This document shows, piece after piece, positions 1 to 64,000 of a stretch of 64,000 bases of DNA (its first letter is position 1; each line of letters starts with the position of its first letter). The notes under the pieces were generated by a model. It did not search any database. It worked only from the letters and a program-made list of their open reading frames with translations, and had not been told where the DNA came from. The DNA is from Rhodospirillales bacterium (GTDB taxonomy: Bacteria > Pseudomonadota > Alphaproteobacteria > Rhodospirillales > Defluviicoccaceae): positions 1,252 to 65,251 of the forward strand of contig JAEULG010000025.1 of the NCBI GenBank assembly GCA_016793875.1, in the 5' to 3' direction. The translations under genes were made by a program, and so were the position numbers.

Positions 1-203
1 ACCGGCTCAGCCGCCGCCGGCCCGACCGTCAGCGCAATCACGGTATCCCCCTCGCCACGCAGGCGCAGGGCCAACTCCAGTGCTGCCGCATCGGCCGGAT
101 CCATGATGTACAGGGTCCGGTCTGCGTCGATCTCGCCGGTCAGCGGATCGACATCGATCGTCGCCGGATCGGGTACAAGGCTGAGACAAACGGCCAGCCG
201 CAT
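1..203 (-). CDS. etfB: Electron transfer flavoprotein beta subunit (FixA/EtfB-like), N-terminal 67 codons only; gene runs off the left edge
   Basis: Absent from the ORF track because no stop lies in the window. ATG at 203-201 follows a GAGGAG SD (complement of 207-216). Translation MRLAVCLSLVPDPATIDVDPLTGEIDADRTLYIMDPADAAALELALRLRGEGDTVIALTVGP fits the ETF-beta N-terminal pattern (V.K.VPD ... NP.D..ALE.AL). Confidence 0.8.
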   Translation of the reverse strand, partial: MRLAVCLSLVPDPATIDVDPLTGEIDADRTLYIMDPADAAALELALRLRGEGDTVIALTVGPAAAEP

Positions 204-219
204 CGGCCTTCTCCTCGAC

Positions 220-504
220 TCACGATTCCCGGAAGGTCACGCCGAAGCCGCCCGGCGGATATGTCCACCGCAACGCTCCCTCCTTACTGCAGACAAGGAA
301 GCAGGTGCCGCACTCGAAGCATTGCTCGTAGTTGAACAGCACGCTGCCGTCGTCGAGCGGCACGAACAGGTTTGCCGGGCAGACGCAGACACAGGCCTTC
401 GCCGCACAGGTCCGGCACTTCTCCGGGTCGAGGACAATGTGCGGTTCCTCCGCCACCTTGAAGCGGACGGTGCGCATCTTCTCCTCGTGCGTCGTCATCA
501 CCAT
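220..504 (-). CDS. fixX: FixX-type ferredoxin-like protein
   Basis: Internal start MVMTTHEEK of ORF 220..744. Cys clusters CRTCAAKACVCVCP and CFECGTCFLVC. About 94 aa, directly after fixC with overlapping stop/start (498-504). Confidence 0.85.
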   Translation of the reverse strand: MVMTTHEEKMRTVRFKVAEEPHIVLDPEKCRTCAAKACVCVCPANLFVPLDDGSVLFNYEQCFECGTCFLVCSKEGALRWTYPPGGFGVTFRES

Positions 505-1826
505 AGGTAGCTCCTCGCTGCCTGCAGAAGGTCGGCGATCAGGTGACGGGGCTTGGCGCCGGACTGGCGCATTGCCTTGAGGTAGAGCGGCAGGATCTTC
601 TGCTTGGCGTTGCCGTCGACCCTGAACAGCCGTTCGAAACTGGCCGCCGCCATCTCCGGGTAGAGGTTCTGCAGCCTCTCGCCGTTGACGAAGTGCGGCG
701 CATGACGGTAGGCGCGGAAGTCGGTGAAGACATTGTAGGGCCACAACAACTCGGTGTAGCGCTCAAGCGTATGGCGGGTGAAGTCGCGGACCCGGTGGGC
801 CTCGATCGCAGCCTCGCCGGCCGCCATGCCGGACTGCATGGCGTAGTTGATGCCCTCGATGTAGAGCCCGGTGGCAAGGCAGAAGCCGGCGGCATCGCCG
901 GCGACCAGCATGCCGGAGGCCACCAGCTTCGGCATCATCTCCCAGCCGCTCTCGGGGATCAGGTGGGCCGAGTATTCGCGCAGCTTCGCACCACGCAGCA
1001 GCGGCGCCACTGCCGGGTGCGCCTTGAACAGCTCCAGCAGCTCGTAGGGACGCTTGCCCGTCTCGACCAGAGAGGAGACCTGGGCGATCACCCCCAGCGA
1101 CAGCGAATTGCGGTTGGTGTAGAGGAACGCCCCGCCGCGCGCCTTGTCGGTGATCGCGCCGACGTATTCCAGCACCATCCCTTCGTTGCCGGAAAGATTG
1201 AAGCGCTCACGGATCGCCGCTTCCTCCAGACCCAGCACCTCCTTGACGCCCAGCGACAGCTCGTGCGTCTCCAGACGCCGCTGGAGGCCTGCCTGCTGCG
1301 CGAGAAAGGAATTGGCGCCATCGCAGGCAATGACGAGATCGGCGCGGATCTCGCCGTCGTCGCGGCGGACTTTCACACCGACCACCTTGCCGCGCTCCTT
1401 GATGACGCCATCGACCACTGTCGAGGTGAGCAGGAAGGCGCCCGCGGCCTCCGCCTGCGCCGCGAACCAGCGGTCGAACTTCGGCCGCAGGATGGTGAAG
1501 GCATTGTACGGCGGGGCGGCGTAGTCGGGGCTTGCGGAGCGAAAGTCGAGCGAGACCGCGGTGGTCGGCGAAATCAGGATGACGTCGCGCCGGCAGATGT
1601 AGCGCTCAACCGGCGCCTGTTCCCACCAGCCGGGGATCAGCTTGTTGAGCATGGCGCTGCCGTAGAACGCCGCGCCCGAGACGTTTTTCGCACCGGGGTA
1701 TTCACCCCGTTCGATCAGCAGCACGTTGAGCCCGGCGCGGGCGGCGACGATGGCGGCGGCGCTGCCCGCCGGACCGGCGCCGACGACGACGACGTCGAAG
1801 TGGTCGGTCGGCTTGGGCGCTCTCAT
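498..1826 (-). CDS. fixC: Electron-transfer-flavoprotein:quinone oxidoreductase FixC
   Basis: Start MRAPKPTDHFDVVVVGAGPAGSAAA (FAD dinucleotide-binding motif) inside ORF 498..2615. ATGA overlap with the upstream ETF-alpha stop (1823-1826). Length about 442 aa, typical of FixC. Confidence 0.9.
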   Translation of the reverse strand: MRAPKPTDHFDVVVVGAGPAGSAAAIVAARAGLNVLLIERGEYPGAKNVSGAAFYGSAMLNKLIPGWWEQAPVERYICRRDVILISPTTAVSLDFRSASPDYAAPPYNAFTILRPKFDRWFAAQAEAAGAFLLTSTVVDGVIKERGKVVGVKVRRDDGEIRADLVIACDGANSFLAQQAGLQRRLETHELSLGVKEVLGLEEAAIRERFNLSGNEGMVLEYVGAITDKARGGAFLYTNRNSLSLGVIAQVSSLVETGKRPYELLELFKAHPAVAPLLRGAKLREYSAHLIPESGWEMMPKLVASGMLVAGDAAGFCLATGLYIEGINYAMQSGMAAGEAAIEAHRVRDFTRHTLERYTELLWPYNVFTDFRAYRHAPHFVNGERLQNLYPEMAAASFERLFRVDGNAKQKILPLYLKAMRQSGAKPRHLIADLLQAARSYLW

Positions 1827-2926
1827 GGCAAAGCCTCTCTTGCGGAAGCGTCGCGCGGGCGGCCAGCGGCGGCAGCGACGGGGGTGCGGATGACCGGATC
1901 GAGAAGGGCGGGCCGCACCGCCGGCGCGGCCTGTGCCGCCTGCCGCAGGGTGCGCAGCTTGCGGATCAGCACCGGGACTACCGCATGCAGGTCGCCCACA
2001 ACGCCCAGATCCGCCAGCTTCAGCAGTGGCGCCGTCCGGTCGGTATTGACGGCGATGACCGTCTCGCTGCCGGTGATGCCGGCGACGTGCTGGCCGGCCC
2101 CGGAGACGCCCAGCGCCAGGTAAAGCTTCGGTGCGACGATCTTGCCGGTGGTGCCGATGAAGCGGTCCGCCGCCAGCCAGCCGCGGTCGGCGACCACCCG
2201 GGTGCCGCCCAGCGCCGCTTCCAGTTCGTCGGCGAGTTGCTGCAGCAGCGCCATCCCCTCCGGCCCGCCGACGCCGAGCCCGCCGGAGACGATGCGCTCC
2301 GCCTCGGTCAGGTCGACGTCGTGCGGATCGGGCGGCACCGTCCGCAGCGTCCGGTCGCGGAAGGTGGCGGGATCCAGCTCCGGCTCGACGACGGTGACGC
2401 TCGCCGGCCGGCCGGGCAGTGCCGGGCCGACGCCGCGCACGCCCGGCCACAGCATCACCATCACCGCCGTGCCGCGCGCCCAGATCTGGCGCTCGTGCAG
2501 CTTGCCGTCGTGGCTGACCCGGAACACCTCGGGGTAGCCCTCGTCGGTCACCTTGACGCGGATGCAGGCGCTGGCCAGCGGGATGCGCCAGCGGGCGGAC
2601 AGGCGCGGCAGCCACGAGCGGCCATAGCCGCTGTCTGGTGCCAAGGTGAAGACGGCGCGGGTCTCCTTGAGTACCGGCGCCACTGCCGCGAGCCAGCCGT
2701 CGGCGCTGAATTGCGCCAGCGCCTGATGCTCGATTACCGTGACGCGGTCAGCACCGTGCGCCGCCAGTTCGTCGGCAAGGGCCGCCGTCTGGTGGCCGGG
2801 AAGGATGACATGCACCGCGGTGGCGAGGCTCTCGGCGACGTCGCGCGCTTCCTCGACGCACTCCAGGCTCGCCGGGGTCAGCCCGCCGTAGATGGTCTCG
2901 GCAACGACAACGACCGGTGCCGCCAT
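1823..2926 (-). CDS. etfA: Electron transfer flavoprotein alpha subunit (FixB/EtfA-like)
   Basis: 367-aa ORF. The C-terminal FAD-binding region (PKLYLALGVSGAGQHVAGI, VIAVNTD) is typical of ETF-alpha. Start overlaps the stop of the upstream flavoprotein gene (TGATG at 2924-2928). Confidence 0.9.
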   Translation of the reverse strand: MAAPVVVVAETIYGGLTPASLECVEEARDVAESLATAVHVILPGHQTAALADELAAHGADRVTVIEHQALAQFSADGWLAAVAPVLKETRAVFTLAPDSGYGRSWLPRLSARWRIPLASACIRVKVTDEGYPEVFRVSHDGKLHERQIWARGTAVMVMLWPGVRGVGPALPGRPASVTVVEPELDPATFRDRTLRTVPPDPHDVDLTEAERIVSGGLGVGGPEGMALLQQLADELEAALGGTRVVADRGWLAADRFIGTTGKIVAPKLYLALGVSGAGQHVAGITGSETVIAVNTDRTAPLLKLADLGVVGDLHAVVPVLIRKLRTLRQAAQAAPAVRPALLDPVIRTPVAAAAGRPRDASAREALP

Positions 2927-4884
2927 CAGACTGCCCTCCCCGCCTTCTCGCCCTCGATGATCGCCGCGTGCGCCCGTCGCGGAGCGAGGCAGTCGCCGAT
3001 GCGGTGCAGATCCGCCACCTGTCCCTTGAGGGCGGTGTAAAGCCGGCAGTTGGCCCGCCGATGAATGGCGAGGACGACGGTATCGACCTCGGGAAAGCGG
3101 ACGATCTGGCCGCTATAGTTGTGGAGCGCCGTCACCACGCCGTCCTCGATGCTCAGCACCGAGTGGTTCGGCGTGCAGCGGATGCCGAGCCGGCGCGCTT
3201 GCCGGTACCAGTTCTCCAGGTCGAGGGTGACGCCCAGGTCCTGGCCGACGTAGAGGGTCTGCGTGACCACCTCCACCGCGCACCCCTGCTCCGCCATGAA
3301 CTCAGCGGTGCTGGTCGCCTCGTGGAAGCCGAGCCGGTCGATCAGCAGTACGCGCCGGCCCGGCGTCACCCGGCCGGCGAGGATGTCTGTCGCATCGGCG
3401 ACGCGGGGGCCGTCGGCGCCGGGGATGGCACGGCGGTCGGGCAGCGAGCCGGTCGCCACGATCACCGCATCCGGCTGCCCCGCGAGAACCATCTCCGGCG
3501 TCGCGGCGACGCCGGTCTGAATCCCCACCGGCAGCTGCTCGACCTCGTGCACGAGATTGCGGATGATATCGCCGAACTCGGCGCGGGCGGTGACCCGCAC
3601 CGCCCAGGCGACCTGACCCCCGAGCCGGTCTTCCTTTTCCAGCAGGGTGACCTGATGGCCGCGGCGGGCGGCGACGGCTGCCGCCTTCAATCCGGCGGGA
3701 CCACCGCCGATCACGGTCACCCGCTTCGCCGGCTTCGCCGGCTGGAGGGTGCCGGCGCCAAGCGACTGCTCGCGGCCGGTGGCCGGCGTCTCGATGCAGC
3801 CGAGCCAGCGGTTCAGGCCCATCCGGCCAACGCATTCCTGGTTGCACGACAGGCACAGGCGGATGTCGTCGGCGCGGTTTTCCCGCGCCTTGCGGGCAAA
3901 TTCCGGGTCGGCGATCTGCGCCCGGACGATGCCGACGAGATCGGCATGCCCTTCCGCCAGCAGCCGCTCCGCCTGGATCGGATCCTTGACCCGGCCGACA
4001 CCGATAACCGGCAGGTGCACCGCCTTGCGGATCGCCGACGGAATGAACATCGCGTAGTTGGGCGGGATGCGCATCGACGCTTCGATCATGTAGAGCGTCT
4101 GCGTCGCGGTCCCAATGCTGGTGTTGATGCAATCGATCAGCCGGTCACGCTCGAGCAACCGGGCCAGATCCACCGCCTCCTCGATGGTGATGCCGTCGCG
4201 GATGAGCTCGTCGCCGCAGAGGCGGACGCTGAGCACGTAGTCGCGGCCGACCGCCACGCGGATGGCGCCAATGATCTCGCGCAGCAGCCGCGCCCGGTTC
4301 TCCAGGCTGCCGCCGTAGGCATCGGTCCGGGTGTTGGTGCTGCGCGACAGGAACTGGCGGACGATCGAGGAATGGGAGCATTGCAGTTCAACGCCGTCGA
4401 AACCGCCACGCTTGGTGTAGCCGGCGACGGTGGCGTAGCCGTCGATGATCTGGTGGATGTCCTCGTGCTCGACCGCCTTCGGCACCTCACGGAACAGCGG
4501 ATCGGCGATGGCGGAGGGCGCCCAGGCCGGCAGCCGCGTGAACATCCCACTGCTCTGGCCGCCGTTATGGTTGATCTGCGCAAGGATGGGCGTTCCCTCG
4601 GCATGAACCATCTCGGTGATGCGGCGGTAGCCAGGAAGCACCGCAGGATTGAAGGCGTGGATCAGCTTCTCGTAAGGGTGGTCGGTCGGGTGGACCGAGT
4701 GCTCCTCGGTAATGATCAGGCCGGCGCCACCGCGCGCCCGCTCGCGGTAATAGCAGGCGTGGCGGTCAGTCGGCATGAAGTCTTCGGCGAAGTTGGTGAG
4801 GTGCGCCGAGAACACGATGCGGTTCTGCACCGTGATGTTGCCGATCTTCAACGGCGAGAACAGCAGGCGTGAAGGGCTGCTCAT
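2926..4884 (-). CDS. FMN/FAD iron-sulfur flavoprotein of the trimethylamine dehydrogenase / 2,4-dienoyl-CoA reductase family (OYE-like barrel + NAD(P)/FAD domain)
   Basis: Start MSSPSRLLFSPLKIGN. OYE-type barrel motifs (GGAGLIITEEHSVHP). Cx2Cx3Cx11C motif CLSCNQECVGRMGLNRWLGC. Rossmann motif VIGGGPAGLKAAAVAARRGHQVTLLE. GGGAGG SD lies inside the end of the upstream gene. Confidence 0.85.
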   Translation of the reverse strand: MSSPSRLLFSPLKIGNITVQNRIVFSAHLTNFAEDFMPTDRHACYYRERARGGAGLIITEEHSVHPTDHPYEKLIHAFNPAVLPGYRRITEMVHAEGTPILAQINHNGGQSSGMFTRLPAWAPSAIADPLFREVPKAVEHEDIHQIIDGYATVAGYTKRGGFDGVELQCSHSSIVRQFLSRSTNTRTDAYGGSLENRARLLREIIGAIRVAVGRDYVLSVRLCGDELIRDGITIEEAVDLARLLERDRLIDCINTSIGTATQTLYMIEASMRIPPNYAMFIPSAIRKAVHLPVIGVGRVKDPIQAERLLAEGHADLVGIVRAQIADPEFARKARENRADDIRLCLSCNQECVGRMGLNRWLGCIETPATGREQSLGAGTLQPAKPAKRVTVIGGGPAGLKAAAVAARRGHQVTLLEKEDRLGGQVAWAVRVTARAEFGDIIRNLVHEVEQLPVGIQTGVAATPEMVLAGQPDAVIVATGSLPDRRAIPGADGPRVADATDILAGRVTPGRRVLLIDRLGFHEATSTAEFMAEQGCAVEVVTQTLYVGQDLGVTLDLENWYRQARRLGIRCTPNHSVLSIEDGVVTALHNYSGQIVRFPEVDTVVLAIHRRANCRLYTALKGQVADLHRIGDCLAPRRAHAAIIEGEKAGRAV

Positions 4885-4885
4885 C

Positions 4886-6859
4886 TCAAACCTCCCGTCC
4901 CGCCCGATAGCCTTCCAGGATCGCCGAGGCCAGCGAGCGCGGCGCAACGCAGTCGCCGGCGCGGAAGACGCGCAGTCCGGCCTCCTTCAGGGTGAAGTAG
5001 AGGTCCTCGTCGGGGACCTCGTGCGCCACCGGGACCACCAGATCGACGTCGCCGATGACGACCGGAGAGCGGTCGAAGGCGTCGATGCCGCTGACGCTGC
5101 GCCCATCCACTTTCTCCACCACCACCTGCGGCCGGAAGACGATGGCCTTGGCGGCGGCGCGCTGGTTCCACGGCGTCAGCTCCATCGAGGCGGTCAGCCG
5201 CTGGCCGACGAACATATCGCGGGTGACCACCTCGACCGTCCAGCCGTGGTCGGCGAGCCACTCGGCAACACCCATGCCCCGATGATCGCCGACAACATCG
5301 AGCACGACCGCCTTTCCGGGGGTGGCGGCGGCCTTGCCGGCCATCACCTGTCGCGGAGCCAGCACCGGCATGCCATCGGTGAACGCGACGCGCGGGACGG
5401 TGCCGGCCCTCGCACCGACGGCAATGATCACCGCATCGGGTTCTTCTTCCTGCACCTCTGCCAGCGTCACGACCGTGCCGGTCCTGATGGTGACGTTCAG
5501 CCGACGGACCTGTGCTTCCAGCCAGTCCACCGCGAGCCCCAGCCGCTCCCGGCCAGGCGCCATTGCCGCAAGCCGGATCGCGCCGCCCAATCCGCCATCC
5601 TGCTCGCACAGGGTGACGCTGTGACCGCGCAGGGCGGCGACCCGTGCCGCCTCTAGGCCTGCCGGCCCGCCGCCCACCACCAGCACCCGGTAGTGCACCG
5701 GGGCGCGGGTCAGCGGAGCGAACTCGGGCGTGGCCTCGTAGCCGGCTGCCGGATTGTTGACACAGGACAGGCGCGGGTTCTGCACCAGCCCCACGACGTT
5801 GTCCTGGTTGGAGAGCACGCACGGCCGTACGGCCGCGGCGTTCCCCTCGCGGACCTTCGCCGGCAGCTCCGGATCGGCGATCAGCGCGCGCGTCATCTCG
5901 ACGGCATCGGCTTCGCCGCGGGCGATGATTCCAGCGGCCATGCCCGGATCGACGATGCTGCCTTGCGCGAACACCGGCACCGGCACCGCCGCCTTGATCA
6001 CGGCAGAAAGGTGAGCGGCAAAGCCCGGCGGCGCATAAAGACCGGGGCGGGTGAGATGGGCGCTGTAGATGCTGCCGCTAGTGACGCTAACGAAGTCGGC
6101 GAGGCCAGCCGTAGTGAACAGGCGGGCGATCTCTACCGCATCCTCCGGCTTGATGCCGGCCCAAGGTGCATATTCATCACCCACCAGCCGCAGCCCGACG
6201 ATCCCCGGTCCGACGGCGCCGCGCACGCCTTCCAGGATGGCGCGGGCGAAGCGCAGCCGGTTTTCGGCGCTGCCGCCCCAGCCGTCGCTTCGCTGGTTGG
6301 TCAGCGGCGAGAGGAACTGGCGGATGAGGCTGTCCTGGCCGGCGTTGATCTCGACGCCGTCGAGGCCGCCGGCCATCGCGTAGGCCGCCGCCTGGACAAA
6401 GCCATCGATGACCGAGACGATGTCCTCCTCCTCCATCTCCTTCGGCATTTCGCGGCTGTTGACCTCGGGGACCGGCGAGGGCGCCCACAGCGGCAGCTGC
6501 GAGTAGTGGCTGCTGCCCTGCATGCCGCTGTGAGTGAGGTGCGCCAGCGCCAGGGCGCCATGACGGTGGACTGCATCTGCCACCAGCCGGTAGCCGGCGA
6601 CCACGCCCGCCTCGTAGCCGAAAATGGCGTACTCGTACGGCCAGTCGGAGGGATGGACGACGCTGCCTTCGAGAACGATGAGGCCCGCGCCACCGGCGGC
6701 GCGGGCACCGTAATAGGCGGCGTGCCGCTTCTCGAAGCGGTGATGTGTGGCGAAGTTGGTCTGATGTGCCGCGAAGACGAGACGGTTTGCCGCCTCCCGC
6801 CCGCCGAGCGCCAGCGGGGCGAAGAGACAATCGAAGTCGTCCTGCCGCAGCGTCGGCAT
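4886..6859 (-). CDS. Paralogous TMADH/dienoyl-CoA-reductase-family flavoprotein lacking two of the four Fe-S cysteines
   Basis: 657-aa ORF with the same architecture (GGAGLIVLEGSVVHP; VVGGGPAGLEAARVAALRGHSVTLCE). The segment aligned to the Fe-S motif reads CVLSNQDNVVGLVQNPRLSC. Confidence 0.8.
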   Translation of the reverse strand: MPTLRQDDFDCLFAPLALGGREAANRLVFAAHQTNFATHHRFEKRHAAYYGARAAGGAGLIVLEGSVVHPSDWPYEYAIFGYEAGVVAGYRLVADAVHRHGALALAHLTHSGMQGSSHYSQLPLWAPSPVPEVNSREMPKEMEEEDIVSVIDGFVQAAAYAMAGGLDGVEINAGQDSLIRQFLSPLTNQRSDGWGGSAENRLRFARAILEGVRGAVGPGIVGLRLVGDEYAPWAGIKPEDAVEIARLFTTAGLADFVSVTSGSIYSAHLTRPGLYAPPGFAAHLSAVIKAAVPVPVFAQGSIVDPGMAAGIIARGEADAVEMTRALIADPELPAKVREGNAAAVRPCVLSNQDNVVGLVQNPRLSCVNNPAAGYEATPEFAPLTRAPVHYRVLVVGGGPAGLEAARVAALRGHSVTLCEQDGGLGGAIRLAAMAPGRERLGLAVDWLEAQVRRLNVTIRTGTVVTLAEVQEEEPDAVIIAVGARAGTVPRVAFTDGMPVLAPRQVMAGKAAATPGKAVVLDVVGDHRGMGVAEWLADHGWTVEVVTRDMFVGQRLTASMELTPWNQRAAAKAIVFRPQVVVEKVDGRSVSGIDAFDRSPVVIGDVDLVVPVAHEVPDEDLYFTLKEAGLRVFRAGDCVAPRSLASAILEGYRAGREV

Positions 6860-6864
6860 CGGCG

Positions 6865-7935
6865 TTACTCCGCCGCCTGCGCGGCAGTCGCCTCGGCAGC
6901 AAGCGGCGCGGCGACGCTCGCCTCATCGTCGCTGCCGAAGACGCAGTCGGGATCGGGCGCGTCCAGCGAGCGGCCGGTGAAGTGCTTCACCGCCATGCAG
7001 CCGCCGTGGCATGCGCTGTAGGCGTTGCACGTCTTGCAGCTGCCGCCGACCTGCCATTGCCGCAGGTGGGCGAACAGCGGTGATGTCCGCCACACGCCGG
7101 CGAAGCCACCCTCGTTGCGGACGTTGCCGCCGGAAAACTCTGGCGCGAGCATGAACGGGCACGCATAGACCTCGCCGACCGGATCGACGCAGCAGACGAT
7201 GCGCCCGGCCCCGCACATGTTCAGCCCGTCCATCGGCTCGCCATAGGCGGAGAGGTGGAAGAAGGAATCGCCGGTCAGCACGTCGCGGTGCGCCCGCAGC
7301 CAGTCGTAAAGGCCGCGGTTCTGCGTGTGCGTCGGCCGCAGGGCGTCCCAGACGTCGACGCCGCGGCCGCTCGGGCGCAGCCGGGTCAGCCGCAGTTCGG
7401 CGCCGTAGCCGCTGGCCAGCGCGTACAGCGCATCGAGCTCGGGATAGTTGTGGCGGGTGACGGTGGCGTTGATCTTGAACCGAAAGCCGCGCCCGGCAAG
7501 CCGTTCCATCGCCCGCACCGCGCGCTTGAACGAGCCTTCGCCGCGCACCGGATCGCTTGTTTGCGCGGTGGCACCATCGACGCTGATCTGCACGTCAAGA
7601 TAGTCGCGCGACGCGATCCAGTCGGCGGCATGGTCGTCGATCAACGTACCGTTGGTGCTGAACTTCACGCCGATGCTGCGGTCGAGGGCGTAGTCCATCA
7701 GCGCGAAGAAGTCGGGCCGGCTCATCGGCTCGCCGCCGCCGACATTGATGTAGAACACCTGCATCTCAGCCCACTCGTCGATCAGCCGTCTGGCCTCGGC
7801 GGTGGTCAGTTCGTCGCGACGGCGCTTGCCGGACGACGACAGGCAGTGGACGCAGCGCAGGTTGCAGCCGTAGGTGAGTTCCCAGGTCAGGCAGATCGGC
7901 GCGTCCAGGCCCTTGCGGAAGACCTCGTAGGTCAT
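6865..7935 (-). CDS. mftC: Radical SAM/SPASM peptide maturase, mycofactocin maturase MftC-like
   Basis: Start MTYEVFRKGLDAPICLTWELTYGCNLRCVHC (Cx3Cx2C). Also MQVFYINVGGGEP, GVKFSTNG, LRLTRLRPSGRG, VLTGDSFFHLS, LNMCGAGRIVCCVDPVGEVYACPF and the SPASM motif CKTCNAYSACHGGC. These blocks closely match remembered actinobacterial MftC sequences. ATGA overlap with the upstream methyltransferase. Confidence 0.85.
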   Translation of the reverse strand: MTYEVFRKGLDAPICLTWELTYGCNLRCVHCLSSSGKRRRDELTTAEARRLIDEWAEMQVFYINVGGGEPMSRPDFFALMDYALDRSIGVKFSTNGTLIDDHAADWIASRDYLDVQISVDGATAQTSDPVRGEGSFKRAVRAMERLAGRGFRFKINATVTRHNYPELDALYALASGYGAELRLTRLRPSGRGVDVWDALRPTHTQNRGLYDWLRAHRDVLTGDSFFHLSAYGEPMDGLNMCGAGRIVCCVDPVGEVYACPFMLAPEFSGGNVRNEGGFAGVWRTSPLFAHLRQWQVGGSCKTCNAYSACHGGCMAVKHFTGRSLDAPDPDCVFGSDDEASVAAPLAAEATAAQAAE

Positions 7936-8972
7936 CGGACATGCTCCCGTTGCTGTTCGTACGGCGGGCACGGGCGGTCGAGGACGATCCAGCCGCCGTG
8001 ATGGGTGAAAAAGCGGCAATCGGCCGTGGTCTGCCGGCCGAGCTCGCGCAGGCTGCGCTCGTCGAAGATCTGGCGGTGGCCGTAGCGGGTATCGGGCTCG
8101 CGCTCGAACGGAACGGCGACGATCAGTCGGCGCCGGGTGAGCGCCCACAGGTTCCGCATCGCGCGTTCCGTCTCGGCCGCCGTCAGATGCTCGAGCAGAT
8201 GGATGGCGGTGACCACATCGAAACCTCCGCCGGGATCGAGCTCCCCGACGACACGCCCGGCGAGGATGTCGGCGCAGACGAAGCCGACGCCCGGCACCTG
8301 CCGCTGCTGACGGTAGTCGTTCGCCAGTGCCATTAGCGCCGGATTGATGTCACAGCCGGTGATGCGACGGGCGCCTGCGCGGTGATCGCTGCCGGGCTGC
8401 CCGGCAAGGACGAGCGGCAGGAAGCCGAAGCATGTCGCAACGTCGAGGATGGTCTCGGCCGCCACCTCGGCGACCATCTGGGCGACCTTTGCGTAGATGG
8501 CGCGGAAACTGGCGATGAAGTCGGTCTGGCCGGCTGCTACCCCTGTTGTCGCGGATCCCCGGAGTGCTCCGAGAGTGTTGTCGTAGAACCGGTGCCACGC
8601 CCGGCGCTCGTTGCCGTCCATCGACCTGACGATCGCACCGACGTAGCGCTGGAAATTCTCATGTTCGCTGCTCGCATAGGGGCTTGGCAGGACGGATACG
8701 GCGTGCCGGACCTGCGCCAACAGCGGCAGCAGCTCGTCCGCCACGTAGGCGCCGACGTTGTTGTCGATCTGCTCGGGCGCGAGGCTGTGGACGACGAGGA
8801 GGTCGTCTGGGTCGGCTTCGGCCTGCCCGGCGGGAAGGCCGTAGACGGTGAAGTGATGGCTGGCAGCGAGCCGCGTCGCGTCGCCGTCGAGCCCGCTGAC
8901 CAGCGCCCGATGTCGATGACGCGAGAGGGTTAGCGGGCTCATGGCGCGAACTCCCGATCCATCGCTCATCAT
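7932..8972 (-). CDS. Class I SAM-dependent methyltransferase with about 150-aa N-terminal extension; candidate MftM-like mycofactocin-associated methyltransferase
   Basis: Methyltransferase core ILDVATCFGFLPLVLAG ... ITGCDINPALMALA ... FDVVTAIHLLEHL. Overlap-coupled to the VWA gene upstream (8969-8972) and to mftC downstream (7932-7935). The MftM assignment is inferred from context. An alternative start lies at 8942. Confidence 0.75.
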   Translation of the reverse strand: MMSDGSGVRAMSPLTLSRHRHRALVSGLDGDATRLAASHHFTVYGLPAGQAEADPDDLLVVHSLAPEQIDNNVGAYVADELLPLLAQVRHAVSVLPSPYASSEHENFQRYVGAIVRSMDGNERRAWHRFYDNTLGALRGSATTGVAAGQTDFIASFRAIYAKVAQMVAEVAAETILDVATCFGFLPLVLAGQPGSDHRAGARRITGCDINPALMALANDYRQQRQVPGVGFVCADILAGRVVGELDPGGGFDVVTAIHLLEHLTAAETERAMRNLWALTRRRLIVAVPFEREPDTRYGHRQIFDERSLRELGRQTTADCRFFTHHGGWIVLDRPCPPYEQQREHVR

Positions 8973-10438
8973 CTCCCCACCGCGCCGGGACGGATCAGTT
9001 CACCGGCGATCTTGCCGAGCTGTTCCAGGTTGCGGACCACCTCGGTGCGATGGCACACGGGCTCGTAGAGCGGCATATCAGAGCTGCCGAGGCCCCAGCT
9101 GCCGCGCGGTTCGGGGGACAGCCAGGCGAGATGCCGGCAGCGGCGGCGAATTTCTTCCAGTGCCCAGACGTTGGGCGGATTGCGGTTGCCGCGGCCGTCG
9201 CCCAGCACGATCACCGTCGTTTCCCGCGTCACCTCCGACAGGTGCCGCTGGCAGAAGATTTCCAGAGCCCGCCCGTAGTTGCTGTTGGCATCGCAGTCGA
9301 TCAGCCTGCCGGCGAACACCGCGGCAATGGCATCGTCGATGTCGAGCTGCTCGAAGGACTGGCTGGCGTCGGCCAGGTCGCTGACGAAGACGTAGCTGCG
9401 CACCCGCTCGAACAGCGACTGCAGGCTGTAGACGAGGTGCAGCATGAAGCGGGCGGTGTTGCGAACAGATAGGCTGACGTCGCAGATGACGACGATGCGG
9501 GGCTTGTCCCGGCGCAGACTGGTCATCACCGGCCGGAACGGAATGCCGTCGTAGGCCATGCTGGCGCGCAACGTCCTGGCGACGTGGATGCGACCGCGAC
9601 GCGACGCGACGCGGCGGTACGATCGGGCGCCACGCAGCCGCCGGCCGAGCCGGCGGACGATCTCCGCCATCTCCCGCCGCTCGCCCTCGCTGAAGCCGCC
9701 GATGCGGGCGCCCGGGCGGCGCGGCTGCTCGTCCGACTGTCGTCCTGCCTGCCGCGCCAGCTCGGCCTCCAGGAGCCGCTTCAGGGTCTCCGGCAAGGTC
9801 ATGGCGATCGCCGGCGCCTGCTGCGCCAGCAGGTCGAGCAGAGCCTCGTCCACCTCCAGATCGCGCAATTCCTCCAGCAGACGCCCGATGGAACCGGCTG
9901 AAACGTCCGCATCCAGCGTTTGCAGGATGTCGGAGATATTGAGTTGACCGGGGCGGGACCCGCCGCCGGCCTGCCGGGCATTCACCTGGTGCGTCGCCCG
10001 CTGCATCACCGGATCGAGGAGGCTCTGGGCGCGCTTGAGGATCAGGTTCTGGCCGAATTGCGCCAGTTCGCCCGGCTGGATCTTGGTCCGATCGCCGGCG
10101 CGCGGCGGGCCGCCGTCGACCGGAGCGCCTTCGTCCTCGGTATCAAGCGCGATCTTGTCGGTGTCCGGCGATGGAACCGTGGAGGATGCTCCGGCTTCAT
10201 CCTCCGCTTCGGGGGCTGCCCCCGGCAGGCCGAAGAACAGGTCGAATTGCTCGTCGAACAGCGGGATGTCGGCGGCGTTCTTGATCAGCGTGCTCTGGAG
10301 GGCGATGCGGACCGTCTCCCGGTCGACCAGGCGCACCCACGCCAGCGCGCGCACCGCATCCACAGCTTCGGCCGGCGATATGCCGACACCGGAGCGCTTG
10401 AGAACGCAGATGAAGCGGTTAACCGCCGCGTCCATCAC
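8969..10438 (-). CDS. VWA domain protein (CoxE-like), partner of the MoxR ATPase
   Basis: 489-aa ORF. C-terminal VWA domain with MIDAS-type DxSxS (VVICDVSLSV). Start overlaps the MoxR stop (10435-10438). Confidence 0.8.
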   Translation of the reverse strand: MMDAAVNRFICVLKRSGVGISPAEAVDAVRALAWVRLVDRETVRIALQSTLIKNAADIPLFDEQFDLFFGLPGAAPEAEDEAGASSTVPSPDTDKIALDTEDEGAPVDGGPPRAGDRTKIQPGELAQFGQNLILKRAQSLLDPVMQRATHQVNARQAGGGSRPGQLNISDILQTLDADVSAGSIGRLLEELRDLEVDEALLDLLAQQAPAIAMTLPETLKRLLEAELARQAGRQSDEQPRRPGARIGGFSEGERREMAEIVRRLGRRLRGARSYRRVASRRGRIHVARTLRASMAYDGIPFRPVMTSLRRDKPRIVVICDVSLSVRNTARFMLHLVYSLQSLFERVRSYVFVSDLADASQSFEQLDIDDAIAAVFAGRLIDCDANSNYGRALEIFCQRHLSEVTRETTVIVLGDGRGNRNPPNVWALEEIRRRCRHLAWLSPEPRGSWGLGSSDMPLYEPVCHRTEVVRNLEQLGKIAGELIRPGAVGR

Positions 10439-11535
10439 TCCTCGCCTCCGGGCGCATCCTGGCGCAGGCGGTCGCGGCCGAAATAGCGGGCGGCATGCTC
10501 CCGCTGCCTCGCCTCCATGTCGTGGCGGTCGGGGATAGCCTGAGGCGCCGGCGGCCGCGGCCCTGCGGGTGATCGGCTCCGACCGCGGTCATCGAGGCCT
10601 TCGGAGGCACCCGGCTGCGGCCGATCCGAGCCCTCCAGCAGCCAGGCCAGATGCTCTTCCACCTGGCGCGTGTCGCGCTCGTACTTGACCAACAACTGGA
10701 TCGTTTCTTCCAGCAGCCGGCGGTCAAGCATCTCGACGTTGAGCAGTACCAGGGCCTGCGCCCAGTCCAGCACCTCGCTGATGCTGGGCGCCTTGCGCAG
10801 GTCGAGGCTGCGCATGCGGCGGACGACCTCGACGGCATGCGCCGCCAGCGCTTCGGCCATCGCCGGCACCTTCAGCCGGATGATCTCCAGTTCCCGTTCC
10901 TCGTCCGGATAGCCGATGAACAGGTGCAGGCAGCGGCGCTTCAGCGCGTCACTGAGGTCGCGGGTGTTGTTGCTGGTGATCACCACGTAGGGCGGGGCTT
11001 TCGCCGCCACGGTGCCGATCTCCGGGACGGTCACCTGGAAGTCGCTAAGGAACTCCAGCAGGAACGCCTCGAACTGCTCTTCCGCCCGATCGATCTCGTC
11101 GATCAGCAGGACGACCGGCTCGTCGGCGCTGACCGCCTGCAGGATCGGCCGGCGGACGATGAACGATTCCGAGAAGAAGACATCCTCGTGCTGGCGCAGC
11201 CGTTCCACCGCTGTGCGCAGATCATCTGCACCCGCAAGGAAGGTTCCGATCTTCTCGCGCAGGATCTGGGTATAGAGGAGCTGCTTGCCGTACTCCCACT
11301 CGTAGAGCGCGTGCGCCTCGTCGAGGCCGCCGTAGCATTGCAGCCGGATCAACTCGCGGCCGAGGACGCGGGCGACCACCTTGGCCAGCTCGGTCTTGCC
11401 GACGCCGGCCGGGCCTTCGATGAGGATCGGCTTGCCCATCTTCCAGGCGAGATAGACGACCGTCGCCAGCTTGCGGTCGCAGATGTAGTGCTGCTCCGCC
11501 AGTTGCTCGATGGTCTGCCCGATGGACTCGAACAT
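10435..11535 (-). CDS. MoxR-family AAA+ ATPase
   Basis: Internal start MFESIGQTIEQL of ORF 10435..11928. Walker A GPAGVGKT, Walker B VVLLIDEIDR. Typical MoxR length (about 366 aa). Confidence 0.85.
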   Translation of the reverse strand: MFESIGQTIEQLAEQHYICDRKLATVVYLAWKMGKPILIEGPAGVGKTELAKVVARVLGRELIRLQCYGGLDEAHALYEWEYGKQLLYTQILREKIGTFLAGADDLRTAVERLRQHEDVFFSESFIVRRPILQAVSADEPVVLLIDEIDRAEEQFEAFLLEFLSDFQVTVPEIGTVAAKAPPYVVITSNNTRDLSDALKRRCLHLFIGYPDEERELEIIRLKVPAMAEALAAHAVEVVRRMRSLDLRKAPSISEVLDWAQALVLLNVEMLDRRLLEETIQLLVKYERDTRQVEEHLAWLLEGSDRPQPGASEGLDDRGRSRSPAGPRPPAPQAIPDRHDMEARQREHAARYFGRDRLRQDAPGGEE

Positions 11536-11553
11536 GGGCGTCCCCGGCCTGCC

Positions 11554-11580
11554 GGACCTGCTCGGGGGATAAGCAGGTCC
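11554..11580 (-). other. 9-bp-stem hairpin in the 97-nt gap between the ADH and moxR
   Basis: ggacctgct (11554-11562) and agcaggtcc (11572-11580) are perfect complements separated by a 9-nt loop. This is the only intergenic gap above 20 nt in the 11-gene array. Confidence 0.5.
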
Positions 11581-11632
11581 GTGCCTGTGACAAGCTGGTC
11601 GAACCGCGGAGTCGGACGGCGCGGGCTTCGGC

Positions 11633-12898
11633 TCAGTAGTACGAGCCGACCAGCGAATGCTTGACGATCGGCGCCACCGCCTCGTAGGTGACCTCCCGGG
11701 CGTTGCCCGGGGTCGAGCCGTCGCCCTGCACGTGCCGGGTGATGCGGTCGACGTTATGGTCGTCGCCGTTGATGCCGCCGTTCTGCCACTGAGCGTACTT
11801 GCCCTTGCCCATCTGGGACTTGGTATAGCTGCCGATGCTGGCGAAGTTGGACGGGATGCCGACGTCCTTGCTGAGCTTGACCGCCGCTTCCAGCGCCCGG
11901 TCGGCGGCGGCGACGTCACTGAGGCCATCCACGTTCTCGCCCATGGCGCGGGCGATGTCGCGGAACCGCTTGTAGCAGGTCGGCATGTTGAACTCCCACA
12001 CGCGCGGCAGGCCGATGGCGTTGTTCAGCCCGTGATGGCTGTCATAGAACGCGCTGACCGCGTGCGAGATGGAATGGATAATGCCGAGGCCGCCGCTGTT
12101 GAACGCCTGCGCCGAGATGTAGGAGGCGAACATCATGTTGTAGCGCGCCTCGTAATTGGTCGGCTCGAACACGGCGCGTCGCAGGTTCTGCGCCACCACC
12201 TCGATCGCCTTGAGCGCGCTGCCGAGGCTCGGCATGAAGTCAAGCCGCGAGACGTAGGGCTCGGATGCGTGGGCGAGGACATCGAAGCCGCAGTAGGCGG
12301 TCAAATCCTGCGGCAGGGTGAAGTGCAGCACCGGATCGTTGATGCTCAGCGTCGCCGGGCAGTTGTCGTCGAAGCCGAGCCACTTGTACGGCGCCTTCTC
12401 CGACGTGGTATCGGTGATGACGAAGGCCCAGCTCGTCTCGGAGCCGGTGCCGGCGGTGGTGTTAACGGCGATGTGCGGCGGGTTGTCGGGATTCTCAGAC
12501 TTGTTGAAGCCGTCGAACTCATTGACGTTGCGGCCGTCGTGAGCGATGACCAGACGCGCGCCTTTGGTCGCATCGGTAGTGCTGCCGCCACCAACGGAAA
12601 TAAAGCTGTCGCACTTTTCCTTCATATAGAGATCGGCGATCTCCATGCAGTTGTAGTCTTTGGGATTGGACTCGATCTTGTCGTAAACGATGACGTCGAC
12701 GCCCTGATAGCGCACCTTGCCGACGATATCGTCGATGACGCCGGTGCCGCGCAGGCCGCTGCTGGTCAGCAGCGCTCGTTTAAATCCAAGCTTCTTCGCT
12801 TCGACGCCAATCAGCTCGTATGACCCCGGCCCGAGCAGGCCGCGGGGGATCCGATGGAATTCCTTGATCGGGAATTGCCAAAGCTTTTCGACCTGCAT
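11633..12898 (-). CDS. mno: Iron-type (group III) alcohol dehydrogenase, NDMA-dependent methanol dehydrogenase (Mno/ThcE)-like
   Basis: 421 aa. WQFPIKEFH, GFKRALLTSSGLRG, ESNPKDYN, GGGSTTDATKGARLVIAHDGRNVNEFDGF, TTAGTGSETSW and HSISHAVSAFYDSHHGLNNA match the remembered actinobacterial NDMA-methanol dehydrogenase family, including the long C-terminal tail. GGAGGAG SD precedes the ATG. Confidence 0.85.
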   Translation of the reverse strand: MQVEKLWQFPIKEFHRIPRGLLGPGSYELIGVEAKKLGFKRALLTSSGLRGTGVIDDIVGKVRYQGVDVIVYDKIESNPKDYNCMEIADLYMKEKCDSFISVGGGSTTDATKGARLVIAHDGRNVNEFDGFNKSENPDNPPHIAVNTTAGTGSETSWAFVITDTTSEKAPYKWLGFDDNCPATLSINDPVLHFTLPQDLTAYCGFDVLAHASEPYVSRLDFMPSLGSALKAIEVVAQNLRRAVFEPTNYEARYNMMFASYISAQAFNSGGLGIIHSISHAVSAFYDSHHGLNNAIGLPRVWEFNMPTCYKRFRDIARAMGENVDGLSDVAAADRALEAAVKLSKDVGIPSNFASIGSYTKSQMGKGKYAQWQNGGINGDDHNVDRITRHVQGDGSTPGNAREVTYEAVAPIVKHSLVGSYY

Positions 12899-13028
12899 GA
12901 CGCATCTCCTCCCCGTCGATCTTGTCGTTGCGGAACACTGTTCCGGCGACAGCGGGCCATTGATCTTTGGATTTTGCTGCCCATCACTTTCGGTGATGCT
13001 GCCACGAACGCCGGCCGCAATGCGCCTG

Positions 13029-13070
13029 GACTTTGGTCGTTCGACTTTCGTCGTTCGACTTTGGTCGCGC
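13029..13070. repeat. Three tandem copies of a 14-bp unit in the divergent ADH/cupin promoter region
   Basis: gactttggtcgttc (13029-42), gactttcgtcgttc (13043-56), gactttggtcgcgc (13057-70). The array is bracketed by a direct repeat gcgcctggac (13022-31 and 13067-76). Confidence 0.9.
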
Positions 13071-13134
13071 CTGGACGCATCGGGGCTCGATCACGACCAG
13101 GAGTGGCGCGCAGGTATGGAGGAGAAGCCGGGCG

Positions 13135-13800
13135 ATGCCGATCCATGCCGACCTGACCACAAGGGCCGTCAGCTTTGCCGATGAGGCACGGTGGGTGCGG
13201 TCTCCGGCCGCCGGCATCGACCGGCGGATGCTGGAGAGCGATGGCGACGAGAGGGGCCGCGTCACCAGCGTGGTCCGCTATCGGCCGGGCAGCCGCCTTC
13301 CCTATTGCGAGCACGCGCAGGGCGAGGAAATCCTGGTGCTCGAGGGCGACTTCGCCGACGAGAGAGGCGAATATCCAGCGGGAACCTATCTCCGCAACCC
13401 ACCGGGCTCAGGGCATGCGCCGTGGAGCGAGGGTGGCTGCGTGCTGTTCGTCAAGCTGGGTCAGTTCCATCTCGGGGACCGTGAGAGCATCGTCACCGAC
13501 GTCCGCGGCGCCGAATGGTTCCCCGGACTCCACAGGGGCATCGCCGTCCTGCCGCTACACGGCTTCGGCAGCGAGCGGGTTACGCTCGTCCGCTGGACGC
13601 CGAACACCTGCTTCGTTCCCCATCAGCATCCGGGAGGCGAGGAGATCTTCGTGCTCGACGGCGCCGTGGAAGACGAAGAAGGCCGCTACGAAGCAGGCTC
13701 GTGGCTGCGCAATCCGCCCGGCAGCATCCACCGGCCGTTCAGCCTGGATGGCTGCCTGTTGTATGTGAAGATCGGCCATCTGCCCGCCGTCGCGGACTGA
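13135..13800 (+). CDS. Bicupin protein (ChrR-like cupin domains)
   Basis: Start MPIHADL after a GGAGGAG SD. Two cupin modules (HAQGEEILVLEGDF...GTYLRNPPGSGHAP and HQHPGGEEIFVLDGAV...GSWLRNPPGSIHRP). Confidence 0.7.
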   Translation: MPIHADLTTRAVSFADEARWVRSPAAGIDRRMLESDGDERGRVTSVVRYRPGSRLPYCEHAQGEEILVLEGDFADERGEYPAGTYLRNPPGSGHAPWSEGGCVLFVKLGQFHLGDRESIVTDVRGAEWFPGLHRGIAVLPLHGFGSERVTLVRWTPNTCFVPHQHPGGEEIFVLDGAVEDEEGRYEAGSWLRNPPGSIHRPFSLDGCLLYVKIGHLPAVAD

Positions 13801-13992
13801 GCGGGCCGGAACGCCGCCGGCTCACGGCGGATCACCCCAGATCGCACTGCGGTGTTGGGAAAGCCCATCGGAGCATGTAAAAGCGCTGGCGACCCGGGAT
13901 CAGAGGACGGCATGCTTCGCGGGCGCCGGGATCCGCGGCGCTAGTCTTGGATCATGTCCGGATCGATCAGCGAGAGGGAAGGGACTGCCGCA

Positions 13993-14388
13993 ATGAAGGG
14001 GTTCGTCGACAACATCGAGAAGCTGACCGAGGACAACGACGACTTCCGCCGAGTTCTCTACACCGGCCACAATCTTCAGCTGGTGCTGATGGCCATCCAA
14101 CCTGGCGAGGAGATCGGTGAGGAGGTCCATGACGACCGCGACCAGTTCTTCCGCATCGAGGCTGGTCAGGGCGAGGTCTGGATCGACGGGGTCTGCAATA
14201 CCGTCAAGGCCGATGACGGGATCATCGTTCCGCAAGGCGCACTCCACAACGTCGTCAGCACCGGCACCGAACCGCTTCGGCTCTACACGATCTATGGGCC
14301 CCCCGAGCACATCGACGGCACGATCCACCGCACCTGCGCGGAGGCGGGCGGCGCGCACGAACACTTTGATGGTAAGACTACCGAGTAG
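13993..14388 (+). CDS. Small cupin domain protein
   Basis: MKGFVDNIEKL... with a cupin core (QPGEEIGEEVHDDRDQFFRIEAGQGEVWIDG...VPQGALHNV). A purine-rich SD precedes 13993. The ORF track start at 13954 is possible. Confidence 0.7.
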   Translation: MKGFVDNIEKLTEDNDDFRRVLYTGHNLQLVLMAIQPGEEIGEEVHDDRDQFFRIEAGQGEVWIDGVCNTVKADDGIIVPQGALHNVVSTGTEPLRLYTIYGPPEHIDGTIHRTCAEAGGAHEHFDGKTTE

Positions 14389-15208
14389 GGCGACGGCCTT
14401 TTCGAGTGCAGCGCCATGGTTGCGCCTGGACCGTAGACTGCCTGACCTGCCTCCGCCGAACCGGCGGAGACGTCGATCGGAGCCGCGCCCCGCCACATCG
14501 CCGAACGGGAACATCCTGTCACCGGCATCGACAGTTCGCCCGGAATGATTGCCCTGTTCCGGACCAATCCGGCCGACACGACGGGCGAGGTGGCGGATAT
14601 GCGCCTCGATCCGGGCAGCCATCCCGCCTGGCTGGCGCGTCGCCGCTGACCCACCGTTTTCGGCCCGCCACGGCTTGCCGCGGAGCCCATGGCGCTATTG
14701 GAGCTTCCGGACGAACAACACAGAGATGGTTGTTCCTGCCTGGAGCCCCGCCGCGGTGCCGCCTTCGTCCGAAGGACGCGCCGGCTGGCGCAACGGCCGC
14801 TGCCATCATCGCCGGTGATGCCGGGGGGATCGAAGGCGCTAGTTCACCGAGCCACTGGCCAGCTGCACTCAAATAACCCATTGCACGGCTTGTAAGCCCT
14901 TGTACCGGCGTCCCGCGTCATCGCCCAACCGCGAACGCGAAACCTCATCGCGTGGCTCGCCGATGCCGTCTCCTCGACGTCGCAACGCGGGCAGGCCAGC
15001 TCAGGCACTGCCGCGCGAGCACGACCGCCGGAGGGCCGCCCCCCTTGGTTGCCGGAGGGTGCCGCGATGCTTCTTTCGCAGGCCGCCGCTTCATTTTCCC
15101 CTTGATGGAGTACTATCCACGGTCTAATAGGGTAAACAATGTTTTTAGTGACGCTCATAGTTCTATCTACGCGTTCTAACATAGGCCGTTTTGGGGTACA
15201 TCAGAAAA

Positions 15209-16789
15209 ATGGACGCATCGAAGGGCGCCTCGTCCCAATTCCTGGACGCATCCGTGGACCCGCTGGAAGATGAGCATGACCCGGGGCACCGCGAGACCGG
15301 GCGTCCGACCTCGGCCGCGCCGGAAGCGTTCCTCGTCTGCCATCCCGTAGCTGTGTTGCTGGTCAATGGGAAGGCAATGATCCGCGACGACGTTCCGCCG
15401 GATGTGGCGCTGGCGGCTCCCTGGACAGCGGTCATCGACGCCGGCCTTGCCGGAGAAAGCAATCGGCGATTCCTCCCGGGTGAGGCGATGCTTGGTTCCG
15501 ACCGGGAGAGCTCCCAGGGCCTGATCGTTCTCCCTGGCGGAGACGAGAAGGCGGCAGCGTCCCTGCGATCAGCCCTGGCGAATCCCGAACTCATTCAGGA
15601 GTTGCGGCGGCGCCTGCGGCGGCTGGGCACTGAACTGGCCTCCGCGCAGACAGCGGCTGCAGTTACCGCCGGCGGTGCCAGCGAGAACAAGGTGGCGCCT
15701 GCCGCGCCGGCACCGCTTGCGGAGGCGAGCCTCGCCGCAGCCGGTATCCGGCTTGCGGGAGACCCGGCAGCCACGGGTGGCGACGGCGGCGGCGATGCGG
15801 AGCCGGCGCCGCCCTCGCTCATCGCGGGGGTCCGCAGGCTACCGAAGGGGCTGCGGCGTCTCGCCCGGCTGGTGCGTAAGCGCCTCGGCCGGGCCAAGGA
15901 CAAGACCACCCGGGCGCGCGTCAAGTCACTGGATCGGGACGTAAAGGAGCTCTTCGAACTGCTGCAGCGCACCAGCGCCTTGGAAGCACGGCTGGAATCG
16001 GAAGGCGCCCGGATCGACTGGGCCCTCGGCAGCACCGAGGGCATTACCGAACAGGTCGATGCCTATCTTGCGTGCCGCGAGACGGACGGTTATCGGGCTG
16101 CCTTCGCCTCGCCCACCCCGCTGGTCTCAGTCTGCGTCGCTACCATGGACCGCGCCGACGTGCTGGTTGAACGGGCGCTGGCCTCGCTGCGCCAGCAGAC
16201 CTATCGCAACCTGCAGGTGATCGTCGTCGGCGATCACTGCACCGACGACACCGCACAGCGAATTGCCGCAATTGGCGACTCCCGCATCCAGTTCGTCAAT
16301 CTGCCCGAGCGCGGCCCCTACCCCCACCCCGGCCTCGACCGCTGGTATGTCGCCGGCTCCAACGCGATGAACCACGCGCTGTCGCTGTGCGAAGGCCAGT
16401 TCATCACCCATCTCGACGACGACGATGCGATGGTCCCACACCGGATCGAAACGCTCGTCGCCGCCGCGCTCACGGATCAGGCCGATTTCCTGTGGCATCC
16501 GTTCTGGTACGAGCAATGCGACGGCACCTGGCGGCGTATTGGCGACGGGCGTCTGCAGCTGGGTCAAGTCTCCACCGGCTCCATCTTCTATCACCGCTAC
16601 TTCGCGCAGATCCGCTGGGACGTTCACGCCTATCGGTTGCGGGAGCCGGGGGACTGGAACCGGATCCGCAAGATCAAGCTGCTCCGTCCCCGTACTCACT
16701 TCGTCGACGAACCCCTGCTGTACCACCACCAGGAGCAGCAGGCGCACGCGGCCTTTATCGCCCGCGACGGCGAACGCTTCCTGAATTAG
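15209..16789 (+). CDS. Family 2 glycosyltransferase with about 290-aa N-terminal extension (low-complexity plus predicted coiled-coil segment)
   Basis: GT2 core VSVCVATMDRADVLVERALASLRQQTYRNLQVIVVGDHCTDDT ... ITHLDDDDAM (DxD). ATG at 15209 sits just after an AT-rich promoter-like patch (15100-15200). The track start at 15191 is TTG. Confidence 0.75.
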   Translation: MDASKGASSQFLDASVDPLEDEHDPGHRETGRPTSAAPEAFLVCHPVAVLLVNGKAMIRDDVPPDVALAAPWTAVIDAGLAGESNRRFLPGEAMLGSDRESSQGLIVLPGGDEKAAASLRSALANPELIQELRRRLRRLGTELASAQTAAAVTAGGASENKVAPAAPAPLAEASLAAAGIRLAGDPAATGGDGGGDAEPAPPSLIAGVRRLPKGLRRLARLVRKRLGRAKDKTTRARVKSLDRDVKELFELLQRTSALEARLESEGARIDWALGSTEGITEQVDAYLACRETDGYRAAFASPTPLVSVCVATMDRADVLVERALASLRQQTYRNLQVIVVGDHCTDDTAQRIAAIGDSRIQFVNLPERGPYPHPGLDRWYVAGSNAMNHALSLCEGQFITHLDDDDAMVPHRIETLVAAALTDQADFLWHPFWYEQCDGTWRRIGDGRLQLGQVSTGSIFYHRYFAQIRWDVHAYRLREPGDWNRIRKIKLLRPRTHFVDEPLLYHHQEQQAHAAFIARDGERFLN

Positions 16790-16793
16790 ACCC

Positions 16794-17834
16794 ATGATCA
16801 CCATCCATATGACGACCCACAAGCGGCTGGCCTCCGGCCTGCTGCGCGAGGCTGTCGAGTCGGTACTGTCGCAGGACTTCGGCGATTTCGAGTTCGTCAT
16901 CTGCGATGACACCAGCATCGACGGCACCGCCGGGTATCTGCAGCAGGTGGCCGCCTCGGACGGGCGTGTACGCATCATCCGCAACGAGCGCAACGTCAAC
17001 AGCGTCGCCGTCTCGCTCGGCCGCTGCCTGCAGCATTCGGACCCCGCGCGCCCTTGGATAAGCTGGGCGTTCGATGACTGCGTACTGCTCCCGGGGGCAC
17101 TGAGTCGTCTGGTCGAGGCCGCCGGGGCGCATCCTGCGGCAGGGATGCTGTACGGCGTGACCGAGGTGCTGCAGAAGAACGGCAGCGTGCTGCGCGTCGG
17201 CAGCGCGCCGCCGGCGGAGGTCCGATCGCGGATTGCCTCGTCTTCCGTCCTCGTTCCCAACGGCGGCATCCTCGTCCACCGCGAGGTTTTCCGCGCGCAC
17301 GGCTGGTACGACGCCAGCATCGTCCTTCGCCGCTCCTGCGATTGGGATCTCTTCCGCCGCATCATCGAGGGCGGCACCGCCTTCGTCGTCCTGCCCGACG
17401 TGCTGATGCGGGAATCCGGCGCCCTGCAGGCGGACTCGCTGCGCAACGCCTTCACCACGACCTTCGGCGTCATGGCGCGCTTCGTCGCCGCCCGCGATTC
17501 CTCCGGCGCCCGCCTCGATATCGACAACGTGCTCATGCGGCCGATGGACTGGATCCCGCCCGGCGACTGGTCCGCCGCGGACCTCAACCTGATGCGCTAC
17601 ATGTTCGTCGAGTACTTCCTGTCGGTCGGCGACCTCGACCGCGCCTTCCGCTGGTCGCGGCTGCTGGCCGATGGCCTCGATCTCGGCGGCACCCTGCTGC
17701 TCGATAATCTCCTGCGCTACGCCACCGGCGCGGACGCTGACGAAAAGTGCGCCATGGCGGCCGGAGCGTTCACTGGTGTGGTGCTTGGCGCTTGGCGCGA
17801 GAGGCAGCAGCAGAAGCGAGCCGGCGCCAGATGA
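16794..17834 (+). CDS. Family 2 glycosyltransferase
   Basis: MITIHMTTHKRLASGLLREAVESVLSQDFGDFEFVICDDTSIDGT is a typical GT2 N-terminus. It starts 4 nt after the preceding GT2 stop. Confidence 0.8.
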   Translation: MITIHMTTHKRLASGLLREAVESVLSQDFGDFEFVICDDTSIDGTAGYLQQVAASDGRVRIIRNERNVNSVAVSLGRCLQHSDPARPWISWAFDDCVLLPGALSRLVEAAGAHPAAGMLYGVTEVLQKNGSVLRVGSAPPAEVRSRIASSSVLVPNGGILVHREVFRAHGWYDASIVLRRSCDWDLFRRIIEGGTAFVVLPDVLMRESGALQADSLRNAFTTTFGVMARFVAARDSSGARLDIDNVLMRPMDWIPPGDWSAADLNLMRYMFVEYFLSVGDLDRAFRWSRLLADGLDLGGTLLLDNLLRYATGADADEKCAMAAGAFTGVVLGAWRERQQQKRAGAR

Positions 17835-18035
17835 TGTTCGACCGCTTGCGCCGCGGTTTGCTCCGCGAACGCTGCGGGGATCGTGGCACGGCGGTTTGTC
17901 TTTGGGGGGACCAGAATGGGCTACCAGACATCGGGACGGAGCGACCGGCGGCTGTTTCGGGATCTGGAGCCCGGTGAGCTCTCGCCGATCGGAACTCATC
18001 GCCCTGCCGAGCCACCAGCCCCGGTGCGGACGGGC

Positions 18036-19166
18036 ATGCGGATTCCGTTCCTACGACCGCGCCCGCCCCGGCTGAGCCACCTCGTCGCCGACCTGCAGGC
18101 GCTCGAAGCGTCGGGTGTCTACTCCAACTACGGGCCGCTGAACGCTAAGTTCGAGCAGACGCTGACAGACCGGCTTTTTGGCGGCATCGGCGGCTGCTTG
18201 ACCGTCAACAACGCCACCACCGGGCTGATTATCGCGATCCACGAGGCAGCCCCGCGGGGGCCGGGGCGGCGGCTTGCGCTGATGCCGTCCTTTACCTTTG
18301 CCGCCACCGCGCACGCAGCGCTGTGGGCCGGGCTGACGCCTTTGCTCTGCGACATCGATCCGGAAACCTGGAGCATGAGCCCCAATGCTGAGGATGCCTT
18401 GCTGGGCGCCCATGCCGGCGAGATCGCCTGCATCGTCCCTTACGCCTGCTTCGGCAACGGCCTCGACTTGCAACGCTACGCCCGTATCGCCCAGCAGACC
18501 GGCATCGGCGTGGTGATCGACGCGGCGGCATCCCTGGGCTCGCAGCACGAGGACGGTCGCGCCTTCGGTGCCGGTTTTCCGCACGCCGTCGTCTTTTCGA
18601 TGCATGCCACCAAGACCTTTGCTACCGGCGAAGCCGGCGTGATCCACTGCGGCGATGCCGAGCGCCTCGCCCGCCTGCGGACCATGGGAAATTTCGGCTT
18701 CGGCCGGTCGCGCGAGGCAACGATGCCCGGACTGAACTCGAAGCTGAGCGAGCTGGGCGCCCTGCTCGGCCTCGCCAAGCTTCATGACTTCGAGGAGATC
18801 GTGCGCCATCGCGACGCCATCGCCGCCGTCTACCGTCGTAACCTGCCCGGCTTTCAGTTCCAGCGCGTCGTCGGCCGCCGGATCGCCTACCAGTTCGTCC
18901 CCGCCCTGCTGCCGGAGGACTGCCGGATGAGCCGCCCGGCGATCATCGAGGCCCTGGCCGCGGAGGGCATCGGTGCCGCCCACTACTTCAGCCCGCATCT
19001 CGCCGAGCACGACTACTTTGCCGGGGTCAGCCGCAAGGGGGATCTGTGCGAAACCGCTCAAATAGCCGCAAGGATCATCTCCCTGCCGATCTCCGATGAG
19101 ATGACCGAGGCTGAGGCGCTGAGCGTCTGCGCGGTGCTGCGCCGCTGCATCGGAGCAAACCGGTGA
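18036..19166 (+). CDS. DegT/DnrJ/EryC1/StrS-family PLP-dependent sugar aminotransferase
   Basis: MRIPFLRPRPPRL... family-typical N-terminus. PLP-lysine region FSMHATKTFATGEAG. The ORF is open from 17883, so the start is uncertain. Confidence 0.85.
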   Translation: MRIPFLRPRPPRLSHLVADLQALEASGVYSNYGPLNAKFEQTLTDRLFGGIGGCLTVNNATTGLIIAIHEAAPRGPGRRLALMPSFTFAATAHAALWAGLTPLLCDIDPETWSMSPNAEDALLGAHAGEIACIVPYACFGNGLDLQRYARIAQQTGIGVVIDAAASLGSQHEDGRAFGAGFPHAVVFSMHATKTFATGEAGVIHCGDAERLARLRTMGNFGFGRSREATMPGLNSKLSELGALLGLAKLHDFEEIVRHRDAIAAVYRRNLPGFQFQRVVGRRIAYQFVPALLPEDCRMSRPAIIEALAAEGIGAAHYFSPHLAEHDYFAGVSRKGDLCETAQIAARIISLPISDEMTEAEALSVCAVLRRCIGANR

Positions 19167-19759
19167 AGAGCGATTTTCTCGACCCCGAGGAACTGGCTGC
19201 GCTGCAGCTGCGCTCGATCGGCCGGAACGTCAGGATCAGCCGCCGCGCCGTGCTGTTCCGGCCGGGGCGGATCAGTCTCGGCGATCACTCCCGGATCGAT
19301 GCCTTCTGCATCCTCTCCGCCGGCCCTGCCGGGATCAGCATCGGCCGCAACGTCCATGTCTCCGCCTATTCCGCCATCCTCGGCCAGGACCGGGTGACGA
19401 TCGCCGATTTCGCCACTATCTCCGTCCGCTGCACGCTGTTCTCGTCCAACGACGACTACAGCGGCCTGACCATGGCCAATGCCACCATCCCCGCCGACTT
19501 CCGTGGTGCGATCGATGCGCCAGTCGTGGTGGAGACCCACGCCATCATCGGCGCGGGCAGCTTCGTGCTGCCCGGTGTCGTCGTCGGCGAGAGCGCCTGC
19601 GTCGGCGCTGCAAGCCTGGTGAAGGCGAGCGTCGCACCGTTCGATGTCGTCGCCGGGGTGCCGGCACGCCGCATCGGCCACCGCCACCCCGGGCATCGCG
19701 CCCTGGCCGAACGGCTGCTGCAACGGGAAGCCGCCGACCTTAGCAGCACCGACGGCTGA
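19163..19759 (+). CDS. Left-handed beta-helix (hexapeptide-repeat) sugar N-acetyltransferase
   Basis: Hexapeptide repeats (IGRNVRIS, LGDHSRID, IGRNVHVS, IGAGSFVLPGVVVGESACVGAASLV). GTG start overlaps the aminotransferase stop (GTGA, 19163-19166). Confidence 0.8.
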   Translation: MKSDFLDPEELAALQLRSIGRNVRISRRAVLFRPGRISLGDHSRIDAFCILSAGPAGISIGRNVHVSAYSAILGQDRVTIADFATISVRCTLFSSNDDYSGLTMANATIPADFRGAIDAPVVVETHAIIGAGSFVLPGVVVGESACVGAASLVKASVAPFDVVAGVPARRIGHRHPGHRALAERLLQREAADLSSTDG

Positions 19760-19792
19760 GCCGCGCGCGAGCCGGGACGGGTGCCCAACGGC

Positions 19793-20254
19793 CTACTTCA
19801 CGACCACCGTGCCGGTCATGCCGAAGACGGAATGTAGCGGGCGGTCGCAGCTCAAGGGGTAAGTGCCGGAGCGCAAGGGGAGGACGTCTATCTCGGCGCT
19901 CTGCCCCGCGGCGACGCTGACGGTGCCACCAGCGTCGCGGATTTGCGCCGATTCCGGCCCGGGGCCAAGAGCGGCAGTGCGGAAGAACTCCGGAGCGGTG
20001 AAGGTGTGGCGGGTGCCGCTGGCGTTGCGCAGCTGCAGGACGTACGGCTGGTTCGCCCGCAGCACCACCTGTGACGGGTTAAAGCTGAAGTCGTCAAGGA
20101 CGACCTCCAGCTTCTGCGCCCGCTCCCAGTCGACAGCGGCGGGAGGCGCTGGCGCCGGCGCCTCCGCAGGGCTCGCCGGCGTTGCCCCCCTCCCGCCGCC
20201 GCAGCCGGCCGCGAGCAGTGCCACTGCGATCATCAGGGACGAGCGTTTCATCAC
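19793..20254 (-). CDS. Cupredoxin-like (type-1 copper) lipoprotein
   Basis: Lipobox LLAAGC after a signal peptide. C-terminal Cx4Hx4M ligand pattern (SCDRPLHSVFGM) with an upstream His (TRHTF). Confidence 0.75.
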   Translation of the reverse strand: MMKRSSLMIAVALLAAGCGGGRGATPASPAEAPAPAPPAAVDWERAQKLEVVLDDFSFNPSQVVLRANQPYVLQLRNASGTRHTFTAPEFFRTAALGPGPESAQIRDAGGTVSVAAGQSAEIDVLPLRSGTYPLSCDRPLHSVFGMTGTVVVK

Positions 20255-20414
20255 CGGACCTCCGCCAAAGTGGTCGGGCGACTGTAGTACAACCCCGACG
20301 CGAAGGCCAGCGCCGGCGGTGCGAGCGCCGCCCTTGCCGCTGCGCCCGCGCGCCTCTAGGATCGCCCGCCGATGCCGGCCGCCATGGCCGTGCAGGCTCC
20401 GGGAGGGATAATCA

Positions 20415-20843
20415 ATGAGCGATCTGCACGGGTTCTATTTCGAGGACCTGAAGGAAGGCCAGACGGCGAGTTTTGGCAAGACCATCACCGAATCCGATAT
20501 TTATACCTTCGCTGGCGTCTCCGGCGACCTCAACCCGGTGCACGTCAACGAGGACTTCGCCAAGACGACGATGTTCAAGTCGCGCATCGCCCACGGCATG
20601 ATCGGCGCCTCGTTCATCTCCGCCGTGCTCGGCACCAAGCTGCCGGGGCCGGGCTGCATCTACATCAAGCAGGAGCTGAAGTTCAAGGCGCCGGTGAAGA
20701 TCGGCGATACCCTGATCGCCCACGTCACCATCAAGAAGCTGATCCCCGAGAAGAAGTTCGTCGAGTGCGAGACGGTTTGCACGGTCGGCGACAAGAAGGT
20801 GATCGACGGCGAAGCCGTGGTCATGGTGCCCTCGCGCGGCTGA
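20415..20843 (+). CDS. MaoC-like (R)-specific enoyl-CoA hydratase / dehydratase
   Basis: 142 aa. Hot-dog hydratase motif FAGVSGDLNPVHVNEDFAKTTMFKSRIAHGM. Confidence 0.85.
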   Translation: MSDLHGFYFEDLKEGQTASFGKTITESDIYTFAGVSGDLNPVHVNEDFAKTTMFKSRIAHGMIGASFISAVLGTKLPGPGCIYIKQELKFKAPVKIGDTLIAHVTIKKLIPEKKFVECETVCTVGDKKVIDGEAVVMVPSRG

Positions 20844-20858
20844 ACGCGCGCTCCGACA

Positions 20859-20882
20859 GCCGGCGGCGCGACAGCCGCCGGC
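20859..20882 (+). terminator. GC hairpin after the MaoC-like gene (terminator-like, no U tract)
   Basis: gccggcggc (20859-67), loop gcgaca, gccgccggc (20874-82). Perfect 9-bp stem 16 nt after the stop. Confidence 0.4.
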
Positions 20883-20935
20883 CATAACGCAGACAGCCTC
20901 TTGACCGCGGCGGCGCGGGCGGACACGTTGCGCTT

Positions 20936-21907
20936 ATGCGTGTCTTCCGCCACTTCGAGAACCTGCCGGATGACGTCCGCGGCGCCGCGGTGGCCGTCGG
21001 CAACTTCGACGGCGTGCACCTAGGCCACCACGAGGTCATCCGCGAGGCCGGGCGGATCGCCCAGGCGGCTGGCATCCCGTGGGCGGTGCTGACGCTTGAG
21101 CCGCACCCACGCAGCGTCTTCGAGAAGGAAGGCGCCCCGTTCCGGCTGACGCCGTTTTCCGTCAAGGCACGGCGCATCGAGGCGCTGGGACCGGCGGCAC
21201 TGGTGATTATCCCGTTCGATCTGGAGTTTGCCCGCACCCCCCCGCGTGGCTTCGTCGAGCGGGTGCTGGTGGGGGCCCTCGGCGCCCGTCACGTCGTCTG
21301 CGGCCACGACTTCGCCTTCGGCCACGGCCGCAAGGGTACGCCCGAGCTCTTGCTGTGGATGGGCGACGAGTTCGATTTCGGCTTCACCTGCGTCCACGAG
21401 GTCAAGGACGCTGGGGGCGAGCCCTACTCGTCGACCCGCATCCGCGAGTATCTCCGTGAGGGCCAGCCAACGGAAGCGGCGCGGCTGCTCGGCCGCTCCT
21501 TTGCCATCGAGGGTGAGGTGGTGGCGGGCGATGCTCGCGGCCGCACCATCGGCTTTCCCACCGCCAATCTACGCCTCGGCGAATACCTCCGGCCGGCTCT
21601 CGGCGTCTACGCCGTGCGCGCCCGCATCGGCGGCGATGCCGGCGCGGCGCTACCGGCCATCGCCAACCTCGGCCTGCGCCCTACCTTCGGCGGCAGCGAC
21701 CCTTTGCTGGAGGTGCACCTGTTCGACTTCGCCGGCGATCTCTACGGCCAGACCCTGGCGGTCGAGTTGGTGGATTTCCTGCGGGCGGAGAAGAAATTTG
21801 ACGGGCTGGCGGCGCTGCGCGCACAAATCGAGGCCGATTGCGCGCAGGCCCGCCGCCTTCTCGCCGAATCCCCGGAAGCGCCGCGCTTGCGCGCCGCCGG
21901 CACTTAA
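20936..21907 (+). CDS. ribF: Bifunctional riboflavin kinase / FMN adenylyltransferase
   Basis: 323 aa. GNFDGVHLGH nucleotidyltransferase motif and a C-terminal riboflavin kinase region (GFPTANL...EVHLFDF). Conserved position upstream of ileS. Confidence 0.9.
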   Translation: MRVFRHFENLPDDVRGAAVAVGNFDGVHLGHHEVIREAGRIAQAAGIPWAVLTLEPHPRSVFEKEGAPFRLTPFSVKARRIEALGPAALVIIPFDLEFARTPPRGFVERVLVGALGARHVVCGHDFAFGHGRKGTPELLLWMGDEFDFGFTCVHEVKDAGGEPYSSTRIREYLREGQPTEAARLLGRSFAIEGEVVAGDARGRTIGFPTANLRLGEYLRPALGVYAVRARIGGDAGAALPAIANLGLRPTFGGSDPLLEVHLFDFAGDLYGQTLAVELVDFLRAEKKFDGLAALRAQIEADCAQARRLLAESPEAPRLRAAGT

Positions 21908-21948
21908 GCCTTAGCCTTCGCAAATTTGCCTGAATCGGAATACGCCCT

Positions 21949-24783
21949 GTGGATTACAAGTCGACCGTCTTCCTGCCGCGCACCGACTTCCCGATGAAGG
22001 CGGAGCTGCCGAAGCGGGAGCCGGAGATGCTGGCGCGCTGGGGCCGCCTCGACCTCTACCGCAAGCTGCGGGAAGCCTCCGCCGGCCGGCCGAAATTCAT
22101 CCTCCATGACGGCCCGCCCTACGCTAACGGCAACATCCACATCGGCACCGCGCTGAACAAGATCCTCAAGGACGTCATCAACCGCGCCCAGCAGATGCTG
22201 GGCAAGGACGCCAATTACGTCCCCGGCTGGGACTGCCATGGCCTGCCGATCGAGTGGAAGATCGAGGAGAGTTACCGGGCAAAGGGCCTGAGCAAGGACG
22301 AGGTGCCGATCCTGGAGCTGCGCCGGCAGTGCCGCGCCTTCGCCGAGCAATGGATCGGCGTGCAGCGTGGCGAATTCGAGCGGCTGGGGGTGACCGGCGA
22401 TTGGGACGGTCACTACTCGACGATGACCTATGCCGCCGAGGCTCAGATCGTCCGCGAGCTTGGCAAGTTCCTGCTCGATGGCTCGCTCTACAAGGGCGCC
22501 AAGCCGGTGCTGTGGTCGGTGGTGGAGAAGACGGCACTCGCCGAGGCGGAGGTCGAATACCACGACCACACCTCGACGACGATCTTCGTCGGCTTCCCGG
22601 TGCACCACGCCAGCCACCCCTTGCTGGTGGATGCCCGCGTGGTGATCTGGACGACGACCCCGTGGACCATCCCCGGCAACCGCGCCATCGCCTACGGTCC
22701 GTCCTTCCAGTACGCCCTCTACGAGGTCACCGTCGCCGGCGACGGCTGCCGGGCGCGGCCGGGCGACCGGCTGGTCATCGGGGCCGAGCTGGCCGACCGG
22801 GTGCAGAACGAGCTGCACATCGGCGATTGGGTGCGGCTGGGCGAGCTGGACGGCAGCGCCCTGGAAGGAACCTCCTGCCGGCACCCGCTGTGGGAGGCCG
22901 GCTACGACTTTGGGGTGCCGCTGCTGCCAGGCACTTTCGTCGACCTGGAGACCGGCTCCGGCTTCGTCCACATCGCCCCCGGCCACGGCGCTGACGACTG
23001 GGAACTGGGCATGGCGCACGGCGTGCCGGTGCCGGACACCGTCGGGCCCGACGGTGTCTTCCTGGCGCAGGTGCCGCTGTTCGCCGGCCGCCGGGTGCTG
23101 ACAGAGACCGGCGCCGAGGGCGATGCCAACGCGACCGTGCTCAAGGCCCTCGACGAGGCCGGCGCGCTGCTGGGCAAGGGTAAGCTGGTCCATAGCTATC
23201 CCCATTCCTGGCGCTCGAAGGCGCCGCTGATCTTCCGCAACACGCCGCAGTGGTTCATCGGCATGCAGCGCAACGGCCTGCGCGAGAAAGCGCTGGCGGC
23301 GATCGATGCCACTCGTTTCGTGCCCGCCACCGGCCAGAACCGGATCCGCGGCATGATCGAGACGCGGCCCGATTGGTGCGTCTCCCGTCAGCGGGCCTGG
23401 GGGGTGCCGATCACCGTGTTCGTCGACAAGCGGACCGGCGAGCCGCTGCGCGATGCCGCGGTGCTGGAGCGCATCGCCGCCGCGGTCGAGGCCGACGGCG
23501 CCGACGCCTGGTTCGCAGGCGATCCACGTCGATTCCTCTCGCCAGAGCACGATCCTGAGCAGTTCGAGGCGGTGACCGACATCCTCGATGTCTGGTTCGA
23601 TTCCGGCTGCACCCACACCTTCGTGCTGGAGAAGCGGGCCGACCTGCACTGGCCAGCCGATCTCTACCTGGAGGGCTCGGACCAGCACCGGGGCTGGTTC
23701 CATTCGTCGCTGCTGGAATCGTGCGGCACCCGCGGCCGCGCACCCTACGACGCCATTCTCACCCACGGCTTCGTCATGGCCGAGGACGGTCAGAAGATGT
23801 CGAAGTCGCTGGGCAACGTCGTTGCGCCGCAGCAAATCGTCGACAAGCACGGTGCCGACGTTCTGCGGCTGTGGGTCGTCGGCTCCGATTATTCAGAGGA
23901 CTTACGCATTGGCGGCGAAATCATCAAGCAGCAGGCCGATGTCTACCGCCGCTTCCGCAACACCCTGCGCTACTTGCTCGGCAATCTTGCCGGTTTCGAT
24001 GCCCACGAGAAGCTGCCGCGCGAGCAGATGCCGGAGCTGGAGCGCTGGTTGCTGCATCGCCTCGTTCAGCTCGATGCGCAACTGCGCGAGGCCTGCGCGG
24101 CGCTTCAGTTCCACGGCTTCTTCGCCGAGCTGCACACCTTCTGCGCGGTCGACCTTTCCGCTTTCTACTTCGATGTCCGCAAGGATGCTCTCTACTGCGA
24201 TTCGCCGGACAGCATCCGCCGGCGGGCAGCGCGCACGGTCCTCGATATCCTCTTCGACTGCCTGACCGCATGGCTGGCGCCGTTCCTGTGCTTTACCGCC
24301 GAGGAAGCGTGGCTGACCCGCCACCCGGGGGATGAGAGCAGCATCCACCTGCGGACCTTTCCCACACTGCCGGGGGGTTGGCGGGACGATGAGCTGGCCG
24401 AGCGCTGGCTATTGGTGCGCAAGCTGCGCCGCGTCGTCACCGGCGCCCTCGAGCTGGAGCGGGCGGCCAAGCGTATCGGCTCGAGCCTACAGGCGCACCC
24501 GCGCATCTGGGCGGCGCCCGAATACCGGGCGGCAACAGCCGGACTCGACGTCGCGGAGCTGGCGATCACCTCGGCGGCCACCTTCGAGGACGGCGAGGCA
24601 CCTGCCGACGCCTTCCGGCTGGCCGACGTCAGTAGCGTCGCCGTGCGCATCGAGCGCGCCTCGGGAAACAAATGCGAGCGCTGCTGGCAGGTCCTTCCCG
24701 ACGTCGGCAGCGCGCCAGCGCATCCGACGCTGTGCGGCCGCTGCGTCGAGGCGGTCGGGCAACGGCGGGCGGCAGCGGAATGA
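21949..24783 (+). CDS. ileS: Isoleucine--tRNA ligase
   Basis: 944 aa. HIGH-type motif [16 protein letters not shown] motif, C-terminal Zn-finger cysteines (CERCW...CGRC). GTG start. Confidence 0.95.
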
Positions 24784-25334
24784 ATGGCCGCCCGCGACCA
24801 GGAGCAGGCTCGGCAATGAAGCCGACGCCCCTGTTCGGACGCGGACTAGCGCTGTCCGCACTGATCGTCGTCCTCGACCAAGTCACCAAGTGGTGGATCC
24901 TGGAGCGCATAATGATGCCGCCGCGGCTGATTCCGCTGACGCCGTTCTTCAATCTGGTGATGACGTGGAATCGCGGCGTCAGCTTCGGCCTGTTTAACAA
25001 CGATTCTCCCTACAACGCGCTGATCCTCTCGCTCGTCGCTCTTGTTATCTGCGGCGTCCTCGCCTTCTGGCTGCTCCATGCCCGCAAGCCGGTGCTGGCG
25101 TATGGTCTCGGCATGGTCATCGGCGGGGCTATCGGTAATCTGATCGACCGTATTCGCTTCGGAGCAGTTGCCGACTTCCTTGACTTCCATCTCTGGGGCT
25201 ATCATTGGCCGGCTTTCAATGTTGCCGACTCCGCGATTACGGTCGGCGTGGCTGTCCTTATCGCGGAGTCGGTCTTCGGTAGCGCACAACAGCGCAGCAA
25301 AAACGAGGGTCTCGGTAGGGAAACCAGCGAATGA
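24780..25334 (+). CDS. lspA: Lipoprotein signal peptidase II
   Basis: NRGVSFG and FNVADSAI motifs with four TM segments. ATG at 24780 overlaps the ileS stop (ATGA). An alternative start MKPTPLF lies at 24816. Confidence 0.9.
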
Positions 25335-25903
25335 AGCGCGCATGGACGGGGTTTGCGCTGCTGTCGGCGATCGTTCTGACCAGCGGATGTGAGGGGCTGA
25401 AACAAGATTTGGGGATCGGTGTCAAGCGGCCGCCCGATGAGTTCACCGTCTATTCGCGGGCGCCGCTGAGCGTACCGCCGGACTACGCGCTGAGGCCGCC
25501 GGCCACCGCCACCGGCGCAAGCCAGGCCGCAGCGCCGCGGGAGACTGCCCGCCAAGCGATGACCGGTGGCAAAGCCACTGCAAGCGCCCCGACCGAGGCA
25601 CAGGTGGCCGCTGCCGGCTCGCCCGGGCTGCAGGAACTGCTGCAGCGCACCGGCGGCAACGCCGCCGAGCCGGACATCCGCGCCCAGGTCAACCGCGAAA
25701 CCACCATCCTCGCCGACGCCGATCAGAGCTTCGTCGAGCGCCTGATGTTCTGGACCGACGTTCCGGACCGGTCGACGGTCGTCGACGCGCCGATGGAAAG
25801 CCGGCGCATCCAGGAGAACCAAGCCCTCAGCAAGCCCCTGTCGGATGGCGAAACCCCGACGATCCGCCGCCGGCCGAAGGCGCTGCTGGAAGGCATTTTC
25901 TAG
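25331..25903 (+). CDS. DUF3035-type lipoprotein
   Basis: Signal peptide plus lipobox LTSGC. PDEFTVYSRAPLSVPPDYALRPP segment. Usual alphaproteobacterial position after lspA, with an ATGA overlap. Confidence 0.75.
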   Translation: MKRAWTGFALLSAIVLTSGCEGLKQDLGIGVKRPPDEFTVYSRAPLSVPPDYALRPPATATGASQAAAPRETARQAMTGGKATASAPTEAQVAAAGSPGLQELLQRTGGNAAEPDIRAQVNRETTILADADQSFVERLMFWTDVPDRSTVVDAPMESRRIQENQALSKPLSDGETPTIRRRPKALLEGIF

Positions 25904-25987
25904 ACCGGAGCGGCCGCCAGCCTGCTCAGCAGGCCAGGCCCGCGCGGTTCATATCGGCGGCAACTCACCGGTGCATATCCGCGGCGC

Positions 25988-26020
25988 TCGCCCGCCGCCC
26001 GGCTGACGGGCGGCGGGCGA
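25988..26020 (+). terminator. Very stable 14-bp GC hairpin (terminator-like)
   Basis: tcgcccgccgcccg (25988-26001), loop gctga, cgggcggcgggcga (26007-26020). Perfect complement, between the DUF3035 gene and the M16 peptidase gene. No U tract. Confidence 0.5.
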
Positions 26021-26055
26021 ACGCCGCCTTGGATAGGAAAGCGGAGATTCCCGCG

Positions 26056-27507
26056 ATGATCAGGCTCAGACTGTACCGGCGCCCGCCGGCGCATCCCCGG
26101 CAGACTTGGTGGACCAGCCTCATGGCGCTGGCCTTGCTGCTGCTGGCGTTGGCATGCCCCGAGCCGGCGATGGCAAGGGGACTCTTCCAGCCACAGACAT
26201 TCACCCTTGCCAATGGCCTGCAGGTGGTCGTCGTCACCGACCGGCGGGTACCGGTCGTCAGCCACATGGTCTGGTACAAGGTCGGCGCCGCGGACGATCC
26301 CGAGGGCCACTCAGGGATCGCCCACCTGCTCGAGCACCTGATGTTCAAGGGCACGCCGACGGTGCCGCCGGGCGAGTTCTCCCGGAACGTCTCGCGCAAC
26401 GGCGGCGAGGAGAACGCGTTCACCTCCTACGACTATACCGCCTATTACCAGGACATCGCTCGTAGCCGGCTGGAGCTGGTCATGCGCATGGAGGCGGACC
26501 GGATGCACAACCTTACCCTGACCGAAAAGCAGGTGGTGCCGGAGCGGCAGGTGGTACTGGAGGAACGCAGCCAGCGCACCGATAACGATCCGGCCGCCAT
26601 TCTCGATGAAGAAATGCAGGCGACCAAGTTCCTCAACCACCCCTACCGGCGGCCGGTGATCGGCTGGCAGAAGGAAATCGCCGCCCTGCAGACGGCTGAC
26701 GTCCTGCGCTTCTACCGGCGGTGGTATGCGCCGAACAACGCCGTTCTGGTGGTCACCGGCGACATCGATGCCGCCGAGCTGCGGCCGCTTGCGGAGCGCA
26801 CCTACGGGCTGAACAAGAAGACCGAGGTGCCGGTGCGGCGCCAGCTGGTGGAGCCGGACCAGCGGGCCGAGCGGCAGGTCGAGCTGGCCGATCCGCGGGT
26901 CCGCCAGCCGGAATGGAGCCGCTCGTTCCGAGCGCCGTCGTATATCTGGGGCGACAGCCAGCGCGCGTATGCCCTACAGGTTCTCGCCGATATCCTCGGG
27001 GGCGGTGCCACCAGCAGGCTTTACCGCAGCCTCGTCGTCGAGCAGGCGCTCGCCGTGTCGGCCTCGTCCTGGTACGACCCGTCACGGCGCGGCCCCTCGG
27101 AGGTCGCGATAGCGGCCAGTCCCCGCCCCGGCGTCGATCTCGGTCGCCTTGGTGCAGCCGCAGCAGCCATCGTCGGCGAGATGGCCGGCTCAGGCCCCAC
27201 CGAGGACGAGGTTGCCCGAGCCAAGCAGCGAATGATCGCCGAAGCGGTGTTCGCCCGGGATTCCATCGGCACGGCGGCGCGCATCCTCGGCCAGGGAGTA
27301 GCCATCGGTCAGAGCCTGGACGACATTGAAGCATGGCCGGAGCGTATCGGCGCGGTTACCCGCGACCAGGTGGCAGAAGCCGCCAAACTGGTGCTGACCG
27401 GCCCGGCGGTGACCTCGCTGCTGCTATCCGCCGGCGGCGCACCACAATCAGCCGAGGAGCGGCCGCCGGCCCCGTCCCCGGCATCTTTGGGCGGAGCGAT
27501 CCGATGA
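26056..27507 (+). CDS. M16 (pitrilysin) family zinc peptidase, catalytic subunit
   Basis: HxxEH zinc motif HLLEHLMFKG. Signal-like N-terminus. ATG at 26056 (the track start at 26029 is TTG). Confidence 0.85.
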   Translation: MIRLRLYRRPPAHPRQTWWTSLMALALLLLALACPEPAMARGLFQPQTFTLANGLQVVVVTDRRVPVVSHMVWYKVGAADDPEGHSGIAHLLEHLMFKGTPTVPPGEFSRNVSRNGGEENAFTSYDYTAYYQDIARSRLELVMRMEADRMHNLTLTEKQVVPERQVVLEERSQRTDNDPAAILDEEMQATKFLNHPYRRPVIGWQKEIAALQTADVLRFYRRWYAPNNAVLVVTGDIDAAELRPLAERTYGLNKKTEVPVRRQLVEPDQRAERQVELADPRVRQPEWSRSFRAPSYIWGDSQRAYALQVLADILGGGATSRLYRSLVVEQALAVSASSWYDPSRRGPSEVAIAASPRPGVDLGRLGAAAAAIVGEMAGSGPTEDEVARAKQRMIAEAVFARDSIGTAARILGQGVAIGQSLDDIEAWPERIGAVTRDQVAEAAKLVLTGPAVTSLLLSAGGAPQSAEERPPAPSPASLGGAIR

Positions 27508-28856
27508 GCCGCAGTCACAGGGGGTGCACCGCCCGGCTGGCCGGTGCGGTGCTGGTCGTCGCTCTCTGGCTGGGGGTGCTGGCAACGCCGGCGGCGGCGG
27601 TGCAAATCCAGCCGGTGAGGGCTGGAGATATCGAGGCGTGGCTGATCGAGGACCACGCCAACCCAATTCTGTCGCTGCGCATCGCTTTCCGCGACTCTGG
27701 CTCGGCGTTCGATCCTGCCGACAAGGCGGGACTCGCGCGACTGACCGCGGCCCTGCTGGACGAGGGCGCGGGCAATCTCGACAGTCAGGCGTTCCAGGCG
27801 AAGCTGGAGGATCTGGCGATCCGCCTTTCGTTCTCCGCCGACCGTGACAACTTCTTCGGCTCGCTGACCACCCTTACCGCCAATCGCGATACGGCCTTCG
27901 AGCTGCTGCGCCTCGCGCTGATGCAGCCCCGGTTCGACGACGAGCCGGTCGCGCGCAACCGCAGCCAGTTGGAAGCATATCTGCGTCGGAGCGCGGAAGA
28001 CCCGGAGAGCCGCTCCGACGATGTCCTGTGGGAAAAGCTGTTCGCAGACTCGCCCTACGCCCACCCCGTAGAAGGAACGTTGGAGAGCCTGCCGCGTATC
28101 GACCGCACCGACCTACAGCGATTCTTGCGCGAGCGTCTCGCCCGCAACGGCCTCGTGCTCGGCGTCGTCGGCGATATCACCGGGGCGGAGCTGGCGCCGC
28201 TGCTGGAAAAGACCTTCGGCGGGTTACCGGTGCAGGCCGCCCCGGTGGCAATCCCCGAAATGCAGCCGAAAGGCGCCGGGACTGTCAGTGTCGTCGATAT
28301 GGACGTGCCGCAAAGCGCCATTGGCTTCGCCCAACCCGGGCTGAAGCGGGATGATCCACGCTTCTACACGCTCACCGTGCTCAACCAGATCCTCGGCGGC
28401 AGCGGCCTGTCGTCACGCCTGTTTGACGAGATCCGCGAGCGGCGCGGTCTGGTCTACGGTGTCTCTACCGCGCCGGTGCCGCTCGACCACGCAGCACTCA
28501 TCATGGGGAGCGCGGCAACGGGAAACGAACATGCAGCGGAGACGCTCTCGCTGATCCGACAGGAATGGCACCGCTTTAGTACCGGAGGGGTCACTGCTGC
28601 GGAACTCTCTGACAGCAAGACCTTCCTGACCGGATCGTTCCCATTGCGCTTCACCGGCAGCGCCCGGCTGGCCGGAATGCTTGCATCGGTGCAACTGGAG
28701 AACCTCGGCATCGATTATCTCAACCGGCGCAATGGACTTATCGAGGCTGTTGGCCTGGAGGATGTCAATACCCTCGCCCGCAGCCTGCTGAATGCGCAGG
28801 CACTGACATTCGTAGTGGTCGGAAGGCCACAAGGTGTGTTACCTTCTCAAAAATAG
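27504..28856 (+). CDS. M16 family peptidase homologue without HxxEH (non-catalytic partner)
   Basis: Start MSRSHRG overlaps the upstream stop (ATGA, 27504-27507). M16 fold segments are present, but the HxxEH position reads no zinc motif. Confidence 0.8.
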   Translation: MSRSHRGCTARLAGAVLVVALWLGVLATPAAAVQIQPVRAGDIEAWLIEDHANPILSLRIAFRDSGSAFDPADKAGLARLTAALLDEGAGNLDSQAFQAKLEDLAIRLSFSADRDNFFGSLTTLTANRDTAFELLRLALMQPRFDDEPVARNRSQLEAYLRRSAEDPESRSDDVLWEKLFADSPYAHPVEGTLESLPRIDRTDLQRFLRERLARNGLVLGVVGDITGAELAPLLEKTFGGLPVQAAPVAIPEMQPKGAGTVSVVDMDVPQSAIGFAQPGLKRDDPRFYTLTVLNQILGGSGLSSRLFDEIRERRGLVYGVSTAPVPLDHAALIMGSAATGNEHAAETLSLIRQEWHRFSTGGVTAAELSDSKTFLTGSFPLRFTGSARLAGMLASVQLENLGIDYLNRRNGLIEAVGLEDVNTLARSLLNAQALTFVVVGRPQGVLPSQK

Positions 28857-29030
28857 CATCATTCAGCCACAATCGCCCCAATAGGGCGGCGGCCGGCACG
28901 GTTCTTGCGGGTGCGAAATTGCAATGCACACCGCCGGAATTGGTCCGGGCGCCCCGGGTTGAGACGGGATAGTCGTGAGTAAGACGCATTATCATTGTGC
29001 GTTGCGGTACAGATGGATAGGAACGCGACC

Positions 29031-29138
29031 ATGACCGAAACTTCGAAAATCAAGGAGTTGATGTCGCAGTTTGTGCTGCCCTTGGCGCTCTGTGCGTCGA
29101 TCCTCGGGCTGGTGGTGTTCTGGCCGTTCACGCTTTAG
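29031..29138 (+). CDS. Possible 35-aa single-TM membrane peptide
   Basis: ATG at 29031 after aggaa. MTETSKIKELMSQFVLPLALCASILGLVVFWPFTL, then TAG at 29136. Lies in an AT-richer island upstream of the PKS gene. No family recognised. Confidence 0.3.
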   Translation: MTETSKIKELMSQFVLPLALCASILGLVVFWPFTL

Positions 29139-29364
29139 CGGCCGGAGGCGGCAGTCAAGCGGCCCGGACCCGCCATGTTCGGGCCAGCTGCCGCCCGGTA
29201 TGATGCTATTTTGTGCGCTGGATGAATATCATGTAGCAGCCCTGCGCGTCGGGGCGCTGCACCGCAGCATGGCGGCGTGACAAAGGATCACAGTGACGCG
29301 CGATCAATTTGCCCAACTTCAGTCTTAAGGCAGGGGCGATTTGCGCCGTTGCTGATGATCCTCA

Positions 29365-30435
29365 ATGCCACATTCTGTCCGCCTGCTGTCAGTCGCCACC
29401 GCCGTTCCGGCACATCAGATGCACCAGCAGGATGTGCAGCGCCGTCTCGCGCGGGTGTTCCGCGAGCGGCCGGAGGACGCGGAACGCTACCTTCCGGTGT
29501 TCGGCAACGCCGGCATCGAGACGCGCTACTCCAGCGTCCCGCTGGACTGGTTCGAAGCCGACCATAGCTGGTCCGACCGTAATCCGCTCTTCTTGCGGTG
29601 CGCCACCGACTTGCTGGAGCAAGCCGCCGGGCAGGCCCTGGCAGACGCCGATCTCGGACCCTCCGACATCGACGGCATCGTCTGCGTTTCTACCTCCGGG
29701 ATCGCCACGCCGAGCCTGGATGCGCTGCTGATGCAGCGCATGAATTTCCGTCGCGACACCTTCCGCCTGCCCATCTTCGGCCTCGGCTGCGCCGGCGGCG
29801 TGCTCGGGCTGGCGCGGGCGGCGCGGCTGGCGCAGGCCGCTCCTGAGGAACTCATCCTCTTCCTGGTGGTCGAGCCGTGCGCGCTCACCTTCTGCCGCAA
29901 CGACTATTCGAAGAGCAACATCGTCGCCACCGCGCTGTTCGGCGACGGCGCCGCGGCGGCGGTGATAGGCTGCCGCGGATCGGGCCCGCGCTTCGGCGCG
30001 GCGGGCGAACATACGTGGCCCGACACCCTCGACATCATGGGCTGGGGAGTCGAAGACGACGGCCTCCGCGTGGTTTTCTCGCGGGACATTCCGATGCTGA
30101 TCCGCGAGCGCTTCCGCCCGGCGCTGGATACCTATCTGCAGCGGCAGGGAGTGACGATGGCCGATATCGACACCTGGATCTGCCACCCCGGCGGCGCCAA
30201 AGTGCTGGACGCACTCGAGGAGGCGCTCGACCGGGAACGCGGCGGGCTGGTCCACGCCCGCTCGGTACTGCGCGACTACGGCAATATGTCGGCGGCGACG
30301 GTGATGTTCGTCCTGGCGCGCACCCTCGCCGACGGCGGCATCGGCCGCCGCGCGCTGCTGAGCTCGCTCGGCCCTGGCTTCACCGCCGCATTCCTGATGC
30401 TCGAGGCCGGCGACCGTGAACCCGGCGACGGATGA
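29365..30435 (+). CDS. Type III polyketide synthase (chalcone/stilbene synthase superfamily)
   Basis: Catalytic triad contexts GLGCAGG (Cys), ICHPGG (His), YGNMSAATV (Asn). 356 aa. Confidence 0.9.
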   Translation: MPHSVRLLSVATAVPAHQMHQQDVQRRLARVFRERPEDAERYLPVFGNAGIETRYSSVPLDWFEADHSWSDRNPLFLRCATDLLEQAAGQALADADLGPSDIDGIVCVSTSGIATPSLDALLMQRMNFRRDTFRLPIFGLGCAGGVLGLARAARLAQAAPEELILFLVVEPCALTFCRNDYSKSNIVATALFGDGAAAAVIGCRGSGPRFGAAGEHTWPDTLDIMGWGVEDDGLRVVFSRDIPMLIRERFRPALDTYLQRQGVTMADIDTWICHPGGAKVLDALEEALDRERGGLVHARSVLRDYGNMSAATVMFVLARTLADGGIGRRALLSSLGPGFTAAFLMLEAGDREPGDG

Positions 30436-30950
30436 GCCTCCCTCAGGCGCTCGTCATGCTGGTACTGGCGCAACGGCTGGCCGAGGTCCTCTGGGCCCAG
30501 CGCAATGAGCGGCGGCTGCTGGCGCAGGGTGCGATCGAAATCGGCGCCCGCCACTATCCGCTGTTTTTCCTGCTGCACGGCGCTTGGCTGGCATCGCTGG
30601 CGCTGCTGGTCCCCGCCAACGCGCCCCTCTTTTGGCCACTGCTGCTTGCCTTCGTCCTGCTGCAGGCGGCGCGGCTGTGGGTCATCGCCAGCCTCGGCCG
30701 CTATTGGACGACCCGCATCATCACCCTGCCCGGCGCGCCGATCGTCCGCCGCGGCCCCTACCGCTGGCTGCGGCACCCCAACTACGCCATCGTCGCCGCT
30801 GAGATCGCCGTCCTGCCGCTGGTCTTCGGCGCCTGGCCGATCGCCCTCGTCTTTTCGGTGCTGAACACCCTGCTGCTTCGCCACCGCATCCGGCTGGAGG
30901 AGCAAGCACTGGCACCGCGCACGGTGAGCGCGTCCTCGCAGGTTTCCTAA
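30432..30950 (+). CDS. Isoprenylcysteine carboxyl methyltransferase (ICMT)-family membrane methyltransferase
   Basis: Polytopic. GPYRWLRHPNY motif. ATGA overlap with the PKS stop (30432-30435). Confidence 0.85.
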   Translation: MSLPQALVMLVLAQRLAEVLWAQRNERRLLAQGAIEIGARHYPLFFLLHGAWLASLALLVPANAPLFWPLLLAFVLLQAARLWVIASLGRYWTTRIITLPGAPIVRRGPYRWLRHPNYAIVAAEIAVLPLVFGAWPIALVFSVLNTLLLRHRIRLEEQALAPRTVSASSQVS

Positions 30951-30953
30951 CGC

Positions 30954-31829
30954 CTATCGTCGCAGCGACTGCTGGGCCGCCTCGCGGACCTGCGGATCGG
31001 AATCGCCGCGGGCGCCCTCCAGGACCGCCCGCGCCAGATCACCGTCGCTGCGGCTGAGCATGCCAATGGCCGCCAGCCGGACACTCGCATCGGCATCGCC
31101 CTTGACCGCCTGCGCCAGGAGGCTGACCGGCTTCTCACCGGTAGCGGTCAGCACCCGCAACGCCTCGATGCGCATTTCCGGGTCGGTATCCGCGACCGTC
31201 TGCATCACCGTGCGCCGGGCATCGTCGCCCGGCAACCCGGCCAGCAGTCCCAGCGCCGTGCGACGAACCGCCGGATCCGGATCGCCGGACATGACGTAGA
31301 TCAGCGGCTGCACCGCCGCCTCGCCGGCGCCGCGCTGCTTCGCCATCTTGCTGATGCGCTCGATGCGCTTGTCGGAATCCGGCAGTTCCTGCCCGTCCTC
31401 GTAATTCCACATCTTCGCGATGCCGCCCAGCGCGACCGTCGTCGGCGGACCGCCCGCAGTCCCGGGAGCAACCGCATGAATGGCGAGAAGACGGCCGCCG
31501 CTATTATCGAACTGGAGAATAAGTCCGTTCGGCTGCGCCAGCCGCGATAAGGCGCTGGCGAGCGGCACCCCGGTGAACGACTGCGGACGGACGTTGCCCA
31601 GTTCACCGCGGACCGAAAGGCTGGCACCTGTCTGATGCGCAACGCTGCCAAGCACGTCGACGACTGGCACCGCCCCCAGTGACGCGCTCATGCGGCCACC
31701 CTCGATCGTAACCTCCAGCACGCCCGGAGCCGGCTGCGCCAGCACGGGCGACAGTGGCGTCACCACGGCAAGCACGCCCGCAACAAGCCGTGCGGCGGCA
31801 CGCCGCGACTGCCTCCGTATTCCTGCCAT
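30954..31829 (-). CDS. Secreted HEAT-repeat protein
   Basis: Signal peptide (MAGIRRQSRRAAARLVAGVLAVVTPLSPVLAQP). C-terminal HEAT-like repeats (DPDPAVRRTALGLL, DTDPEMRIEALRVL, DADASVRLAAIGML, DSDPQVREAA). The track start at 31841 is GTG. Confidence 0.65.
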   Translation of the reverse strand: MAGIRRQSRRAAARLVAGVLAVVTPLSPVLAQPAPGVLEVTIEGGRMSASLGAVPVVDVLGSVAHQTGASLSVRGELGNVRPQSFTGVPLASALSRLAQPNGLILQFDNSGGRLLAIHAVAPGTAGGPPTTVALGGIAKMWNYEDGQELPDSDKRIERISKMAKQRGAGEAAVQPLIYVMSGDPDPAVRRTALGLLAGLPGDDARRTVMQTVADTDPEMRIEALRVLTATGEKPVSLLAQAVKGDADASVRLAAIGMLSRSDGDLARAVLEGARGDSDPQVREAAQQSLRR

Positions 31830-32060
31830 CGACGCTGACACTCGTCGCCCCCGACTCCGTCCTCGCCGGCCCTTCCCCCGCGTCCGCCACGAGATCCCAC
31901 CGCAGAAGCCTAAACGCGGCGGCGGCCCCGGGTCAACGCATCGCCGGCGGCGACCGCAGACGGCAGTTCAGCCGATCGTTGAACCTCCCGCCGAATCCCG
32001 CGACAGTGGAGCTTACAGGTGCCCAGAGAGATGCAAGGGCGCGAAGACGGGGAGTTGGGA

Positions 32061-32999
32061 ATGGCAGGAACTGCCAGCAGCAGGAGGGGTGGCGGGCGAC
32101 CGGCGGGAATACCGCCGGCGGTCGGCGTCATCGGCGGCAGCGGACTCTACGAAATCGAGGGGTTGGAGGGGGAGAGATGGGAAGCGGTGCCGACACCGTG
32201 GGGGCGCCCCTCCGATGAGCTGCTGTCGGGCCGCCTGCAGGGCTGCCGGTGCATCTTCCTCCCGCGACATGGGCGTGGCCACCGCATTCCTCCCAGCGCC
32301 CTCAACAGCCGTGCCAACATCGATGCGCTGAAGCGCCTGGGCGCGACCGAGATCCTGTCGCTGTCGGCTTGTGGCTCGCTGCGCGAAGATCTGCCCCCCG
32401 GCACGTTCGTTATCGTCGACCAGTTCATCGACCGCACCTTCGCCCGCGTCAAAAGCTTCTTTGGCGAGGGCGTCGTCGCCCACGTCGGTATGGCCCAACC
32501 AGTCTGCAGCCGCCTTGGCGACGCGCTCGAACAGGCCTGCCGCGATCTGGAGATACCGGTGGTCCGCGGAGGCACCTACCTGGTGATGGAAGGCCCCCAG
32601 TTCTCGACTCTGGCGGAAAGCCGGCTCTACCGTTCGTGGGACTGTGACGTCATCGGCATGACCAACATGCCGGAAGCCAAGCTCGCCCGCGAAGCCGAGC
32701 TGTGCTGGGCGACGATAGCCATGGTCACCGACTTCGACTGCTGGCATCCGGAGCACGACGCCGTGTCGGTGGAAGCGATCATCCGCGTGCTGCTAGACAA
32801 CGCCGAGAAGGCCCGCGCGCTGATCAGCGCCGTCATCCCTCGTCTCGCCGAACGCTCAGAGCCCTGCCCGTGCGGCTGCCATACCGCGCTCGACCGGGCG
32901 ATCATCACTTCTCCGGCCTTTCGCGATCCGGTGCTGACCGCCAAGCTCGATGTCATCGCCGGCCGGGTCCTGGGGCGATCGCCTCAGGACCGCGGCTGA
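32061..32999 (+). CDS. mtnP: S-methyl-5'-thioadenosine phosphorylase
   Basis: GVIGGSGLY, FLPRHGRGH, GMTNMPEAKLAREAEL, MVTDFDCW motifs. Start MAGTASS after a GGGGAG SD. Confidence 0.9.
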   Translation: MAGTASSRRGGGRPAGIPPAVGVIGGSGLYEIEGLEGERWEAVPTPWGRPSDELLSGRLQGCRCIFLPRHGRGHRIPPSALNSRANIDALKRLGATEILSLSACGSLREDLPPGTFVIVDQFIDRTFARVKSFFGEGVVAHVGMAQPVCSRLGDALEQACRDLEIPVVRGGTYLVMEGPQFSTLAESRLYRSWDCDVIGMTNMPEAKLAREAELCWATIAMVTDFDCWHPEHDAVSVEAIIRVLLDNAEKARALISAVIPRLAERSEPCPCGCHTALDRAIITSPAFRDPVLTAKLDVIAGRVLGRSPQDRG

Positions 33000-33649
33000 T
33001 CCGTCGACGGCTGATACACGTTGGAGACGTTCCGCAGCGTGTCGGCGATGTCGCGGCTGAGTTCTCCCAGGAGGGCGCTCATCGCCAGCGTGATCGAGCG
33101 GAAATCCGGGGAGACATCCGGCACCCGGTAGCTGGACCGCTCGACGGCGACCAGGCGCTCGCCTCCTTCGCTGAAGACGCTCCAGCGGGCGACGAGGTCG
33201 ACGCCGCCGTCCGGCTGCCGCTCGAACCGCACGATTTCCACCCGCAGCTCATAATCGACCGGCACGGCGGCGGACACCGGCAGTTCGACGACGCGATCGC
33301 TGGGGATCATCGTTGAAATGTTCTCGCTCAGCACCGACGAGATGGTATCGGACAGCGGCGCTGCCCAGACGTCGTTGTCAGCCAGATCCAGTTGCGTCGG
33401 ACTGCTGCGGACGACGATGGAACGCTGGCTGAGGTACTGCGGCACCCGCACCGCGGCCACGGCGAAAATCGGCCCGCTGCTGGCGGGGCGGGCTCCGCCG
33501 ACCACCGGCTGACCGTTCATCCCGGAGGTGGCACTCAATGTGTAGAATTCCAGCGGCGGCTGGCCGCCAATGAGGCCGCCGCAACCGCTGAGGAGGAGAG
33601 GAAGGAGAGCAAGCGCACTGTTCAGGCGCACCAGCCGCGGCAGTATCAT
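32984..33649 (-). CDS. ABC-transport auxiliary lipoprotein (PqiC/YmbA-like, DUF330)
   Basis: Lipobox LLLSGC. Overlaps the MlaD-like gene stop. The 3' end overlaps the mtnP 3' end by 16 nt (convergent). Confidence 0.7.
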   Translation of the reverse strand: MILPRLVRLNSALALLPLLLSGCGGLIGGQPPLEFYTLSATSGMNGQPVVGGARPASSGPIFAVAAVRVPQYLSQRSIVVRSSPTQLDLADNDVWAAPLSDTISSVLSENISTMIPSDRVVELPVSAAVPVDYELRVEIVRFERQPDGGVDLVARWSVFSEGGERLVAVERSSYRVPDVSPDFRSITLAMSALLGELSRDIADTLRNVSNVYQPSTDQPRS

Positions 33650-34695
33650 CGGTTGTTTCCTCCCGGAGCAGGCCTGCCGAACAGCAGCGAGTTGGGGTTG
33701 CGCTGCAGCTGATCAGCCAAGTCCCGCATCGAGCGGGCCGCCGCCGCCGTCTCGCGCAGCGCGTTGACGACCTCGAAGTTCACCGGGCCGCCCGGCTGGA
33801 TGATGGTGTTGGCCGTCCGCAGCGTCCGGTCGGCCTGGGTCAGCGCGGTGGTGGCCGCCTGCAGCATGGCATTGGTATCGCGGAAGGTCTGCTCGGAGCG
33901 CGCCTCAATGCCGTTCATCGCCTTCTCGGCGCTGACCAGCGCCCGGTTGGCATTGTCCGACGTGCTGGTGATGCTGGCGATCATCGGCGGGATCCGGCTG
34001 TCGAGCGTCCGCGCCACCTGCTGCAGGTCGGAAAGCGCCAGTGTGGCATTGCTGATCGTCTGGGCGATCTGCGGATCGTTGACCAGCCGGTTGGCTCCCT
34101 TGAGAACGTCCCGGGCGTCGCTGACCAGATCATCCAGCGGCAATTGCGAGATCTTGCCGTAGACCTGCTGCAGCGTCGCCTGAACCTCCTGAAGGGTCGA
34201 AGGAACCGTCGGGATCTCGATCCTTTCGGGAAAGGAGTCTTTCACTACGGCAGGGGTACCCGGGTAAAAGTCGAGCGCGATGGTTGCTTGGCCGGTGACC
34301 AAGCTGGGAAGCGCCAGTTGCGCCCGCAGCCCCTTGTCCACCAGCATGCGCAGCTGATCTTCCCGCGTGTGGCGAATATTCCGGCGCTCCTCCTTGTCGG
34401 CGACGATCTCGACATTGTTGCCGATGAAGTCCGCCAGCACCGGAATCGTGGTAACCGGTGAGCCGTCCGGCTCGTAACGAATGAAAACGCCGGTCACCTG
34501 TCCGACACGGACGCCACGGAAATTGACCGGCGAGCCGACGTTGAGACCGGTGACCGACCCCTGGAAGAACATCACCACCGGCGTGCGTCGCTGGAACAGC
34601 TTGCCGCCGCCCAGAACAGCGAGAACGCCGATAGTCAGGGCAATGGCACCGAGCACGAACACTCCTACCAGCTTTGGATTTGCAGCCTTGCTCAT
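33646..34695 (-). CDS. MlaD/MCE-domain substrate-binding protein
   Basis: N-terminal TM helix, then MCE domain (FFQGSVTGLNVGSPVNFRGVRVGQV). Long helical C-terminus. Confidence 0.85.
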   Translation of the reverse strand: MSKAANPKLVGVFVLGAIALTIGVLAVLGGGKLFQRRTPVVMFFQGSVTGLNVGSPVNFRGVRVGQVTGVFIRYEPDGSPVTTIPVLADFIGNNVEIVADKEERRNIRHTREDQLRMLVDKGLRAQLALPSLVTGQATIALDFYPGTPAVVKDSFPERIEIPTVPSTLQEVQATLQQVYGKISQLPLDDLVSDARDVLKGANRLVNDPQIAQTISNATLALSDLQQVARTLDSRIPPMIASITSTSDNANRALVSAEKAMNGIEARSEQTFRDTNAMLQAATTALTQADRTLRTANTIIQPGGPVNFEVVNALRETAAAARSMRDLADQLQRNPNSLLFGRPAPGGNNR

Positions 34696-34708
34696 TGCGC
34701 CAGCACCT

Positions 34709-35479
34709 CTAAGCCGCCCGCGCGGAAGCCTCGCCGCGGGTCAGGAACTGCTTCACGGTGGGATTGGTCGTCTCGGCGAGGACGGTTTTGGGATCTCCCG
34801 AGGCGATCATGGTTCTGCTTTCGGCATCGAGGAAGACCGAGTTGTTACCAATGGTGAAGATGCTGGCGAGTTCGTGGGTGACGACGACGATGGTCGCTCC
34901 CAGGCTGTCGCGCAACTCAATGATCAGGTCATCGAGCATGCGCGAGCTGATCGGATCGAGACCTGCCGAGGGCTCGTCGAAGAACAGAATTTCGGGATCG
35001 AGCGCCATGGCGCGAGCGAGACCGGCGCGCTTCTGCATCCCGCCGCTGATTTCCGACGGATAGTAGTCCTCGAAGCCGGCGAGGCCGACCAGCGCCAGCT
35101 TGAGGGAAGCGACCTCAGCGATCACCCGCTCGCTGAGGTCGGTATACTCGCGCAGCGGCAGGGCAATGTTCTCGGCGAGGGTCATCGAGCTCCACAGGGC
35201 GCCCCGCTGGAACAGCACGCCTGTCCCTTGCAGGATGCGGCGCTGCTGCTCGATGGGGGCATCCCACAGGCTCTCGCCATAGTAATATACCTTCCCCTTG
35301 GCCGGTGCCTTCAGGCCGATCAGGTGGCGCAGCAGCGTGCTCTTGCCGCAGCCGCTGCCGCCCATGATGATGAAGATGTCGCCGCGCTTGACGGTGAAGG
35401 TCAGGTCGCGCTGCAGCACGAACGAGCCGAACGCCATCGTTAAATCCTCGACAACGATCGGGGCGTCATGGTCGGCCAC
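34709..35479 (-). CDS. ABC transporter ATP-binding protein (MlaF-like)
   Basis: Walker A GGSGCGKS, signature ISGGMQKR, Walker B ILFFDEP. GTG start 4 nt after a GGAGGAG SD. Confidence 0.9.
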   Translation of the reverse strand: MADHDAPIVVEDLTMAFGSFVLQRDLTFTVKRGDIFIIMGGSGCGKSTLLRHLIGLKAPAKGKVYYYGESLWDAPIEQQRRILQGTGVLFQRGALWSSMTLAENIALPLREYTDLSERVIAEVASLKLALVGLAGFEDYYPSEISGGMQKRAGLARAMALDPEILFFDEPSAGLDPISSRMLDDLIIELRDSLGATIVVVTHELASIFTIGNNSVFLDAESRTMIASGDPKTVLAETTNPTVKQFLTRGEASARAA

Positions 35480-35491
35480 GGGCGCTCCTCC

Positions 35492-36664
35492 TCAGATGCC
35501 GATGAAATTGGTGAGCACGGCGAACAGGCCGTCGGCGACGACGATCCAGATGATCCCGGTGACGACTGCGGCGGTTGCCGCCTCGCCGACCGAGGCGGCA
35601 CTGCGACCGCTCTGGATGCCGCGCAGGCAGCCACTGACCGCGATGATGATGCCGAAGATCACGCTCTTGCTGACGCCGATGAGGAAGTCATTGAGGCGCA
35701 GCCAAGCGATCGTCTGCGACCAATATTGCTGCGGCGTGATGTCCAGCATCAGAACGCCGACGAGGAAGCCGCCGAAGATGCCGAGAAGGATCGCGTAGAC
35801 ACACAGCAGCGGCATCATCAGGATCAGCGCCACCGCCCGCGGCAGCACCAGGAAATCGATGGGGTCGATCCCCAGCGTCTTCAGCGCGTCGATCTCCTCG
35901 TTAACCTGCATCGTTCCGAGTTGCGCGGCATAAGCGGCGCCGGTGCGACCGGCCATGATGATGGCTGCCATCATCGCCCCCATCTCGCGGGTCATGCCGA
36001 TCGCGACCAGGTTGGCGACGTAGATCTGAGCGCCGAACATCTGCAGCTGCACCGAGCCCACGAACGCCAGGATGAGGCCGACGAGAATGCTGATCAGGGC
36101 AACGATGGGCAGCGCCTGAGCGCCCGCCTGCTGGATCAGCAGCAGCACGTCGCCGCCGCGCAGTTGCGCCCGGCCGCGCAGCAGCCGGCCCATGCTGAGG
36201 AAGAACTCGCCGATGAAGGAGACGGCATCGCCGATTGCCGCGGCAACGGCTGCCCAGCCCATCCCCACCCGCGCCAGGAACGGCAACCGGTCCGGCGTGC
36301 GGCGGCCGCCGCGCTCGGGCACCGCGGTGGCAAGGCACAACAGCCGGCGGACGCCGTCCGGCAACCCGGCCATGTCGACATCCAGCCCCTTGGCCTTCGC
36401 CGCTTCATGCACTGGCAGCAGGAAGGTGAGGAAGCCGCTGTCCCAGCGCCCCAGGCCGCTTGCATCGATGGTAACGCGCTGGCCGGTCGCCCCTGCATCG
36501 ATCGCACCGGTCACGTCCTGAACATCGGGGAGGCGTTGCCGCAGGATCCAGTCGCCCGCAAACCGAAGGCAGAGGGCACCGTCCTCAGTTGGCTCGACCG
36601 ACACCGTCGGGGGGGTTGCCGCCAGGTCCGTCGGAGTGCCACCAACTACACTTGCGACGTTCAA
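35492..36664 (-). CDS. MlaE-family ABC permease with N-terminal STAS-like domain
   Basis: C-terminal MlaE core (REMGAMMAAIIMAGRTGAAYAAQLGTMQVNEEIDAL). About 130-aa N-terminal anti-sigma-antagonist-like extension. TTG start 7 nt after GGAGG. Confidence 0.85.
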   Translation of the reverse strand: MNVASVVGGTPTDLAATPPTVSVEPTEDGALCLRFAGDWILRQRLPDVQDVTGAIDAGATGQRVTIDASGLGRWDSGFLTFLLPVHEAAKAKGLDVDMAGLPDGVRRLLCLATAVPERGGRRTPDRLPFLARVGMGWAAVAAAIGDAVSFIGEFFLSMGRLLRGRAQLRGGDVLLLIQQAGAQALPIVALISILVGLILAFVGSVQLQMFGAQIYVANLVAIGMTREMGAMMAAIIMAGRTGAAYAAQLGTMQVNEEIDALKTLGIDPIDFLVLPRAVALILMMPLLCVYAILLGIFGGFLVGVLMLDITPQQYWSQTIAWLRLNDFLIGVSKSVIFGIIIAVSGCLRGIQSGRSAASVGEAATAAVVTGIIWIVVADGLFAVLTNFIGI

Positions 36665-36859
36665 CCAGTTTCCTCCCCAGCCGCGTCGGCGAGCTTCCCG
36701 TAACTGCTGCCGTGGGTGCAGTCAATCATCGTCTGCGACGGACAAATCCGGCGGATGTCGATGGCAGGTGCGGTCGCGGCCGGGTATAGACGGTGGTGTG
36801 CGCGTGCCTCCCATGCCTTGGGGTGCGTGCGCTCCAACGACAGAAACGAACCGGACCTC

Positions 36860-37522
36860 GTGGACAACCTCTTTCTGCTGCTGAAGTCGGCGCTTGCCGG
36901 CTTCATCGTCGCCCTCCCCATCGGGGCCATCGGCGCGATGTGCCTGCGCCGTGCGCTGCAGGGACGCTGGATCATTGCGATCACCACCGGCTTCGGCGCC
37001 GCCATGGCCGATACGCTGTTGGCAACTGCGGCGATGCTCGGGCTGACCCTGCTCACCCACTATCTTCTGGAAAACCAGAAGCCGGTGCTGCTGGTCGGCG
37101 GCGCCTTCCTGATCGTCATCGGCGTGCGGATGCTGCTAAAGCGCCGCCCCAAGATCAAGGCAGAGGTGCCTTCGGTGGACCAGGAACTGCGCCGCTGGCG
37201 CGCCTGGCTCGGGGCCCTGGCCACCGGCTTTGCTCTGACCATCATCAATCCAGCAACCCTGCTCGCGTTCGTAGGCGTCTTCGCCGGGCTGGGATTGTTT
37301 CCAGAAACGCCGAACTCTCTGCTGCAGAACTGGATCATCATCGCCGGCGTCTTCGGCGGCTCGATGCTGTGGTGGACTGTCCTGACTGCGATGGCGTTCG
37401 TCGTGCGCGTCCACCTTTCGATGGGGTGGATCGTGGTCCTTAACGTGCTTCTCGGGCTGATGGTCATCGGGTTCGGCGTGGTAAGCTTGCTGTCCAGCTT
37501 TGGTATAAAGCTTGGTTTGTAG
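36860..37522 (+). CDS. LysE/RhtB-family amino-acid or homoserine-lactone exporter
   Basis: About 220 aa from GTG 36860 (VDNLFLLLKSALAGFIVALPIGAIGAMC...), six TM segments. The longer ORF start at 36716 is unlikely for this family. Confidence 0.75.
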   Translation: MDNLFLLLKSALAGFIVALPIGAIGAMCLRRALQGRWIIAITTGFGAAMADTLLATAAMLGLTLLTHYLLENQKPVLLVGGAFLIVIGVRMLLKRRPKIKAEVPSVDQELRRWRAWLGALATGFALTIINPATLLAFVGVFAGLGLFPETPNSLLQNWIIIAGVFGGSMLWWTVLTAMAFVVRVHLSMGWIVVLNVLLGLMVIGFGVVSLLSSFGIKLGL

Positions 37523-37672
37523 TTCTATTACGACAGCAGTATGATCCAAAGGCCGATTTGAATCGTACCTACGTCGCGGAGCTCGGGCAGGCCGCAACAA
37601 GCTCCATGGCATGTCCGTTAACAAAGCAGGCATCTCCGTACGGCAACACTGACCCGGGAACGACGCAAAAGA

Positions 37673-39031
37673 ATGCCTCGCGACATGACCACCTCGGCGC
37701 GGACGCTCGACGTTGCCGTCATCGGCTCCGGCATCTCGGGGATGGCGGCGGCTTGGCTGCTGGCCGGGCGGCACCGCGTCACCGTCTACGAGCAGTTCGA
37801 CCGCATCGGCGGCCATGTCAACACGGTCAATGTGGAAGGACCGGATGGCCCCATTGCCGTCGATGCCGGCTTCACCGTCTTCAACGAGATCAATTATCCT
37901 AACTTCGCGGCGCTGTTGCGCCACCTTGGCGTTGCAACACGCTCCACCCGCCTGTCGATCGCCGCCTCGATCGAGGATGGCGCCATCGAGTACGCGATGC
38001 CTTGCATCGCCCGCATGTTTGGACGCCCGGCCAATCTGCTGCGGATCGGCTTCTGGCGGATGCTACGGGATATTCGCCGCTTCCATCGCCGCACGCGGGC
38101 GTTGCTTACCCAGGCAGGTGCCGATGATTTGACATTAGGCAATTATCTTTCCAACAGCGGCTACTCAGACGAGTTCATCGAGCATCACCTCCTGCCGGTA
38201 GCGGCCACCATCTGGGCGACCGCACCGGGCGAGATGCGCAGCCACCCGGCCATCGACTTCGTCCGTTTTGCTTCCAGTCACGGCTTCCTGCCGATGAGTG
38301 GGCGCCGCCGCAAGTGGCGTACGATCGATGGCGGCAGCCACACGTACATGAGCCGCCTGGTGGCATCGCTCGCCGGACGTATCCGCACGCGCTGCGCCGT
38401 CGTCCAAGTGCGCCGCCATCCCGAGGCCGTCATGGTGACGGATGAGGACGGCGAGAGCCGCCGCTACGATCATGTCGTTATCGCCGCCCATGCCGATGAG
38501 ACGGTGGCGATGCTGGGCGATGCCAGCTTCGATGAGCGCCGGCTGCTGGGTGCCTTCACCTACAGCAGCAATCGCGCGGTGCTCCACCGCGATGTGCGGC
38601 TCATGCCGCGCCACCGGCGCCTGTGGTCAAGCTGGAATTACGTCAGCGGCCGCGACACCCGCCGCCAGCGTCAGCGCGTTTGTCTTACCTACTGGCTGAA
38701 CGCCCTGAGCGCCGTCGACCCCCGCGTACCCCTTTTCCTCACCCTCAATCCGCACCGCGAACCCGATCCCGCGCTCGTCGAATCCACCTTCTACTACGAC
38801 CATCCCAGCTTCCATCCCGCGGCGCTGCGTGCGCAGCGGGAACTGCCCATGCTGCAAGGCATTCGCAACACATGGTATTGTGGCAGCTACTTCGGGAACG
38901 GCCTGCACGAGGACGCGCTGGTCTCGGGGCTGGCGGTCGGTGAGGCTCTCGGCGGGATCCGGCGGCCGTGGACGACGGCAGCCGCGGCGGAGCCGCTGGG
39001 AAGGTTGAGGGTGCACCGACAGCGCGGCTGA
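37673..39031 (+). CDS. NAD(P)/FAD-dependent oxidoreductase (amine-oxidase-like fold)
   Basis: VAVIGSGISGMAAAWLL...VTVYEQFDRIGGH dinucleotide motif. 452 aa. Confidence 0.8.
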   Translation: MPRDMTTSARTLDVAVIGSGISGMAAAWLLAGRHRVTVYEQFDRIGGHVNTVNVEGPDGPIAVDAGFTVFNEINYPNFAALLRHLGVATRSTRLSIAASIEDGAIEYAMPCIARMFGRPANLLRIGFWRMLRDIRRFHRRTRALLTQAGADDLTLGNYLSNSGYSDEFIEHHLLPVAATIWATAPGEMRSHPAIDFVRFASSHGFLPMSGRRRKWRTIDGGSHTYMSRLVASLAGRIRTRCAVVQVRRHPEAVMVTDEDGESRRYDHVVIAAHADETVAMLGDASFDERRLLGAFTYSSNRAVLHRDVRLMPRHRRLWSSWNYVSGRDTRRQRQRVCLTYWLNALSAVDPRVPLFLTLNPHREPDPALVESTFYYDHPSFHPAALRAQRELPMLQGIRNTWYCGSYFGNGLHEDALVSGLAVGEALGGIRRPWTTAAAAEPLGRLRVHRQRG

Positions 39032-39181
39032 CTGCCGATTCGGCCTGGATCTTGCCGAGCGGCGCGCTCGTGTAGGTCGACAGCGGCATTTTTGTCGCCG
39101 GCAGTTCGTCCCAGTCGGCGCTCCTGCCGGCGAGGGTGTCCCGGCAGCACCATGGCAGGGACCGACCCGCAGATCCGCGGC

Positions 39182-39406
39182 TCAGATCTGCACTTCCCAC
39201 CGATGGTAGCCGTTGCTGTCTGTGCCGGGGCAGGGATTCGTCGCCCCACCGGCGGCGGCGCCGCAACGGACACAGAACACGATGCCGCCGTTTGGCTCGG
39301 TGGTGACCCACTGGTGCTGGCCGTTGCTGTCGGTGCCGAGGCAGGGATTGACCGGCGCTCCCACCAAACAGCCGCAGCAGGCGCAATAGGTAACCTTGCT
39401 CATCAT
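39182..39406 (-). CDS. 74-aa Cys-rich protein built from two copies of a Cx2C...NPCxGTDSNGxHxW module; function unknown
   Basis: MMSKVTYCACCGCLVGAPVNPCLGTDSNGQHQWVTTEPNGGIVFCVRCGAAAGGATNPCPGTDSNGYHRWEVQI. GGAGGG lies directly upstream of the tandem ATGs. The ORF track extends it to 39508 across the tRNA, which is impossible. Confidence 0.55.
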   Translation of the reverse strand: MMSKVTYCACCGCLVGAPVNPCLGTDSNGQHQWVTTEPNGGIVFCVRCGAAAGGATNPCPGTDSNGYHRWEVQI

Positions 39407-39478
39407 CCCTCCGCTTGATCGTTCGCGACGATAACCGCCGCGTCTCGATCGGGTTCCACAGGCGACCCATGGCGAGGA

Positions 39479-39554
39479 TGGTGGGCCCGGCAGGACTCGA
39501 ACCTGCAACCAGACCGTTATGAGCGGCCGGCTCTGACCATTGAGCTACGGGCCC
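39479..39554 (-). tRNA. tRNA with anticodon CAT (elongator Met or lysidine-type Ile2), CCA encoded
   Basis: The reverse complement folds as GGGCCCG-TA-GCTC-AATGGTCA-GAGC-C-GGCCG-CTCATAA-CGGTC-TGGTT-GCAGG-TTCGAGT-CCTGC-CGGGCCC-A-CCA (76 nt). A G1:C72 pair excludes the initiator. Confidence 0.9.
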
Positions 39555-39795
39555 GACGGGGGCCCGCCATCATAGCGCGCTTCGCGCCCGGTGCGAGCAC
39601 CCTTGCTCGCGGTGCCCCGGCAAGATATCCGGGCATCGCGACCTCGGCTCAGCGGCCAGCGCTCCTGTCGCGCGCGCTCGCCCGTGCAGTTCCGCGACCT
39701 CGGGGGTCACAGCGCCGCGCCGGCGGCCTCGTGCCGCTGCTCGGCCCCGGATTTCGGGCCCCGTTCGACCGTTTCACCCCCCCGGCCATGCCCCT

Positions 39796-41181
39796 TCAGG
39801 CCGGGCGCAGAATTTGCAGCAGCCTGGTGAACGGCGCGGCGTCCCGCGCCAGGCCGAGCGACGTCGAGAAGTGACCGGCGGGGGCGCGGAAGACGTTCTC
39901 CGCCGGCAGCTTCCACGCCTCCACCAGGGCTTCGCCGCCGGCGGTCAGCGTGACGTCGTCGCTGCGGCCGACGACGACGACGATGCGCGCCGGGTCCACC
40001 GCCGGCTCGGCGAGCGGGTCGAGCAAGGGGCGCCAGCGATTGATCTCGGCCACCGACCAGCCGCCGGCGCGAATGGCCCGGGGCACCCCCAGCTCGCGGG
40101 TGAGGCTGCCCTCGAAGGTCACCGCCAGCAGCGAATGCGACGGAGCCACCAGGAACAGCGCGTCGGGCCGCATCTCGGCCGGCCAGTGGCGCGCTACCAC
40201 CGCGGCGAGCTGTGCCGTGAGCGCCCCAAGGCTGACGCCGCCGAGGCACACCGGGCCGCCGCGGGTGGCCCGTGCCCAGGCCACCAGCCGGCCGAGCTCG
40301 ATCACGTGGGCGTGGAAATAGTCGAGCAGGCCTCCCGGTCCGCCGGCAAAGATCGGCTCGCCGCCATAGGTCCCGGGCACACGTCGGCGGCCGTGCCAGG
40401 GCCCCTCTGGACGAATCACCCGGATGCCGGCCCCCAGCAGCCCGGCCAGCGAGTGGCGGGTCGCCCCGGTGAATTCGGTCTCCATGGCAATGCCGTGGGT
40501 GAACACCAGCGACGGGCCGCGCGGCGGGCCGGCCCCGTCCGTGGCCAGCGGTGCGGCGACGCGCGCCCACGCTGGCCCCGGGGCCACCGGCGTTGGTGCC
40601 GGGAAGCGCAGCCAGCCTTCGACGCCGAGGGATGAGAGGAAACCCCGCGAGACCTCGATATCGGCGAGGTTGAAAGCGTCGGCGAAGGCCTCATCGGGAC
40701 GGTCGAGCCGGCCCGCATGCCGCTGCGCGACCTGCTCGGGCGCCTCGATGTGCCAGGCCACCGCCGGCAGCGGCGAACGCACATGAAGTGGCACCAGGGC
40801 GCCGCGCAGGTTGCCGAGCGCCATGGCGGCGCGCAGCCGCGCTGCCTCGAAGGAGGTGTGGGCGGGACCATTGCCAAAGAAGGCAGCTTCCCAGGCGGTA
40901 TCGGCGGTGACCAGCGCCGCCTTGCGTTCCTCCACCCGCGCCAGGATTCCCGGCAGCAGGCGGCGGGCGAAGGGTCCGCAGGGAATCGCCTCCATGAACC
41001 GCTCGGGCGAGCCGGCCGCCGCCATCGCCGCCGCCCAACCCCGCGACAGCGGAAAATACCACTGCGTCAGCATCCGCAGGGCGGCCGCATCGAACCATGG
41101 CAGCATTAGCAGCCCGCCGCTGGCGCGGCGGATCACGCGTGCGAAGCCCTCCCGCGCGAAGCGCGGACGGCGCGGTGGCAT
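39796..41181 (-). CDS. Alpha/beta hydrolase with about 200-aa N-terminal extension
   Basis: Nucleophile elbow GVSLGA and a preceding HG-type segment (LVFTHGIAME). 461 aa. No specific family recognised. Confidence 0.7.
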   Translation of the reverse strand: MPPRRPRFAREGFARVIRRASGGLLMLPWFDAAALRMLTQWYFPLSRGWAAAMAAAGSPERFMEAIPCGPFARRLLPGILARVEERKAALVTADTAWEAAFFGNGPAHTSFEAARLRAAMALGNLRGALVPLHVRSPLPAVAWHIEAPEQVAQRHAGRLDRPDEAFADAFNLADIEVSRGFLSSLGVEGWLRFPAPTPVAPGPAWARVAAPLATDGAGPPRGPSLVFTHGIAMETEFTGATRHSLAGLLGAGIRVIRPEGPWHGRRRVPGTYGGEPIFAGGPGGLLDYFHAHVIELGRLVAWARATRGGPVCLGGVSLGALTAQLAAVVARHWPAEMRPDALFLVAPSHSLLAVTFEGSLTRELGVPRAIRAGGWSVAEINRWRPLLDPLAEPAVDPARIVVVVGRSDDVTLTAGGEALVEAWKLPAENVFRAPAGHFSTSLGLARDAAPFTRLLQILRPA

Positions 41182-41218
41182 AGCGGTGGCTGCGCCGGAC
41201 GCGAGGCGGGCAAGCCGC

Positions 41219-43300
<2,082 letters not shown>

Positions 43301-43746
43301 TCGGTTCCTCGCTACAATTGCACGCAGCCATCCGCCGGGGTCACCCACCCCTGCGGCGCGACCGGGCAGATGCTCTGCCGGCATTAGGATTTTCCGGCCG
43401 GACAGGAGTTGCGGCGCACGCCGCCCTCCTGATCACGGCAGCGGAATGCGTCACGACAACGCGAAGCCTGGGCCTTCGCGTTTCGCCATAAACCGCCACT
43501 CATGCTCACGCTGAGATGCCGCGGCAAGGAATCAACATCGCATCTCCCGTCGCATGCTGTCCCGCAACCTGGAATACGACAATAAATCCATGGCGCAGGC
43601 CGGACGGGGCCGAACCCGATGCACCACCGCAGTTGGTCAGGTAGCGCCGGCCCTCCGGCTCGTCAAGAGCACGGCGGCAACAGATGTGCGCTTCGTGCAC
43701 TTTGGCCTTTGGCAGGGCAACAGGGTCACACGCCAAGCGCCGGCAT

Positions 43747-45543
43747 TCAGCCACTCTCTTTTTCGGCTGCCAGCGTCGCGCGGATCAGTGCCCGGCGCCG
43801 CTCCCATGCCTCCGCCGACAGATCGGCGGCGGGCTCCCGCGCCAGTTCCTGCTTGAGCAACAGCTTGTGCAGCAGCGCAATCTCCGCCGCCCACGCCGCC
43901 TCCGCCTCCTGCTCTGCCGGCGCGGCGGGCAACTCGCCGATGACACGGTCGAGGACGCTGCCGAGACCGCGACGCCGAACCTCCTCCTGCACCGTCGCGG
44001 CATCCGCATCACCGAGGGTGGCGTGCAGCACCAGCAGCAGTTGCCGCAACTGGTCCAGCGCCGCATCGGCGAAGGCGAGCCGGCCCAAGTCTTCCTCGTG
44101 GCGGTCCAGGAGGCGTGGTGATCCGGCCGCAAGTGCGCACAGCGTCAGTTCCGCCCGCGTCCGCCGGTCCGTTGGCGCTGTCCAGACGCGCTTGGACTCG
44201 TCCACGATGGCGGATCTCCCGGCCTGCGGCCGGGAAGCGCCGGCAGACCTGTCGCGGCCGGCCTTGCCGGACCGGAAGCGCGCCGCCTGCCAGAGGCGGT
44301 CGCGAAAGGCGCGGTCGAAGTGGGCCCGCACGGCAGCATCGGCAATCAGGCCGGTGCGCTGGCGCAGCCTCGCCTCGACCGCCGCCCGCTCTTCGGGCGG
44401 CACGTGCAGGCGGCCGCGGTTCTCGATGCGGAAGAGGAAGTCGGACAGCGGCGCCGCCTCCTGCAGCGTCCGGTGCAGCATCTGCTTCGGCCAGCGGGCG
44501 GCGATGCGGTCGGGATCATCGGCGGTATCCACCCGCAGCAGCGCCATCCGCAGGCCGAAACCGGGCTTCAGCAGCGGTAGTGCCCTTTCGGCGGCGCGAA
44601 GGGCGGCGCGCTCGCCGGCGGCATCGGGATCGAACAGCAGGACCGGCTCCGGCACCAGCGACCACAGCGCGCGCAGATGATCCTCGGTCAGCGCCGTGCC
44701 CAGTGGCGCCACCACGTGCCGCCAGCCGGCCTCGGCGAGGCCGATCACATCCATGTAGCCTTCGACGACGATGATCGTCTGGGCGGTGCGGGCGGCTTCC
44801 GCCGCCCGATCGATACCGTAGAGCAGCCGGCCCTTGTGGAAGAGGGGCGTTTCCGGCGTGTTCAGATACTTGGGCTCGCCCGGTCCCATCAGCCGGCCAC
44901 CGAAGCCGCGAATGCGGCCCCGCTGATCGGCAATCGGAAAGATCACCCGGCCGCGGAACCGGTCATAGGCGCCGCGCCGGCCGTCTTCCGGCTGGACCAA
45001 AAGCCCCACCTCCAGCAGCGCCGCTTCGTCGATCCCCTCGCGCGCCAGTGCCGACTTCAGCGCTTGGCCGCTGTCCGGCGCGAAGCCCAGGCGCCAGCCG
45101 TCGATCGCCGCGTCGGCCAGCCCCCTGCCCTGCAGATAGGACAGCGCCGGCCTGCCTTCCGGCATCCGCAGCATCTGGCAGTAGTAGCGGCTCGCCGCTC
45201 CCAGCAGGTCGACCAGCCGGCCCCGCCGCCGGTCGGCCGCCTGCTCCTGCGGCGTCGGCTGCGGCAGCGCGAGGCCGGCCAGGACGGCGAGGCGCTCCAC
45301 CGCCTCTCGGAAGCCGACCTTGTCCGCCTGCATGACGAAGTCGATGATCGAGCCGTGAGCGCCGCAGCCGAAGCAGTGGTAGTGGTCGTCCCAAACGTGG
45401 AAAGACGGCGTCTTCTCGCCGTGAAACGGGCACAGGCCCTGGTACTGGCGGCCGCGGCGGATCAGCCGGACGTGCTTGCCGATGACCTCGGCAAGGCTGA
45501 CGCGGGCCTTCAGCTCGTCGAGGAACCCCTGCGGCAGGCTCAC
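43747..45543 (-). CDS. dnaG: DNA primase
   Basis: Zinc finger CPFHGEKTPSFHV...CFGCGAHG. TOPRIM region (IIVVEGYMDV). GTG start. Confidence 0.95.
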   Translation of the reverse strand: MSLPQGFLDELKARVSLAEVIGKHVRLIRRGRQYQGLCPFHGEKTPSFHVWDDHYHCFGCGAHGSIIDFVMQADKVGFREAVERLAVLAGLALPQPTPQEQAADRRRGRLVDLLGAASRYYCQMLRMPEGRPALSYLQGRGLADAAIDGWRLGFAPDSGQALKSALAREGIDEAALLEVGLLVQPEDGRRGAYDRFRGRVIFPIADQRGRIRGFGGRLMGPGEPKYLNTPETPLFHKGRLLYGIDRAAEAARTAQTIIVVEGYMDVIGLAEAGWRHVVAPLGTALTEDHLRALWSLVPEPVLLFDPDAAGERAALRAAERALPLLKPGFGLRMALLRVDTADDPDRIAARWPKQMLHRTLQEAAPLSDFLFRIENRGRLHVPPEERAAVEARLRQRTGLIADAAVRAHFDRAFRDRLWQAARFRSGKAGRDRSAGASRPQAGRSAIVDESKRVWTAPTDRRTRAELTLCALAAGSPRLLDRHEEDLGRLAFADAALDQLRQLLLVLHATLGDADAATVQEEVRRRGLGSVLDRVIGELPAAPAEQEAEAAWAAEIALLHKLLLKQELAREPAADLSAEAWERRRALIRATLAAEKESG

Positions 45544-45607
45544 GCCAGCGCCGCGCGCCCGCCTGCTTCGCGCCTCCCCCCGGCTCCGGCGGCAGGCTGG
45601 CCTGTCC

Positions 45608-46063
45608 TCACGACAGCCGTGCCTTCACCAGCGCACCGGCGCGGGCGAAATCCATCTGGCCGGGGAAACGCTCCTTCAGCAGCGCCATGACCCGGCCCAT
45701 TTCCTTCAGCGTCGTGGCGTTAACCTCGGCGATCGCCGCCGCCACCGCCTGCTCGACCGCCGCCTCGTCCATCAGCGGTGGCAGAAAGTCCTCGATGACT
45801 TCTATCTCGGCGGCCTCACGCCGCGCCAGATCGTTGCGGCCGCCTTCCTCGTAGAGGCGGATGCTCTCGTGACGCTGCTTGATCATCGAGCGCAGCATCG
45901 CGAGGATCTGCTCGTCGCTGAGACCGTTGCTGTTGCCCTTGCCGCGCTCGGCAATGTCACGGTCCTTCAGAGCGGCGAGGATCAGCCGCATCGTCGACGT
46001 AGCGCATTCGTCGCGGGCGCGCATTGCCTGTTTTAGGCCCTCGTCGAGACGTGTCCGCAGCAT
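45608..46063 (-). CDS. GatB/YqeY domain protein
   Basis: Start MLRTRLDEGLKQAMRARD... Family-typical 151 aa and usual position upstream of dnaG. Confidence 0.85.
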   Translation of the reverse strand: MLRTRLDEGLKQAMRARDECATSTMRLILAALKDRDIAERGKGNSNGLSDEQILAMLRSMIKQRHESIRLYEEGGRNDLARREAAEIEVIEDFLPPLMDEAAVEQAVAAAIAEVNATTLKEMGRVMALLKERFPGQMDFARAGALVKARLS

Positions 46064-46267
46064 GGGTGCTCCCGATCGGTTGCCAGCAGGCCAGTGTAAG
46101 GCACTGCGACCGCTGCCGTCACCGGCAAAAAAACCTAGTAAAACCAATGTATTCTTTATCTATTGGTTGACGCGGGGGACCGCGGTCGCATATTTGACGC
46201 GGGAGGTAGTGGCGGAGTGCGATCAGCCCTACCGATCCCGGGGCATCGCGACGACAGGAGACCGCCC

Positions 46268-47485
46268 GTGAGCGAGTGGGATCACGAAGGGGCTGCGCCA
46301 GCGGCTCCGGCAGAGGGCGAAACGCCGTCGCGGCCGGATCGGGCAGATGCCGCACTGGTGCTGGAGGACGGCAGCGTCTTCTGGGGCCGCGGTGCCGGTG
46401 CCCCCGGCGTTGCCATCGGCGAGGTCTGCTTCAACACCGCGATTACCGGATACCAGGAGATCCTTACCGATCCGTCCTACGCCGGCCAGATCATCACCTT
46501 CACCTTCCCGCATATCGGCAACGTGGGCACCAACCCCGAGGATGTCGAGACGCTGACGCCGGCCGCTCGGGGTTGCGTGCTGCGCGCTCCCGTCACCGAG
46601 CCGTCCAACTGGCGGGCGACGCAGCATTTCCGCGCCTGGCTCAAGTCGCACAACCTCGTCGCCATCAGCCATGTCGATACCCGCCGGCTGACCCGCCGCA
46701 TTCGCGACGGCGGTGCCCCGCGCGGCGCGCTGATCCATAGCCCGGGCGAACCGATCAACGTCGACGCCCTGCGCTTTATGGCGGAGCGCTGGCCGAGCCT
46801 GGAGGGAACGGACCTCGCGCGCGAGGTGATGTGCCGGCAGACCTACACCTGGGACGAGACCCGCTGGACCCTGGACAAGGGCTACGGCCGGCAGACCGAG
46901 CCGCGCTGGAACGTCGTCGCCATCGACTATGGCGCCAAGCGCAACATCCTGCGCTGTCTTGCCGCCGCCGGCTGCCGGGTCACCATCGTACCAGGCGATG
47001 CATCCGCCGAGGACGTTTTGCGGCACAAGCCGGACGGCGTCTTCCTCTCCAATGGCCCCGGTGACCCGGCGGCCACCGGCGTCTACGCGGTGCCGGTGAT
47101 CCAGGAGATGCTGGCGCGCCGGGTGCCGCTGTTCGGCATCTGCCTCGGCCACCAGATGCTCGGTTTGGCGCTGGGGGCGCGAACTTACAAGCTCCCGCTC
47201 GGCCATCGCGGCGCCAACCATCCGGTCAAGGACCTGGAGACCGGCCGGGTCGAGATCACCAGCCAGAACCACGGCTTCGCCGTCGACCGCACGACGTTGC
47301 CGGCCGGCGTGGTCGAGACCCACGTCTCGCTGTTCGACGAGACCAATGAGGGACTGCGCGTCGAGGGCCTGCCGGCCTTCTCCGTGCAGTACCATCCGGA
47401 AGCCTCGCCGGGCCCGCAGGACAGCCACTACCTCTTCCACCGCTTCACCGAAATGATGCAGCGGGTCCGGGTCGCGGCAGCCTGA
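46268..47485 (+). CDS. carA: Carbamoyl-phosphate synthase small (glutaminase) subunit
   Basis: GEVCFNTAITGYQEILTDPSY, active-site FGICLGHQ, HGFAV...QYHPE. GTG start at 46268 lies 8 nt after GGAG. Confidence 0.95.
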   Translation: MSEWDHEGAAPAAPAEGETPSRPDRADAALVLEDGSVFWGRGAGAPGVAIGEVCFNTAITGYQEILTDPSYAGQIITFTFPHIGNVGTNPEDVETLTPAARGCVLRAPVTEPSNWRATQHFRAWLKSHNLVAISHVDTRRLTRRIRDGGAPRGALIHSPGEPINVDALRFMAERWPSLEGTDLAREVMCRQTYTWDETRWTLDKGYGRQTEPRWNVVAIDYGAKRNILRCLAAAGCRVTIVPGDASAEDVLRHKPDGVFLSNGPGDPAATGVYAVPVIQEMLARRVPLFGICLGHQMLGLALGARTYKLPLGHRGANHPVKDLETGRVEITSQNHGFAVDRTTLPAGVVETHVSLFDETNEGLRVEGLPAFSVQYHPEASPGPQDSHYLFHRFTEMMQRVRVAAA

Positions 47486-47502
47486 CCGGCGGCGACAGCC
47501 CG

Positions 47503-47883
47503 ATGGCTGCCCAAACCATGCCGCCGGCCGCCGCGACGAACCGTCTGATCTCCCTCGGCGGCACCTTGCTGCTGGCGACGGCGGCAATGGCTGCGGCCTA
47601 TGGGGTGCGCGTCGGCTTTGTCGAGTACGCCCCGTCGGCGTGGGCCTGCCAAGCGGTCGCGCCGCCGTGGTGGTGTCCGTTGCGGCTGGTCGGGGTGGAG
47701 GGGCTGCGCCTCGGGGTCGTCGGCTTCGTTGCCCTCGCCTGCGGCCTGGGAGCCCTGTTCCTTGGCTGCCGGCGGTTGGCGCTGGCGGCGGTCGGCTTCG
47801 GCGCTGCCGGTCTTGCGCTCTATGTTCCAGAGCCCGCCGCCGGGGGTGCACTGCTGGGGGCGATGGCGCTGCTGCGCCGGTAG
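47503..47883 (+). CDS. Hypothetical small polytopic membrane protein
   Basis: 126 aa, 3-4 hydrophobic segments, high GC3 consistent with coding, no clear SD. Its 3' end overlaps the convergent GH17 gene by 64 nt, which lowers confidence. Confidence 0.45.
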   Translation: MAAQTMPPAAATNRLISLGGTLLLATAAMAAAYGVRVGFVEYAPSAWACQAVAPPWWCPLRLVGVEGLRLGVVGFVALACGLGALFLGCRRLALAAVGFGAAGLALYVPEPAAGGALLGAMALLRR

Positions 47884-49514
47884 CCCGCTGCGGGGGCGAG
47901 GCGGTGGCAACCGAGGGCGATCGCCGATGCCAACACCAGGGTCATTCCCGTCCACGCCAGCGCCTGATGGTTGGCCAGCCCTTCCGCGATAGCGATCGCG
48001 ACGCCGGCTGCAGTCAGGATCGTAGCCAGCAGACGCTCTTCGGCATAATCGACCCCGGCGAGAGCAGCACCGTTGCGCGCGCCTGCCCACCGGGAAGCCA
48101 GCGCCAGCAGCAGGAAGGCGAAGGCGGGCACGGCGTGCACCTCGGTGCTGAAGTCGCGATACCGGCCATCGAAGAGCAGGCACAGGCTCGATGCCGTCGC
48201 GCCGAACAGGGTGACCGCCCGCAGCACCCCCAGTACCGTTTCCCGCCACGGCGCGGGCGGAAGCTGCCGTTGGCGGGCGGCCGCCAGCAGTGCCTGGATC
48301 GGCAGCGGTACCAGCGCCCGCCCACCAGCCAGCACTGCCAGCACCGCCGCTGCCGCGGCACCCGCGGTCAGTCCGCGAATGGCGAAGACCAGCCAGTCCC
48401 ACAGGGTTCGACTGGCGTCGAGGCCGTCACCAAGGCCGCGGACGAGCAGCGTGGCTGCCGCCGCCGCCACGGCGGCCAGTCCCAGCCAGCCGGCGACCGG
48501 AAGCCGCCGCGCCCGCCACGCCGCGGGGACCAGCACCAGCCCGGCGAGGAACGCGGAAACCGTGAACAGCCGCAGCCAGTCGGGCTGCCCGCTGACCGGG
48601 CCCTGCAGCGGAAACTTGGCGGTGCGATCGCTGTCCAGCAGCCCCCAGTGACCGCCAACCGTGCCTTCCAGACGGCGTTTCCAAGCCTGGTCGATGGACT
48701 CGATGACGTTGATGCCGATGCCCTCGCGCTGCGCCGCGATCATCAGTTCGCGGACGAAGCGCGCCTGCTCCAGCCGCCCGGGCCGCGCCCCCTCCCGCAT
48801 GCGCCCGGCCGAAGGCCAGCCGGCTTCGCCGATGAATATCCGCTTGCCGGCAAAAATCTCGCCGGTCCGCCGCCAGGTTTCGACGGCATAGGGCACCGCC
48901 CGGTCGACCGGCGTGGGATGGTCCTCCCAGTAGGGAAGGACATGGATGGTGACGAAGTCGACGGCGGCGGCGACTTCCGGATGCTTGAGCCAGAACTCCC
49001 AGACGTCGGCGTAAGTCACCGGCATCGGCACGGCAGCACGGACGCGCTCGATCATCGCCGCCAGCTGGTCGGGCGGCTGCTCGCGCCGCAGCAGCACCTC
49101 GTTGCCGACGATGACCGCCGCCACCGTCTCCGGATAGCGTTGCGCAAGGTCGATGACTCCGGCTAGTTCCCTCTCGTTCTTCGGTCGCTCGAGCCCGATC
49201 CAGGCGCCCAGCATCACCGTCATGCCGAGGTCGCGGGCAATACCGGGCACCGCGTCCAGGCCTTGCCGCACCGTGTAGGTGCGTACGCAGCGGGTGAGCC
49301 CCCGCAGCAGCGTCAGATCCTCGATGATCTGCTCGCGCGGGATGACGAATGTCTCGTCGAACGGGGTTTGGCCGTCGCGATACGGAGCATAGGAGACGCA
49401 CGGCACTGTCACCGGTGCGTCGGGGAGCGCGACTGGCCGGCCTTCGAGCCACCAGAAGGCCAGAACCGGCAACAGCGCAAAGAACAGGGCCGGTAAGGCA
49501 AACCAGCGCGGCAT
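47820..49514 (-). CDS. Glycoside hydrolase family 17 domain fused to a C-terminal polytopic membrane domain (NdvC-like beta-glucan synthesis protein)
   Basis: N-terminal TM, then GH17-like region (VIVGNEVLLR, FIGEAGWPSAG, GHWGLLD). About 230 aa of TM-rich C-terminus. Confidence 0.8.
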   Translation of the reverse strand: MPRWFALPALFFALLPVLAFWWLEGRPVALPDAPVTVPCVSYAPYRDGQTPFDETFVIPREQIIEDLTLLRGLTRCVRTYTVRQGLDAVPGIARDLGMTVMLGAWIGLERPKNERELAGVIDLAQRYPETVAAVIVGNEVLLRREQPPDQLAAMIERVRAAVPMPVTYADVWEFWLKHPEVAAAVDFVTIHVLPYWEDHPTPVDRAVPYAVETWRRTGEIFAGKRIFIGEAGWPSAGRMREGARPGRLEQARFVRELMIAAQREGIGINVIESIDQAWKRRLEGTVGGHWGLLDSDRTAKFPLQGPVSGQPDWLRLFTVSAFLAGLVLVPAAWRARRLPVAGWLGLAAVAAAAATLLVRGLGDGLDASRTLWDWLVFAIRGLTAGAAAAAVLAVLAGGRALVPLPIQALLAAARQRQLPPAPWRETVLGVLRAVTLFGATASSLCLLFDGRYRDFSTEVHAVPAFAFLLLALASRWAGARNGAALAGVDYAEERLLATILTAAGVAIAIAEGLANHQALAWTGMTLVLASAIALGCHRLAPAAGYRRSSAIAPSSAPPAAGSGT

Positions 49515-49626
49515 GGCAACGTCCCGGATTTCCGATCGGGACTCTTAGCCCATGCCTACGCTTTCAGCCAGCCCGCCTTCGGGAATACGGTCGAAGCAGC
49601 CGCGGGACAGGTCGCCGGCGGTGAGC

Positions 49627-49809
49627 CTAGGCCACCCGCGGCCGGCGGTAAGCTGCCGGACGAAGTGCCAGTGCTGCATAGGCGGTGGCGCAACGACGCA
49701 CCAGCCGGGACACCAGACCGACCCGGGCACAGCGGTCGCTTGCCACACCATCGAGGTCGACATGATCCACCCGCATCATTGCACGTCCGAGAACGAGATG
49801 GTTGAGCAT
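49627..49809 (-). CDS. Possible 60-aa protein upstream of the GH17 gene
   Basis: ATG at 49809 lies 8 nt after a perfect AGGAGG (complement of 49819-49824). MLNHLVLGRAMMRVDHVDLDGVASDRCARVGLVSRLVRRCATAYAALALRPAAYRRPRVA. No family recognised and GC3 is only moderate. Confidence 0.3.
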   Translation of the reverse strand: MLNHLVLGRAMMRVDHVDLDGVASDRCARVGLVSRLVRRCATAYAALALRPAAYRRPRVA

Positions 49810-49842
49810 GACGTGCACCTCCTGTCGCATTGCTTGTCTAAT

Positions 49843-49890
49843 GTGCACATTGTGCGCCACAAAGTCCAGAAAAAAGCGCACGTTGTGCGC
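49843..49890. promoter_or_regulatory. Pair of operator-like palindromes GYGCAC-N3-GTGCGC spaced 33 bp centre to centre
   Basis: gtgcacattgtgcgc (49843-57, one mismatch) and gcgcacgttgtgcgc (49876-90, perfect 6-3-6 palindrome). Further GTGCAC at 49814-19. AT-richer divergent region between the GH17 gene and an XRE regulator gene. Confidence 0.5.
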
Positions 49891-50127
49891 GGAAGTGCAG
49901 ATTATGCAGAGCTGACCTGAGAAAAACACGTCAGCAGGCGAAACGGCGGCTATCCCCGCCTTTCGTGGCGTTTGAAGCGCGATCGCCCGGCAAAACGTCC
50001 CGGTCGCCTCGGTGCTTGCATCGTGAAGCGTCTCGCCGCAAAACCGCAGGAGGAACGGCAACGTCCGTCAGCCAGCGGGCCGAACCGGGAACGTGCCGAG
50101 CCACAGCGAATCGGAGGGAGACAGCCC

Positions 50128-50442
50128 TTGCGGGCCGCGGATTTCAAACGCTGGCGAAAGTCTCTCGGGCTTTCCCAGAAGCAGGCGGCAGATGCGCTCG
50201 GACTGAAGCGGCGCATGGTCCAGTACTATGAAAAGGGCGAGCGCGATGGCGAGAAGGTGGCGGTGCCGAAAGCCGTGCGTCTCGCCTGCTGGGCGCTCGC
50301 CGCCGGTGTCACCGATTACCGCGGGCCGGACGCGAAAGCGGAAAGCGGAACCGCTGCCGCCGACGAGGATGATGCCGAGGAGGACGAGGACCCACCACCA
50401 CCGCTGGCGGGCACCCTGCCGAAGGACCGCGTCGCGGGGTGA
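50128..50442 (+). CDS. XRE-family helix-turn-helix transcriptional regulator with acidic tail
   Basis: FKRWRKSLGLSQKQAADALGLKRRMVQYYEKGE is an HTH_XRE pattern. TTG at 50128 lies 7 nt after GGAGGGAG. The track ORF begins at 49972. Confidence 0.7.
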   Translation: MRAADFKRWRKSLGLSQKQAADALGLKRRMVQYYEKGERDGEKVAVPKAVRLACWALAAGVTDYRGPDAKAESGTAAADEDDAEEDEDPPPPLAGTLPKDRVAG

Positions 50443-50544
50443 GACCCGCCCCGACTTTCGGCGGGATTGGGTACCGGCTGGTGCCGCCGCCCCGATCCCT
50501 CCGCCGCGCCGGCCGCGATTGATGTGCAATAAGAAGGCCCGCCA

Positions 50545-51627
50545 ATGGAAGGATGCACCCGCCGGCTACGGACCCTGCTGGGGCTGGGTATCGCATGCGC
50601 CGTAGCCGCCCTGATACCGCGCATCCAGGCCCAGGACATCCGCGCCGAGGACCCGCCGCTGGCAGTGGTTTCGTACGGTGGGCTCTACCAGAAGGCACAG
50701 CAGCAGGTCTTCTTCGCGCCGTTTCGCAAGGCGTCGGGAATTGCGGTTACCGACCATGCCTGGGACGGCGGCATGGCGGTTCTTCGCGACCGTGTGCAGA
50801 ACGGCATGCCCCGCTGGGACGTGGTCCAGGTGGACGACGACGAACTCGCACGCGGCTGCGAGGAAGGCCTCTTCGTCGACCTCGACTGGGCGCGGATCGG
50901 CGGTCGGGAACGCTACCTGACGGAGGCTGTGTCACGCTGCGGCGTCGGCGCCATCCTCTACAGCCTCGTCCTCGCCTACAACCGCAGCAGCTTGGCAAGC
51001 GCACCGGCCGGCTGGGCAAACTTCTTCGACACCAACGGCTTCCCCGGTAAGCGGGCGCTCCGTCTGGGCCCAAAGACGACCCTTGAGATCGCCCTGCTGG
51101 GCGACGGCGTGGCCGCCGCCGACATCTATACGGTGCTGGCGACACCTAAGGGGGTCGATCGAGCGTTCAGCAAGCTGGACACGATCAAGGCCGACCTCGT
51201 TTTCTGGCATGACGCCCGCCAGCCCGCGCGGTTCCTCGCCGAGGGAAAGGTGGTCATGAGCTCCGCCTACAACGGCCGCATCGAGGACGCCAACCGCAGT
51301 GAAGGCACCAGTCTCGGCACGGCCTGGACCGGCGCACTCGATGCCGTTGACTGGTGGGTCATCCTCAAGGGCTCGCCACGCGAGACGGAAGCGTATCGGT
51401 TCCTGGAGTTCGTCGGCCGGGCAGACAACCAGGCCCAACTTCCGGACCTAATCACCTACGGGGTTCCCAGCCGGGACGCGAATGAGCTGATCGATCCGCA
51501 GCGCCGTTCGGATCTGCCGTCGGCCCCGGACAACATGAAGAATGCCTTGATGATCTCCGCGGATTTCTGGCGGCACAATCTGAACGCGCTTACCGAGCGC
51601 TTCAACAAGTGGGCGGTGATGAAGTAG
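50545..51627 (+). CDS. Periplasmic ABC substrate-binding protein (PotD/PotF-like family), orphan
   Basis: Signal peptide. LAVVSYGGLYQKAQQQVFFAPFRKASGI and overall SBP family-1 pattern. No permease or ATPase genes adjacent. Confidence 0.8.
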   Translation: MEGCTRRLRTLLGLGIACAVAALIPRIQAQDIRAEDPPLAVVSYGGLYQKAQQQVFFAPFRKASGIAVTDHAWDGGMAVLRDRVQNGMPRWDVVQVDDDELARGCEEGLFVDLDWARIGGRERYLTEAVSRCGVGAILYSLVLAYNRSSLASAPAGWANFFDTNGFPGKRALRLGPKTTLEIALLGDGVAAADIYTVLATPKGVDRAFSKLDTIKADLVFWHDARQPARFLAEGKVVMSSAYNGRIEDANRSEGTSLGTAWTGALDAVDWWVILKGSPRETEAYRFLEFVGRADNQAQLPDLITYGVPSRDANELIDPQRRSDLPSAPDNMKNALMISADFWRHNLNALTERFNKWAVMK

Positions 51628-51660
51628 CTTGCTGGTCGCACCTCAGGAGGACGGAGGACG

Positions 51661-52134
51661 ATGGCGGAGACAGCAGCGCACCCTCACCCGGAGCGGACGG
51701 ACCCGGCGGCCTATGCCTTCTGGACGCGGGATATCGTGCGGTTCTCCGACGTCGATCGCTATCGCCACATCAACAACGTCGCCACCGCCACCTATTGCGA
51801 GACCGGCCGGGTGGAATTCGCCGAGCGGCTTTGGCCGGGATCGACCGCCGGCGAGACGACCGGCTGGGTGATCGTCAAGCTGACCGTGGCCTTTCTCGCC
51901 CAGGCGCATTACCCGGGGGAGGTTCGCATCGGCACGCGCGTCGAGCGCGTCGGGCGGACGTCGCTGACCATCGGCCAGGGTGTGTTCAAGGATGGCGTGT
52001 GCTTCGCGACCAGCGAGGCGATCTTGGTGTGGGTGGACCTCACCCGCGGCGGCGGAGGCGTAGCGTTTCCGGACGCGCTTGACGCGCTGCTCCACGCCGA
52101 AGCCGAACAGCCCCGCCTCGCGGCGACCTTCTGA
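51661..52134 (+). CDS. 4HBT/YbgC-type acyl-CoA thioesterase
   Basis: VRFSDVDRYRHINNVATATYCETGRVEF is the hot-dog thioesterase catalytic-Asp pattern. 157 aa. Confidence 0.8.
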   Translation: MAETAAHPHPERTDPAAYAFWTRDIVRFSDVDRYRHINNVATATYCETGRVEFAERLWPGSTAGETTGWVIVKLTVAFLAQAHYPGEVRIGTRVERVGRTSLTIGQGVFKDGVCFATSEAILVWVDLTRGGGGVAFPDALDALLHAEAEQPRLAATF

Positions 52135-52137
52135 GCC

Positions 52138-52509
52138 TCATCTCTCGACCGGCGGATCGCCTTCTTCCGCGCCGCCCGCAGCACCCGCGGCATGCGCGGC
52201 GATGCGGGCGCGACGGCGTCCGTGCAACTGGTCGCGCATCGTCCGCGACGAATGGCACGGCCGGCAGGCGCTGCGCAGGTTCTCCCAGCGGTTGTCCTCA
52301 GCATCACCATTGATGTGATCAACCTCGGTGGCCGTGGCCTTGCCGCAGAATTCGCACACCGGGTGATCGTTGAGCTTTTCCTGCCGCAGCTTGCGCCAGG
52401 CGACTTTCTTGTAGGCACGGTTGTAGTTGCGGGGCCGCGCCGCCTCCATCGCCTGCCGGCGGATACGCTCGCGCTCCGCGCGGGCCGGATCAATTGGCTT
52501 CCACGGCAT
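52138..52509 (-). CDS. Small stand-alone HNH endonuclease
   Basis: CEFCGK...EVDHINGDAEDNRWENLRSACRPCH (H-N-H with flanking Cys pairs). 123 aa. Confidence 0.8.
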   Translation of the reverse strand: MPWKPIDPARAERERIRRQAMEAARPRNYNRAYKKVAWRKLRQEKLNDHPVCEFCGKATATEVDHINGDAEDNRWENLRSACRPCHSSRTMRDQLHGRRRARIAAHAAGAAGGAEEGDPPVER

Positions 52510-52560
52510 CGCGGCGGCCCTCGCTGACGGATGGTCGCATGGCTCGACCCCCCTTCCCGG

Positions 52561-53409
52561 TCACGGCAGAATCAGTCCCAGGCGCAGGGCCGCCACGACT
52601 GCCTGCATGCGATTGGCAGCCGCCAGCTTGGCCATGGCGCGCTTCAGATGGAAGTTCACGGTATGCTCCGAGACATTCAGGATCTTACCGATGCTCCAGG
52701 CGCTCTTGCCGCGCGCCGTCCAGGTCAGGCACTCACGCTCGCGGTCGGTCAGTCGCACGCTGGCCGGCGGGCCGAGGCCGTGTCGTAACAGGCGGGCGTA
52801 GGTAAGCATGAACTGGACGGCGATGATCTGCAGCTTCGCCAGATCATCGAGGACAGGGGGCTTTGCGCCGGCGGTCGCGAGACTGACGACATAGGTCTCG
52901 CCGCGCGGACCGTGCAGCGGGATGCTGACGCCGTTGAGCAGGCCCGCATCCCTGCTCTCGATCATGACCCGGCGCTGCTTCGGCGACAGTGGCAATTCTC
53001 GGGGCAGATCATCCCAGATAAGCGGATCGCCGGCGTTCGGCATGCGCAGCAGCACCGGATCGCAAAGCTCGTAGCCGTTGGCGAAGTAATGCTTGATCCA
53101 GTCTTCTGGAACATTGGCGATAACAGCGGGCGCCACGGTCGCGACGCCGAGCGTCTGGCGCGCCTGTGGCGTAACCGGTACCAGCGCAATGCGATCGTAG
53201 CCGAGGCGCTCGGCGGCCGTGCGAAACACCTCGAACGCGGCTTCCGACGTCGTCGCACGCTGGCAGAACTCGATGAACTCCAGCAGATCGGTGTTCCCGG
53301 CGGCGGAAAGATGGGCCCGGCTGGGCGGCAGCAGGGTTGCGCCGCTTCCGTCACCCCGGTCGGTCAGCCCGGCCGGTGCGATGGCGCTCAGGCGCTCGAT
53401 ATGTGTCAT
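52561..53409 (-). CDS. luxR: LuxR-family autoinducer-binding transcriptional regulator
   Basis: Start MTHIERL after an AGGGGGAA SD. N-terminal autoinducer-binding-type domain (WIKHYFANGYELCDPVL). C-terminal HTH LTDRERECLTWTARGKSAWSIGKILNVSEHTVNFHLKRAMAKL. Confidence 0.9.
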   Translation of the reverse strand: MTHIERLSAIAPAGLTDRGDGSGATLLPPSRAHLSAAGNTDLLEFIEFCQRATTSEAAFEVFRTAAERLGYDRIALVPVTPQARQTLGVATVAPAVIANVPEDWIKHYFANGYELCDPVLLRMPNAGDPLIWDDLPRELPLSPKQRRVMIESRDAGLLNGVSIPLHGPRGETYVVSLATAGAKPPVLDDLAKLQIIAVQFMLTYARLLRHGLGPPASVRLTDRERECLTWTARGKSAWSIGKILNVSEHTVNFHLKRAMAKLAAANRMQAVVAALRLGLILP

Positions 53410-54219
53410 CGGTTCCCCCTGGCAGCAAAATGCGAAGGCCGGCGCCCGGCGGGCACCTCCTTGATGGCGCGACGGAAAGCTCCGCGAAAAGCCGGCCAAG
53501 CCGCGGGCGGCGAGCACCGTCGCCCCGGCATCGACCTGTCGCACCCGGACCAGCTCCGATGCATGCAAAATATTCCCCTTTTGGGTATATACCGACTTCT
53601 ACAGATTTGATGTCAATGGCTTTGGCGTAAGGAAATCGGCGTTCGGTCAATACCCCTAAAAAGGTAACTGCCCCAGGTCTATGCGAGGCTGCATAACCCT
53701 CTTGCGTTACAAGCATCGGGCGACGCCATGTCGATAACGAAAAAGGGGTTGGCAGCCGCCGGCGAGCAACCGCACGGCCCCGGGCAGCGCGGGGACAGCC
53801 TCGAGCATCCCGGCGCCGATGCCCGCCTGCTCCAGAAACGCCTCGATAACCTGCTACGATCGGTACGTACATCACAGTGGCTCGCCCGCACCCACTTGCG
53901 CTCGGCCGCCGCTCTGATTCAGCCGGGGGCGGAAGGACGGCCAGACCAGACCGGTGGTCCTGCGGCCCGGACCGGCAGCGCCCGCGACGACCGGCGGCGG
54001 GCCCGGAAGTGCCTCGGCTTCGCCGGAATCTGCCGGCGCCGCGCCGCCCGCCTCAAGGAGAGCAGTCACAGCCTGTTTGGCTAGAATACCCCGGATGCAG
54101 CCATAATACCAGCCATTAGCCCTTGTTGTAGCCTAATTGGGTGATATATATTCCGGCATCCGGGAGGCGTCAGGGTCTGCCGGGTGATCCTGAAACCGAA
54201 AGGGTGACCTAGCCCCGCC

Positions 54220-55650
54220 ATGGGCCGCATGCAGAGCGGGTCCCGCCTCCCCACATCGCACGCCCCGGAGGTACGGATAGCCTCGCAGCAACTTGGCGGG
54301 GCTGCCTGGCTGAAGCCGCTGGTGGCGCAGATCGCCGCGACCGCATTCTGCATCGCCGACGCCGCTCCCTGCTCCGCGTCTGCATATTTCCTTCGCGAGC
54401 AAAGCGCGGCAGCGATGGGCAACGCCTTCGCCGGATCGGCCGCCGGTGCGGACGATGCGACCTACATGTTTTTCAACGGCGCTGCGCTGGGATTTCTCGA
54501 CGGCAATGCCATCGGCGGCGTCAACAGCATCATGCGATCCTCGGCGCAGCTCGAGCAGGGCACCGCCCGAACCGCGACGGGCGCGCCGGTGGCGGGCAAC
54601 GACGGTGGAGATGCCGGTGGATTGTGGCTGGTACCGGCGCTCTACGGCCTGTGGGACCTCTCGCAAAGCTTCGGCTGGCACGACCCCGTGCGCCTCGGCA
54701 TCGCTATCAATGCCCCTTTCGGCTACGAGACGGAATATCGGGATGGGTGGATCGGCCGCTACTATGCCCTGCAGTCGCGGCTGCGGACCCTTGCCGTCAA
54801 CCCGGTGCTCGCCTGGTCTCCTTTGGCGGGTGTCTCGCTGGCAGCGGGCGCCCAGATTCAGAAAATCGACGCCAAGTTGACCAATGCCATCGACTTCGGC
54901 AGCCTGGGAGCAGCGGCCGGCCTCCCCGGCGCCGTCCCCGGCGGCCAGGACGGCTTCGGCAAGCTGACCGGCAATGACTGGGGGTTTGGCTGGACCTTGG
55001 GCCTGTTGGTGGAACCTCACCCCAGCACCCGCATCGGCGTTAGCTGGCGCTCGGCAGTGCGGCACGAGCTGACAGGCAATGCCCGGCTGCGGCTGGACAG
55101 CGCCGGCATCGGCACCGCCCTCGGGCAGACGGGTGGAACCACCGGCGCCCGGGCGAAGCTGACTACCCCCGATATCGTCACCTTCGGCATTCATCAACGG
55201 CTCGACGCGGCCTGGAGCATCGTCGCCGATGCGAGCTGGACCCGCTGGAGCAGCAGCCGCGTGCTGCGCGTCCACTTCGATGACGGCCGGCCGGCGGATG
55301 TCACCGAGCAGGACTGGCGGGATACCTGGTTCTTCGCCGGCGGCACCAGCGTGCGCCTGGATGACCAGTGGACGCTGCGTTGCGGTATCGGCTGGGACCA
55401 GAGCCCGGGCCGCACGCGCACCCGCTCGCCACGGACACCGGCGAATAGCGGTCTGATGATCGCCGGCGGCGGCAGCTGGCAATTCTCCCCGGCGCTCGGC
55501 CTGAGCTTCGCCTACAGTCATTTCTTCATTGAGAGCGCGCGCATCGACCTGCAGGACAGTGCGCCCGGCAACGGCAACCGCGGCAACCTTTCGGGGTCCT
55601 CCGACAACGGGGTCGATGCCGTCTCCCTGCAGGTCATCTGGAGCTTCTGA
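54220..55650 (+). CDS. fadL: FadL/OmpP1/TodX-family outer-membrane hydrophobic-compound channel
   Basis: REQSAAAMGNAFAG, alternating beta-strand pattern, C-terminal aromatic residue (VIWSF). Start uncertain, with no good SD at 54220. Confidence 0.85.
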   Translation: MGRMQSGSRLPTSHAPEVRIASQQLGGAAWLKPLVAQIAATAFCIADAAPCSASAYFLREQSAAAMGNAFAGSAAGADDATYMFFNGAALGFLDGNAIGGVNSIMRSSAQLEQGTARTATGAPVAGNDGGDAGGLWLVPALYGLWDLSQSFGWHDPVRLGIAINAPFGYETEYRDGWIGRYYALQSRLRTLAVNPVLAWSPLAGVSLAAGAQIQKIDAKLTNAIDFGSLGAAAGLPGAVPGGQDGFGKLTGNDWGFGWTLGLLVEPHPSTRIGVSWRSAVRHELTGNARLRLDSAGIGTALGQTGGTTGARAKLTTPDIVTFGIHQRLDAAWSIVADASWTRWSSSRVLRVHFDDGRPADVTEQDWRDTWFFAGGTSVRLDDQWTLRCGIGWDQSPGRTRTRSPRTPANSGLMIAGGGSWQFSPALGLSFAYSHFFIESARIDLQDSAPGNGNRGNLSGSSDNGVDAVSLQVIWSF

Positions 55651-55680
55651 GCGGCAAACTGCAAAGCTTGGCTGTGCGGC

Positions 55681-56307
55681 TCATGCCGCTCGCGGCAACT
55701 CAGACGCCAGCCGCAGCACCGGTCCGCCGATTCGGTGGTGGCGGCGCAGCCGCCGCAGTTCCTGCCAGGTGACCGGTGCCTGCGCCGCTACCACCGGCAG
55801 CCGTCCAAGCCGCTTCTCGCCACCCAGGCGCCGATAGGTGATGCCGGCGCTGTCGAACGCGGCGGCAATGACCTGCGGCGGCGTCACGAACAGATACGAG
55901 GCGATGCCGCGTGCCAGCCCGAACTCGGCGAAGGCGCAGAGCATCTCGCCCAATGCCTGCTCGCGCGCGGATGCTGCCAGCCCCCGATCGACCCCAAACC
56001 GGGTAATCTCCCAGACGTCATCGGCGCACGGCAGCTGCCCGCCCGCCACCATCTCCGGCCATAACTGCTGGATCATGTATGGCTGGCTGGTGGGGATCAG
56101 CCGGGCAACCGCGCCCGGCTGGCGCTCCTTGTTGCGCCACAGCAGATAAACGGCCGCCGGCGTGTCGAACTGATCCCACTCCAGTCCGCGCCAGCAGCGG
56201 ACCTCGTACTTCTGGCGTTCAACGAAGATGCGGTGGCGCAGCCGGTGCGCAGCCGGCAGGGCATCGCCGAGAAGGTGCGCGGTCTCGAGCGAGAAAGCCT
56301 CGATCAT
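55681..56307 (-). CDS. luxI: Acyl-homoserine-lactone synthase (LuxI family)
   Basis: RHRIFVERQKYEV...EWDQFD...VWEITRFGVD are typical LuxI blocks. 208 aa. Confidence 0.9.
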   Translation of the reverse strand: MIEAFSLETAHLLGDALPAAHRLRHRIFVERQKYEVRCWRGLEWDQFDTPAAVYLLWRNKERQPGAVARLIPTSQPYMIQQLWPEMVAGGQLPCADDVWEITRFGVDRGLAASAREQALGEMLCAFAEFGLARGIASYLFVTPPQVIAAAFDSAGITYRRLGGEKRLGRLPVVAAQAPVTWQELRRLRRHHRIGGPVLRLASELPRAA

Positions 56308-56448
56308 GTCTGCCCCCCTTGGTCGCTATCAGGCGACTGCGAGGGCCCTTCGAGCCGTTTTAGCTGCGGTGCTGTGGGCCGTGCTAGCGGATGGCGCCTG
56401 GATCCGCCGGCGGTGATAGTCCCCAGACGGATCTCTCGCGGTCGCAAA

Positions 56449-56464
56449 TGGGTGTATAAACCCA
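56449..56464. promoter_or_regulatory. Near-perfect 16-bp palindrome upstream of luxI (weak lux-box candidate)
   Basis: tgggtgtataaaccca has 7 of 8 symmetric pairs. It lies in the AT-rich patch 142-157 bp upstream of the luxI ATG. Confidence 0.3.
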
Positions 56465-56547
56465 ATCATCACCACATTGCAACCCCATTTAGGTACATTT
56501 TCTTAACGTGGGGCTCTCCGCCAGCTGGCGGGGTCAGGCGCGTTCCG

Positions 56548-57417
56548 TCAGCTCTGCGTGACCTCGACGTCGACGCTCATGCCGAGCGCGGCGTTGCCCG
56601 GCCCTTCGAACGTCCCCTGCAGCGGCACCGCCTGGCGGGGATCGCGGGTAACGGCAACGCGAATCAGGTTCTCGCCACCGATGATGCCATTGGTGGGGTC
56701 GAACTCGGTCCACCCCGCCCCCGGCAGGAACACCTGCACCCAGGCATGGGTGGCGGCACCGCCAACGAGCGCGCCAGCCGAATCGGAGGCCATGTCGTAG
56801 AGATAGCCCGTGACGAAACGCGCGCCGATGCCGAGCGTCCGCACCGCTTCCATCATCAGCAGGGCGAAGTCGCGGCAGCTGCCGCTGCCAGCAGCCAGGG
56901 TCTCCGTCGGTGTCTGCGTGCCGAACTGGTCACGCGGCTTGTAGGCGAACTGCTGGCGGATCGCGTGGGTGATGCCGATCAGCAACTCCTGGGTGCTGAC
57001 CCGCTCGCCGTCGTAGAAGGTCTTCACCCAGGCATCTAGCCTGCCGTCGGCGTCCGGATAGCGCCGCTCGATGCACGGCATCAGGTCCGGCAGTTCGTCT
57101 GCCGCATACTGGAACGGATAGCTTTCGGCGTTCGAGTCCAGCGAGAAATCGGTCTCCGTGACGCCGTAGTGCTCCAGCCGGAAGTCGCTGTCGAAGCGCA
57201 GCTCGCTCGCCATCTCGGAGAAGGTGGCGACTGCGATCGAGTTGCCGAATACATCGTGCAGCCAGCGCACCTTTGCCGGCGGGGAGATGCTGAGGTTGGT
57301 GTCCAGCAGGCGCATGTCGTGACTGTCCCGCGGCCTGAACATCAGCCGGTGCTCGCCGAACGATACCGGCTGCGCGTAGCTGTAGATCGTCGTGTGGTGA
57401 ACCGTCAGCGTTTTCAT
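56548..57417 (-). CDS. Transglutaminase-like cysteine protease-fold protein
   Basis: Start MKTLTVHHTTIYSY. Catalytic contexts SGSCRDFALL, THAWVQVF, EFDPTNG. Confidence 0.85.
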   Translation of the reverse strand: MKTLTVHHTTIYSYAQPVSFGEHRLMFRPRDSHDMRLLDTNLSISPPAKVRWLHDVFGNSIAVATFSEMASELRFDSDFRLEHYGVTETDFSLDSNAESYPFQYAADELPDLMPCIERRYPDADGRLDAWVKTFYDGERVSTQELLIGITHAIRQQFAYKPRDQFGTQTPTETLAAGSGSCRDFALLMMEAVRTLGIGARFVTGYLYDMASDSAGALVGGAATHAWVQVFLPGAGWTEFDPTNGIIGGENLIRVAVTRDPRQAVPLQGTFEGPGNAALGMSVDVEVTQS

Positions 57418-57534
57418 GGGAGTCTTTCCTACCGGCCCGGGCGTCGACCGCGGCGAGATGGGCCATCGCGGAGTCCCGCCAGCCGGCATCAAGAATGGCC
57501 GGTGTGGAGAAGAAGCCTCCTCACGGCGTCAGGG

Positions 57535-58095
57535 TCAAGATGCCGGCCGGCTGAAACCTGCGGCGGCAATGCCGCCGGGTCCTCGGCCGAGCCGTCGGAT
57601 GAGGTAGCAAGCTTGCGCCCCATAGGCCGCAAGCTTGTCTGGCGGTATGAGTTCGCCAGTCTCCTGGAAGCCGAACCGGCGCCACAGCCGCGCGGTGCCG
57701 TAAGCGGCCACCAACCCGATGGCGGGCCACCCGCGGGCAACCGCGACGGCCTCGGCCTCCGCCATGAAGGCAGCGCCGGCGCCGTGGCCCCGCGCCTCCG
57801 GGAGCACCGCGACGTCGTGAACGAACAGGCAGTCGGGGGTGGCCGGCAAGCCGCCGAGGAACGCGTCGAGTGCCGGCGGCCCGGCCAGCAGCCACGGATG
57901 GGCGAGCGCGTAGCCGCATATTGCCTCTTCGACCATCAGCTTCCGGCAACCGGCCGGAAACAGCCGCTGCTTCTCCGCCAGCACCTCCAGCCGTTCGGGC
58001 AGAGCCGGGTGCACCTGCGCCGCGATCGCTCCCACCGCGTCCATGTCAGCCTCCTGCAGCGGCTGCCAGACGATGCTTGCTGCGGTGTCATGCAT
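57535..58095 (-). CDS. GNAT-family N-acetyltransferase
   Basis: AVLPEARGHGAGAAFM acetyl-CoA binding motif. 186 aa. Confidence 0.8.
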   Translation of the reverse strand: MHDTAASIVWQPLQEADMDAVGAIAAQVHPALPERLEVLAEKQRLFPAGCRKLMVEEAICGYALAHPWLLAGPPALDAFLGGLPATPDCLFVHDVAVLPEARGHGAGAAFMAEAEAVAVARGWPAIGLVAAYGTARLWRRFGFQETGELIPPDKLAAYGAQACYLIRRLGRGPGGIAAAGFSRPAS

Positions 58096-58172
58096 CCCTG
58101 CTTCACCTCGCCTTGCCCGCAGCGGTCAAAACCTGCCGGAACGGGGCGTGTCCGAGCGGCGTACGGATAATT

Positions 58173-58252
58173 GGTGTGGTTCGCTTTCGCTCAGCCATCC
58201 TGCAACGCCCTTCCGTCCTGTAGGGTGCCGGTGAGCGAAAGCGAACCACACC
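58173..58252. repeat. Perfect 21-bp inverted repeat with 38-nt spacer
   Basis: ggtgtggttcgctttcgctca (58173-93) is the exact reverse complement of tgagcgaaagcgaaccacacc (58232-52). Located in the divergent GNAT/leuA intergenic region. Confidence 0.9.
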
Positions 58253-58643
58253 GGGGCCATCCACCCACGCGGTTTCGCTCATCATGCCTCAGCCGTTGCC
58301 CAAGAGGGGGCCGGACAATCTTGTTGACAGCGGATCGCGATCCATATTCTCTTCCGTTGCCGGGCAAAGCGGCTGTTGCAGCATGTGATGTGCCCTGTTC
58401 AGGACGGTGAGTGGTGATGGACAACGACGCAACGCGTCGCACGAGGGCACAGGCAGTGGCGATGCGAATCGCTGCAGTGCGCCGCGCCGTCGGTCAATCG
58501 CTGCCGCTGATCTGCGAGCCCCTTCGACTTAGGTACCCCTGAACCGCGACCGACCGGAGCCATCTGGCTTGGAAGGCTGTGTTCAGGGGAACAAGCATGC
58601 GATCGCCGGCTGTTTGTGACACCTAAGACCGAAGGACAATCCA

Positions 58644-60200
<1,557 letters not shown>

Positions 60201-60246
60201 TCGCGCGAGCGAAAACGACCATCCTCCCGCCGCTGTGACGGGTTCC

Positions 60247-60284
60247 CGGGTGCCGGAGGGCTCACTTCGGCACCCGTTCCTTTT
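60247..60284 (+). terminator. Rho-independent terminator of leuA
   Basis: cgggtgccg (60247-55) pairs with cggcacccg (60268-76), followed by ttcctttt. Confidence 0.75.
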
Positions 60285-60286
60285 GA

Positions 60287-61366
<1,080 letters not shown>

Positions 61367-61498
61367 CGGGCGGGTGCTTTGATTTACCCGCCGCCGCTCC
61401 CTATCCTGATACTGGTACGCAGCGCTCTCGTGGGAAGGTGACCGCGGCGGGCGCTGCCCTCCCCGCACCGGGTGCGACGCCAGGACCGAACACCGCCC

Positions 61499-62428
61499 AT
61501 GCCGCCAGGCCTGAAGTCCATTGCCCATTGGCTGGTCTACGCCGGCCTCATCATGTTCGCCGGCGGCCTGATCCTGCTGGGCAAGGCCGATGCGGTGCTG
61601 GTCGAACGCCTGCGGATGCAAGTGAGCGACCCTCTAGCCCCTGTTCTCAATGCCTTATCGCGCCCGGCCGATTTTGCCGCTGATGGTCTCGACCGGGTTC
61701 GCGGCTGGGTGGGTGTGACCGAGGAGAACGAGCGGCTGCGCCGGGAACGCGACGACCTGCTGCTCTGGCGGGCTGCCGCCAAGCACCTGGAGGCGGAGAA
61801 CGCTGGGCTACGCCGGCTTCTCAACTATGTTCCCGATCCGGAAGCGAGCTATCGCTCTGCCCGCATCATCGCCGATTCGTCGGGTGTGTTCGCCCAGAGC
61901 GTCATGGTGAACGCCGGCACCCTCGCCGGTGTCGCCAAGGGGCAGATCGTTCTCGACGGCGCCGGCGTCGTCGGGCGCATCGTCGGCGTGTCTGGTCGGG
62001 CCGGCCGGGTGCTGCTGCTGACGGATCTGAATTCTCGGGTGCCGGTGTTCGTCGGACCTGAGCGCCATCGCGCCGTCCTTGCCGGCGACAACAGCGAGAC
62101 GCCGAAGCTCATCCACGTCGTGCCCGGGGAGACGATTAAAGTCGGCGACGACGTCGTCACGTCCGGGATCGCTGGCGGCTTTCCTCCAGGACTGCCGGTA
62201 GGCATCGTCGTGACCGTCGATGACCGGCACATCACCGTCGCGCTGAACACCGATCGCGACCGGCTCGAATATGTCCGCATCGCCGACTTCGGCATCGCCA
62301 CAGGCGATGTACCGCTGCCGGGGCGGTCTCCCGCGGCAGCATCGAGACCTGCCCGACCGGCGGCAGCCAATCAGAAGGACGGCGGTCCGATCGGCGCGCC
62401 ACCGGCACAGCGCGCCGACGCCCGATGA
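61499..62428 (+). CDS. mreC: Rod-shape-determining protein MreC
   Basis: N-terminal TM, coiled coil (ENERLRRERDDLLLWRAAAKHLEAENAGLRRLL) and beta-barrel domains. ATG at 61499 is chosen; the track start at 61472 is GTG. Confidence 0.85.
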   Translation: MPPGLKSIAHWLVYAGLIMFAGGLILLGKADAVLVERLRMQVSDPLAPVLNALSRPADFAADGLDRVRGWVGVTEENERLRRERDDLLLWRAAAKHLEAENAGLRRLLNYVPDPEASYRSARIIADSSGVFAQSVMVNAGTLAGVAKGQIVLDGAGVVGRIVGVSGRAGRVLLLTDLNSRVPVFVGPERHRAVLAGDNSETPKLIHVVPGETIKVGDDVVTSGIAGGFPPGLPVGIVVTVDDRHITVALNTDRDRLEYVRIADFGIATGDVPLPGRSPAAASRPARPAAANQKDGGPIGAPPAQRADAR

Positions 62429-62940
62429 CCCCTGCCATCTGGAGCAGACTGGATGTGATCGCCCGGCGGCTGCTTCCGGCGGCGCTGACAGCAGCTCTGG
62501 TGCTGGCCGCCGCTCTGCCCTTGCACTCGACCGCCGCCCGGGCGATGGCGCCGTCGCTGCCACTGATCGCCGTCTTCTTCTGGACGCTGTACCGCCCGGA
62601 TCTGATGCCGGCGGTGGCGGTCTTTGTCATCGGGCTGCTGTGGGACGTGTTCGCCGGGCTACCGATCGGCATCGGTGCGACCGTCCTGGTAGGGGTGCAC
62701 GCCATCGCTACCCTTCAGCGGTCGTTCTTCAACGGCAAGTCCTTCACCGTCCTGTGGCTGGGATTCGCCGTTCTCGCCGCCGCCGCCCTCATTCTCTGCT
62801 GGCTGATGACCTGCCTCTACTACGTCACCCTGATCACGCCGGCGCGTGTTCTGTTTCAGATCGTCACCACCGTCGGCGTCTTCCCGATCCTCTGCTGGCT
62901 CCTGGTGCGTTGCCAGGGCCTGCTGCCGGAGCAAACCTGA
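62425..62940 (+). CDS. mreD: Rod-shape-determining protein MreD
   Basis: 171-aa polytopic protein. ATGA overlap with the mreC stop. Canonical position. Confidence 0.8.
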   Translation: MTPAIWSRLDVIARRLLPAALTAALVLAAALPLHSTAARAMAPSLPLIAVFFWTLYRPDLMPAVAVFVIGLLWDVFAGLPIGIGATVLVGVHAIATLQRSFFNGKSFTVLWLGFAVLAAAALILCWLMTCLYYVTLITPARVLFQIVTTVGVFPILCWLLVRCQGLLPEQT

Positions 62941-62944
62941 CCCA

Positions 62945-64000
62945 ATGGCCCGCGATCTCGACCGGCAGCGGCAATTCACCCGCCGGGCGCTGCTGATCGG
63001 CGGCGGACAGGCGGCTTTGCTGACGGCGCTCGCCGGCCGCCTCTACTATCTGCAGGTGATCGAGTCCGAGCGCTACCTGACGCTGGCCGATGACAACCGT
63101 ATCAACCTGCGGCTGATCGCCCCGGCCCGCGGACGCATTCTCGACCGCCACGGCTGCCCTCTCGCCATCAACCGCCAGGAATTCCGCGTCATTCTCACCG
63201 CTGAGCAGGCGGGCGATATCGACGCGACGCTGGATGCTCTCGCGGCGTTGATTCCGCTCAGCGAGGCGGATCGCAGGCGGGCGCTGCGCGACATCGCCCG
63301 CCAGCGCCGCTTCCTGCCGGTGACCGTGCGCGACGACCTCGGCTGGGATGACGTCGCCCGCATCGAGGTCAACGCGCTCGACCTTCCCGGCATCGCCGTC
63401 GAGGAGGGGCAGAGCCGGGAATACCCCTACGGCGAGCGGCTGTCGCACGTTCTCGGCTATGTCGGCCCGGTATCGGAGGCGGAAGCCGGGGAGAGCGACC
63501 CGCTGCTGCAGCTTCCCGGCTTCCGCATCGGCAAGAGCGGGGTCGAGAAGACCTACGAGGCGTCCCTGCGCGGCATCGGCGGCACCTCGCAGGTGGAAGT
63601 GAACGCCGTCGGCCGGCCGATCCGCGAACTCGATCGCAATGACGCCCAATCCGGGGCGGACCTAACTCTTGCCCTCGACCTGGACCTGCAGGAGGTGGCG
63701 GTGAAGAGCCTCGGCGATGAGAGCGGCGCCGCGGTCGCCCTCGACATCGCCACCGGCGAGGTGCTGGCGATGGCGTCCACCCCGGGCTACGATCCAGCCG
63801 CGTTCAACCGCGGCCTGACGGCTGAGGAATGGAAGGCGCTGACCTCCGATCCAAAGGCACCGCTGGCCAACAAGGCGATCGCCGGACTTTACGCGCCGGG
63901 TTCGACGTTCAAGCCGGTTGTGGCGCTGGCCGCTCTGGAGCGCGGCGTGATCACCCCGGCAACGAGGGTCTTCTGCCCGGGCGACTTCCGTCTCGGCAAT
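62945..64000 (+). CDS. mrdA: Penicillin-binding protein 2 (elongasome transpeptidase), N-terminal 352 codons; runs off the right edge
   Basis: Absent from the ORF track (no stop in the window). MARDLDRQRQFTRRALLIGG..., RGRILDRHG, and SxxK active site GSTFKPV near the window end. Confidence 0.9.
   Translation, partial: MARDLDRQRQFTRRALLIGGGQAALLTALAGRLYYLQVIESERYLTLADDNRINLRLIAPARGRILDRHGCPLAINRQEFRVILTAEQAGDIDATLDALAALIPLSEADRRRALRDIARQRRFLPVTVRDDLGWDDVARIEVNALDLPGIAVEEGQSREYPYGERLSHVLGYVGPVSEAEAGESDPLLQLPGFRIGKSGVEKTYEASLRGIGGTSQVEVNAVGRPIRELDRNDAQSGADLTLALDLDLQEVAVKSLGDESGAAVALDIATGEVLAMASTPGYDPAAFNRGLTAEEWKALTSDPKAPLANKAIAGLYAPGSTFKPVVALAALERGVITPATRVFCPGDFRLGN

Follow-up and report, generated by a model that had tools for sequence, protein, structure and literature searches.

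A predicted sixteen-gene mycofactocin and alcohol-oxidation system in a Defluviicoccus-related alphaproteobacterium, with an OYE-type flavoprotein pair and ETF/FixCX as candidate replacement of MftD

The window analyzed here, a DNA stretch of 64,000 nucleotides, carries 11 co-directional minus-strand genes with intact frames and a high third-position GC content (Table 1), all of which had been listed in a first-pass annotation. As claimed there, the host is a proteobacterium: it is a Defluviicoccus-related alphaproteobacterium from wastewater. The junctions were recomputed and agree with the sequence throughout, including the 97-nt gap between the mno stop (11633) and the madB ATG (11535). Overlaps of 4 nt are found between madB and madC (GTGA, 10435-10438), madC and mftM (ATGA, 8969-8972), mftM and mftC (7932-7935), and etfA and fixC (1823-1826), while OYEb and etfA share 1 nt (2926) and fixC and fixX share 7 nt (498-504). 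Gaps of 5, 1, and 16 nt separate the mftC stop (6865) from the OYEa ATG (6859), the OYEa stop (4886) from the OYEb ATG (4884), and the fixX stop (220) from the etfB ATG (203), respectively.

Table 1. Features of the gene run within the window
Feature	Position	Strand	Basis
Candidate transcription-factor site: three tandem 14-nt repeats GACTTTGGTCGTTC, flanking direct repeats GCGCCTGGAC	13022..13076	+	
Mno/Mdo, NDMA-dependent (nicotinoprotein) methanol/alcohol dehydrogenase, 421 aa	11633..12898	-	TIGR04266
Hairpin, 11-bp stem, without U-tail, in the Mno-MadB gap	11553..11581	-	centroid structure
MoxR-type AAA+ ATPase (MadB-like)	10435..11535	-	NF047784 and synteny
VWA-domain protein (MadC-like), AAA+ ATPase partner	8969..10438	-	NF047783 and synteny
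MftM-like SAM-dependent methyltransferase (mycofactocin oligosaccharide 2-O-methylation)	7932..8972	-	NF041255
MftC, mycofactocin radical SAM/SPASM maturase, 356 aa	6865..7935	-	TIGR03962
OYEa, FadH/OYE-type FMN + FAD-domain flavoprotein	4886..6859	-	TIGR03997, TIGR03996
OYEb, FadH/OYE-type FMN + 4Fe-4S + FAD-domain flavoprotein, mycofactocin-system type 2	2926..4884	-	TIGR03997
ETF alpha (large) subunit	1823..2926	-	NF038209 mft_etfA
FixC, FAD-dependent subunit homologous to ETF:quinone oxidoreductase	498..1826	-	NF007542
FixX, ferredoxin-like protein	220..504	-	NF011993
ETF beta (small) subunit, N-terminal 67 codons, runs off the window	1..203	-	

The etfB gene is cut by the window edge at base 1. 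Metagenome contigs with 99.5-99.8% identity to the window (99.5% to positions 1-4343 for contig L001) carry the cluster beyond this edge in the order ETF-beta, MftE, MftF, MftA, mycofactocin-coupled SDR, MftB, adding five further complete genes in the same direction. Window and matching contigs together hold 16 co-directional genes in ∼17.3 kb, exceeding the 11 genes and ∼13 kb originally proposed. No above-chance intrinsic-terminator-like site was found on the coding strand within the cluster (four against 5.4 expected), and the run is predicted to form a single operon.

The family assignments made in the first pass were all upheld by HMM search. The dehydrogenase is of the NDMA-type methanol dehydrogenase family, scoring 652.7 bits with TIGR04266 (equivalog cutoff 625; runner-up family lactaldehyde reductase, 250), and shares 94% identity with its D. 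vanus orthologue and 62% with the Saccharopolyspora erythraea protein. Its substrates are probably short primary alcohols, methanol or ethanol, and by family membership it and the mycofactocin-coupled SDR are the cofactor-dependent dehydrogenases of the system. The tandem repeats precede the Mno start by 131-172 nt. Their motif, GAC[CG]AAAGTC, also occurs ∼145-165 nt upstream of Mno in loci L007-L010, L013, and L039, with copies 14 nt apart where two are present; such upstream-of-Mno sites make up 11 of the 14 occurrences across 1.32 Mb of locus sequence. Downstream of Mno, the 97-nt gap as a whole folds no better than shuffled sequences (z = -1.0), and the hairpin within it might conceivably act as an mRNA processing or stability element.

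The MadB-like ATPase (358 bits, cutoff 475) follows Mno in all related loci, in S. erythraea and in Streptomyces hygroscopicus, and synteny is likewise kept for the MadC-like VWA protein (214 bits, cutoff 600). This MoxR/VWA pair probably serves as an activase for Mno. For the next protein, MftM is the best match by far, albeit below cutoff (168 bits against 200); it probably methylates the glycan. In M. smegmatis and A. methanolica, mftM clusters with mdo (PMC9679996).

The radical SAM protein is MftC, its 616 bits greatly exceeding both the trusted cutoff of 265 and the score of every other SPASM family (runner-up 170), and its homologues carry the name MftC at NCBI and JGI. The mftA and mftB genes, sought beyond the window, are both present immediately downstream on the matching contigs. 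On contig L001, scores exceed the cutoffs for MftE (178 bits, cutoff 172), MftF (431, cutoff 280), MftA (48.7, cutoff 25; C-terminal end ...IDGMCGVY), the mycofactocin-coupled SDR (TIGR03971, 345, cutoff 300), and MftB (66, cutoff 33). By family membership, MftA is the precursor peptide and MftB its chaperone; MftC would decarboxylate and cyclise the Val-Tyr end, after which MftE would release AHDP and MftF would glycosylate it. Of the first-pass proposal of a proteobacterial, mycofactocin-linked alcohol oxidation module, the mycofactocin link and the host stand, but the scope is not limited to oxidation: the cluster is complete for both biosynthesis and use of the cofactor.

Between MftC and the ETF genes lie two flavoproteins sharing 39% identity. 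OYEb scores 973 bits with TIGR03997 (cutoff 793), while OYEa falls slightly short (753 bits; 540 against 628 with TIGR03996). The CxxCxxxC...C motif is present in 78 of 78 OYEb orthologues, whereas a Cys-motif analysis of OYEa shows that two of the four 4Fe-4S cysteines are lost (pattern C-S-N-C). OYEb aligns over its full length with NCR (6qkg), DCR (1ps9), histamine dehydrogenase (3k30), and TMADH (1djn). Its second Rossmann motif reads DRLGFH instead of GxGxxG, and the NADPH-type motif of DCR (GCGGIG) is lost in both OYEb and histamine dehydrogenase. The mycofactocin-associated ETF models are matched below cutoff by EtfA (NF038209, 184 bits, cutoff 240) and, on L001, by EtfB (mft_etfB, 150 bits, cutoff 200), the latter scoring 86 bits against the W3A1 ETF beta subunit. 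FixC matches the NF007542 FixC subfamily (364 bits, cutoff 610) and Pfam ETF-QO_FixC_C, and FixX matches NF011993 over 84 of 95 positions (65 bits, cutoff 166). PDB matches of EtfA are CarE, C. difficile Etf, and T. maritima FixB. The own electron-transfer chain claimed in the first pass is present as ETF and FixCX genes; comparative evidence suggests that it may not serve just as an outlet for alcohol-derived electrons.

The full 16-gene order is shared by Defluviicoccus, Geminicoccaceae, and Ca. Competibacter, and most of it is also found in Chloroflexales, where MftB lies upstream. In the Competibacter versions, a gene for an ExaC-type acetaldehyde dehydrogenase is inserted after MftM and before MftC. 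Overall, the arrangement recurs in >80 species-level genomes from four phyla, and the core MftC-OYEa-OYEb-EtfA-FixC-FixX-EtfB-MftE is found in ∼45 actinobacterial loci. All four ETF/FixCX genes lie between MftC and MftE in 30 of the 35 loci that have both genes. Within the collection of papers searched, none describes this gene combination, in line with the first-pass statement that no experimentally described example was known. That statement needs qualification, as curated NCBIfam models exist ('mycofactocin system FadH/OYE oxidoreductase', 'mycofactocin-associated ETF alpha/beta') and proteobacterial mft clusters with an Fe-ADH were predicted in Geobacter by Haft 2011 (PMC3023750). The combination is catalogued, not studied.

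No MftD-like gene was found in the window or in loci L001-L086, L089, and L090 (8-10 kb each side per locus), using E. coli LldD (validated against the PDB) and genuine S. erythraea MftD as queries. MftD is present, and OYE and ETF are absent, in S. erythraea (two clusters), Prauserella oleivorans, Streptomyces hygroscopicus, and Dactylosporangium. Conversely, A. xylanica, A. taiwanensis, and A. methanolica have the OYE pair straight after MftC and no FMN_dh gene. MftD and the OYE pair never occur together in these closely related actinobacterial clusters (MftC 77-91% identical to two Amycolatopsis query proteins), and the MftD slot is taken by the OYE pair, whether or not ETF/FixCX accompany it. 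This either/or pattern suggests that the role of the block may be biosynthetic, recycling, or both. A. methanolica, a proven methylmycofactocinol producer (strain 239 makes MMFT-8H2; PMC9679996), has the OYE pair and no ETF/FixCX, which shows that at least one host can do without the ETF chain. S. erythraea uses MFT yet lacks MftG, OYE, and ETF, indicating that a dedicated recycling enzyme is not universally clustered.

The canonical actinobacterial system, worked out in Mycolicibacterium smegmatis and M. tuberculosis, comprises mftABCDEF with mftG and mftR, while mdo/mno-mftM form a locus of their own. It shares with this cluster MftA with its IDGMCGVY end, MftB, MftC, MftE, and MftF, all over curated cutoffs, as well as the Mno/Mdo nicotinoprotein, an MftM-like methyltransferase, and the mycofactocin-coupled SDR. 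The Mno-AAA-VWA-methyltransferase block is identical in order to that of S. erythraea and S. hygroscopicus. Unlike the canonical system, the present locus lacks MftD, MftG, and a TetR-type MftR, a six-gene OYE-OYE-EtfA-FixC-FixX-EtfB block fills the MftD slot, the order is scrambled within one co-directional run that ends in the MftA and MftB region, and the host is a proteobacterium. A second comparison is with the OYE-type mycofactocin clusters of Actinobacteria (Amycolatopsis taiwanensis, A. xylanica, A. methanolica, and Acidimicrobiia/Microthrixaceae), on which TIGR03996/TIGR03997, NF038209, and TIGR04503 are based: they share the MftC-OYEa-OYEb(-EtfA-FixC-FixX-EtfB) core and the lack of an FMN_dh gene, with OYEb at 52-62% identity and its 4Fe-4S motif always kept. 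In contrast to these, the clade of the window (72-98% identity among Alpha- and Gammaproteobacteria and Chloroflexales) has the extra Mno-MadB-MadC-MftM genes upstream in the same direction and has often lost the Fe-S cysteines of OYEa, and four of its accessory proteins do not reach the actinobacteria-trained cutoffs. The non-actinobacterial mft clusters predicted by Haft 2011 in Geobacter uraniireducens and Pelotomaculum, compared by their published description, also adjoin an Fe-type ADH, and MftD is noted there as 'not universal' (PMC3023750); the present hosts differ in being aerobic or facultative wastewater glycogen accumulators and in having an ADH of the NDMA (Mno) subtype.

We consider it somewhat probable that this is a complete chromosomal mycofactocin and alcohol-oxidation system in which the OYE pair, ETF, and FixCX stand in place of MftD. 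TMADH and histamine dehydrogenase, known from Methylophilus methylotrophus W3A1 and Nocardioides simplex, compare as follows: ETF is the natural electron acceptor of TMADH, a dedicated ETF is encoded alongside in both systems, the three-domain FMN, 4Fe-4S, and ADP/FAD-type architecture aligns full-length, histamine dehydrogenase and OYEb have lost the NAD(P)H glycine motif in the same way, and the chemistry is oxidative C-N cleavage, as the MftD step requires. Identity is only moderate, and two paralogous subunits here stand against a homodimer there. Several points count against MftD replacement: among solved structures, OYEb is most similar to the C=C reductases NCR and DCR, which outscore the amine dehydrogenases; six genes are a large outlay for a single biosynthetic step, and A. 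methanolica manages without ETF/FixCX; S. erythraea uses MFT without a clustered recycling enzyme; and MadB, MadC, MftM, EtfA, EtfB, and OYEa fall below the NCBIfam equivalog cutoffs.

Alternatively, the block could solely be a mycofactocinol:quinone oxidoreductase, an MftG analogue recycling the cofactor while alcohol is oxidised, with the MftD step left to an unlinked MftD or another enzyme. The absence of any GMC gene (MftG; validated query) from the window and 80 loci fits this idea, as do the MftC+/MftG- status of D. vanus (PMC11778925, supplement), the question posed in the same paper of what replaces MftG in ∼25% of MftC genomes, the presence of the block in one co-directional run with Mno, and a dedicated ETF with ETF-QO-like FixCX, suggestive of high-flux electron delivery to quinone. 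It is nonetheless unlikely: the strict either/or with MftD at the same slot would be left unexplained, an unlinked MftD would be needed in at least 37 OYE-type clusters while MftD is in-cluster in five of five sampled MftD-type clusters, and neither MftG-negative S. erythraea, lacking OYE and ETF, nor A. methanolica with its bare OYE pair fits readily. A reductive or electron-bifurcating chain like FixABCX, reducing mycofactocin or a substrate or making low-potential reductant, for instance for MftC, seems very improbable. In its favour, E. coli FixABCX is believed to supply a reductase, the closest solved ETFs are of the bifurcating type (A. fermentans EtfAB, CarDE, T. maritima FixAB), and NCR, the solved protein most similar to OYEb, is a reductase with a low-potential donor (PMC6502838). 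However, EtfB lacks the bifurcating-FAD signature, with GWRSLARGSGKIP standing opposite GRQAIDGDTAQVGP in the alignment to A. fermentans EtfB, the cluster has no ferredoxin or flavodoxin acceptor gene apart from FixX, and the surroundings are catabolic (Mno, SDR; ExaC in Competibacter). With FixABCX and ETF:quinone oxidoreductase systems in general, the cluster has ETF alpha and beta, FixC, and FixX homologues in common; its gene order is alpha-FixC-FixX-beta instead of FixA-B-C-X, and neither nitrogenase nor carnitine genes form its setting. Least credible of all is the idea that the block is an enoate or dienoyl-CoA reductase module with no functional tie to the adjacent mycofactocin genes. 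OYEb does resemble 2,4-dienoyl-CoA reductase and enzymes of the BaiCD type, but MftC and MftE flank the OYE pair in 35 of 35 loci from four phyla, with start/stop overlaps, and mycofactocin-specific NCBIfam models cover exactly these families, one of which OYEb passes.

Under the preferred reading, that of MftD replacement, comparative anatomy suggests that OYEa/OYEb take over from premycofactocin synthase MftD, with OYEb resembling trimethylamine and histamine dehydrogenases in its FMN, 4Fe-4S, and FAD-type domain without an NAD(P)H-type glycine motif. The pair would most likely oxidise C3 of the mycofactocin core, converting the AHDP amine to a keto-amide during biosynthesis, and may also convert mycofactocinol to mycofactocinone during recycling. 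Electrons would pass from the OYE pair via the dedicated ETF and FixCX to quinone. Such an MftD-replacement variant suggests a testable way in which these bacteria may make and recycle mycofactocin.

The minus strand of window positions 1-12898 carries eleven consecutive ORFs, whose third-position GC is high, as in real genes, in a sequence of 65-73% GC. Recomputing the gene boundaries reproduced both this run and the junction positions of the first-pass annotation: four junctions are 4-nt overlaps, two more overlap by 1 and 7 nt, and three are gaps of 5, 1 and 16 nt, which leaves 97 nt between the alcohol dehydrogenase (Mno) gene and the AAA+ gene as the sole larger gap. That gap holds a perfect hairpin with an 11-bp stem and no U-tract, which is not significant against shuffles and might affect differential mRNA stability. 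Candidate sigma-70 promoters and intrinsic terminators were rejected as being at chance level, with counts of such sites in the cluster at or below shuffle expectation.

Exact-protein look-up of FixC retrieved six metagenome contigs, wastewater among their samples, that overlap the window over 2.3-4.3 kb at 99.5-99.8% identity. Past the window edge they carry the genes for ETF-beta, MftE, MftF, MftA, a mycofactocin-coupled short-chain dehydrogenase (SDR) and MftB, joined by 4-nt overlaps or by gaps of 38 and 70 nt, the 70-nt one between MftF and MftA. Because the same strand thus continues from ETF-beta through MftB, the complete unit comprises 16 co-directional genes and about 17.3 kb. The module had initially been taken to span roughly 13 kb; its core was rightly identified, but the system is larger and more complete. 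All canonical mft genes are present but mftD, and mftG (GMC mycofactocin dehydrogenase) and mftR (TetR-type regulator) are likewise lacking. A six-frame search of the window for peptides ending in VY gave no MftA, which sits just past the edge together with MftB on contig L001 (99.5% identical to the window overlap).

NCBIfam profile scans against curated cutoffs support these assignments. The radical SAM protein is MftC, far above its cutoff and above the next family, the dehydrogenase passes the equivalog cutoff for the NDMA type, and mftA and mftB are both found above cutoff; none of these three checks refutes the first-pass interpretation. For proteins below cutoff, the expected model still ranks first or nearly first. 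MftM, MadB and MadC have their own models as best match, in the Mno-linked context also seen in Saccharopolyspora erythraea and Streptomyces hygroscopicus. The two ETF subunits score below cutoff for the mycofactocin-associated ETF families but their synteny fits that context, so they seem to be divergent relatives and not curated members. The families to which these proteins belong indicate that glycosylated AHDP, the intermediate released by MftE, is made by MftA, B, C, E and F, and that Mno and the SDR are mycofactocin-dependent dehydrogenases.

Features of the mycofactocin cluster and of the surrounding sequence (scores in bits, score / cutoff)
Feature	Location	Model or description	Score / cutoff	Remark
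ADH (Mno)	window (-)	TIGR04266, NDMA-dependent methanol dehydrogenase	652.7 / 625	418/420 profile positions
AAA+ ATPase	window (-)	MadB NF047784	358 / 475	
VWA protein	window (-)	MadC NF047783	214 / 600	
Methyltransferase	window (-)	MftM NF041255	168 / 200	
Radical SAM (MftC)	window (-)	TIGR03962	616.1 / 265	next family 170
OYEa	4886..6859 (-)	TIGR03997	752.8 / 793	slightly under cutoff
OYEb	2926..4884 (-)	TIGR03997, mycofactocin-system FadH/OYE oxidoreductase 2	972.8 / 793	
ETF alpha	window (-)	mft_etfA NF038209	183.9 / 240	
FixC	window (-)	FixC subfamily	364 / 610	
FixX	window (-)	FixX	65 / 166	
ETF-beta	L001	mft_etfB TIGR04503	149.9 / 200	
MftE	L001	MftE model	178.2 / 172	
MftF	L001	MftF model	431.5 / 280	
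MftA	L001	MftA model	48.7 / 25	57 aa, C-terminus EVSIDGMCGVY
SDR	L001	mycofactocin-coupled SDR	345 / 300	
MftB	L001	MftB model	66.3 / 33	
NosP, histidine kinase, response regulator	L001 8998-13086	NosP	466 / 450	just past MftB
4-nt overlaps	10435-38, 8969-72, 7932-35, 1823-26	ATGA or GTGA		
Other overlaps	2926; 498-504			1 nt; 7 nt
Mno-MadB gap	ADH stop 11633, AAA+ ATG 11535			97 nt
Hairpin in Mno-MadB gap	11553-11581 (-)			
Repeat region 5' of Mno	13022-13076 (+)	three tandem 14-nt repeats GACTTTGGTCGTTC (13029-13070) between 10-nt direct repeats GCGCCTGGAC		
GAC[CG]AAAGTC sites	L007 1727; L008 1671/1685; L009 1631/1645; L010 2070/2084; L013 1832/1846; L039 1810/1824			
Divergent cupins	12997-13800 (+); 13945-14388 (+)			
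ExaC insert and sigma-54-dependent activator in Competibacter	L018, L020, L021, L023, L026, L034	ExaC-type acetaldehyde dehydrogenase	978 / 900	e.g. L021 4347-6578 and 19640-21595
Type III PKS and methyltransferase	29365-30950 (+)	chalcone/stilbene synthase-like; ICMT family		overlapping genes
tRNA-Met	39479-39554			ARAGORN and Rfam
tRNA-Arg(gcg)	39935-40015 (+)			ARAGORN; under Rfam threshold
LuxR-type regulator	52561-53598 (-)	autoinducer-binding domain		

The host context is that of an ordinary chromosome, the rest of the window holding ribF-ileS-lspA, rpoD-dnaG, carA, leuA and mreB. The closest relatives of OYEb, one of two paralogous FadH/OYE-type flavoproteins encoded next to MftC (OYEa and OYEb, the OYE pair), are proteins of two Rhodospirillales MAGs (98% and 95% identity), of Defluviicoccus vanus Ben 114 (NZ_CP053923.1; 88%) and of Defluviicoccus sp. 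SSA4 (CP058705.1; 87%). When the 16 proteins were placed on 80 related genome loci by tblastn, the full gene order was recovered in Defluviicoccus, Geminicoccaceae and the gammaproteobacterial Ca. Competibacter (77-82% identity); in Chloroflexales (72-79%) the stretch between Mno and MftF keeps its order and MftB lies upstream, and the core MftC-OYEa-OYEb-EtfA-FixC-FixX-EtfB-MftE(-MftF) recurs at about 58-62% identity in about 45 actinobacterial loci. Within loci L007-L040, cluster proteins share 72-98% identity across Alphaproteobacteria, Gammaproteobacteria and Chloroflexales with common wastewater habitats. Since identities are so high across classes and phyla, this suggests that the whole operon moved recently by horizontal transfer between glycogen-accumulating organisms. 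Carrier contigs binned to Bifidobacterium breve (L074/L086), Synechococcaceae (L038) and Mycobacteriaceae (L015), all unlikely taxa, are probably mis-binned. The Ca. Competibacter versions carry the ExaC-type dehydrogenase and a 150-aa ORF between MftM and MftC, an insert that fits an alcohol-to-acid catabolic role. Natural MftB-MftC fusions of 470-480 aa (PF26520 + PF04055) occur in Chloroflexaceae and metagenomes (P0090, P0091, P0109).

In mycobacteria, the cofactor is finished by MftD, the canonical FMN-dependent premycofactocin synthase, and M. smegmatis deleted for mftD accumulates AHDP-n. Using E. coli LldD, an FMN-dependent alpha-hydroxyacid dehydrogenase validated against PDB, and genuine S. 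erythraea MftD sequences as queries (tblastn, E<1e-3), no match to MftD (TIGR03966 / PF01070) was found in the window or in loci L001-L086, L089 and L090; the S. erythraea queries matched their own loci only. Likewise, the validated GMC query BetA gave no MftG match in the window or 86 loci at the same threshold, and scanning the other 51 kb of the window for MftD, MftG and MftR showed housekeeping and unrelated genes only. D. vanus is listed as MftC-positive and MftG-negative genome-wide (supplement table, PMC11778925). The position that mftD holds in mftABCDEF is occupied by the OYE pair, which lies between MftC and MftE in 35/35 loci holding both, joined there by all four ETF/FixCX genes in 30 of these 35.

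The window MftC as query returned variant-type relatives only (at least 75% identity); canonical neighbourhoods were sampled with Amycolatopsis MftC, giving actinobacterial MftC neighbourhoods whose MftCs are 77-91% identical to two Amycolatopsis query proteins. In this sample, MftD (PF01070) is found without OYE or ETF in both clusters of S. erythraea, in Prauserella oleivorans, Streptomyces hygroscopicus and Dactylosporangium. MftD is absent from A. taiwanensis, with the order MftC-OYE-OYE-EtfA-FixC-FixX-EtfB, and from A. methanolica, with MftC-OYE-OYE-SDR-MftF-MftE and no ETF/FixCX. None of the clusters sampled combines MftD with the OYE pair. P0176 of Nocardia farcinica belongs to a partial second cluster with MftA-B-C only. 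The two complete canonical clusters of S. erythraea CP054839.1 (L087, L088) encode MftDs that are 85% identical; one adjoins recombinase and integrase genes, and next to the other lie the Mno-AAA-VWA-MftM block, divergently oriented, and another Fe-ADH accompanied by a two-component system. A. methanolica 239 produces the methylmycofactocinol MMFT-8H2, as detected by LC-MS/MS (PMC9679996, Table 2), and therefore a true cofactor of the keto-amide or hydroxy-amide kind occurs together with an OYE type of cluster.

Full-length alignments of OYEb were obtained with 2-naphthoyl-CoA reductase (6qkg, 1.6e-93), 2,4-dienoyl-CoA reductase (DCR; 1ps9), histamine dehydrogenase (3k30) and trimethylamine dehydrogenase (TMADH; 1djn, 6e-54). 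Its 4Fe-4S motif CxxCxxxC...C is intact in 78/78 orthologues and the first dinucleotide motif, GGGPAGL, is retained, while the second site reads DRLGFH where DCR has the NADPH-type GCGGIG and histamine dehydrogenase DDDHYY. OYEb thus resembles TMADH and histamine dehydrogenase in combining an FMN domain and a 4Fe-4S cluster with an ADP/FAD-type domain that lacks the NAD(P)H glycine motif. OYEa is 39% identical to OYEb. In the window copy and in many non-actinobacterial orthologues its 4Fe-4S motif reads C-S-N-C, so that cysteines two and three are gone; all four cysteines are present in 35/59 sequences and two are lost in 24/59. Because OYEa loses these cysteines while OYEb always keeps four, the sequences suggest an asymmetric heterodimer.

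These features lead to a scheme in which the MoxR/VWA pair (MadB/MadC) would assist Mno and the methyltransferase would methylate the glycan, while the OYE pair would carry out the C3 oxidation that is the task of MftD in other systems, converting the AHDP amine via an imine to the keto-amide. Histamine dehydrogenase catalyses oxidative deamination, a chemistry like that of the proposed step. Electrons would pass from the Fe-S cluster of the OYE pair to the dedicated ETF, on to FixCX and into the quinone pool. One paralogue may also oxidize the 3-hydroxy form, mycofactocinol, which is chemically analogous; this would provide a recycling route, as MftG does in mycobacteria, and the comparative data are compatible with it without demanding it. 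Action of the OYE pair at C3 of the core, in biosynthesis with or without recycling, is on balance the probable reading. Its fullest version remains tentative and, taken as a whole, rather doubtful: OYEa/OYEb, ETF and FixCX would form an ETF-coupled, oxygen-independent premycofactocin synthase that replaces MftD non-orthologously and also links mycofactocinol to quinone where MftG is missing, a single TMADH-like module that would make and re-oxidize the keto-amide centre and would have let mycofactocin systems spread horizontally into Proteobacteria and Chloroflexi.

The lack of MftG in the same loci would also suit a module serving recycling only, with MftD encoded at an unlinked site. S. erythraea bears on this alternative: it is MftG-negative (supplement, PMC11778925) and has MftD but neither OYE nor ETF, so the OYE pair tracks the absence of MftD and not that of MftG, and we regard recycling alone as unlikely. 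A reductive or bifurcating role of OYE/ETF/FixCX, or an unrelated one, is given smaller weight still. The ETF subunits are in overall similarity closest to structurally solved bifurcating ETFs, and EtfB also matches the ETF of W3A1 (86 bits), the partner of TMADH. Bifurcation appears unlikely because EtfB, aligned to 4kpu_B, carries GWRSLARGSGKIP in place of the bifurcating-FAD motif GRQAIDGDTAQVGP of A. fermentans EtfB.

Upstream of Mno, the intergenic region measures 236 nt if the divergent cupin begins at ~13135, a start inferred from translation. It contains the tandem 14-nt repeats, which precede the Mno start by 131-172 nt. Their core motif, GAC[CG]AAAGTC, is found again ~145-165 nt ahead of Mno in six related Defluviicoccus-like loci, at a 14-nt spacing where two copies occur, and these sites account for 11 of the 14 matches across 1.32 Mb of locus sequence; the repeats are probably a transcription-factor site. 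That the motif merely encodes the N-terminus of the divergent cupin was rejected, as the cupin is found only in L013 and the motif in six loci. The two cupin genes encode a double ChrR-type Cupin_7 protein and a Cupin_2/AraC-binding-like protein; they probably stand outside the mycofactocin system because they are conserved in the closest relative, L013, only. Since the Competibacter loci hold a sigma-54-dependent activator downstream of MftB, a sigma-54 promoter was sought, but inspection of the aligned upstream regions by eye gave no consistent -24/-12 element. On L001, a 300-nt spacer richer in AT separates MftB from genes for a NosP nitric-oxide sensor, a hybrid histidine kinase with a PAS domain and, in convergent orientation, a response regulator of the ErdR/NarL type; these could be a candidate regulator of the cluster or an unrelated NO-signalling unit.

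Elsewhere in the window, the type III polyketide synthase and overlapping methyltransferase genes form a pair of the kind that characterises pathways to alkylresorcinol or alkylpyrone lipids, and the LuxR-type regulator has no LuxI synthase among the neighbouring ORFs scanned. Both ARAGORN and Rfam call the tRNA-Met; the tRNA-Arg(gcg) call falls under the Rfam threshold and is probably a false positive.

To our knowledge, nearly everything established about the biology of mycofactocin comes from mycobacteria. MftG couples mycofactocinol oxidation to respiration (Graça 2025, PMC11778925), and about 25% of genomes with MftC have no MftG; whether these use other enzymes in its stead 'remains an open question' (PMC11778925). 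Geobacter was listed early as a mycofactocin host with an adjacent Fe-ADH (Haft 2011, PMC3023750), and mftM clusters with mdo, mftC being present in every complete genome that has mdo or mftM (Ellerhorst 2022, PMC9679996). In the literature searched, no paper mentions 'electron transfer flavoprotein' together with 'mycofactocin', none connects the cofactor with ETF, FixC or TMADH, and one, on coumarin degradation, has a single mention of it beside old yellow enzyme and dienoyl-CoA reductase; mft clusters lacking MftD are not addressed there, nor is alcohol use by Defluviicoccus. No paper in that literature describes the combination, but it is already catalogued as HMM families, the OYE/ETF association being recorded as NCBIfam model names only. 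What remains new is the either/or relation between MftD and the OYE pair, together with the fact that hosts which are culturable and not Actinobacteria have their own ETF/FixCX wiring.

The locus and its relatives offer concrete candidate genes both for MftC genomes without MftG and for clusters without MftD, and they yield the comparative prediction that MftD and the OYE pair will stand in for each other, one or the other in each cluster. Two of the organisms concerned are culturable, Defluviicoccus vanus Ben 114 and Amycolatopsis methanolica 239, the latter a known methylmycofactocinol producer. Defluviicoccus and Ca. Competibacter, the classic pair of glycogen accumulators that compete in plants for phosphorus removal, have in common a near-identical, probably horizontally transferred operon for mycofactocin-dependent alcohol oxidation, which is relevant wherever the carbon source added is methanol or ethanol.

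Follow-up and report, generated by a model that had tools for sequence, protein, structure and literature searches.

An ETF and FixCX flavoprotein cassette in the mftD position of mycofactocin operons: a candidate oxygen-independent electron-transfer chain

At one end of a 64-kb window of DNA from a Rhodospirillales bacterium (the window being the whole stretch analyzed here), two genes for large flavoproteins are followed by genes for an electron transfer flavoprotein (ETF) and for FixC- and FixX-like proteins, all next to genes of the mycofactocin system. What does this set of genes do there? Mycofactocin is needed for mycobacterial alcohol metabolism, and the pathway was declared complete after assignment of MftG, the mycofactocinol dehydrogenase. 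The system is also known from strict anaerobes and archaea, while the step catalyzed by the pre-mycofactocin synthase MftD is described as aerobic, and the published MftG study did not settle what takes the place of MftG in the 25% of mftC genomes that lack it.

The cassette consists of six minus-strand genes in the order OYE1-OYE2-etfA-fixC-fixX-etfB (Table 1). In the known FixABCX systems, the order is fixA(etfB)-fixB(etfA)-fixC-fixX. The original prediction had reported both the non-canonical etfA-fixC-fixX-etfB order and two flavoproteins of about 650 aa abutting this block, and both observations are reproduced at the coordinates of Table 1. The ETF genes, there described as fused to the flavoprotein genes, are instead adjacent, separate open reading frames with overlaps of 1-7 nt or gaps of at most 16 nt. 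A promoter and terminator scan yielded no signal above chance, and thus no terminator-like site between the cassette genes.

Table 1. Cassette genes and the adjoining mycofactocin operon genes in the window, with their best or relevant family models (curated cut-offs in parentheses)
Gene	Positions	Strand	Product	NCBIfam match
etfB, 5' part	1..203	-	first 67 codons, start ATG at 203, runs past window edge; translation MRLAVCLSLVPDP...	TIGR04503 mft_etfB (best match)
fixX	220..504	-	ferredoxin-like, nine cysteines	PRK15449 FixX, E 6.5e-18
fixC	498..1826	-	442 aa, FAD-dependent, ETF:quinone oxidoreductase-type	FixC models, 364 and 357 bits
etfA	1823..2926	-	367 aa, ETF alpha, conserved FAD-binding C-terminal domain	NF038209 mft_etfA, 183.9 bits (240; below)
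OYE-B	2926..4884	-	652 aa, mycofactocin system FadH/OYE oxidoreductase 2	TIGR03997, 972.8 bits (793.15; above)
OYE-A	4886..6859	-	657 aa, OYE_1-position paralogue	TIGR03997, 752.8 bits (793.15; below); TIGR03996 FadH/OYE oxidoreductase 1, 540 bits (627.9; below)
mftC	6865..7935	-	mycofactocin radical SAM maturase	TIGR03962, 616 bits (265; above)
mftM-like	7932..8972	-	methyltransferase	NF041255, 168 bits (200; below)
madC-like	8969..10438	-	VWA protein	NF047783, 213.7 bits (600; below)
madB-like	10435..11535	-	AAA ATPase; start codon adopted from L004 gene call	NF047784, 356.8 bits (475; below)
mdo	11633..12898	-	NDMA-dependent methanol/alcohol dehydrogenase	TIGR04266, 652.7 bits (625; above)

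Beyond the window edge the operon was read from contig L004, which is 99.5% identical to the window and encodes the full-length EtfB of 289 aa. The combined gene order is mdo-madB-madC-mftM-mftC-[OYE1-OYE2-etfA-fixC-fixX-etfB]-mftE-mftF-mftA-SDR-mftB, with mdo as the first gene and the SDR being mft-coupled; mftE, mftF, mftA, and mftB on L004 all score above their cut-offs. Thus, the window and L004 together hold all of Haft's invariant set (mftA, mftB, mftC, and mftF), by which we define a mycofactocin gene cluster. Of the canonical set mftABCDEF plus mftG, mftD and mftG were not found in the window or L004. With mftC on one side and mftE on the other, the cassette fills the canonical slot of mftD, and it is a part of the mycofactocin operon, not a separate module.

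Fifteen or more independent loci, spread over at least five phyla, show the identical cassette order, so the arrangement is not a matter of chance. Loci with both cassette and mft genes come from Defluviicoccus and related Rhodospirillales (L001-L004, L086), Geomonas and Geobacter of the Geobacterales (L006, L007), a Halobacteriales MAG and the H. turkmenica plasmid pHTUR01 (L012, L171), Microthrixaceae of the Acidimicrobiia (L013), Kitasatospora (L169), and a Streptomyces plasmid (L170). The same holds for several contigs from soil metagenomes, in one of which the block is inverted (L089). RefSeq names four of the six cassette proteins as "mycofactocin system" or "mycofactocin-associated", so the association is already encoded in NCBIfam and RefSeq names; in the literature searched, no relevant paper linking mycofactocin to ETF, FadH, or OYE was found. 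A genome-collection scan with the OYE-B alignment, based on a generic pattern, gave 80 loci among the matches listed, mostly distant non-mft OYE homologues, and Rhodospirillales were missing among the matches listed.

Could the cassette merely share the operon, as an unrelated tertiary-amine (DgcA-like) demethylase or enoyl-CoA module? The flavoproteins do belong to the TMADH/DCR superfamily, and among the matches listed there are distant sets of OYE and ETF genes without mft genes, e.g., L016 and, accompanied by an acyl-CoA ligase, L022. Nevertheless, this explanation is extremely improbable, since homologues with at least 45% identity adjoin mftC wherever flanks exist among the matches listed, the same mft linkage extends over at least five phyla and onto plasmids, and the curated family TIGR03997 itself carries the mycofactocin name. 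The cluster contains neither a DgcB-like Fe-S partner nor an amine transporter, CoA ligase, or other amine-catabolic context. The demethylase alternative of the original prediction finds no support.

The sequence features of the two flavoproteins suggest how the chain may begin. Only OYE-B passes the TIGR03997 cut-off; OYE-A, 39% identical to it, scores below the cut-offs of both OYE families, yet it holds the OYE_1 position and has the OYE_1 active-site pattern Asn/Asp...Gln without His. OYE-B contains an FMN domain, a CxxCxxxC...C iron-sulfur motif with all four 4Fe-4S cysteines (C344, C347, C351, and C363), and the FAD motif GGGPAG. In OYE-A, two of the four iron-sulfur cysteines are kept and the active-site His is missing. 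The OYE pair probably forms a heterodimer, as pointed to by the existence of OYE1-OYE2 fusion proteins. In the Pseudonocardia fusion the N-terminal half is OYE_1, and a Pfam search of long OYE homologues for informative fusions found OYE-OYE fusions only. OYE_2 would carry FMN and a 4Fe-4S cluster as well as FAD, with OYE_1 partly degenerate in this clade. Both proteins lack the GxGxxG of the third-domain NADPH site (IIGCGGIG in DCR corresponds to LIDRLGFH in OYE-B and VLDVVGDH in OYE-A), and therefore a protein partner is needed. The natural candidate is the cassette's own ETF, to which the OYE pair would hand its electrons; TMADH and histamine dehydrogenase from the same family also pass electrons to ETF.

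The ETF subunits are divergent members of the mycofactocin-associated families by context, their synteny being identical to that of the RefSeq-named Streptomyces genes. For EtfA, NF038209 is the second-ranked model, just outscored by a model for the ETF of acryloyl-CoA reductase (187.8 bits); for the full-length EtfB, TIGR04503 is still the best-scoring model at 149.9 bits, below the cut-off of 200. From the ETF, electrons would proceed through FixC and FixX to the quinone pool. The FixCX slot is occupied in the deltaproteobacterial locus L008 by cytochrome c and Fer4/CCG (HdrD/EtfD-like) proteins between etfA and etfB, and in L022 by a Fer4/CCG (HdrD/EtfD-like) module with a NarI-like membrane domain. 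These substitutions agree with a quinone outlet, that in L008 fitting an interchangeable ETF-to-quinone module.

The absence of a GMC oxidoreductase from the window, stated in the original prediction, was confirmed by NCBIfam scans of about 50 ORFs and by tblastn with a GMC query, which was negative for the window and positive for a control locus. Neither an FMN_dh/MftD gene nor a GMC (mftG-type) gene was found in any cassette locus, as searched within flanks of 10-14 kb and on plasmids, and a search with NCBIfam and Pfam for hidden MftD or MftG among the unassigned ORFs near the mft loci yielded unrelated genes only. Approximate LldD and BetA sequences of E. coli served as detectors only, and their hits to MftD and GMC genes of independent annotation validated them; for the MftD detector, these were genes with a Pfam annotation. 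Among 80 metagenomic mft loci, 16 contain OYE, 15 contain MftD, and none contains both (Fisher p ~0.001 for the subset with flanks of 8 kb or more); some loci carry neither in their flanks. A contrast inside one genus comes from two Streptomyces plasmids that differ by exactly one swap, mftD and mftG versus the cassette: mftR-mftG-A-B-C-mftD-E-F in NBC_00080 and mftR-A-B-C-OYE1-OYE2-etfA-fixC-fixX-etfB-mftE in NBC_00564. The cassette plasmids have no mftD at 60% identity or more and no MftG-like gene at E<=1e-60. According to the published table of co-occurrence, Defluviicoccus vanus, the closest complete genome, is MftC-positive and MftG-negative, as are Geobacter pickeringii, Geotalea uraniireducens, H. 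turkmenica (Haloterrigena), and Halolamina.

Our preferred reading, to which we assign a probability of about 40%, is that the six genes would constitute a mycofactocin-dedicated electron-transfer chain of a variant mycofactocin gene cluster, an oxygen-independent path from flavoprotein through ETF and FixCX to quinone that oxidizes the mycofactocin core in place of both MftD and MftG. The OYE pair would oxidize carbon 3 of the pyrrolidinone core. In the cassette-type clusters, which are present in strict anaerobes, the chain would thereby stand in for the oxygen-dependent conversion of AHDP to premycofactocin by MftD, and also for re-oxidation by MftG of the cofactor reduced by Mdo and SDRs. 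A tentative, more specific form assumes a single FMN site acting once on AHDP, the 3-amino precursor, and repeatedly on mycofactocinol, the 3-hydroxy form, with all electrons delivered to quinone without oxygen. Several observations count against the preferred reading. Rhodococcus has the OYE pair beside both MftD and MftG, and Pseudonocardia has it beside MftG; ETF and FixCX are missing from many actinobacterial OYE clusters, and some mft loci show neither OYE nor MftD in their flanks. By sequence comparison OYE-B is nearest to ene- and aryl-CoA reductases and farther from amine dehydrogenases, EtfA resembles ETFs of the bifurcating type, and an electron outlet of four genes seems extravagant if it serves biosynthesis alone.

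The original prediction, that the chain could re-oxidize the cofactor, is partly supported: the location in an mft operon and the MftG-negative relatives agree with it. In its restricted form the chain would be an MftG analogue only, from mycofactocinol through ETF and FixCX to quinone, with the MftD step performed by an unlinked gene or another enzyme. The lack of MftG in cassette-bearing lineages, the placement of mdo and cassette in one operon, the interchangeable quinone-side module, and the suitability of a dedicated ETF and ETF:quinone oxidoreductase for high catabolic flux are all consistent with this, and background MFTH2 oxidation kept in Delta-mftG membranes indicates alternative dehydrogenases. 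However, it leaves unexplained the absence of mftD from every cassette cluster, including plasmid-borne and apparently self-contained ones, and the OYE pair stands beside MftG in Pseudonocardia and Rhodococcus. Given this coexistence, the OYE pair is not simply an MftG stand-in; mftD is missing too, with the cassette in its canonical position, and we consider re-oxidation alone unlikely.

The converse scenario, in which the OYE pair replaces MftD only, would make it an oxygen-independent, deaminating AHDP dehydrogenase with ETF and FixCX as its outlet, and cofactor re-oxidation would occur elsewhere or be dispensable. It accords with the occupied mftC-mftE slot, the mutual exclusion with MftD in 31 metagenomic loci, and the aerobic nature of the MftD step. 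Further, the clusters of Pseudonocardia and Amycolatopsis have the structure A-B-C-OYE1-OYE2-E/F without mftD, and Pseudonocardia retains MftG. MftD was noted not to be universal (Haft, 2011), and methylmycofactocinol is made by A. methanolica, whose congener A. thermophila has an OYE-type cluster. On the other hand, the clusters of Rhodococcus ruber and Rhodococcus sp. X156 include mftD as well as the OYE pair, which downgrades the pure replacement of MftD by OYE. Four additional electron-transfer genes are uneconomical for low-flux biosynthesis, and the residue that forms cysteinyl-FMN in amine dehydrogenases is missing from OYE-B. We rate this scenario as rather improbable. Since MftG is also present in these Rhodococcus strains, simple replacement is not universal, and the role of the OYE pair there either is not simply that of MftD or MftG or is redundant.

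In a third scenario, similar to that of FixABCX/EtfABCX, the ETF would bifurcate, dividing electron pairs between quinone (reached through FixCX) and an acceptor of low potential, or the OYE pair would be another mycofactocin-dependent substrate reductase. The low-potential branch could feed the OYE iron-sulfur flavoproteins (cf. the donor of naphthoyl-CoA reductase) or the radical-SAM MftC. The nearest solved structures of EtfA are ETF alpha subunits of the bifurcating type, CarE, 5OL2_A, and 7KOE_B (155 bits), which makes a simple linear course of the chain uncertain, and FixC best matches chain C of 7KOE, "ETF-quinone oxidoreductase FixC" (257 bits). In its extreme version, suggested by this resemblance of the cassette ETF, mycofactocinol itself may drive the bifurcation. 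Persistence of the OYE pair beside MftD and MftG in Rhodococcus would also fit bifurcation or a substrate reductase. Against this, where the bifurcating ETF of A. fermentans has GRQAIDGDTAQVGP, the EtfB loop of the window clade has WRSLARGSGKIPA and that of others RSxDRGSGxVPA, although cofactor content is unreadable from sequence; this divergence of the second-nucleotide loop makes NADH-driven bifurcation doubtful. Neither a ferredoxin nor a flavodoxin nor an NADH-binding partner is encoded in the cluster, low-potential reduction is not required by any known step in mycofactocin biosynthesis, and the scenario would not account for the loss of mftD and mftG; we consider it improbable.

The cassette is thus a concrete, testable candidate for two gaps, cofactor re-oxidation without MftG and the aerobic MftD step in anaerobes and archaea, and the leading candidate for mycofactocin production and re-oxidation in the MftG-less quarter of users, including strict anaerobes and archaea. 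If the preferred reading is true, mycofactocin is tied to the quinone pool through ETF, and replacement of MftD and MftG by one chain would explain how mycofactocin is made and recycled in strict anaerobes, haloarchaea, and the ~25% of genomes without MftG. In addition, with this locus wastewater Alphaproteobacteria related to Defluviicoccus are seen to have a complete mycofactocin/Mdo system.

Comparison with known systems sets the cassette apart from each of them. The original prediction classed the flavoproteins as TMADH/DCR-type; the kinship with DCR stands, and that with TMADH is more remote. The nearest solved structures of OYE-B, by full-length alignment, are 2-naphthoyl-CoA reductase (NCR, 317 bits) and 2,4-dienoyl-CoA reductase (FadH or DCR, 278 bits). 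OYE-B shares with both an identical iron-sulfur motif CxxCNQxC...C, and with NCR also the lack of the NADPH site; it differs in the missing CoA-ester context and in having Gln and His at the positions taken by Met and Glu in DCR and by Cys and Val in NCR. TMADH (187 bits) and histamine dehydrogenase score only 187-203 bits. They resemble OYE-B in the three-domain architecture (FMN, 4Fe-4S, ADP/FAD) without an NAD(P)H site, in the presumed use of ETF as acceptor, and, for TMADH, in the retained His aligned to His172. In contrast, Leu29 of OYE-B stands opposite Cys30 of 1DJN, the site of 6-S-cysteinyl-FMN, and the corresponding Cys of histamine dehydrogenase; the FAD-type motif of OYE-B is intact, it would work as one of a paralogue pair, and its substrate is presumably the mycofactocin core and not a free amine.

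All four protein types of FixABCX/EtfABCX systems, such as T. maritima EtfABCX (PDB 7KOE), are present in the cassette, and its FixX and FixC match the E. coli-type models, with quinone as the presumed outlet. Differences are the etfA-fixC-fixX-etfB order in all of the at least 15 cassette loci, the divergent nucleotide-binding loop of EtfB, scores below all curated FixA, FixB, FixC, and FixX cut-offs, and the constant pairing with FadH/OYE flavoproteins and mft genes. The proposed role of the cassette is that of MftG, to supply the respiratory chain with the electrons of reduced mycofactocin, and it is found where MftG is missing; however, this GMC flavoprotein has an unrelated fold and cofactors and is encoded by one gene instead of six with an ETF/FixCX relay, and the OYE pair can coexist with it. 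MftD, a member of the FMN-dependent alpha-hydroxy-acid-oxidase family, differs in fold, in its reliance on oxygen, and in lacking Fe-S and FAD, and it too coexists with the OYE pair in Rhodococcus. Yet both are FMN enzymes in principle able to oxidize C3 of the core, and they occupy the same mftC-mftE interval, excluding each other in the metagenomic loci as well as in the two contrasted plasmids of Streptomyces.

The operon is transcribed in the order mdo, madB-like, madC-like, mftM-like, mftC, OYE-A, OYE-B, etfA, fixC, fixX, and etfB. Adjacent genes of the flavoprotein/ETF block overlap by 1-7 nt or are separated by at most 16 nt; these genes are adjacent rather than fused, as the original prediction had described them. 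The non-canonical order etfA-fixC-fixX-etfB following two flavoproteins of about 650 aa is real, and its recurrence across lineages makes it non-random. The MftM-like gene overlaps the start of mftC by 4 nt, the widest gap of the whole operon (approximately 97 nt) separates mdo from madB, and the terminator scan yielded no terminator-like sites above chance between operon genes. The 13-64 kb part of the window contains chromosomal housekeeping genes (ribF, ileS, rpoD, dnaG, carA, leuA, mreBC, PBP2) and neither a GMC oxidoreductase nor an FMN_dh gene; as predicted, no GMC oxidoreductase was found anywhere in the window.

Genes of the mycofactocin operon located in the window
Gene or product	Position	Strand	Model score or remark
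mdo, NDMA-dependent methanol dehydrogenase	11633-12898	minus	TIGR04266, 652.7 bits (cut-off 625)
MadB-like AAA ATPase and MadC-like VWA protein	8969-11535	minus	between mdo and mftM
MftM-like methyltransferase	7932-8972	minus	168 bits, below curated MftM cut-off (200)
mftC	6865-7935	minus	TIGR03962, 616 bits
OYE-A, FadH/OYE-type flavoprotein	4886-6859	minus	657 aa
OYE-B, FadH/OYE-type flavoprotein	2926-4884	minus	652 aa
etfA	1823-2926	minus	
fixC	498-1826	minus	
fixX	220-504	minus	
etfB	203 to window edge	minus	first 67 codons

The near-identical ENA contig L004 (99.5% identity across 13.5 kb) extends past the left edge of the window and contains, in order, full-length etfB, mftE, mftF, mftA, a mycofactocin-coupled SDR gene, and mftB. 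The last five score above the NCBIfam cut-offs and EtfB below. The same layout is common to Defluviicoccus vanus and two further contigs. Thus, the flavoprotein/ETF/FixCX block is embedded in a mycofactocin biosynthetic operon, in the interval between mftC and mftE. The EtfA and OYE-B homologs belong to Rhodospirillales (D. vanus, 77-88% identity) as well as to Competibacter and comparable Proteobacteria of wastewater or soil, not to Actinobacteria.

The SDR gene of L004 is located between mftA and mftB (17950-19239), the MftA precursor, at 57 aa, is long (C-terminus ...IDGMCGVY), and both mftA and mftB are placed distally in the operon, some 10 kb away from mftC, instead of directly upstream of it as in most other loci. 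The operon is directly followed (19540-21959) by the gene for a nitric-oxide sensor of the NosP type (FIST; 465.8 bits against a cut-off of 450) and by that for a hybrid PAS histidine kinase, a pair that hints at NO- or redox-responsive control. FixC is called with 428 aa in L004 (13059-14345) and 442 aa in the window, with different C-termini, pointing to a frameshift near the fixC 3' end in one of the two. Similar AAA-VWA pairs are also found beside the mft or Mdo genes of Pseudonocardia, Haloterrigena turkmenica, and soil contigs; one possibility is that the MadB-like/MadC-like pair is a putative MoxR-like chaperone for Mdo. The mdo-mftM linkage reported for Actinobacteria holds in this alphaproteobacterium too, given the MftM-like gene near mdo. 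A DpgA-like type III polyketide synthase gene (159 bits, below cut-off), followed by a small co-oriented ORF, is found among the housekeeping genes (window 29365-30950).

The order OYE(1)-OYE2-etfA-fixC-fixX-etfB recurs beside mft genes in Geomonas and Geobacter (OYE_2 only), a Halobacteriales MAG, H. turkmenica pHTUR01, a Microthrixaceae MAG, Kitasatospora gansuensis, Streptomyces plasmids, and six metagenome contigs, one of which has the whole block inverted relative to mftC. Among the matches listed, genome homologs of OYE-B with at least 45% identity have mftC nearby wherever flanks exist, and those with at most 42% almost never. The slot between etfA and etfB is variable. In a deltaproteobacterial mft locus (L008:13709-16346), FixCX is replaced by cytochrome c7-like and Fer4/CCG (HdrD/EtfD-like) proteins, and a more distant non-mft locus has a single protein with NarI-like, Fer4, and CCG parts there. 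The module in this slot therefore appears to be exchangeable, a unit that oxidises ETF and is directed to the membrane or to quinone, which supports the quinone-directed sink of the original prediction.

The K. gansuensis locus contains a called gene of 656 aa joining the ETF-alpha C-terminus to FixC (L169:12279-14249) among fragmented neighboring genes, either a real EtfA-FixC fusion or a product of assembly frameshifts. A third cluster layout is observed in two soil mft loci (L102:16845-17207 and L126:12524-12883). There, mftC is followed by a single OYE_1-like gene, and the opposite strand carries an isolated match to an EtfA-like C-terminus at a distance of several kb.

Alignments over the full length relate OYE-B to 2-naphthoyl-CoA reductase (317 bits) and to the dienoyl-CoA reductase of E. 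coli (278 bits); histamine and trimethylamine dehydrogenases are more distant relatives (187-203 bits). These resemblances could suggest an amine or CoA module unrelated to mycofactocin, an extremely unlikely reading for a block so regularly found beside mft genes. OYE-B has the CxxCNQxC...C cluster and GGGPAG FAD motifs and lacks the GxGxxG of the dienoyl-CoA reductase NADPH site. Unlike trimethylamine and histamine dehydrogenases, it has Leu in place of the cysteinyl-FMN Cys; unlike the dienoyl-CoA and naphthoyl-CoA reductases, it keeps a His aligned with His172 of trimethylamine dehydrogenase. OYE-A is 39% identical to OYE-B, with two of the four cluster cysteines and Asn...Gln where OYE-B has Gln...His. 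Across the lineages compared, the active-site His is always missing in OYE_1 proteins, and cysteines were lost independently in the window clade, a soil contig, and Pseudonocardia; OYE_1 proteins outside the window's lineage have either lost all four (locus L146 and Pseudonocardia) or kept all four. Thus, the Fe-S cluster was repeatedly lost in one subunit of the pair. OYE1-OYE2 fusion proteins (1328 aa in Pseudonocardia sulfidoxydans, and representatives of 1334 and 1456 aa) suggest that the two probably act as a heterodimer.

In EtfA the C-terminal signature for FAD binding is intact, and the closest relatives of this protein are alpha subunits of bifurcating-type ETFs. The nucleotide-binding loop of EtfB is unlike that of the bifurcating A. 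fermentans ETF, as well as that of the AMP-binding M. methylotrophus ETF. We consider a bifurcating or other reductase role of the system improbable.

Neither mftD, encoding the pre-mycofactocin synthase of the FMN_dh family, nor an mftG-type GMC gene was found in the window, L004, or the flanks of any cassette locus. As a background set, 80 metagenomic mft loci were fetched with an MftC alignment and scored by tblastn with the operon proteins and FMN_dh and GMC detectors; the MftD detector is validated by two Rhodococcus loci, in which it recovers, at 35% identity, the MftD genes annotated by Pfam. OYE is found beside mftC in 16 loci, an MftD-like gene in 15, and both in none. Of the 29 loci whose flanks reach 8 kb or more, 12 have OYE only, 10 MftD only, none both, and seven neither (Fisher p ~0.001, indicative only because the loci are phylogenetically non-independent). 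Since some mft loci have neither gene within their flanks, local absence is not genomic absence. The cleanest contrast is provided by two Streptomyces linear plasmids: NBC_00080 carries mftR-mftG-mftA-B-C-mftD-E-F without OYE or ETF, whereas NBC_00564 carries mftR-mftA-B-C-OYE1-OYE2-etfA-fixC-fixX-etfB-mftE without mftD or mftG. In the plasmid collection, mftD at 60% identity or more occurs on only four records, none of them a cassette plasmid, and an MftG-like gene (E<=1e-60) on NBC_00080 only. According to the paper with the published MftC/MftG table, 25% of mftC genomes lack MftG, and whether any other enzyme takes its place is left open there; the MftC-positive, MftG-negative genomes of the table include D. 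vanus, Geobacter pickeringii, Geotalea uraniireducens, H. turkmenica, Halolamina, and most Amycolatopsis.

Other OYE pairs depart from the cassette pattern. Pseudonocardia sediminis (A-B-C-OYE1-OYE2-E...F), Amycolatopsis thermophila (A-B-C-OYE1-OYE2-SDR-F-E), and two soil contigs with a similar pair lack ETF/FixCX and have no mftD in the flanks. In Pseudonocardia species, including one carrying OYE_2, MftG is encoded at another place in the genome. Rhodococcus ruber and Rhodococcus sp. X156 combine A-B-C-mftD-OYE1-(SDR)-OYE2 with MftG, and gene numbering in Table 4 of Haft suggests the same arrangement in R. jostii RHA1. These co-occurrences mean that the OYE pair does not simply replace MftD or MftG in every lineage.

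From the observed genomic anatomy and motifs we infer the substrate, heterodimer, direction of electron flow, and acceptor of the following scheme. The OYE pair would oxidise C3 of the mycofactocin core and, having no NAD(P)H site, pass electrons to the dedicated ETF, from which they would reach quinone through FixCX. Where a cluster is of the cassette type, this O2-independent chain would carry out the reaction of MftD (AHDP to premycofactocin), reported as aerobic for MftD, as well as that of MftG (re-oxidation of mycofactocinol); for Rhodococcus, it may be an additional route. Thermodynamically, both oxidations are downhill to quinone, given the reported premycofactocin midpoint potential of about -255 mV. 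This dual reading explains more of the observations than any other, and we assign it a probability of roughly 40%. Re-oxidation by the chain alone, as originally proposed, fits the MftG-negative D. vanus; it leaves the missing mftD aside and meets an OYE pair coexisting with MftG in Rhodococcus and Pseudonocardia. The original interpretation is thus borne out in part; it seems unlikely in that narrow form, and widening to the mftD step is advisable. Replacement of MftD only agrees with the mutual exclusion in the background set; the Rhodococcus loci with both speak against it, and it is quite doubtful.

Work from 1997 reportedly described the tetrazolium-linked alcohol dehydrogenase of Amycolatopsis methanolica as a complex of three components, among them the Mdo-type enzyme. 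This species makes methylmycofactocinol and lacks MftG in the published table, and its congener A. thermophila has the OYE-type cluster. OYE proteins are speculative candidates for the other components.

MftD was described as "not universal" by Haft (2011), who did not mention the flavoproteins, and the literature searched contained no paper in which "mycofactocin" and "electron transfer flavoprotein" occur together. OYE-B scores above the cut-off of the curated "mycofactocin system FadH/OYE family oxidoreductase 2" model, and OYE-A falls slightly under the cut-off for both OYE models. The top match of EtfB is the beta model of "mycofactocin-associated electron transfer flavoprotein" (below cut-off); for EtfA, the mycofactocin alpha model (183.9 bits, below cut-off) is close to the top match, an acryloyl-CoA reductase ETF model (187.8 bits). 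The RefSeq annotation of a Streptomyces plasmid lists mftA, mftB, mftC, OYE 1, OYE 2, "mycofactocin-associated ETF alpha", FAD-dependent oxidoreductase, 4Fe-4S protein, "mycofactocin-associated ETF beta", and mftE, with only generic names for FixC and FixX. Thus, the association, including the split alpha...beta order, was already recorded by annotators, and the cassette system, whose parts are labelled in annotation databases, amounts to a variant of the established mycofactocin system.

Follow-up and report, generated by a model that had tools for sequence, protein, structure and literature searches.

A probable mycofactocin locus with an alternative gene order in a Rhodospirillales bacterium

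Genes of the array and their continuation past the window edge

The stretch of DNA analysed here (the window, 64,000 nucleotides of a contig from a Rhodospirillales bacterium) carries towards its left edge an array of genes in the order mdo, moxR, vwa, mftM-like, mftC, OYEa, OYEb, etfA, fixC and fixX, which then continues past that edge. All of these genes lie on the reverse strand. The first of them (11633..12898) encodes an NDMA-dependent, mycofactocin-linked methanol dehydrogenase (Mdo, or Mno; TIGR04266), and is followed by the genes for a MoxR/MadB-like AAA+ ATPase (10435..11535, with the start as called on the near-identical contig L001; Pfam AAA_5 and AAA) and for a VWA/CoxE-like protein, the partner of MoxR (8969..10438; Pfam VWA_CoxE, E=4.5e-35). 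Next come the gene for an MftM-like class I SAM methyltransferase (7932..8972; below the cut-off of NF041255) and mftC itself (6865..7935; TIGR03962), which encodes the mycofactocin radical SAM/SPASM maturase of 356 aa. Further downstream are OYEa, specifying a flavoprotein of the FadH/OYE family (4886..6859; below the cut-off of TIGR03997), and OYEb, specifying a mycofactocin-system FadH/OYE family oxidoreductase 2 (2926..4884; TIGR03997). The remainder of the array encodes a FixB-like ETF alpha subunit that resembles mft_etfA (1823..2917; NF038209 below cut-off, Pfam ETF and ETF_alpha), a FixC-like ETF-linked FAD oxidoreductase (498..1826; NF007542 below cut-off, Pfam ETF-QO_FixC_C), a FixX-like ferredoxin (220..504; NF011993 (FixX), E=6.5e-18) and the 5′ part of etfB (1..203), which is truncated by the window edge and where tblastn places EtfB residues 1-67 at 203..3.

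The genes are tightly packed: many neighbours overlap by 1-7 nt, and the remaining gaps are at most 97 nt. The widest is the spacer between mno and moxR (11536-11632), and its length of 97 nt is as the first-pass annotation had given it. This spacer contains a local 11-bp hairpin, with an overall fold z-score of only -1.0. A promoter and terminator scan gave no signal beyond the shuffled background, terminator-like sites being no commoner than in shuffled sequence. The ATG of mftC (7935-7933) shares the tetranucleotide ATGA with the TGA stop codon of the upstream methyltransferase ORF (8972..7932), an overlap that had already been noted and is confirmed in the sequence. From spacing alone, we infer that the array may be one operon, and that the methyltransferase and MftC may be translationally coupled.

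The first-pass annotation had also pointed out that precursor and chaperone genes are missing around mftC, and within the window they are indeed missing. Specifically, a six-frame scan found no mftA, that is, no ORF in any frame ending in G[VIL]Y or C[GA][VIL]Y, and MftA, MftB, MftD, MftE and MftF queries gave no tblastn match to the window at E<=0.01. That the remaining mft genes might simply lie outside was one of the two options offered at that stage, and it is the one borne out by near-identical contigs (one NCBI MAG and four ENA metagenome assemblies, one of them labelled wastewater, at 99.4-99.7% DNA identity). One of these, L007, matches window positions 1-10513 at 99.5% identity and then extends the array beyond position 1 with six further co-directional genes: etfB (L007 10302-11171), mftE (11168-11959; score 176.7, cut-off 172), mftF (11956-13500; 430.7, cut-off 280), mftA (13570-13743; 57 aa with the end SIDGMCGVY; TIGR03969, 48.7, cut-off 25), a gene for a mycofactocin-coupled SDR (13781-14590; 345.8, cut-off 300) and mftB (14587-14859; motif RPERFGGLAY; TIGR03967, 66.3, cut-off 33). 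From mftE to mftB, all five genes thus exceed their NCBIfam cut-offs on near-identical contigs, and together the six complete an array of 16 co-directional genes spanning ~17 kb. Because the left edge of the window cuts the array inside etfB, the genes mftE, mftF, mftA and mftB occupy the region 0.7 to 4.4 kb beyond that edge; mftA starts ~3.1 kb and mftB ~4.1 kb beyond window position 1, as measured on the near-identical contigs and not on the window's own molecule. Within the same gene array, mftA and mftB are thus both found ~10 kb downstream of mftC.

Identity of mftC and conservation of the layout

The product of 6865..7935 matches the MftC equivalog model TIGR03962 along model positions 2-338 of 339, scoring 616.1 bits where the cut-off is 265; other radical SAM family models give at most 170 bits each. 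The CxxxCxxC motif and the SPASM cysteines are readable in the translation, and identity to the MftC of M. chubuense is 60%. A tree, which the first-pass annotation had proposed as a check, places the window MftC within a proteobacterial clade, together with the MftCs of other loci of the same layout; the MftC of locus L057 is sister to that clade. Neither the window nor a 35-kb near-identical contig holds a second mftC copy. No complete mft locus with an mftC of its own, which had been named as evidence for a diverged paralogue, turned up elsewhere; the mftC of the window is the one shared by the other mft genes.

It is conceivable, but very improbable, that this radical SAM enzyme is such a paralogue, recruited together with the methyltransferase to some other peptide or small molecule and acting independently of MftA and MftB. 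The lack of mftA and mftB in the window, the coupling of mftC to a methyltransferase gene instead of mftB, and the presence of FadH/OYE enzymes in place of mftD directly downstream would all fit that explanation. Against it stand the distance between the MftC score and that of any other radical SAM family, the single MftC of the window and the 35-kb contig with canonical MftA and MftB encoded in the array of the near-identical contigs, the pairing of mftC with mftA and mftB over dozens of species, and the grouping of the window MftC with MftCs from loci of the same layout. The earlier suggestion of a different substrate is likewise not supported, in view of the 616-bit equivalog match, the single copy, and the textbook MftA core and MftB in the cluster. 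Very probably, the gene at 6865-7935 is a true mftC and the only one of a mycofactocin locus that looks complete and is split by the window edge, and its apparent orphan state is due to this edge together with a conserved gene order.

Specifically, the order mdo-moxR-vwa-methyltransferase-mftC-OYE-OYE-etfA-fixC-fixX-etfB-mftE-mftF-mftA-SDR-mftB, in full or as far as the individual locus extends, occurs in 44 of 80 species-level loci. These ETF-linked loci belong to Rhodospirillales, Defluviicoccus, Competibacter and Chloroflexales. The rarity that had been implied for this arrangement at first pass was overstated, since it is the norm in a large non-actinobacterial clade. Measured between the ends of the two genes, mftC and mftA lie a median of 10.2 kb apart (n=22), and among the 33 loci with room downstream a CGVY-tailed ORF is present in 29 and MftB after mftF in 31. 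The adjacency of the methyltransferase gene and mftC is conserved beyond chance; of 16 species-level loci from Alphaproteobacteria, 10 have the ATGA overlap, as has L094, and most others are spaced by 8-106 nt. Given that the supporting contigs are mostly metagenome assemblies, the split layout could be ascribed to an assembly or binning artefact, or else to a recent strain-specific rearrangement. However, assemblies made independently of one another from different samples show the same order, as do the complete genomes of Defluviicoccus vanus (NZ_CP053923.1) and Defluviicoccus SSA4 (CP058705.1), and this order spans Alpha- and Gammaproteobacteria as well as Chloroflexales, which leaves such an origin with a negligible probability. 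The layout is a variant arrangement of the known mycofactocin system.

With the canonical mftABCDEF cluster and its mftR and mftG (M. tuberculosis Rv0691c-Rv0697; M. smegmatis) the window-type cluster shares the IDGMCGVY core of MftA as well as MftB, MftC, MftE and MftF, and all five proteins pass the same NCBIfam equivalog models as their canonical counterparts. It also has the redox partners to be expected, a mycofactocin-coupled SDR and Mdo. Unlike in the canonical order, mftC precedes mftA by ~10 kb, the SDR gene stands between mftA and mftB, and the array incorporates both an mdo-moxR-vwa-methyltransferase and an OYE-OYE-EtfAB-FixCX module; moreover, the host is a Gram-negative proteobacterium (Rhodospirillales) and not an actinobacterium. 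By analogy with the known pathway, MftC together with its chaperone MftB would decarboxylate and cyclise the C-terminal Val-Tyr of MftA, MftE would free the cyclised core and MftF would add a beta-1,4-glucan chain. The MftM-like enzyme may then O-methylate this glycan, its presumed target, and the cofactor would subsequently be used by Mdo.

The methyltransferase and its relation to MftM

The order of alcohol dehydrogenase, MoxR, VWA and methyltransferase genes that had been considered suggestive is real, and the dehydrogenase passes TIGR04266 (652.7 bits, cut-off 625), with 63% identity to a PGAP-annotated Mdo of Tsukamurella. MoxR scores 356 bits against NF047784, below the cut-off of 475, and is 52% identical to the MoxR adjoining Tsukamurella mdo, while the VWA protein is 30% identical to its Tsukamurella counterpart over the full length. 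The mdo-moxR-vwa module is also found in Tsukamurella (on a plasmid), in Competibacter and in one further relative, and it is contiguous with the methyltransferase gene and mftC in the window and in loci L093 and L094. The actinobacterial synteny mentioned in the first-pass annotation is correct too: MftM follows mdo-moxR-vwa there (PMC9679996; Tsukamurella plasmid), as the methyltransferase does in the window. Among genomes that contain mdo, 99% are reported to contain mftM as well (PMC9679996).

The length of 346 aa first assigned to the methyltransferase is that of the longest ORF, but the probable start is M11 (window position 8942), which is nearly invariant in homologues and yields 336 aa, in agreement with the gene calls on the near-identical contigs. 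The MftM model NF041255, whose failure to match this protein had been named as a refutation, gives a divided answer: a match with 168.4 bits (E=2.1e-49, model positions 48-289 of 289) that falls below the curated cut-off of 200. In the profile search, MftM is the only family with a meaningful match. In BLASTP, residues 58-333 align with residues 53-291 of 293 of an annotated MftM, at 31% identity across 283 positions. With hhalign the probability is 99.94% (E=4.8e-37, 238 columns, template 50-292 of 293), and the alignment takes in the C-terminal HxGGWxxxDR as well as motifs that lie beyond the SAM-binding fold. Only two matches were obtained in a plasmid database, both annotated as mftM, and identity to annotated MftM is 31-35%. 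Close homologues carry generic methyltransferase names from NCBI/PGAP, and a PDB sequence search returned weak generic methyltransferase matches only, RebM not being recovered. Judged by these alignments, the methyltransferase is homologous to actinobacterial MftM over its full length, and the proteobacterial branch to which it belongs probably consists of MftM enzymes.

Like the characterised MftM (MSMEG_6237, the mycofactocin oligosaccharide 2-O-methyltransferase; PMC9679996), whose defining activity is to 2-O-methylate the second glucose of the glycan and with which it has near-full-length homology, the window enzyme is linked to mdo-moxR-vwa and occurs together with mftC and mftF. It differs in its sequence (~31% identity), its length (336-346 aa against 268-293 aa) and its score under the NCBIfam cut-off. 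Its gene is inside the biosynthetic array and overlaps mftC, whereas the mft cluster of M. smegmatis has no methyltransferase gene and mftM lies outside it, 6 kb from mdo (Ellerhorst 2022, PMC9679996). The plasmid pMYCCH.01 of M. chubuense represents an intermediate case, with mftM divergently adjacent to mftABCD.

Alternatively, the protein may not be a functional MftM at all, serving instead as a maturation accessory of Mdo/MoxR/VWA or methylating the aglycone or another metabolite, in which case its adjacency to mftC would reflect mere co-expression with mdo. Besides the sub-threshold score, the low identity to annotated MftM, the generic names of its homologues and the lack of an informative PDB relative, this possibility can draw on 50-55 extra N-terminal residues and internal insertions, and on the fact that the gene travels with mdo-moxR-vwa, and not strictly with mftF, in actinobacteria and in these proteobacteria. 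We nevertheless regard it as rather unlikely, as the MftM alignment spans almost the whole protein with family-specific motifs included, no other family matches in a meaningful way, and mftF, which encodes the enzyme that forms the glycan substrate, is a constant member of the cluster; the published co-occurrence of mdo and mftM fits a true MftM function equally well.

Embedded flavoenzymes, the lack of mftD and mftG within reach, and implications

Searches for MftD (TIGR03966, FMN_dh family) were negative in the window and in loci of its type: two MftD queries gave no tblastn match in the window or L007, and the FMN_dh motif SNHGG is absent from the window. One of these queries, the MftD of L074, had no tblastn match in any of the 44 ETF/OYE-type loci but matched 10 actinobacterial-type loci, and in related loci no mftD turned up at a distance of up to 10 kb from mftF. 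When the MftD of L057 was used as a protein query, the best 120 of at least 8000 matches had 77-100% identity, and the few that name an organism are Actinomycetota. MftD is known not to be universal (Haft 2011). Since no mftD was found in cis, the genes of these loci do not cover every step of the pathway as known from mycobacteria. Likewise, no mftG was found among the window genes scanned or on the annotated contigs, and no obvious candidate adjoins mftF in L074 and L084; a published table lists Defluviicoccus vanus as having MftC and lacking MftG.

Two FadH/TMADH-type flavoenzymes and EtfAB-FixCX are always present between mftC and mftE in the clusters of the clade. In the window, OYEb passes TIGR03997 (972.8 bits, cut-off 793) and has the complete C..C...C...C motif; its PDB neighbours are 2-naphthoyl-CoA reductase (NCR), FadH, histamine dehydrogenase and trimethylamine dehydrogenase (TMADH). 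OYEa, whose closest PDB sequences are the first three of these, remains below the same cut-off (752.8 bits) and, unlike the curated mycofactocin OYE family, is without two of the four Fe-S cysteine ligands (C..S...N in place of C..C...C). EtfA scores 183.9 bits against NF038209 (mft_etfA; cut-off 240), and the FixC-like protein 363.8 bits against the FixC subfamily model NF007542, again below cut-off. Curated models exist for mycofactocin FadH/OYE 1 and 2 (TIGR03996 and TIGR03997) and for mycofactocin-associated ETF (NF038209 and TIGR04503), and they are the best or second-best match of OYEa, EtfA and EtfB, all below the cut-offs. Since the window genes match models that are named after mycofactocin, the association of OYE and ETF genes with mft clusters is already encoded in these curated models. 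In the literature searched, there was no mycofactocin paper mentioning electron transfer flavoprotein, and nothing tying mycofactocin to old yellow enzyme, dienoyl-CoA reductase, FixABCX or ETF.

We tentatively suggest, as a possibility that is more doubtful than probable, that this module replaces either MftG or MftD. In the first case, it would re-oxidise mycofactocinol and pass the electrons via ETF and FixCX to quinone, which, if true, would explain cofactor regeneration in the ~25% of mftC genomes without MftG. In the second, one of the OYE paralogues would act as an amine dehydrogenase similar to histamine or trimethylamine dehydrogenase, with ETF as electron acceptor, and would oxidatively deaminate AHDP (the cyclised core) to premycofactocin. 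The module is in either case a testable candidate for the regeneration or maturation of mycofactocin without MftG or MftD.

The orphan MftC is itself of little import, being explained by where the window ends and by an alternative gene order that is conserved. Of greater interest is that loci of this type have no mftD within reach and contain two FadH/OYE flavoenzymes and ETF/FixCX inside the cluster instead. In practical terms, cluster callers that expect mftA, mftB and mftC to be adjacent will mis-score a large non-actinobacterial clade, and the curated MftM model fails to recover an entire branch of probable MftM enzymes from Proteobacteria. No main text in the literature searched names mycofactocin together with Defluviicoccus or Competibacter; these abundant glycogen-accumulating organisms of wastewater probably carry out mycofactocin-dependent oxidation of methanol or other alcohols.

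The minus-strand array and its setting

Mycofactocin is made in several steps, in which MftC acts with MftB to decarboxylate and cyclise the Val-Tyr core of MftA, MftE frees the cyclised core (AHDP), MftD makes the keto-amide, MftF attaches glucose units and MftM methylates the glycan; the users of the cofactor are nicotinoprotein dehydrogenases, e.g. Mdo and SDR (PMC11778925). A tightly packed gene array on the minus strand of the window (1-12898) holds part of this inventory. Its genes were identified with NCBIfam and Pfam profile scans, and scores are given here against the cut-off of each model. The array opens with mdo/mno (12898..11633; TIGR04266, 652.7 vs 625), a MoxR/MadB-like ATPase (NF047784, 356 vs 475), a VWA/CoxE-like protein (Pfam VWA_CoxE, E=4.5e-35) and a methyltransferase (8972..7932; NF041255, the MftM model, 168.4 vs 200, E=2e-49). 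These are followed by the radical SAM gene mftC (7935..6865, 356 aa; TIGR03962, 616.1 vs 265, matched over the full model length), two FadH/OYE-family flavoproteins, OYEa (4886-6859; TIGR03997, 752.8 vs 793) and OYEb (2926-4884; 972.8 vs 793), EtfA/FixB (NF038209, mft_etfA, 183.9 vs 240), FixC and FixX (NF007542 and NF011993, both below cut-off) and, at the left edge of the window, the first 67 codons of EtfB (by tblastn), all on the minus strand.

The first-pass annotation had singled out mftC as lacking a neighbouring mftA or mftB and as coupled to the methyltransferase instead. What it described is really there, because coordinates, overlap, gap, scans and tblastn all agree: the mftC start codon and the stop codon of the methyltransferase gene upstream overlap as ATGA, the widest intergenic space is 97 nt (between mdo and moxR), none of the ORFs in a six-frame scan of the window ends in G[VIL]Y or C[GA][VIL]Y, and MftA, MftB, MftD, MftE and MftF queries from two sources had no tblastn match in it. 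Within the mdo-moxR spacer, a perfect 11-bp stem-loop that lacks a U-tract (around 11545-11575, minus strand) is a possible processing or stability element; the fold of the whole 97-nt spacer is not significant (z-score -1.0).

Elsewhere the window, where scanned, carries ordinary Gram-negative chromosome genes (ribF-ileS-lspA, DUF3035, M16 peptidases, Mla-like genes, rpoD, dnaG, carA, leuA, mreB and a FadL-type outer-membrane protein). Of roughly 47 genes called beyond 13 kb, about 30, including every gene of at least 400 aa, were scanned against Pfam, and no mft gene, GMC oxidoreductase or FMN_dh protein was among them. Some other features of this region are recorded in passing. Two GT2 glycosyltransferases, a DegT-family aminotransferase and a hexapeptide acyltransferase (15191-19759, plus strand), 2.3 kb from mdo, look like an amino-sugar modification cassette, and a type III polyketide synthase gene overlapping an ICMT-family membrane methyltransferase gene (29365-30950, plus strand) looks like an alkylresorcinol/alkylpyrone type pair. 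There are also two large minus-strand ORFs of coding-like composition, one of 461 aa (39796-41181) with no Pfam family at E<=1e-4, the other of 564 aa (47820-49514) with Glyco_hydro_17, below threshold, as its sole Pfam match.

Continuation past the window edge and conservation of the layout

Public assemblies were searched for proteins identical to the MftC and FixX of the window, and the contigs retrieved are 99.4-99.7% identical to the window at the DNA level. Five of them reach past the mft genes, namely L007 (from the NCBI MAG GCA_044222295.1) and four from ENA metagenome assemblies (L008-L011), one record of which is labelled wastewater. In all five the array runs on in the same orientation through etfB and then genes for a creatininase-family protein, a GT2 protein, a 57-aa product, an SDR and a 90-aa product; L012, a sixth contig, reaches no further than the GT2 gene. 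On L007 these score above the NCBIfam cut-offs as MftE (176.7 vs 172), MftF (430.7 vs 280), MftA (48.7 vs 25), the mycofactocin-coupled SDR (345.8 vs 300) and MftB (66.3 vs 33). The MftA ends in ...VLIEEVSIDGMCGVY and the MftB contains RPERFGGLAY. With window position 1 aligned to position 10504 of L007, mftA starts some 3.1 kb and mftB some 4.1 kb past the window edge; counted from the end of mftC, the two genes are 9.9 to 11.2 kb downstream. The first alternative offered by the first-pass annotation, that the other mft genes lie outside the window, is thus borne out for mftE, mftF, mftA and mftB, and the precursor with a GVY-type tail for which it had proposed a small-ORF search is the 57-aa MftA. 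Its proposed search for further mft genes was productive for MftB and MftE; MftD stayed unmatched by tblastn in the window.

From mdo to mftB the array comprises 16 genes over about 17.2 kb, with gaps of at most 97 nt and many neighbours overlapping by 1-7 nt, and terminator-like sites in it do not exceed their frequency in shuffled sequence. The 16 genes would thus form a single operon, and the ATGA overlap would couple translation of the methyltransferase and MftC. The apparent orphan is a canonical MftC whose mycofactocin array, conserved and of a non-actinobacterial kind, is cut by the window edge.

Conservation was assessed by scanning the MftF of this array against one genome per GTDB species, which gave 80 loci. 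The nearest are from Rhodospirillales MAGs (79% identity), the complete genomes of Defluviicoccus vanus Ben 114 and Defluviicoccus SSA4, Geminicoccaceae, the gammaproteobacteria Candidatus Competibacter and Contendobacter, and Chloroflexales. ETF genes lie upstream of mftF in 44 of the 80 (tblastn maps), which thus have this layout or as much of it as lies within reach, and the shared order is mftC-OYEa-OYEb-etfA-fixC-fixX-etfB-mftE-mftF-mftA-SDR-mftB. Where downstream sequence sufficed (33 loci), a CGVY-tailed small ORF follows mftF within 1.5 kb in 29, the SDR is present in 30 and MftB in 31; the ends of mftC and mftA are a median of 10.2 kb apart (9.3-10.9 kb, n=22). The split layout is therefore not peculiar to the strain of the window.

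In methyltransferase-centred neighbourhoods, the upstream part (mdo-moxR-vwa-methyltransferase-mftC) is complete in a 58%-identical relative (L094), where methyltransferase and mftC also overlap by 4 nt, and is found in a Competibacter locus (L093) as well; the ATGA overlap occurs in 10 of 16 alphaproteobacterial loci. The Competibacter locus has a 91-aa protein resembling nickel-responsive SCO4226 between the methyltransferase gene and mftC (L093:7347-7622). In a neighbour-joining tree, the window's MftC falls in a clade of Alpha- and Gammaproteobacteria that is separate from the main actinobacterial one and has a single actinobacterial-type locus (L057) as its sister. In L057 the interval between mftC and mftD encodes a Zn-dependent alcohol dehydrogenase and a MoxR-VWA fusion (L057:4116-7188), a further MoxR/VWA-dehydrogenase module inserted in an mft cluster.

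The methyltransferase as a probable MftM

At its longest, the methyltransferase ORF encodes 346 aa and begins at window position 8972, with an ATG that overlaps the vwa stop as ATGA. A conserved Met lies 10 codons in, and this Met11 (window 8942), nearly invariant among homologues, is the likely start, giving 336 aa. MftM is its sole meaningful family match in the NCBIfam and Pfam scans. The MftM model check proposed by the first-pass annotation came out mixed, with a strong E-value and a score short of the cut-off. The best 120 homologues are 47-99% identical, and those with NCBI names, from Rhodospirillales, Competibacter, Hyphomicrobium and Gammaproteobacteria, are called solely "methyltransferase domain-containing" or "class I SAM-dependent methyltransferase". 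This branch thus escapes the curated MftM model. The only two matches in the plasmid database are PGAP-annotated mftM genes, of Tsukamurella and Mycolicibacterium chubuense NBB4. In BLASTP, residues 58-333 align to 53-291 of the 293-aa M. chubuense MftM at 31% identity, and profile-profile comparison with MftM gives 99.94% probability (E=4.8e-37, 238 columns), with aligned motifs beyond the Rossmann core (VHDxxP, IVRS, WxRFYxN, CFGF, HLLEH, IVAVPxE, YGHxQxF and a C-terminal HxGGWxxxDR). Judged from these alignments, the protein is a true MftM homologue and quite probably an MftM orthologue, and the predicted enzyme would act on the glycan.

In M. smegmatis, MftM (MSMEG_6237) is encoded 6 kb away from mdo and the mft cluster contains no methyltransferase; of the genomes that carry mdo in general, 99% have mftM (Ellerhorst et al. 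2022, PMC9679996). In the window, the gene is physically part of the biosynthetic array. The neighbours of mftM on the Tsukamurella plasmid (L096) are mdo-MoxR-VWA-FeADH and a two-component system; the Mdo, MoxR and VWA proteins encoded there share 63%, 52% and 30% identity with those of the window. On the M. chubuense NBB4 megaplasmid pMYCCH.01 (L097) it divergently adjoins mftA-B-C-D, so adjacency of mftM and mft genes is not unique to Proteobacteria.

The OYE/ETF module in a cluster with no mftD or mftG found nearby

Between mftC and mftE the EtfA-FixC-FixX-EtfB set is complete (window 1-2917 and L007:10302-11171), its ETF genes matching the 'mycofactocin-associated ETF' models below cut-offs; in the literature searched, no paper with 'mycofactocin' also contained 'electron transfer flavoprotein'. 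OYEa and OYEb are tandem paralogues (40% identical). In OYEa and 22 orthologues the C..C...C...C 4Fe-4S motif reads C..S...N, and two of the four cysteines are lacking; OYEb and 34 orthologues keep all four. The pattern points to a heteromeric pair or to degeneration of one partner.

An MftD query from a Thermomonospora locus (L074; TIGR03966, 709.9 bits) matched 10 actinobacterial-type loci by tblastn, all without OYE and ETF genes, and none of the 44 loci of the ETF/OYE type within 10 kb of mftF. Neither this query nor the M. chubuense MftD matched in the 64-kb window or in L007, which carries the array past the window's left edge, and the annotated L007 genes beyond mftB include no FMN_dh protein. 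Two actinomycetotal loci (L077 and L091) have OYE genes beside mftABC, L091 also ETF genes, with no MftD within reach. In the ETF/OYE clade, either mftD lies elsewhere in the genome or the MftD step is done differently. That MftD is not universal was already observed by Haft 2011 (PMC3023750). About 25% of genomes with mftC are without MftG, whose replacement is an open question, and Defluviicoccus vanus is tabulated with MftC and without MftG (Graça et al. 2025, PMC11778925).

By sequence, the nearest PDB relatives of the two flavoproteins are 2-naphthoyl-CoA reductase, FadH, histamine dehydrogenase and trimethylamine dehydrogenase. Given that trimethylamine dehydrogenase passes electrons to ETF and that histamine dehydrogenase deaminates a primary amine, a role in mycofactocinol oxidation or in the MftD step is conceivable: by analogy, and as a lead only, the module might tie mycofactocinol to the quinone pool or replace MftD. 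The array as such is a variant arrangement of a known system and of modest interest; the OYE/ETF module, in a cluster with neither mftD nor mftG close by, is a side lead of greater interest than the split layout.

Follow-up and report, generated by a model that had tools for sequence, protein, structure and literature searches.

Fin (YabK) from Bacillus binds zinc and the clamp helices of the beta' subunit of RNA polymerase, and it is known only from spore-forming Firmicutes. The hallmark of zinc ribbons is a CxxCG knuckle with an aromatic residue in front of it. Metallothioneins form metal clusters, and they combine a far higher cysteine density than the protein described here with little conserved scaffold. 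Fin is an anti-sigma-F factor and, though small, turns sigma-F off (PMC5942855). EcfG, the sigma factor of the general stress response in Alphaproteobacteria and specific to them (PMC3892343), recognises the published motif GGAAC-N17-20-GTT, whose sites are enriched within 100 bp of coding sequences (PMC6599016). In Sphingomonas melonis, small hypothetical proteins make up many of the high-scoring EcfG targets (PMC6599016).

Small proteins routinely go undetected or unannotated. Here, we analysed a gene for a cysteine-rich mini-protein in a stretch of 64,000 nucleotides of Rhodospirillales DNA (the window in the following), and the protein is demonstrably real, constrained and transcribed. What is new here is the evidence for selection and transcription, a wider but very rare protein family that includes a prophage member, the concerted similarity of the modules within each protein and a conserved candidate for an EcfG-type promoter. 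The open reading frame (39182..39406, minus strand) translates as MMSKVTYCACCGCLVGAPVNPCLGTDSNGQHQWVTTEPNGGIVFCVRCGAAAGGATNPCPGTDSNGYHRWEVQI, followed by a stop codon, and has 74 aa when counted from the first ATG. A start at the second ATG (39403) yields 73 aa and is common to all orthologues and to the database gene calls. The resulting protein has a mass of 7.5 kDa and a pI of about 6, and its 73 residues include 8 Cys and 2 His, a Cys density of about 10%. We found neither a signal peptide nor a hydrophobic segment in it, and the N-terminus is not hydrophobic. Upstream, a purine-rich GGAGG block is retained in the orthologues. When we re-read the minus strand, the 74-aa cysteine-rich frame with its two modules, the GGAGGG Shine-Dalgarno sequence and the missing signal peptide were all found as quoted in the initial annotation. 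The features of the locus are listed in Table 1.

Table 1. Features of the mini-protein locus, in positions of the window.
Feature	Position	Strand	Basis or remark
Mini-protein CDS, 73 aa	39182..39403, incl. stop codon	minus	ORF and translation
Extra in-frame ATG	39404-39406	minus	would yield 74-aa version
Shine-Dalgarno GGAGGG	39407-39412	minus	sequence inspection; directly 5' of ORF
Module 1, residues 4-33, VTYCACCGCLVGAPVNPCLGTDSNGQHQWV	39305..39394	minus	alignments, close and distant homologues
Module 2, residues 41-70, IVFCVRCGAAAGGATNPCPGTDSNGYHRWE	39194..39283	minus	alignments, close and distant homologues
Core pattern matches	39210-39238 and 39321-39349	minus	degenerate pattern scan
ECF/EcfG-type promoter candidate GGAACCCGATCGAGACGCGGCGGTT	39433..39457	minus	conservation and motif match
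-35 GGAAC	39453-39457	minus	promoter candidate
-10 GTT	39433-39435	minus	promoter candidate
tRNA, CAT anticodon (called Met)	39479..39554	minus	ARAGORN and Rfam

Both modules follow the consensus [aromatic]-C-x2-C-G-x3-G-x5-C-(P)-x7/8-H-x-[W/F]. The second ligand pair of each module (C...x7/8...H) is not a canonical knuckle. The candidate ligands are C7, C10, C21 and H30 in module 1 and C44, C47, C58 and H67 in module 2, and all of them are invariant. Thus the three cysteines and one histidine per module that had been described for the single sequence are found in every family member, where the full set of invariant positions is C7, C10, G11, G15, C21 and H30 in the first module and C44, C47, G52, C58 and H67 in the second. 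In total, 6 of the 8 Cys and both His are invariant in the family; C9, the fourth cysteine of the window protein, and C12 are unconserved in the wider family. A degenerate form of the core pattern has exactly two matches in the 64 kb, compared to 0.01 expected. The mini-protein family as a whole has the C3H pattern as its conserved core.

GC-rich DNA opens long reading frames in several frames (e.g. plus-strand 39092..39418 and minus-strand 38745..39470), and the mini-protein frame could thus have been no gene at all, arising either by chance or as the shadow of a signal on the opposite strand. This is contradicted by several observations. In six lineages with distinct orthologous DNA sequences, dN/dS in the mini-gene frame is 0.05-0.15 at a pairwise dS of 0.34-0.75. 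The GC3 of the gene is 0.81, similar to the neighbouring genes (0.80-0.87), whereas four of the other five frames have a GC3 of 0.55-0.60 and the remaining one, with 0.82, contains two stop codons. Furthermore, the Cys/His pattern is kept in distant homologues, and the gene has RNA coverage of its own. The reading as a chance frame is therefore already effectively refuted. Disruption of the frame in relatives, which the initial annotation had named among the outcomes that would refute its reading, was found in one lineage (the L002 relic described below), and purifying selection was found in six.

Expression had been proposed as a further check. We found metatranscriptome contigs on the mini gene in six runs from four studies (X28, X33, X29, X35, X36 and X37), which reach at most 39099-39406. 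In the same runs, depth is approximately zero over the amine-oxidase and 461-aa genes on either side. As the 72-nt spacer is uncovered in these six runs, transcription begins downstream of the tRNA and ahead of the start codon; the data are assembled contigs, from which strand and exact 5' ends are not readable. In three further runs the whole region is evenly covered, with contigs that span both the tRNA and the mini gene, and these runs are uninformative because of possible DNA carry-over or read-through. Between the contig of an expressed orthologue and the window there are 14 differences, 12 of which lie at third codon positions. Overall, the gene is transcribed well above its neighbours in sludge/wastewater, digester and biofilm communities. 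Identical or 89-96% identical proteins are present on many metagenome contigs from wastewater, sludge, bioreactors, biofilms and compost, and in Rhodospirillales MAGs. We conclude that the frame is a real, transcribed and selectively maintained gene.

To analyse the region upstream of the gene, we aligned five orthologous loci, in two of which other genes, 1.7 kb in total, separate the mini gene from the tRNA. The only upstream blocks that are invariant in all five coincide exactly with GGAAC and GTT, and the spacer between them varies. Between loci whose upstream genes differ, homology sets in just ahead of TGGAACCC, which is followed by a variable stretch of about 16 nt and then by the invariant GTT(A/G)TCGTCGCGA. 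The conserved block runs on from the promoter candidate to about position 39423 (ATCGTCGCGA). GGAAC-N17-GTT sits 26-29 nt ahead of the start codons, and it lies within the approximately 100 bp upstream of a coding sequence that define promoter elements of the EcfG regulon. It occurs only once in the 64 kb, both strands taken together, compared to 0.8 occurrences expected by chance, and because of this expectation the promoter call rests on position, orientation and the coincidence with the conserved blocks. A scan for sigma-70 promoters and intrinsic terminators found nothing, the predicted RNA folds of the two flanks did not surpass those of shuffled sequences (z = -0.7 for the 5' flank and -1.6 for the 3' flank), and Rfam detected the tRNA alone and no other RNA in the flanks. 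We infer that the conserved upstream element is a candidate EcfG general-stress promoter.

In all lineages, rpoD is followed by an alpha/beta-hydrolase-like gene of 446-461 aa without a Pfam family, then by the tRNA and finally by the mini gene. ARAGORN and Rfam agree on the tRNA, whose 3' end lies 72 nt upstream of the first ATG on the same strand, the distance that was given in the initial annotation. ARAGORN also called a tRNA-Arg at 39935-40015, which lies inside a coding sequence and has no Rfam support. The tRNA with the CAT anticodon is a syntenic neighbour that the mini gene does not require: between the two, 0.4-1.7 kb of other genes are found in L001, L020 and L022. The interval from tRNA to promoter is empty in the window, contains PadR and DUF72 genes in L001, L020 and L021, a YCII gene in L022 and a called 40-aa ORF in L018 and L019. 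Downstream, the mini gene is followed by amine oxidase and LysE genes in one case and by CLC channel and aminotransferase genes in another. The L002 MAG contains only the 3' half of the mini gene, with three small deletions and next to the CLC gene, and unrelated DNA replaces the promoter and module 1. Judging from this arrangement, the L002 copy is a decayed relic and the gene was lost in one lineage.

The position beside a tRNA had been taken as a typical insertion hotspot. This is correct for the stretch between tRNA and gene, which is variable (nothing, PadR and DUF72, or YCII), but it does not extend to the mini gene itself, which is constant, has a native composition and is not cargo. 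We accordingly rejected the gene as part of a genomic island: no integrase is called within 4 kb on either side, as had also been stated before, the GC3 is native, and all six lineages carry the gene, with flanking DNA that varies. In agreement with the initial annotation, no modification or export gene travels with the mini gene. The mini gene and its own candidate promoter are a stable element, and their surroundings are plastic, as expected near a tRNA.

To find relatives, we searched 1.84 billion representative proteins exhaustively with HMMER and obtained 13 matches, of which four are real distant relatives that keep the module pattern. Three of these have two modules (P0020, 74 aa; P0024, 70 aa; P0027, 72 aa), and P0022 (181 aa) has three modules after an N-terminal extension of about 80 residues. 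P0017 (36 aa) is a one-module form of the close cluster. Of the long matches (P0015, P0016, P0018, P0019, P0021, P0023, P0025 and P0026), we read P0015, P0016, P0018 and P0025 and discarded these four as spurious: they are repeat proteins without the Cys pattern, which match via many low-scoring stretches, some with 'TDSNG/TDANG' motifs. In a word-indexed search of 5.8 billion clusters, the single-sequence query found nothing beyond the cluster of the protein itself, and single-sequence and profile queries together returned this cluster, three relatives and no further member. With tblastn, no relative was found in 50,697 phage and 72,556 plasmid records. Relatives that share the tandem layout are 35-40% identical and are encoded on contigs of 35%, 38% and 57% GC.

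The protein could not be placed in any family when it was first annotated, and the curated libraries do not place it either: Pfam, NCBIfam, PHROGs and PADLOC gave no at-threshold match for the mini-protein or the four distant relatives. Matches below threshold are mostly to zinc-ribbon families, at the CxxCG knuckle. The mini-protein family is very rare, as only a few members are present among billions of predicted proteins, and it has no name and fits no described family. The genomic contexts of its members differ. In a lambda-like prophage (65% GC), P0022 is a moron-like gene that runs opposite to the structural genes around it. P0024 overlaps the stop codon of an Mrr_cat restriction-endonuclease-like gene and adjoins a DUF4258 gene, P0020 is found among housekeeping genes, and P0027 follows a 440-aa gene without a family. 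We considered this 440-aa gene as a counterpart of the 461-aa gene of the window; the two are unrelated. No gene is shared between the neighbourhoods of the distant homologues, and no family was found among their neighbours apart from Mrr_cat.

The two modules of the window protein are identical at 15 of 33 residues and 57 of 99 nt, and their 30-nt cores at 28 of 30 positions. The near-identical core DNA that was reported in the initial annotation is thus present, whereas the recent duplication that was read from it is not supported. The tandem layout is common to relatives of 35-40% identity on contigs of 35-57% GC, and over the whole modules only 16 of 33 third codon positions (48%) are identical. 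Among the orthologues, the core identity is 23-28 of 30, which is expected from the residues and the GC3. The GTDSNG codons shared by both cores are the GC-ending preferred ones, and the identity of the core DNA results from residue constraint together with codon bias (GC3 about 0.81). From these comparisons we conclude that the duplication is old. A later local event possibly affected the window lineage. There, the Asn-Pro-Cys codons of module 2 (AAT CCC TGC) have exactly the state of module 1, whereas four other lineages have AAC CC(A/T) TGT in module 2. The three synonymous differences are linked, and one of them runs counter to the GC bias; a gene-conversion tract of about 9 nt would be the economical explanation.

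When comparing modules between five proteins, we find that the best match of each module, at 45-71% identity, is its partner in the same protein and not the equivalent module of another. The one exception is module 2 of the window protein, which is nearer to module 1 of P0024 (55%) than to its own partner (48%). Between the third Cys and the His, the sequence is near-identical within each protein and differs between proteins. This signature, in which modules resemble their own partner more than their counterparts in other proteins, is puzzling. It suggests that the modules evolved in concert, that they were duplicated independently more than once, or that two equivalent binding surfaces are selected for.

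A structure prediction had also been suggested. Using a deeper alignment, AlphaFold2 gave a model of medium confidence (pLDDT 65.8) with strands at residues 4-7, 32-34, 42-44 and 69-72, i.e. one strand at each end of each module. This predicted pattern fits two loop-like modules that are each closed by a metal. Alternatively, by analogy with Fin, both CxxC pairs may share one metal and both C...H pairs a second one. Comparison of the fold with known structures gave no match.

We propose that the mini-protein is a cytoplasmic, stress-induced zinc protein with two metal sites that acts by binding a partner, a reading to which we assign a probability of about 50%. Its two modules of about 30 residues would bind two Zn(II) via six Cys and two His, and the metals would hold together a small scaffold of beta-strands. 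The pattern of conserved residues suggests that the protein probably binds zinc. The loop from the third Cys to the His (GTDSNG in the window protein) would be a recognition surface; that the loop is lineage-specific and yet the same in both modules fits this role. The EcfG-type promoter would switch the gene on in stress or stationary phase, and from the promoter alignment EcfG dependence and stress induction are probable. The protein would probably act stoichiometrically, by binding to a macromolecular partner, and not as an enzyme. RNA polymerase, the sole candidate partner with some support, is speculative and is suggested by a faint analogy with Bacillus Fin. A more elaborate scenario is that of a hitherto unrecognised tandem C3H zinc family spread by phages, of which one copy was recruited to the EcfG response in this alphaproteobacterial lineage, where it would dock like Fin on the beta' clamp helices of RNA polymerase via its two loops and bias the competition between sigma factors. 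We consider this scenario a long shot.

Other functions have to be weighed against partner binding in the stress response. The contexts of P0022 in a prophage and of P0024 beside Mrr_cat would suit an accessory of phage-host conflict, for instance an anti-restriction or defence-modulating protein of a family that moves with phages and defence islands, of which the window copy was acquired and kept. The sparse and scattered distribution of the family (four clusters in 5.8 billion, in organisms of 35-68% GC) and the variable region beside a tRNA in which the window copy lies are consistent with this, and P0024 has a very weak Pfam match to the restriction alleviation protein Lar (E=1.2). However, neither the mini-proteins nor their neighbours match PADLOC or PHROGs, the phage and plasmid records contain no relative, and the alphaproteobacterial gene is positionally stable, native and constrained, has a stress-type promoter candidate and adjoins no defence gene. 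We thus regard a role in phage-host conflict as unlikely. A precursor of a modified or secreted cysteine-rich peptide (RiPP-type) with two repeated core peptides is far less probable still. The protein is small, Cys-rich and internally repeated, the C-terminal loops of its repeats are near-identical within a protein, as in multi-core precursors, and P0022 has a long extension before its three repeats. Nevertheless, none of nine contexts contains a radical-SAM, YcaO, lanthipeptide, protease or exporter gene, and flanking genes differ between orthologues as well as between distant homologues. In addition, only 3-6 residues precede module 1, with no signal- or leader-like sequence, and the invariant scaffold of His, aromatic and Gly residues is typical of a folded metal site.

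The metal itself might also be the function. Zinc-thiolate sites of small proteins can serve as oxidation sensors, and the mini-protein could be a buffer or chaperone for zinc or thiophilic metals, or a redox switch, that is made under stress and has no macromolecular target. The many Cys and His residues with their invariant subset, the expression well above the neighbouring genes in sludge, digester and biofilm communities and the stress-type promoter candidate agree with such a role. On the other hand, a Cys density of about 10%, the regular C3H spacing and the aromatic and Gly residues together with the predicted strands look structural and not metallothionein-like. The gene has no Zur or other metal-regulator box and no linked metal transport genes, and its neighbours vary. 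Moreover, the loops, lineage-specific and identical within a protein, suggest a recognition surface. We therefore consider pure metal handling improbable, about as much so as the phage-host role. Partner binding by a stress-induced zinc protein remains our preferred reading, and the family offers a testable case, with a metal-site pattern that occurs twice (C3H) and a candidate regulator (EcfG).

Lastly, we compare the locus to the known systems. Like high-scoring EcfG (ECF15) targets of S. melonis (PMC6599016), the mini gene carries a GGAAC-N17-GTT element within 30 nt of the start codon, and its Rhodospirillales host belongs to the class for which EcfG is specific. This likeness concerns the regulation and not the protein family, and the EcfG dependence of the mini gene is predicted. 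At the protein level, zinc-ribbon mini-domains (Zn_Ribbon_1 PF13240, DZR PF12773, Zn_ribbon_recom PF13408) and two-zinc-finger micro-proteins share with the mini-protein an aromatic-CxxCG knuckle at the end of a beta-strand, a tandem arrangement and a small soluble protein. Their second CxxC knuckle is replaced by C-x7/8-H in the mini-protein, and the Pfam matches stay below threshold, with 13-19 bits compared to gathering cut-offs of 23-27. The best score of the window protein is 13 bits to PF13408 (cut-off 25.3), and P0022 reaches 17-19 bits to PF13240 (cut-off 25) and PF08273 (cut-off 23). With scores below the cut-offs and no second CxxC knuckle, we rejected membership in PF13240, PF12773, PF13408 and PF08273. 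Bacterial metallothioneins (SmtA/BmtA) are likewise small and rich in Cys and His; in contrast to these, the mini-protein, whose metal binding is putative, has two C3H sites of regular spacing, accompanied by aromatic and Gly residues that are conserved, and searches of Pfam, NCBIfam and PDB sequences gave no metallothionein match. A local likeness to the C1 domain of protein kinase C is found in the segment between the modules (H-x-[WF]-x8-10-[FY]CxxCG), with weak matches that are not significant (P0020 to C1_1, E=0.038; C1 chains in the PDB, E of 0.4-1.5). The C1 domain is eukaryotic and cross-braced (H-x12-CxxC), with eight ligands per 50-residue domain and other spacing. By analogy, its likeness raises the possibility that ligands are shared across the modules.

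In a search of 177,635 PDB sequences, Fin (PDB 5msl) was matched with E=0.004 by the profile, aligning profile positions 3-47 with Fin residues 5-48, and with E=0.8 by the single sequence. An hhalign comparison of the family alignment to 13 Fin proteins gave a probability of 28% over 33 columns, and in the Pfam scan the Fin model PF10955 (DUF2757) was unmatched even at E<=10. Fin and the mini-protein are of similar size (76 and 73 aa), neither has a signal peptide, and each has two CxxC pairs (C7/C10 and C44/C47 in the mini-protein), whose distances from the ends are equivalent. The N-terminal 33 residues of Fin, YYCRHCGVKVGS...STDSLGFQH, align with TYCxxCGxLVGA...GTDSNGQH. However, Fin has four Cys only and lacks the third Cys, whereas the mini-protein has an extra invariant Cys and His in each half. 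The His that Fin has at the module position is not invariant within the Fin family, and the second half of Fin does not align with the mini-protein. The resemblance is thus a weak lead from sequence comparison, a hypothesis and not a family membership. If the link to Fin is false, the mini-protein is still a new small scaffold with predicted zinc binding. If it is true, zinc mini-proteins that bind RNA polymerase extend from sporulating Firmicutes to the stress response of Alphaproteobacteria.

Between rpoD and the small Cys-rich gene of the window (the mini gene), part of the neighbourhood is conserved and part is not (see table). A gene encoding a protein of 446–461 aa adjoins rpoD in all lineages and keeps its position. 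No Pfam family was assigned to it at threshold, and only faint signals of alpha/beta-hydrolases were observed (ABHD18, E=0.005; RcgR lactone hydrolase, E=0.001). From the tRNA to the promoter of the mini gene runs a small variable region whose contents depend on the lineage: it carries PadR and DUF72 genes in two lineages and YCII in another, and it is empty in the window. We saw no integrase.

Coordinates of the features around the mini gene and its relatives
Feature	Location	Strand	Source or setting
446–461-aa gene	window 39796-41181	-	between rpoD and tRNA
446–461-aa gene	L003 2267-3607		between rpoD and tRNA
446–461-aa gene	L018 2178-3563		between rpoD and tRNA
tRNA, CAT anticodon	window 39479-39554	-	
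tRNA-Arg(GCG) call	window 39935-40015	+	ARAGORN
Variable tRNA-to-promoter segment	L001 1294-2814		
Variable tRNA-to-promoter segment	L020 1532-3042		
Variable tRNA-to-promoter segment	L022 3335-3748		
Mini gene relic	L002 1957-2139		Rhodospirillales MAG JAXMDR010000054.1
353-aa gene and P0024 gene, overlapping	L014 189-1447		
P0022 gene	L024 6001-6546	opposite to prophage genes	Logan SRR5889002 contig, 48 kb

Two tRNA calls lie near the mini gene. The tRNA-Arg(GCG) call falls within the 461-aa coding sequence on the opposite strand and was not reported by the Rfam tRNA model; it is probably a false positive. The tRNA with the CAT anticodon has the acceptor stem GGGCCC, with C4 and C5, and in this looks more like tRNA-Ile2 (lysidine-modified CAU) than the elongator tRNA-Met. 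Many Logan contigs have their breakpoints inside this tRNA, at about 104 nt from the mini gene on its upstream side, a pattern as for repeated or widely shared sequence.

Downstream of the mini gene, one base at window 39067 is missing from contigs of several runs, both RNA and DNA, which also carry substitutions at 39038, 39077 and 39149. All four positions are non-coding, in the stretch that separates the mini gene from the convergent amine-oxidase gene; the variation is at strain level and does not extend beyond the intergenic 3' region.

Decayed and shortened copies were also found. The copy of the mini gene in L002 has decayed to a relic. It retains just the module 2 half, which bears small deletions at three places (1, 2 and 1 nt), and unrelated DNA takes the place of the promoter and module 1. 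The relic adjoins a CLC-channel-like gene, as in L018-type loci. In the representative library, P0017 is a one-module version of 36 aa (MSKVTYCASCGRLVGAPVNPCLGIDSNGFRYWEAQI) that lacks the His. Its form suggests that the two near-identical cores recombined unequally; alternatively, it may be an assembly artefact.

Lastly, two distant family members are found in other settings. The P0024 gene shares its first 16 nt with the 3' end of a gene for a 353-aa protein, which has an Mrr_cat restriction-endonuclease domain at its N-terminus, and this overlap suggests that the two genes are translationally coupled. A DUF4258 gene is located close by. P0022 has three modules and an N-terminal extension of about 80 residues that is hydrophobic and coiled-coil-like. 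Its gene sits in a lambda-like prophage that includes genes for a GpA terminase, portal, ClpP-type protease, capsid E, tube and tape measure, where it lies between the head and tail genes on the opposite strand.
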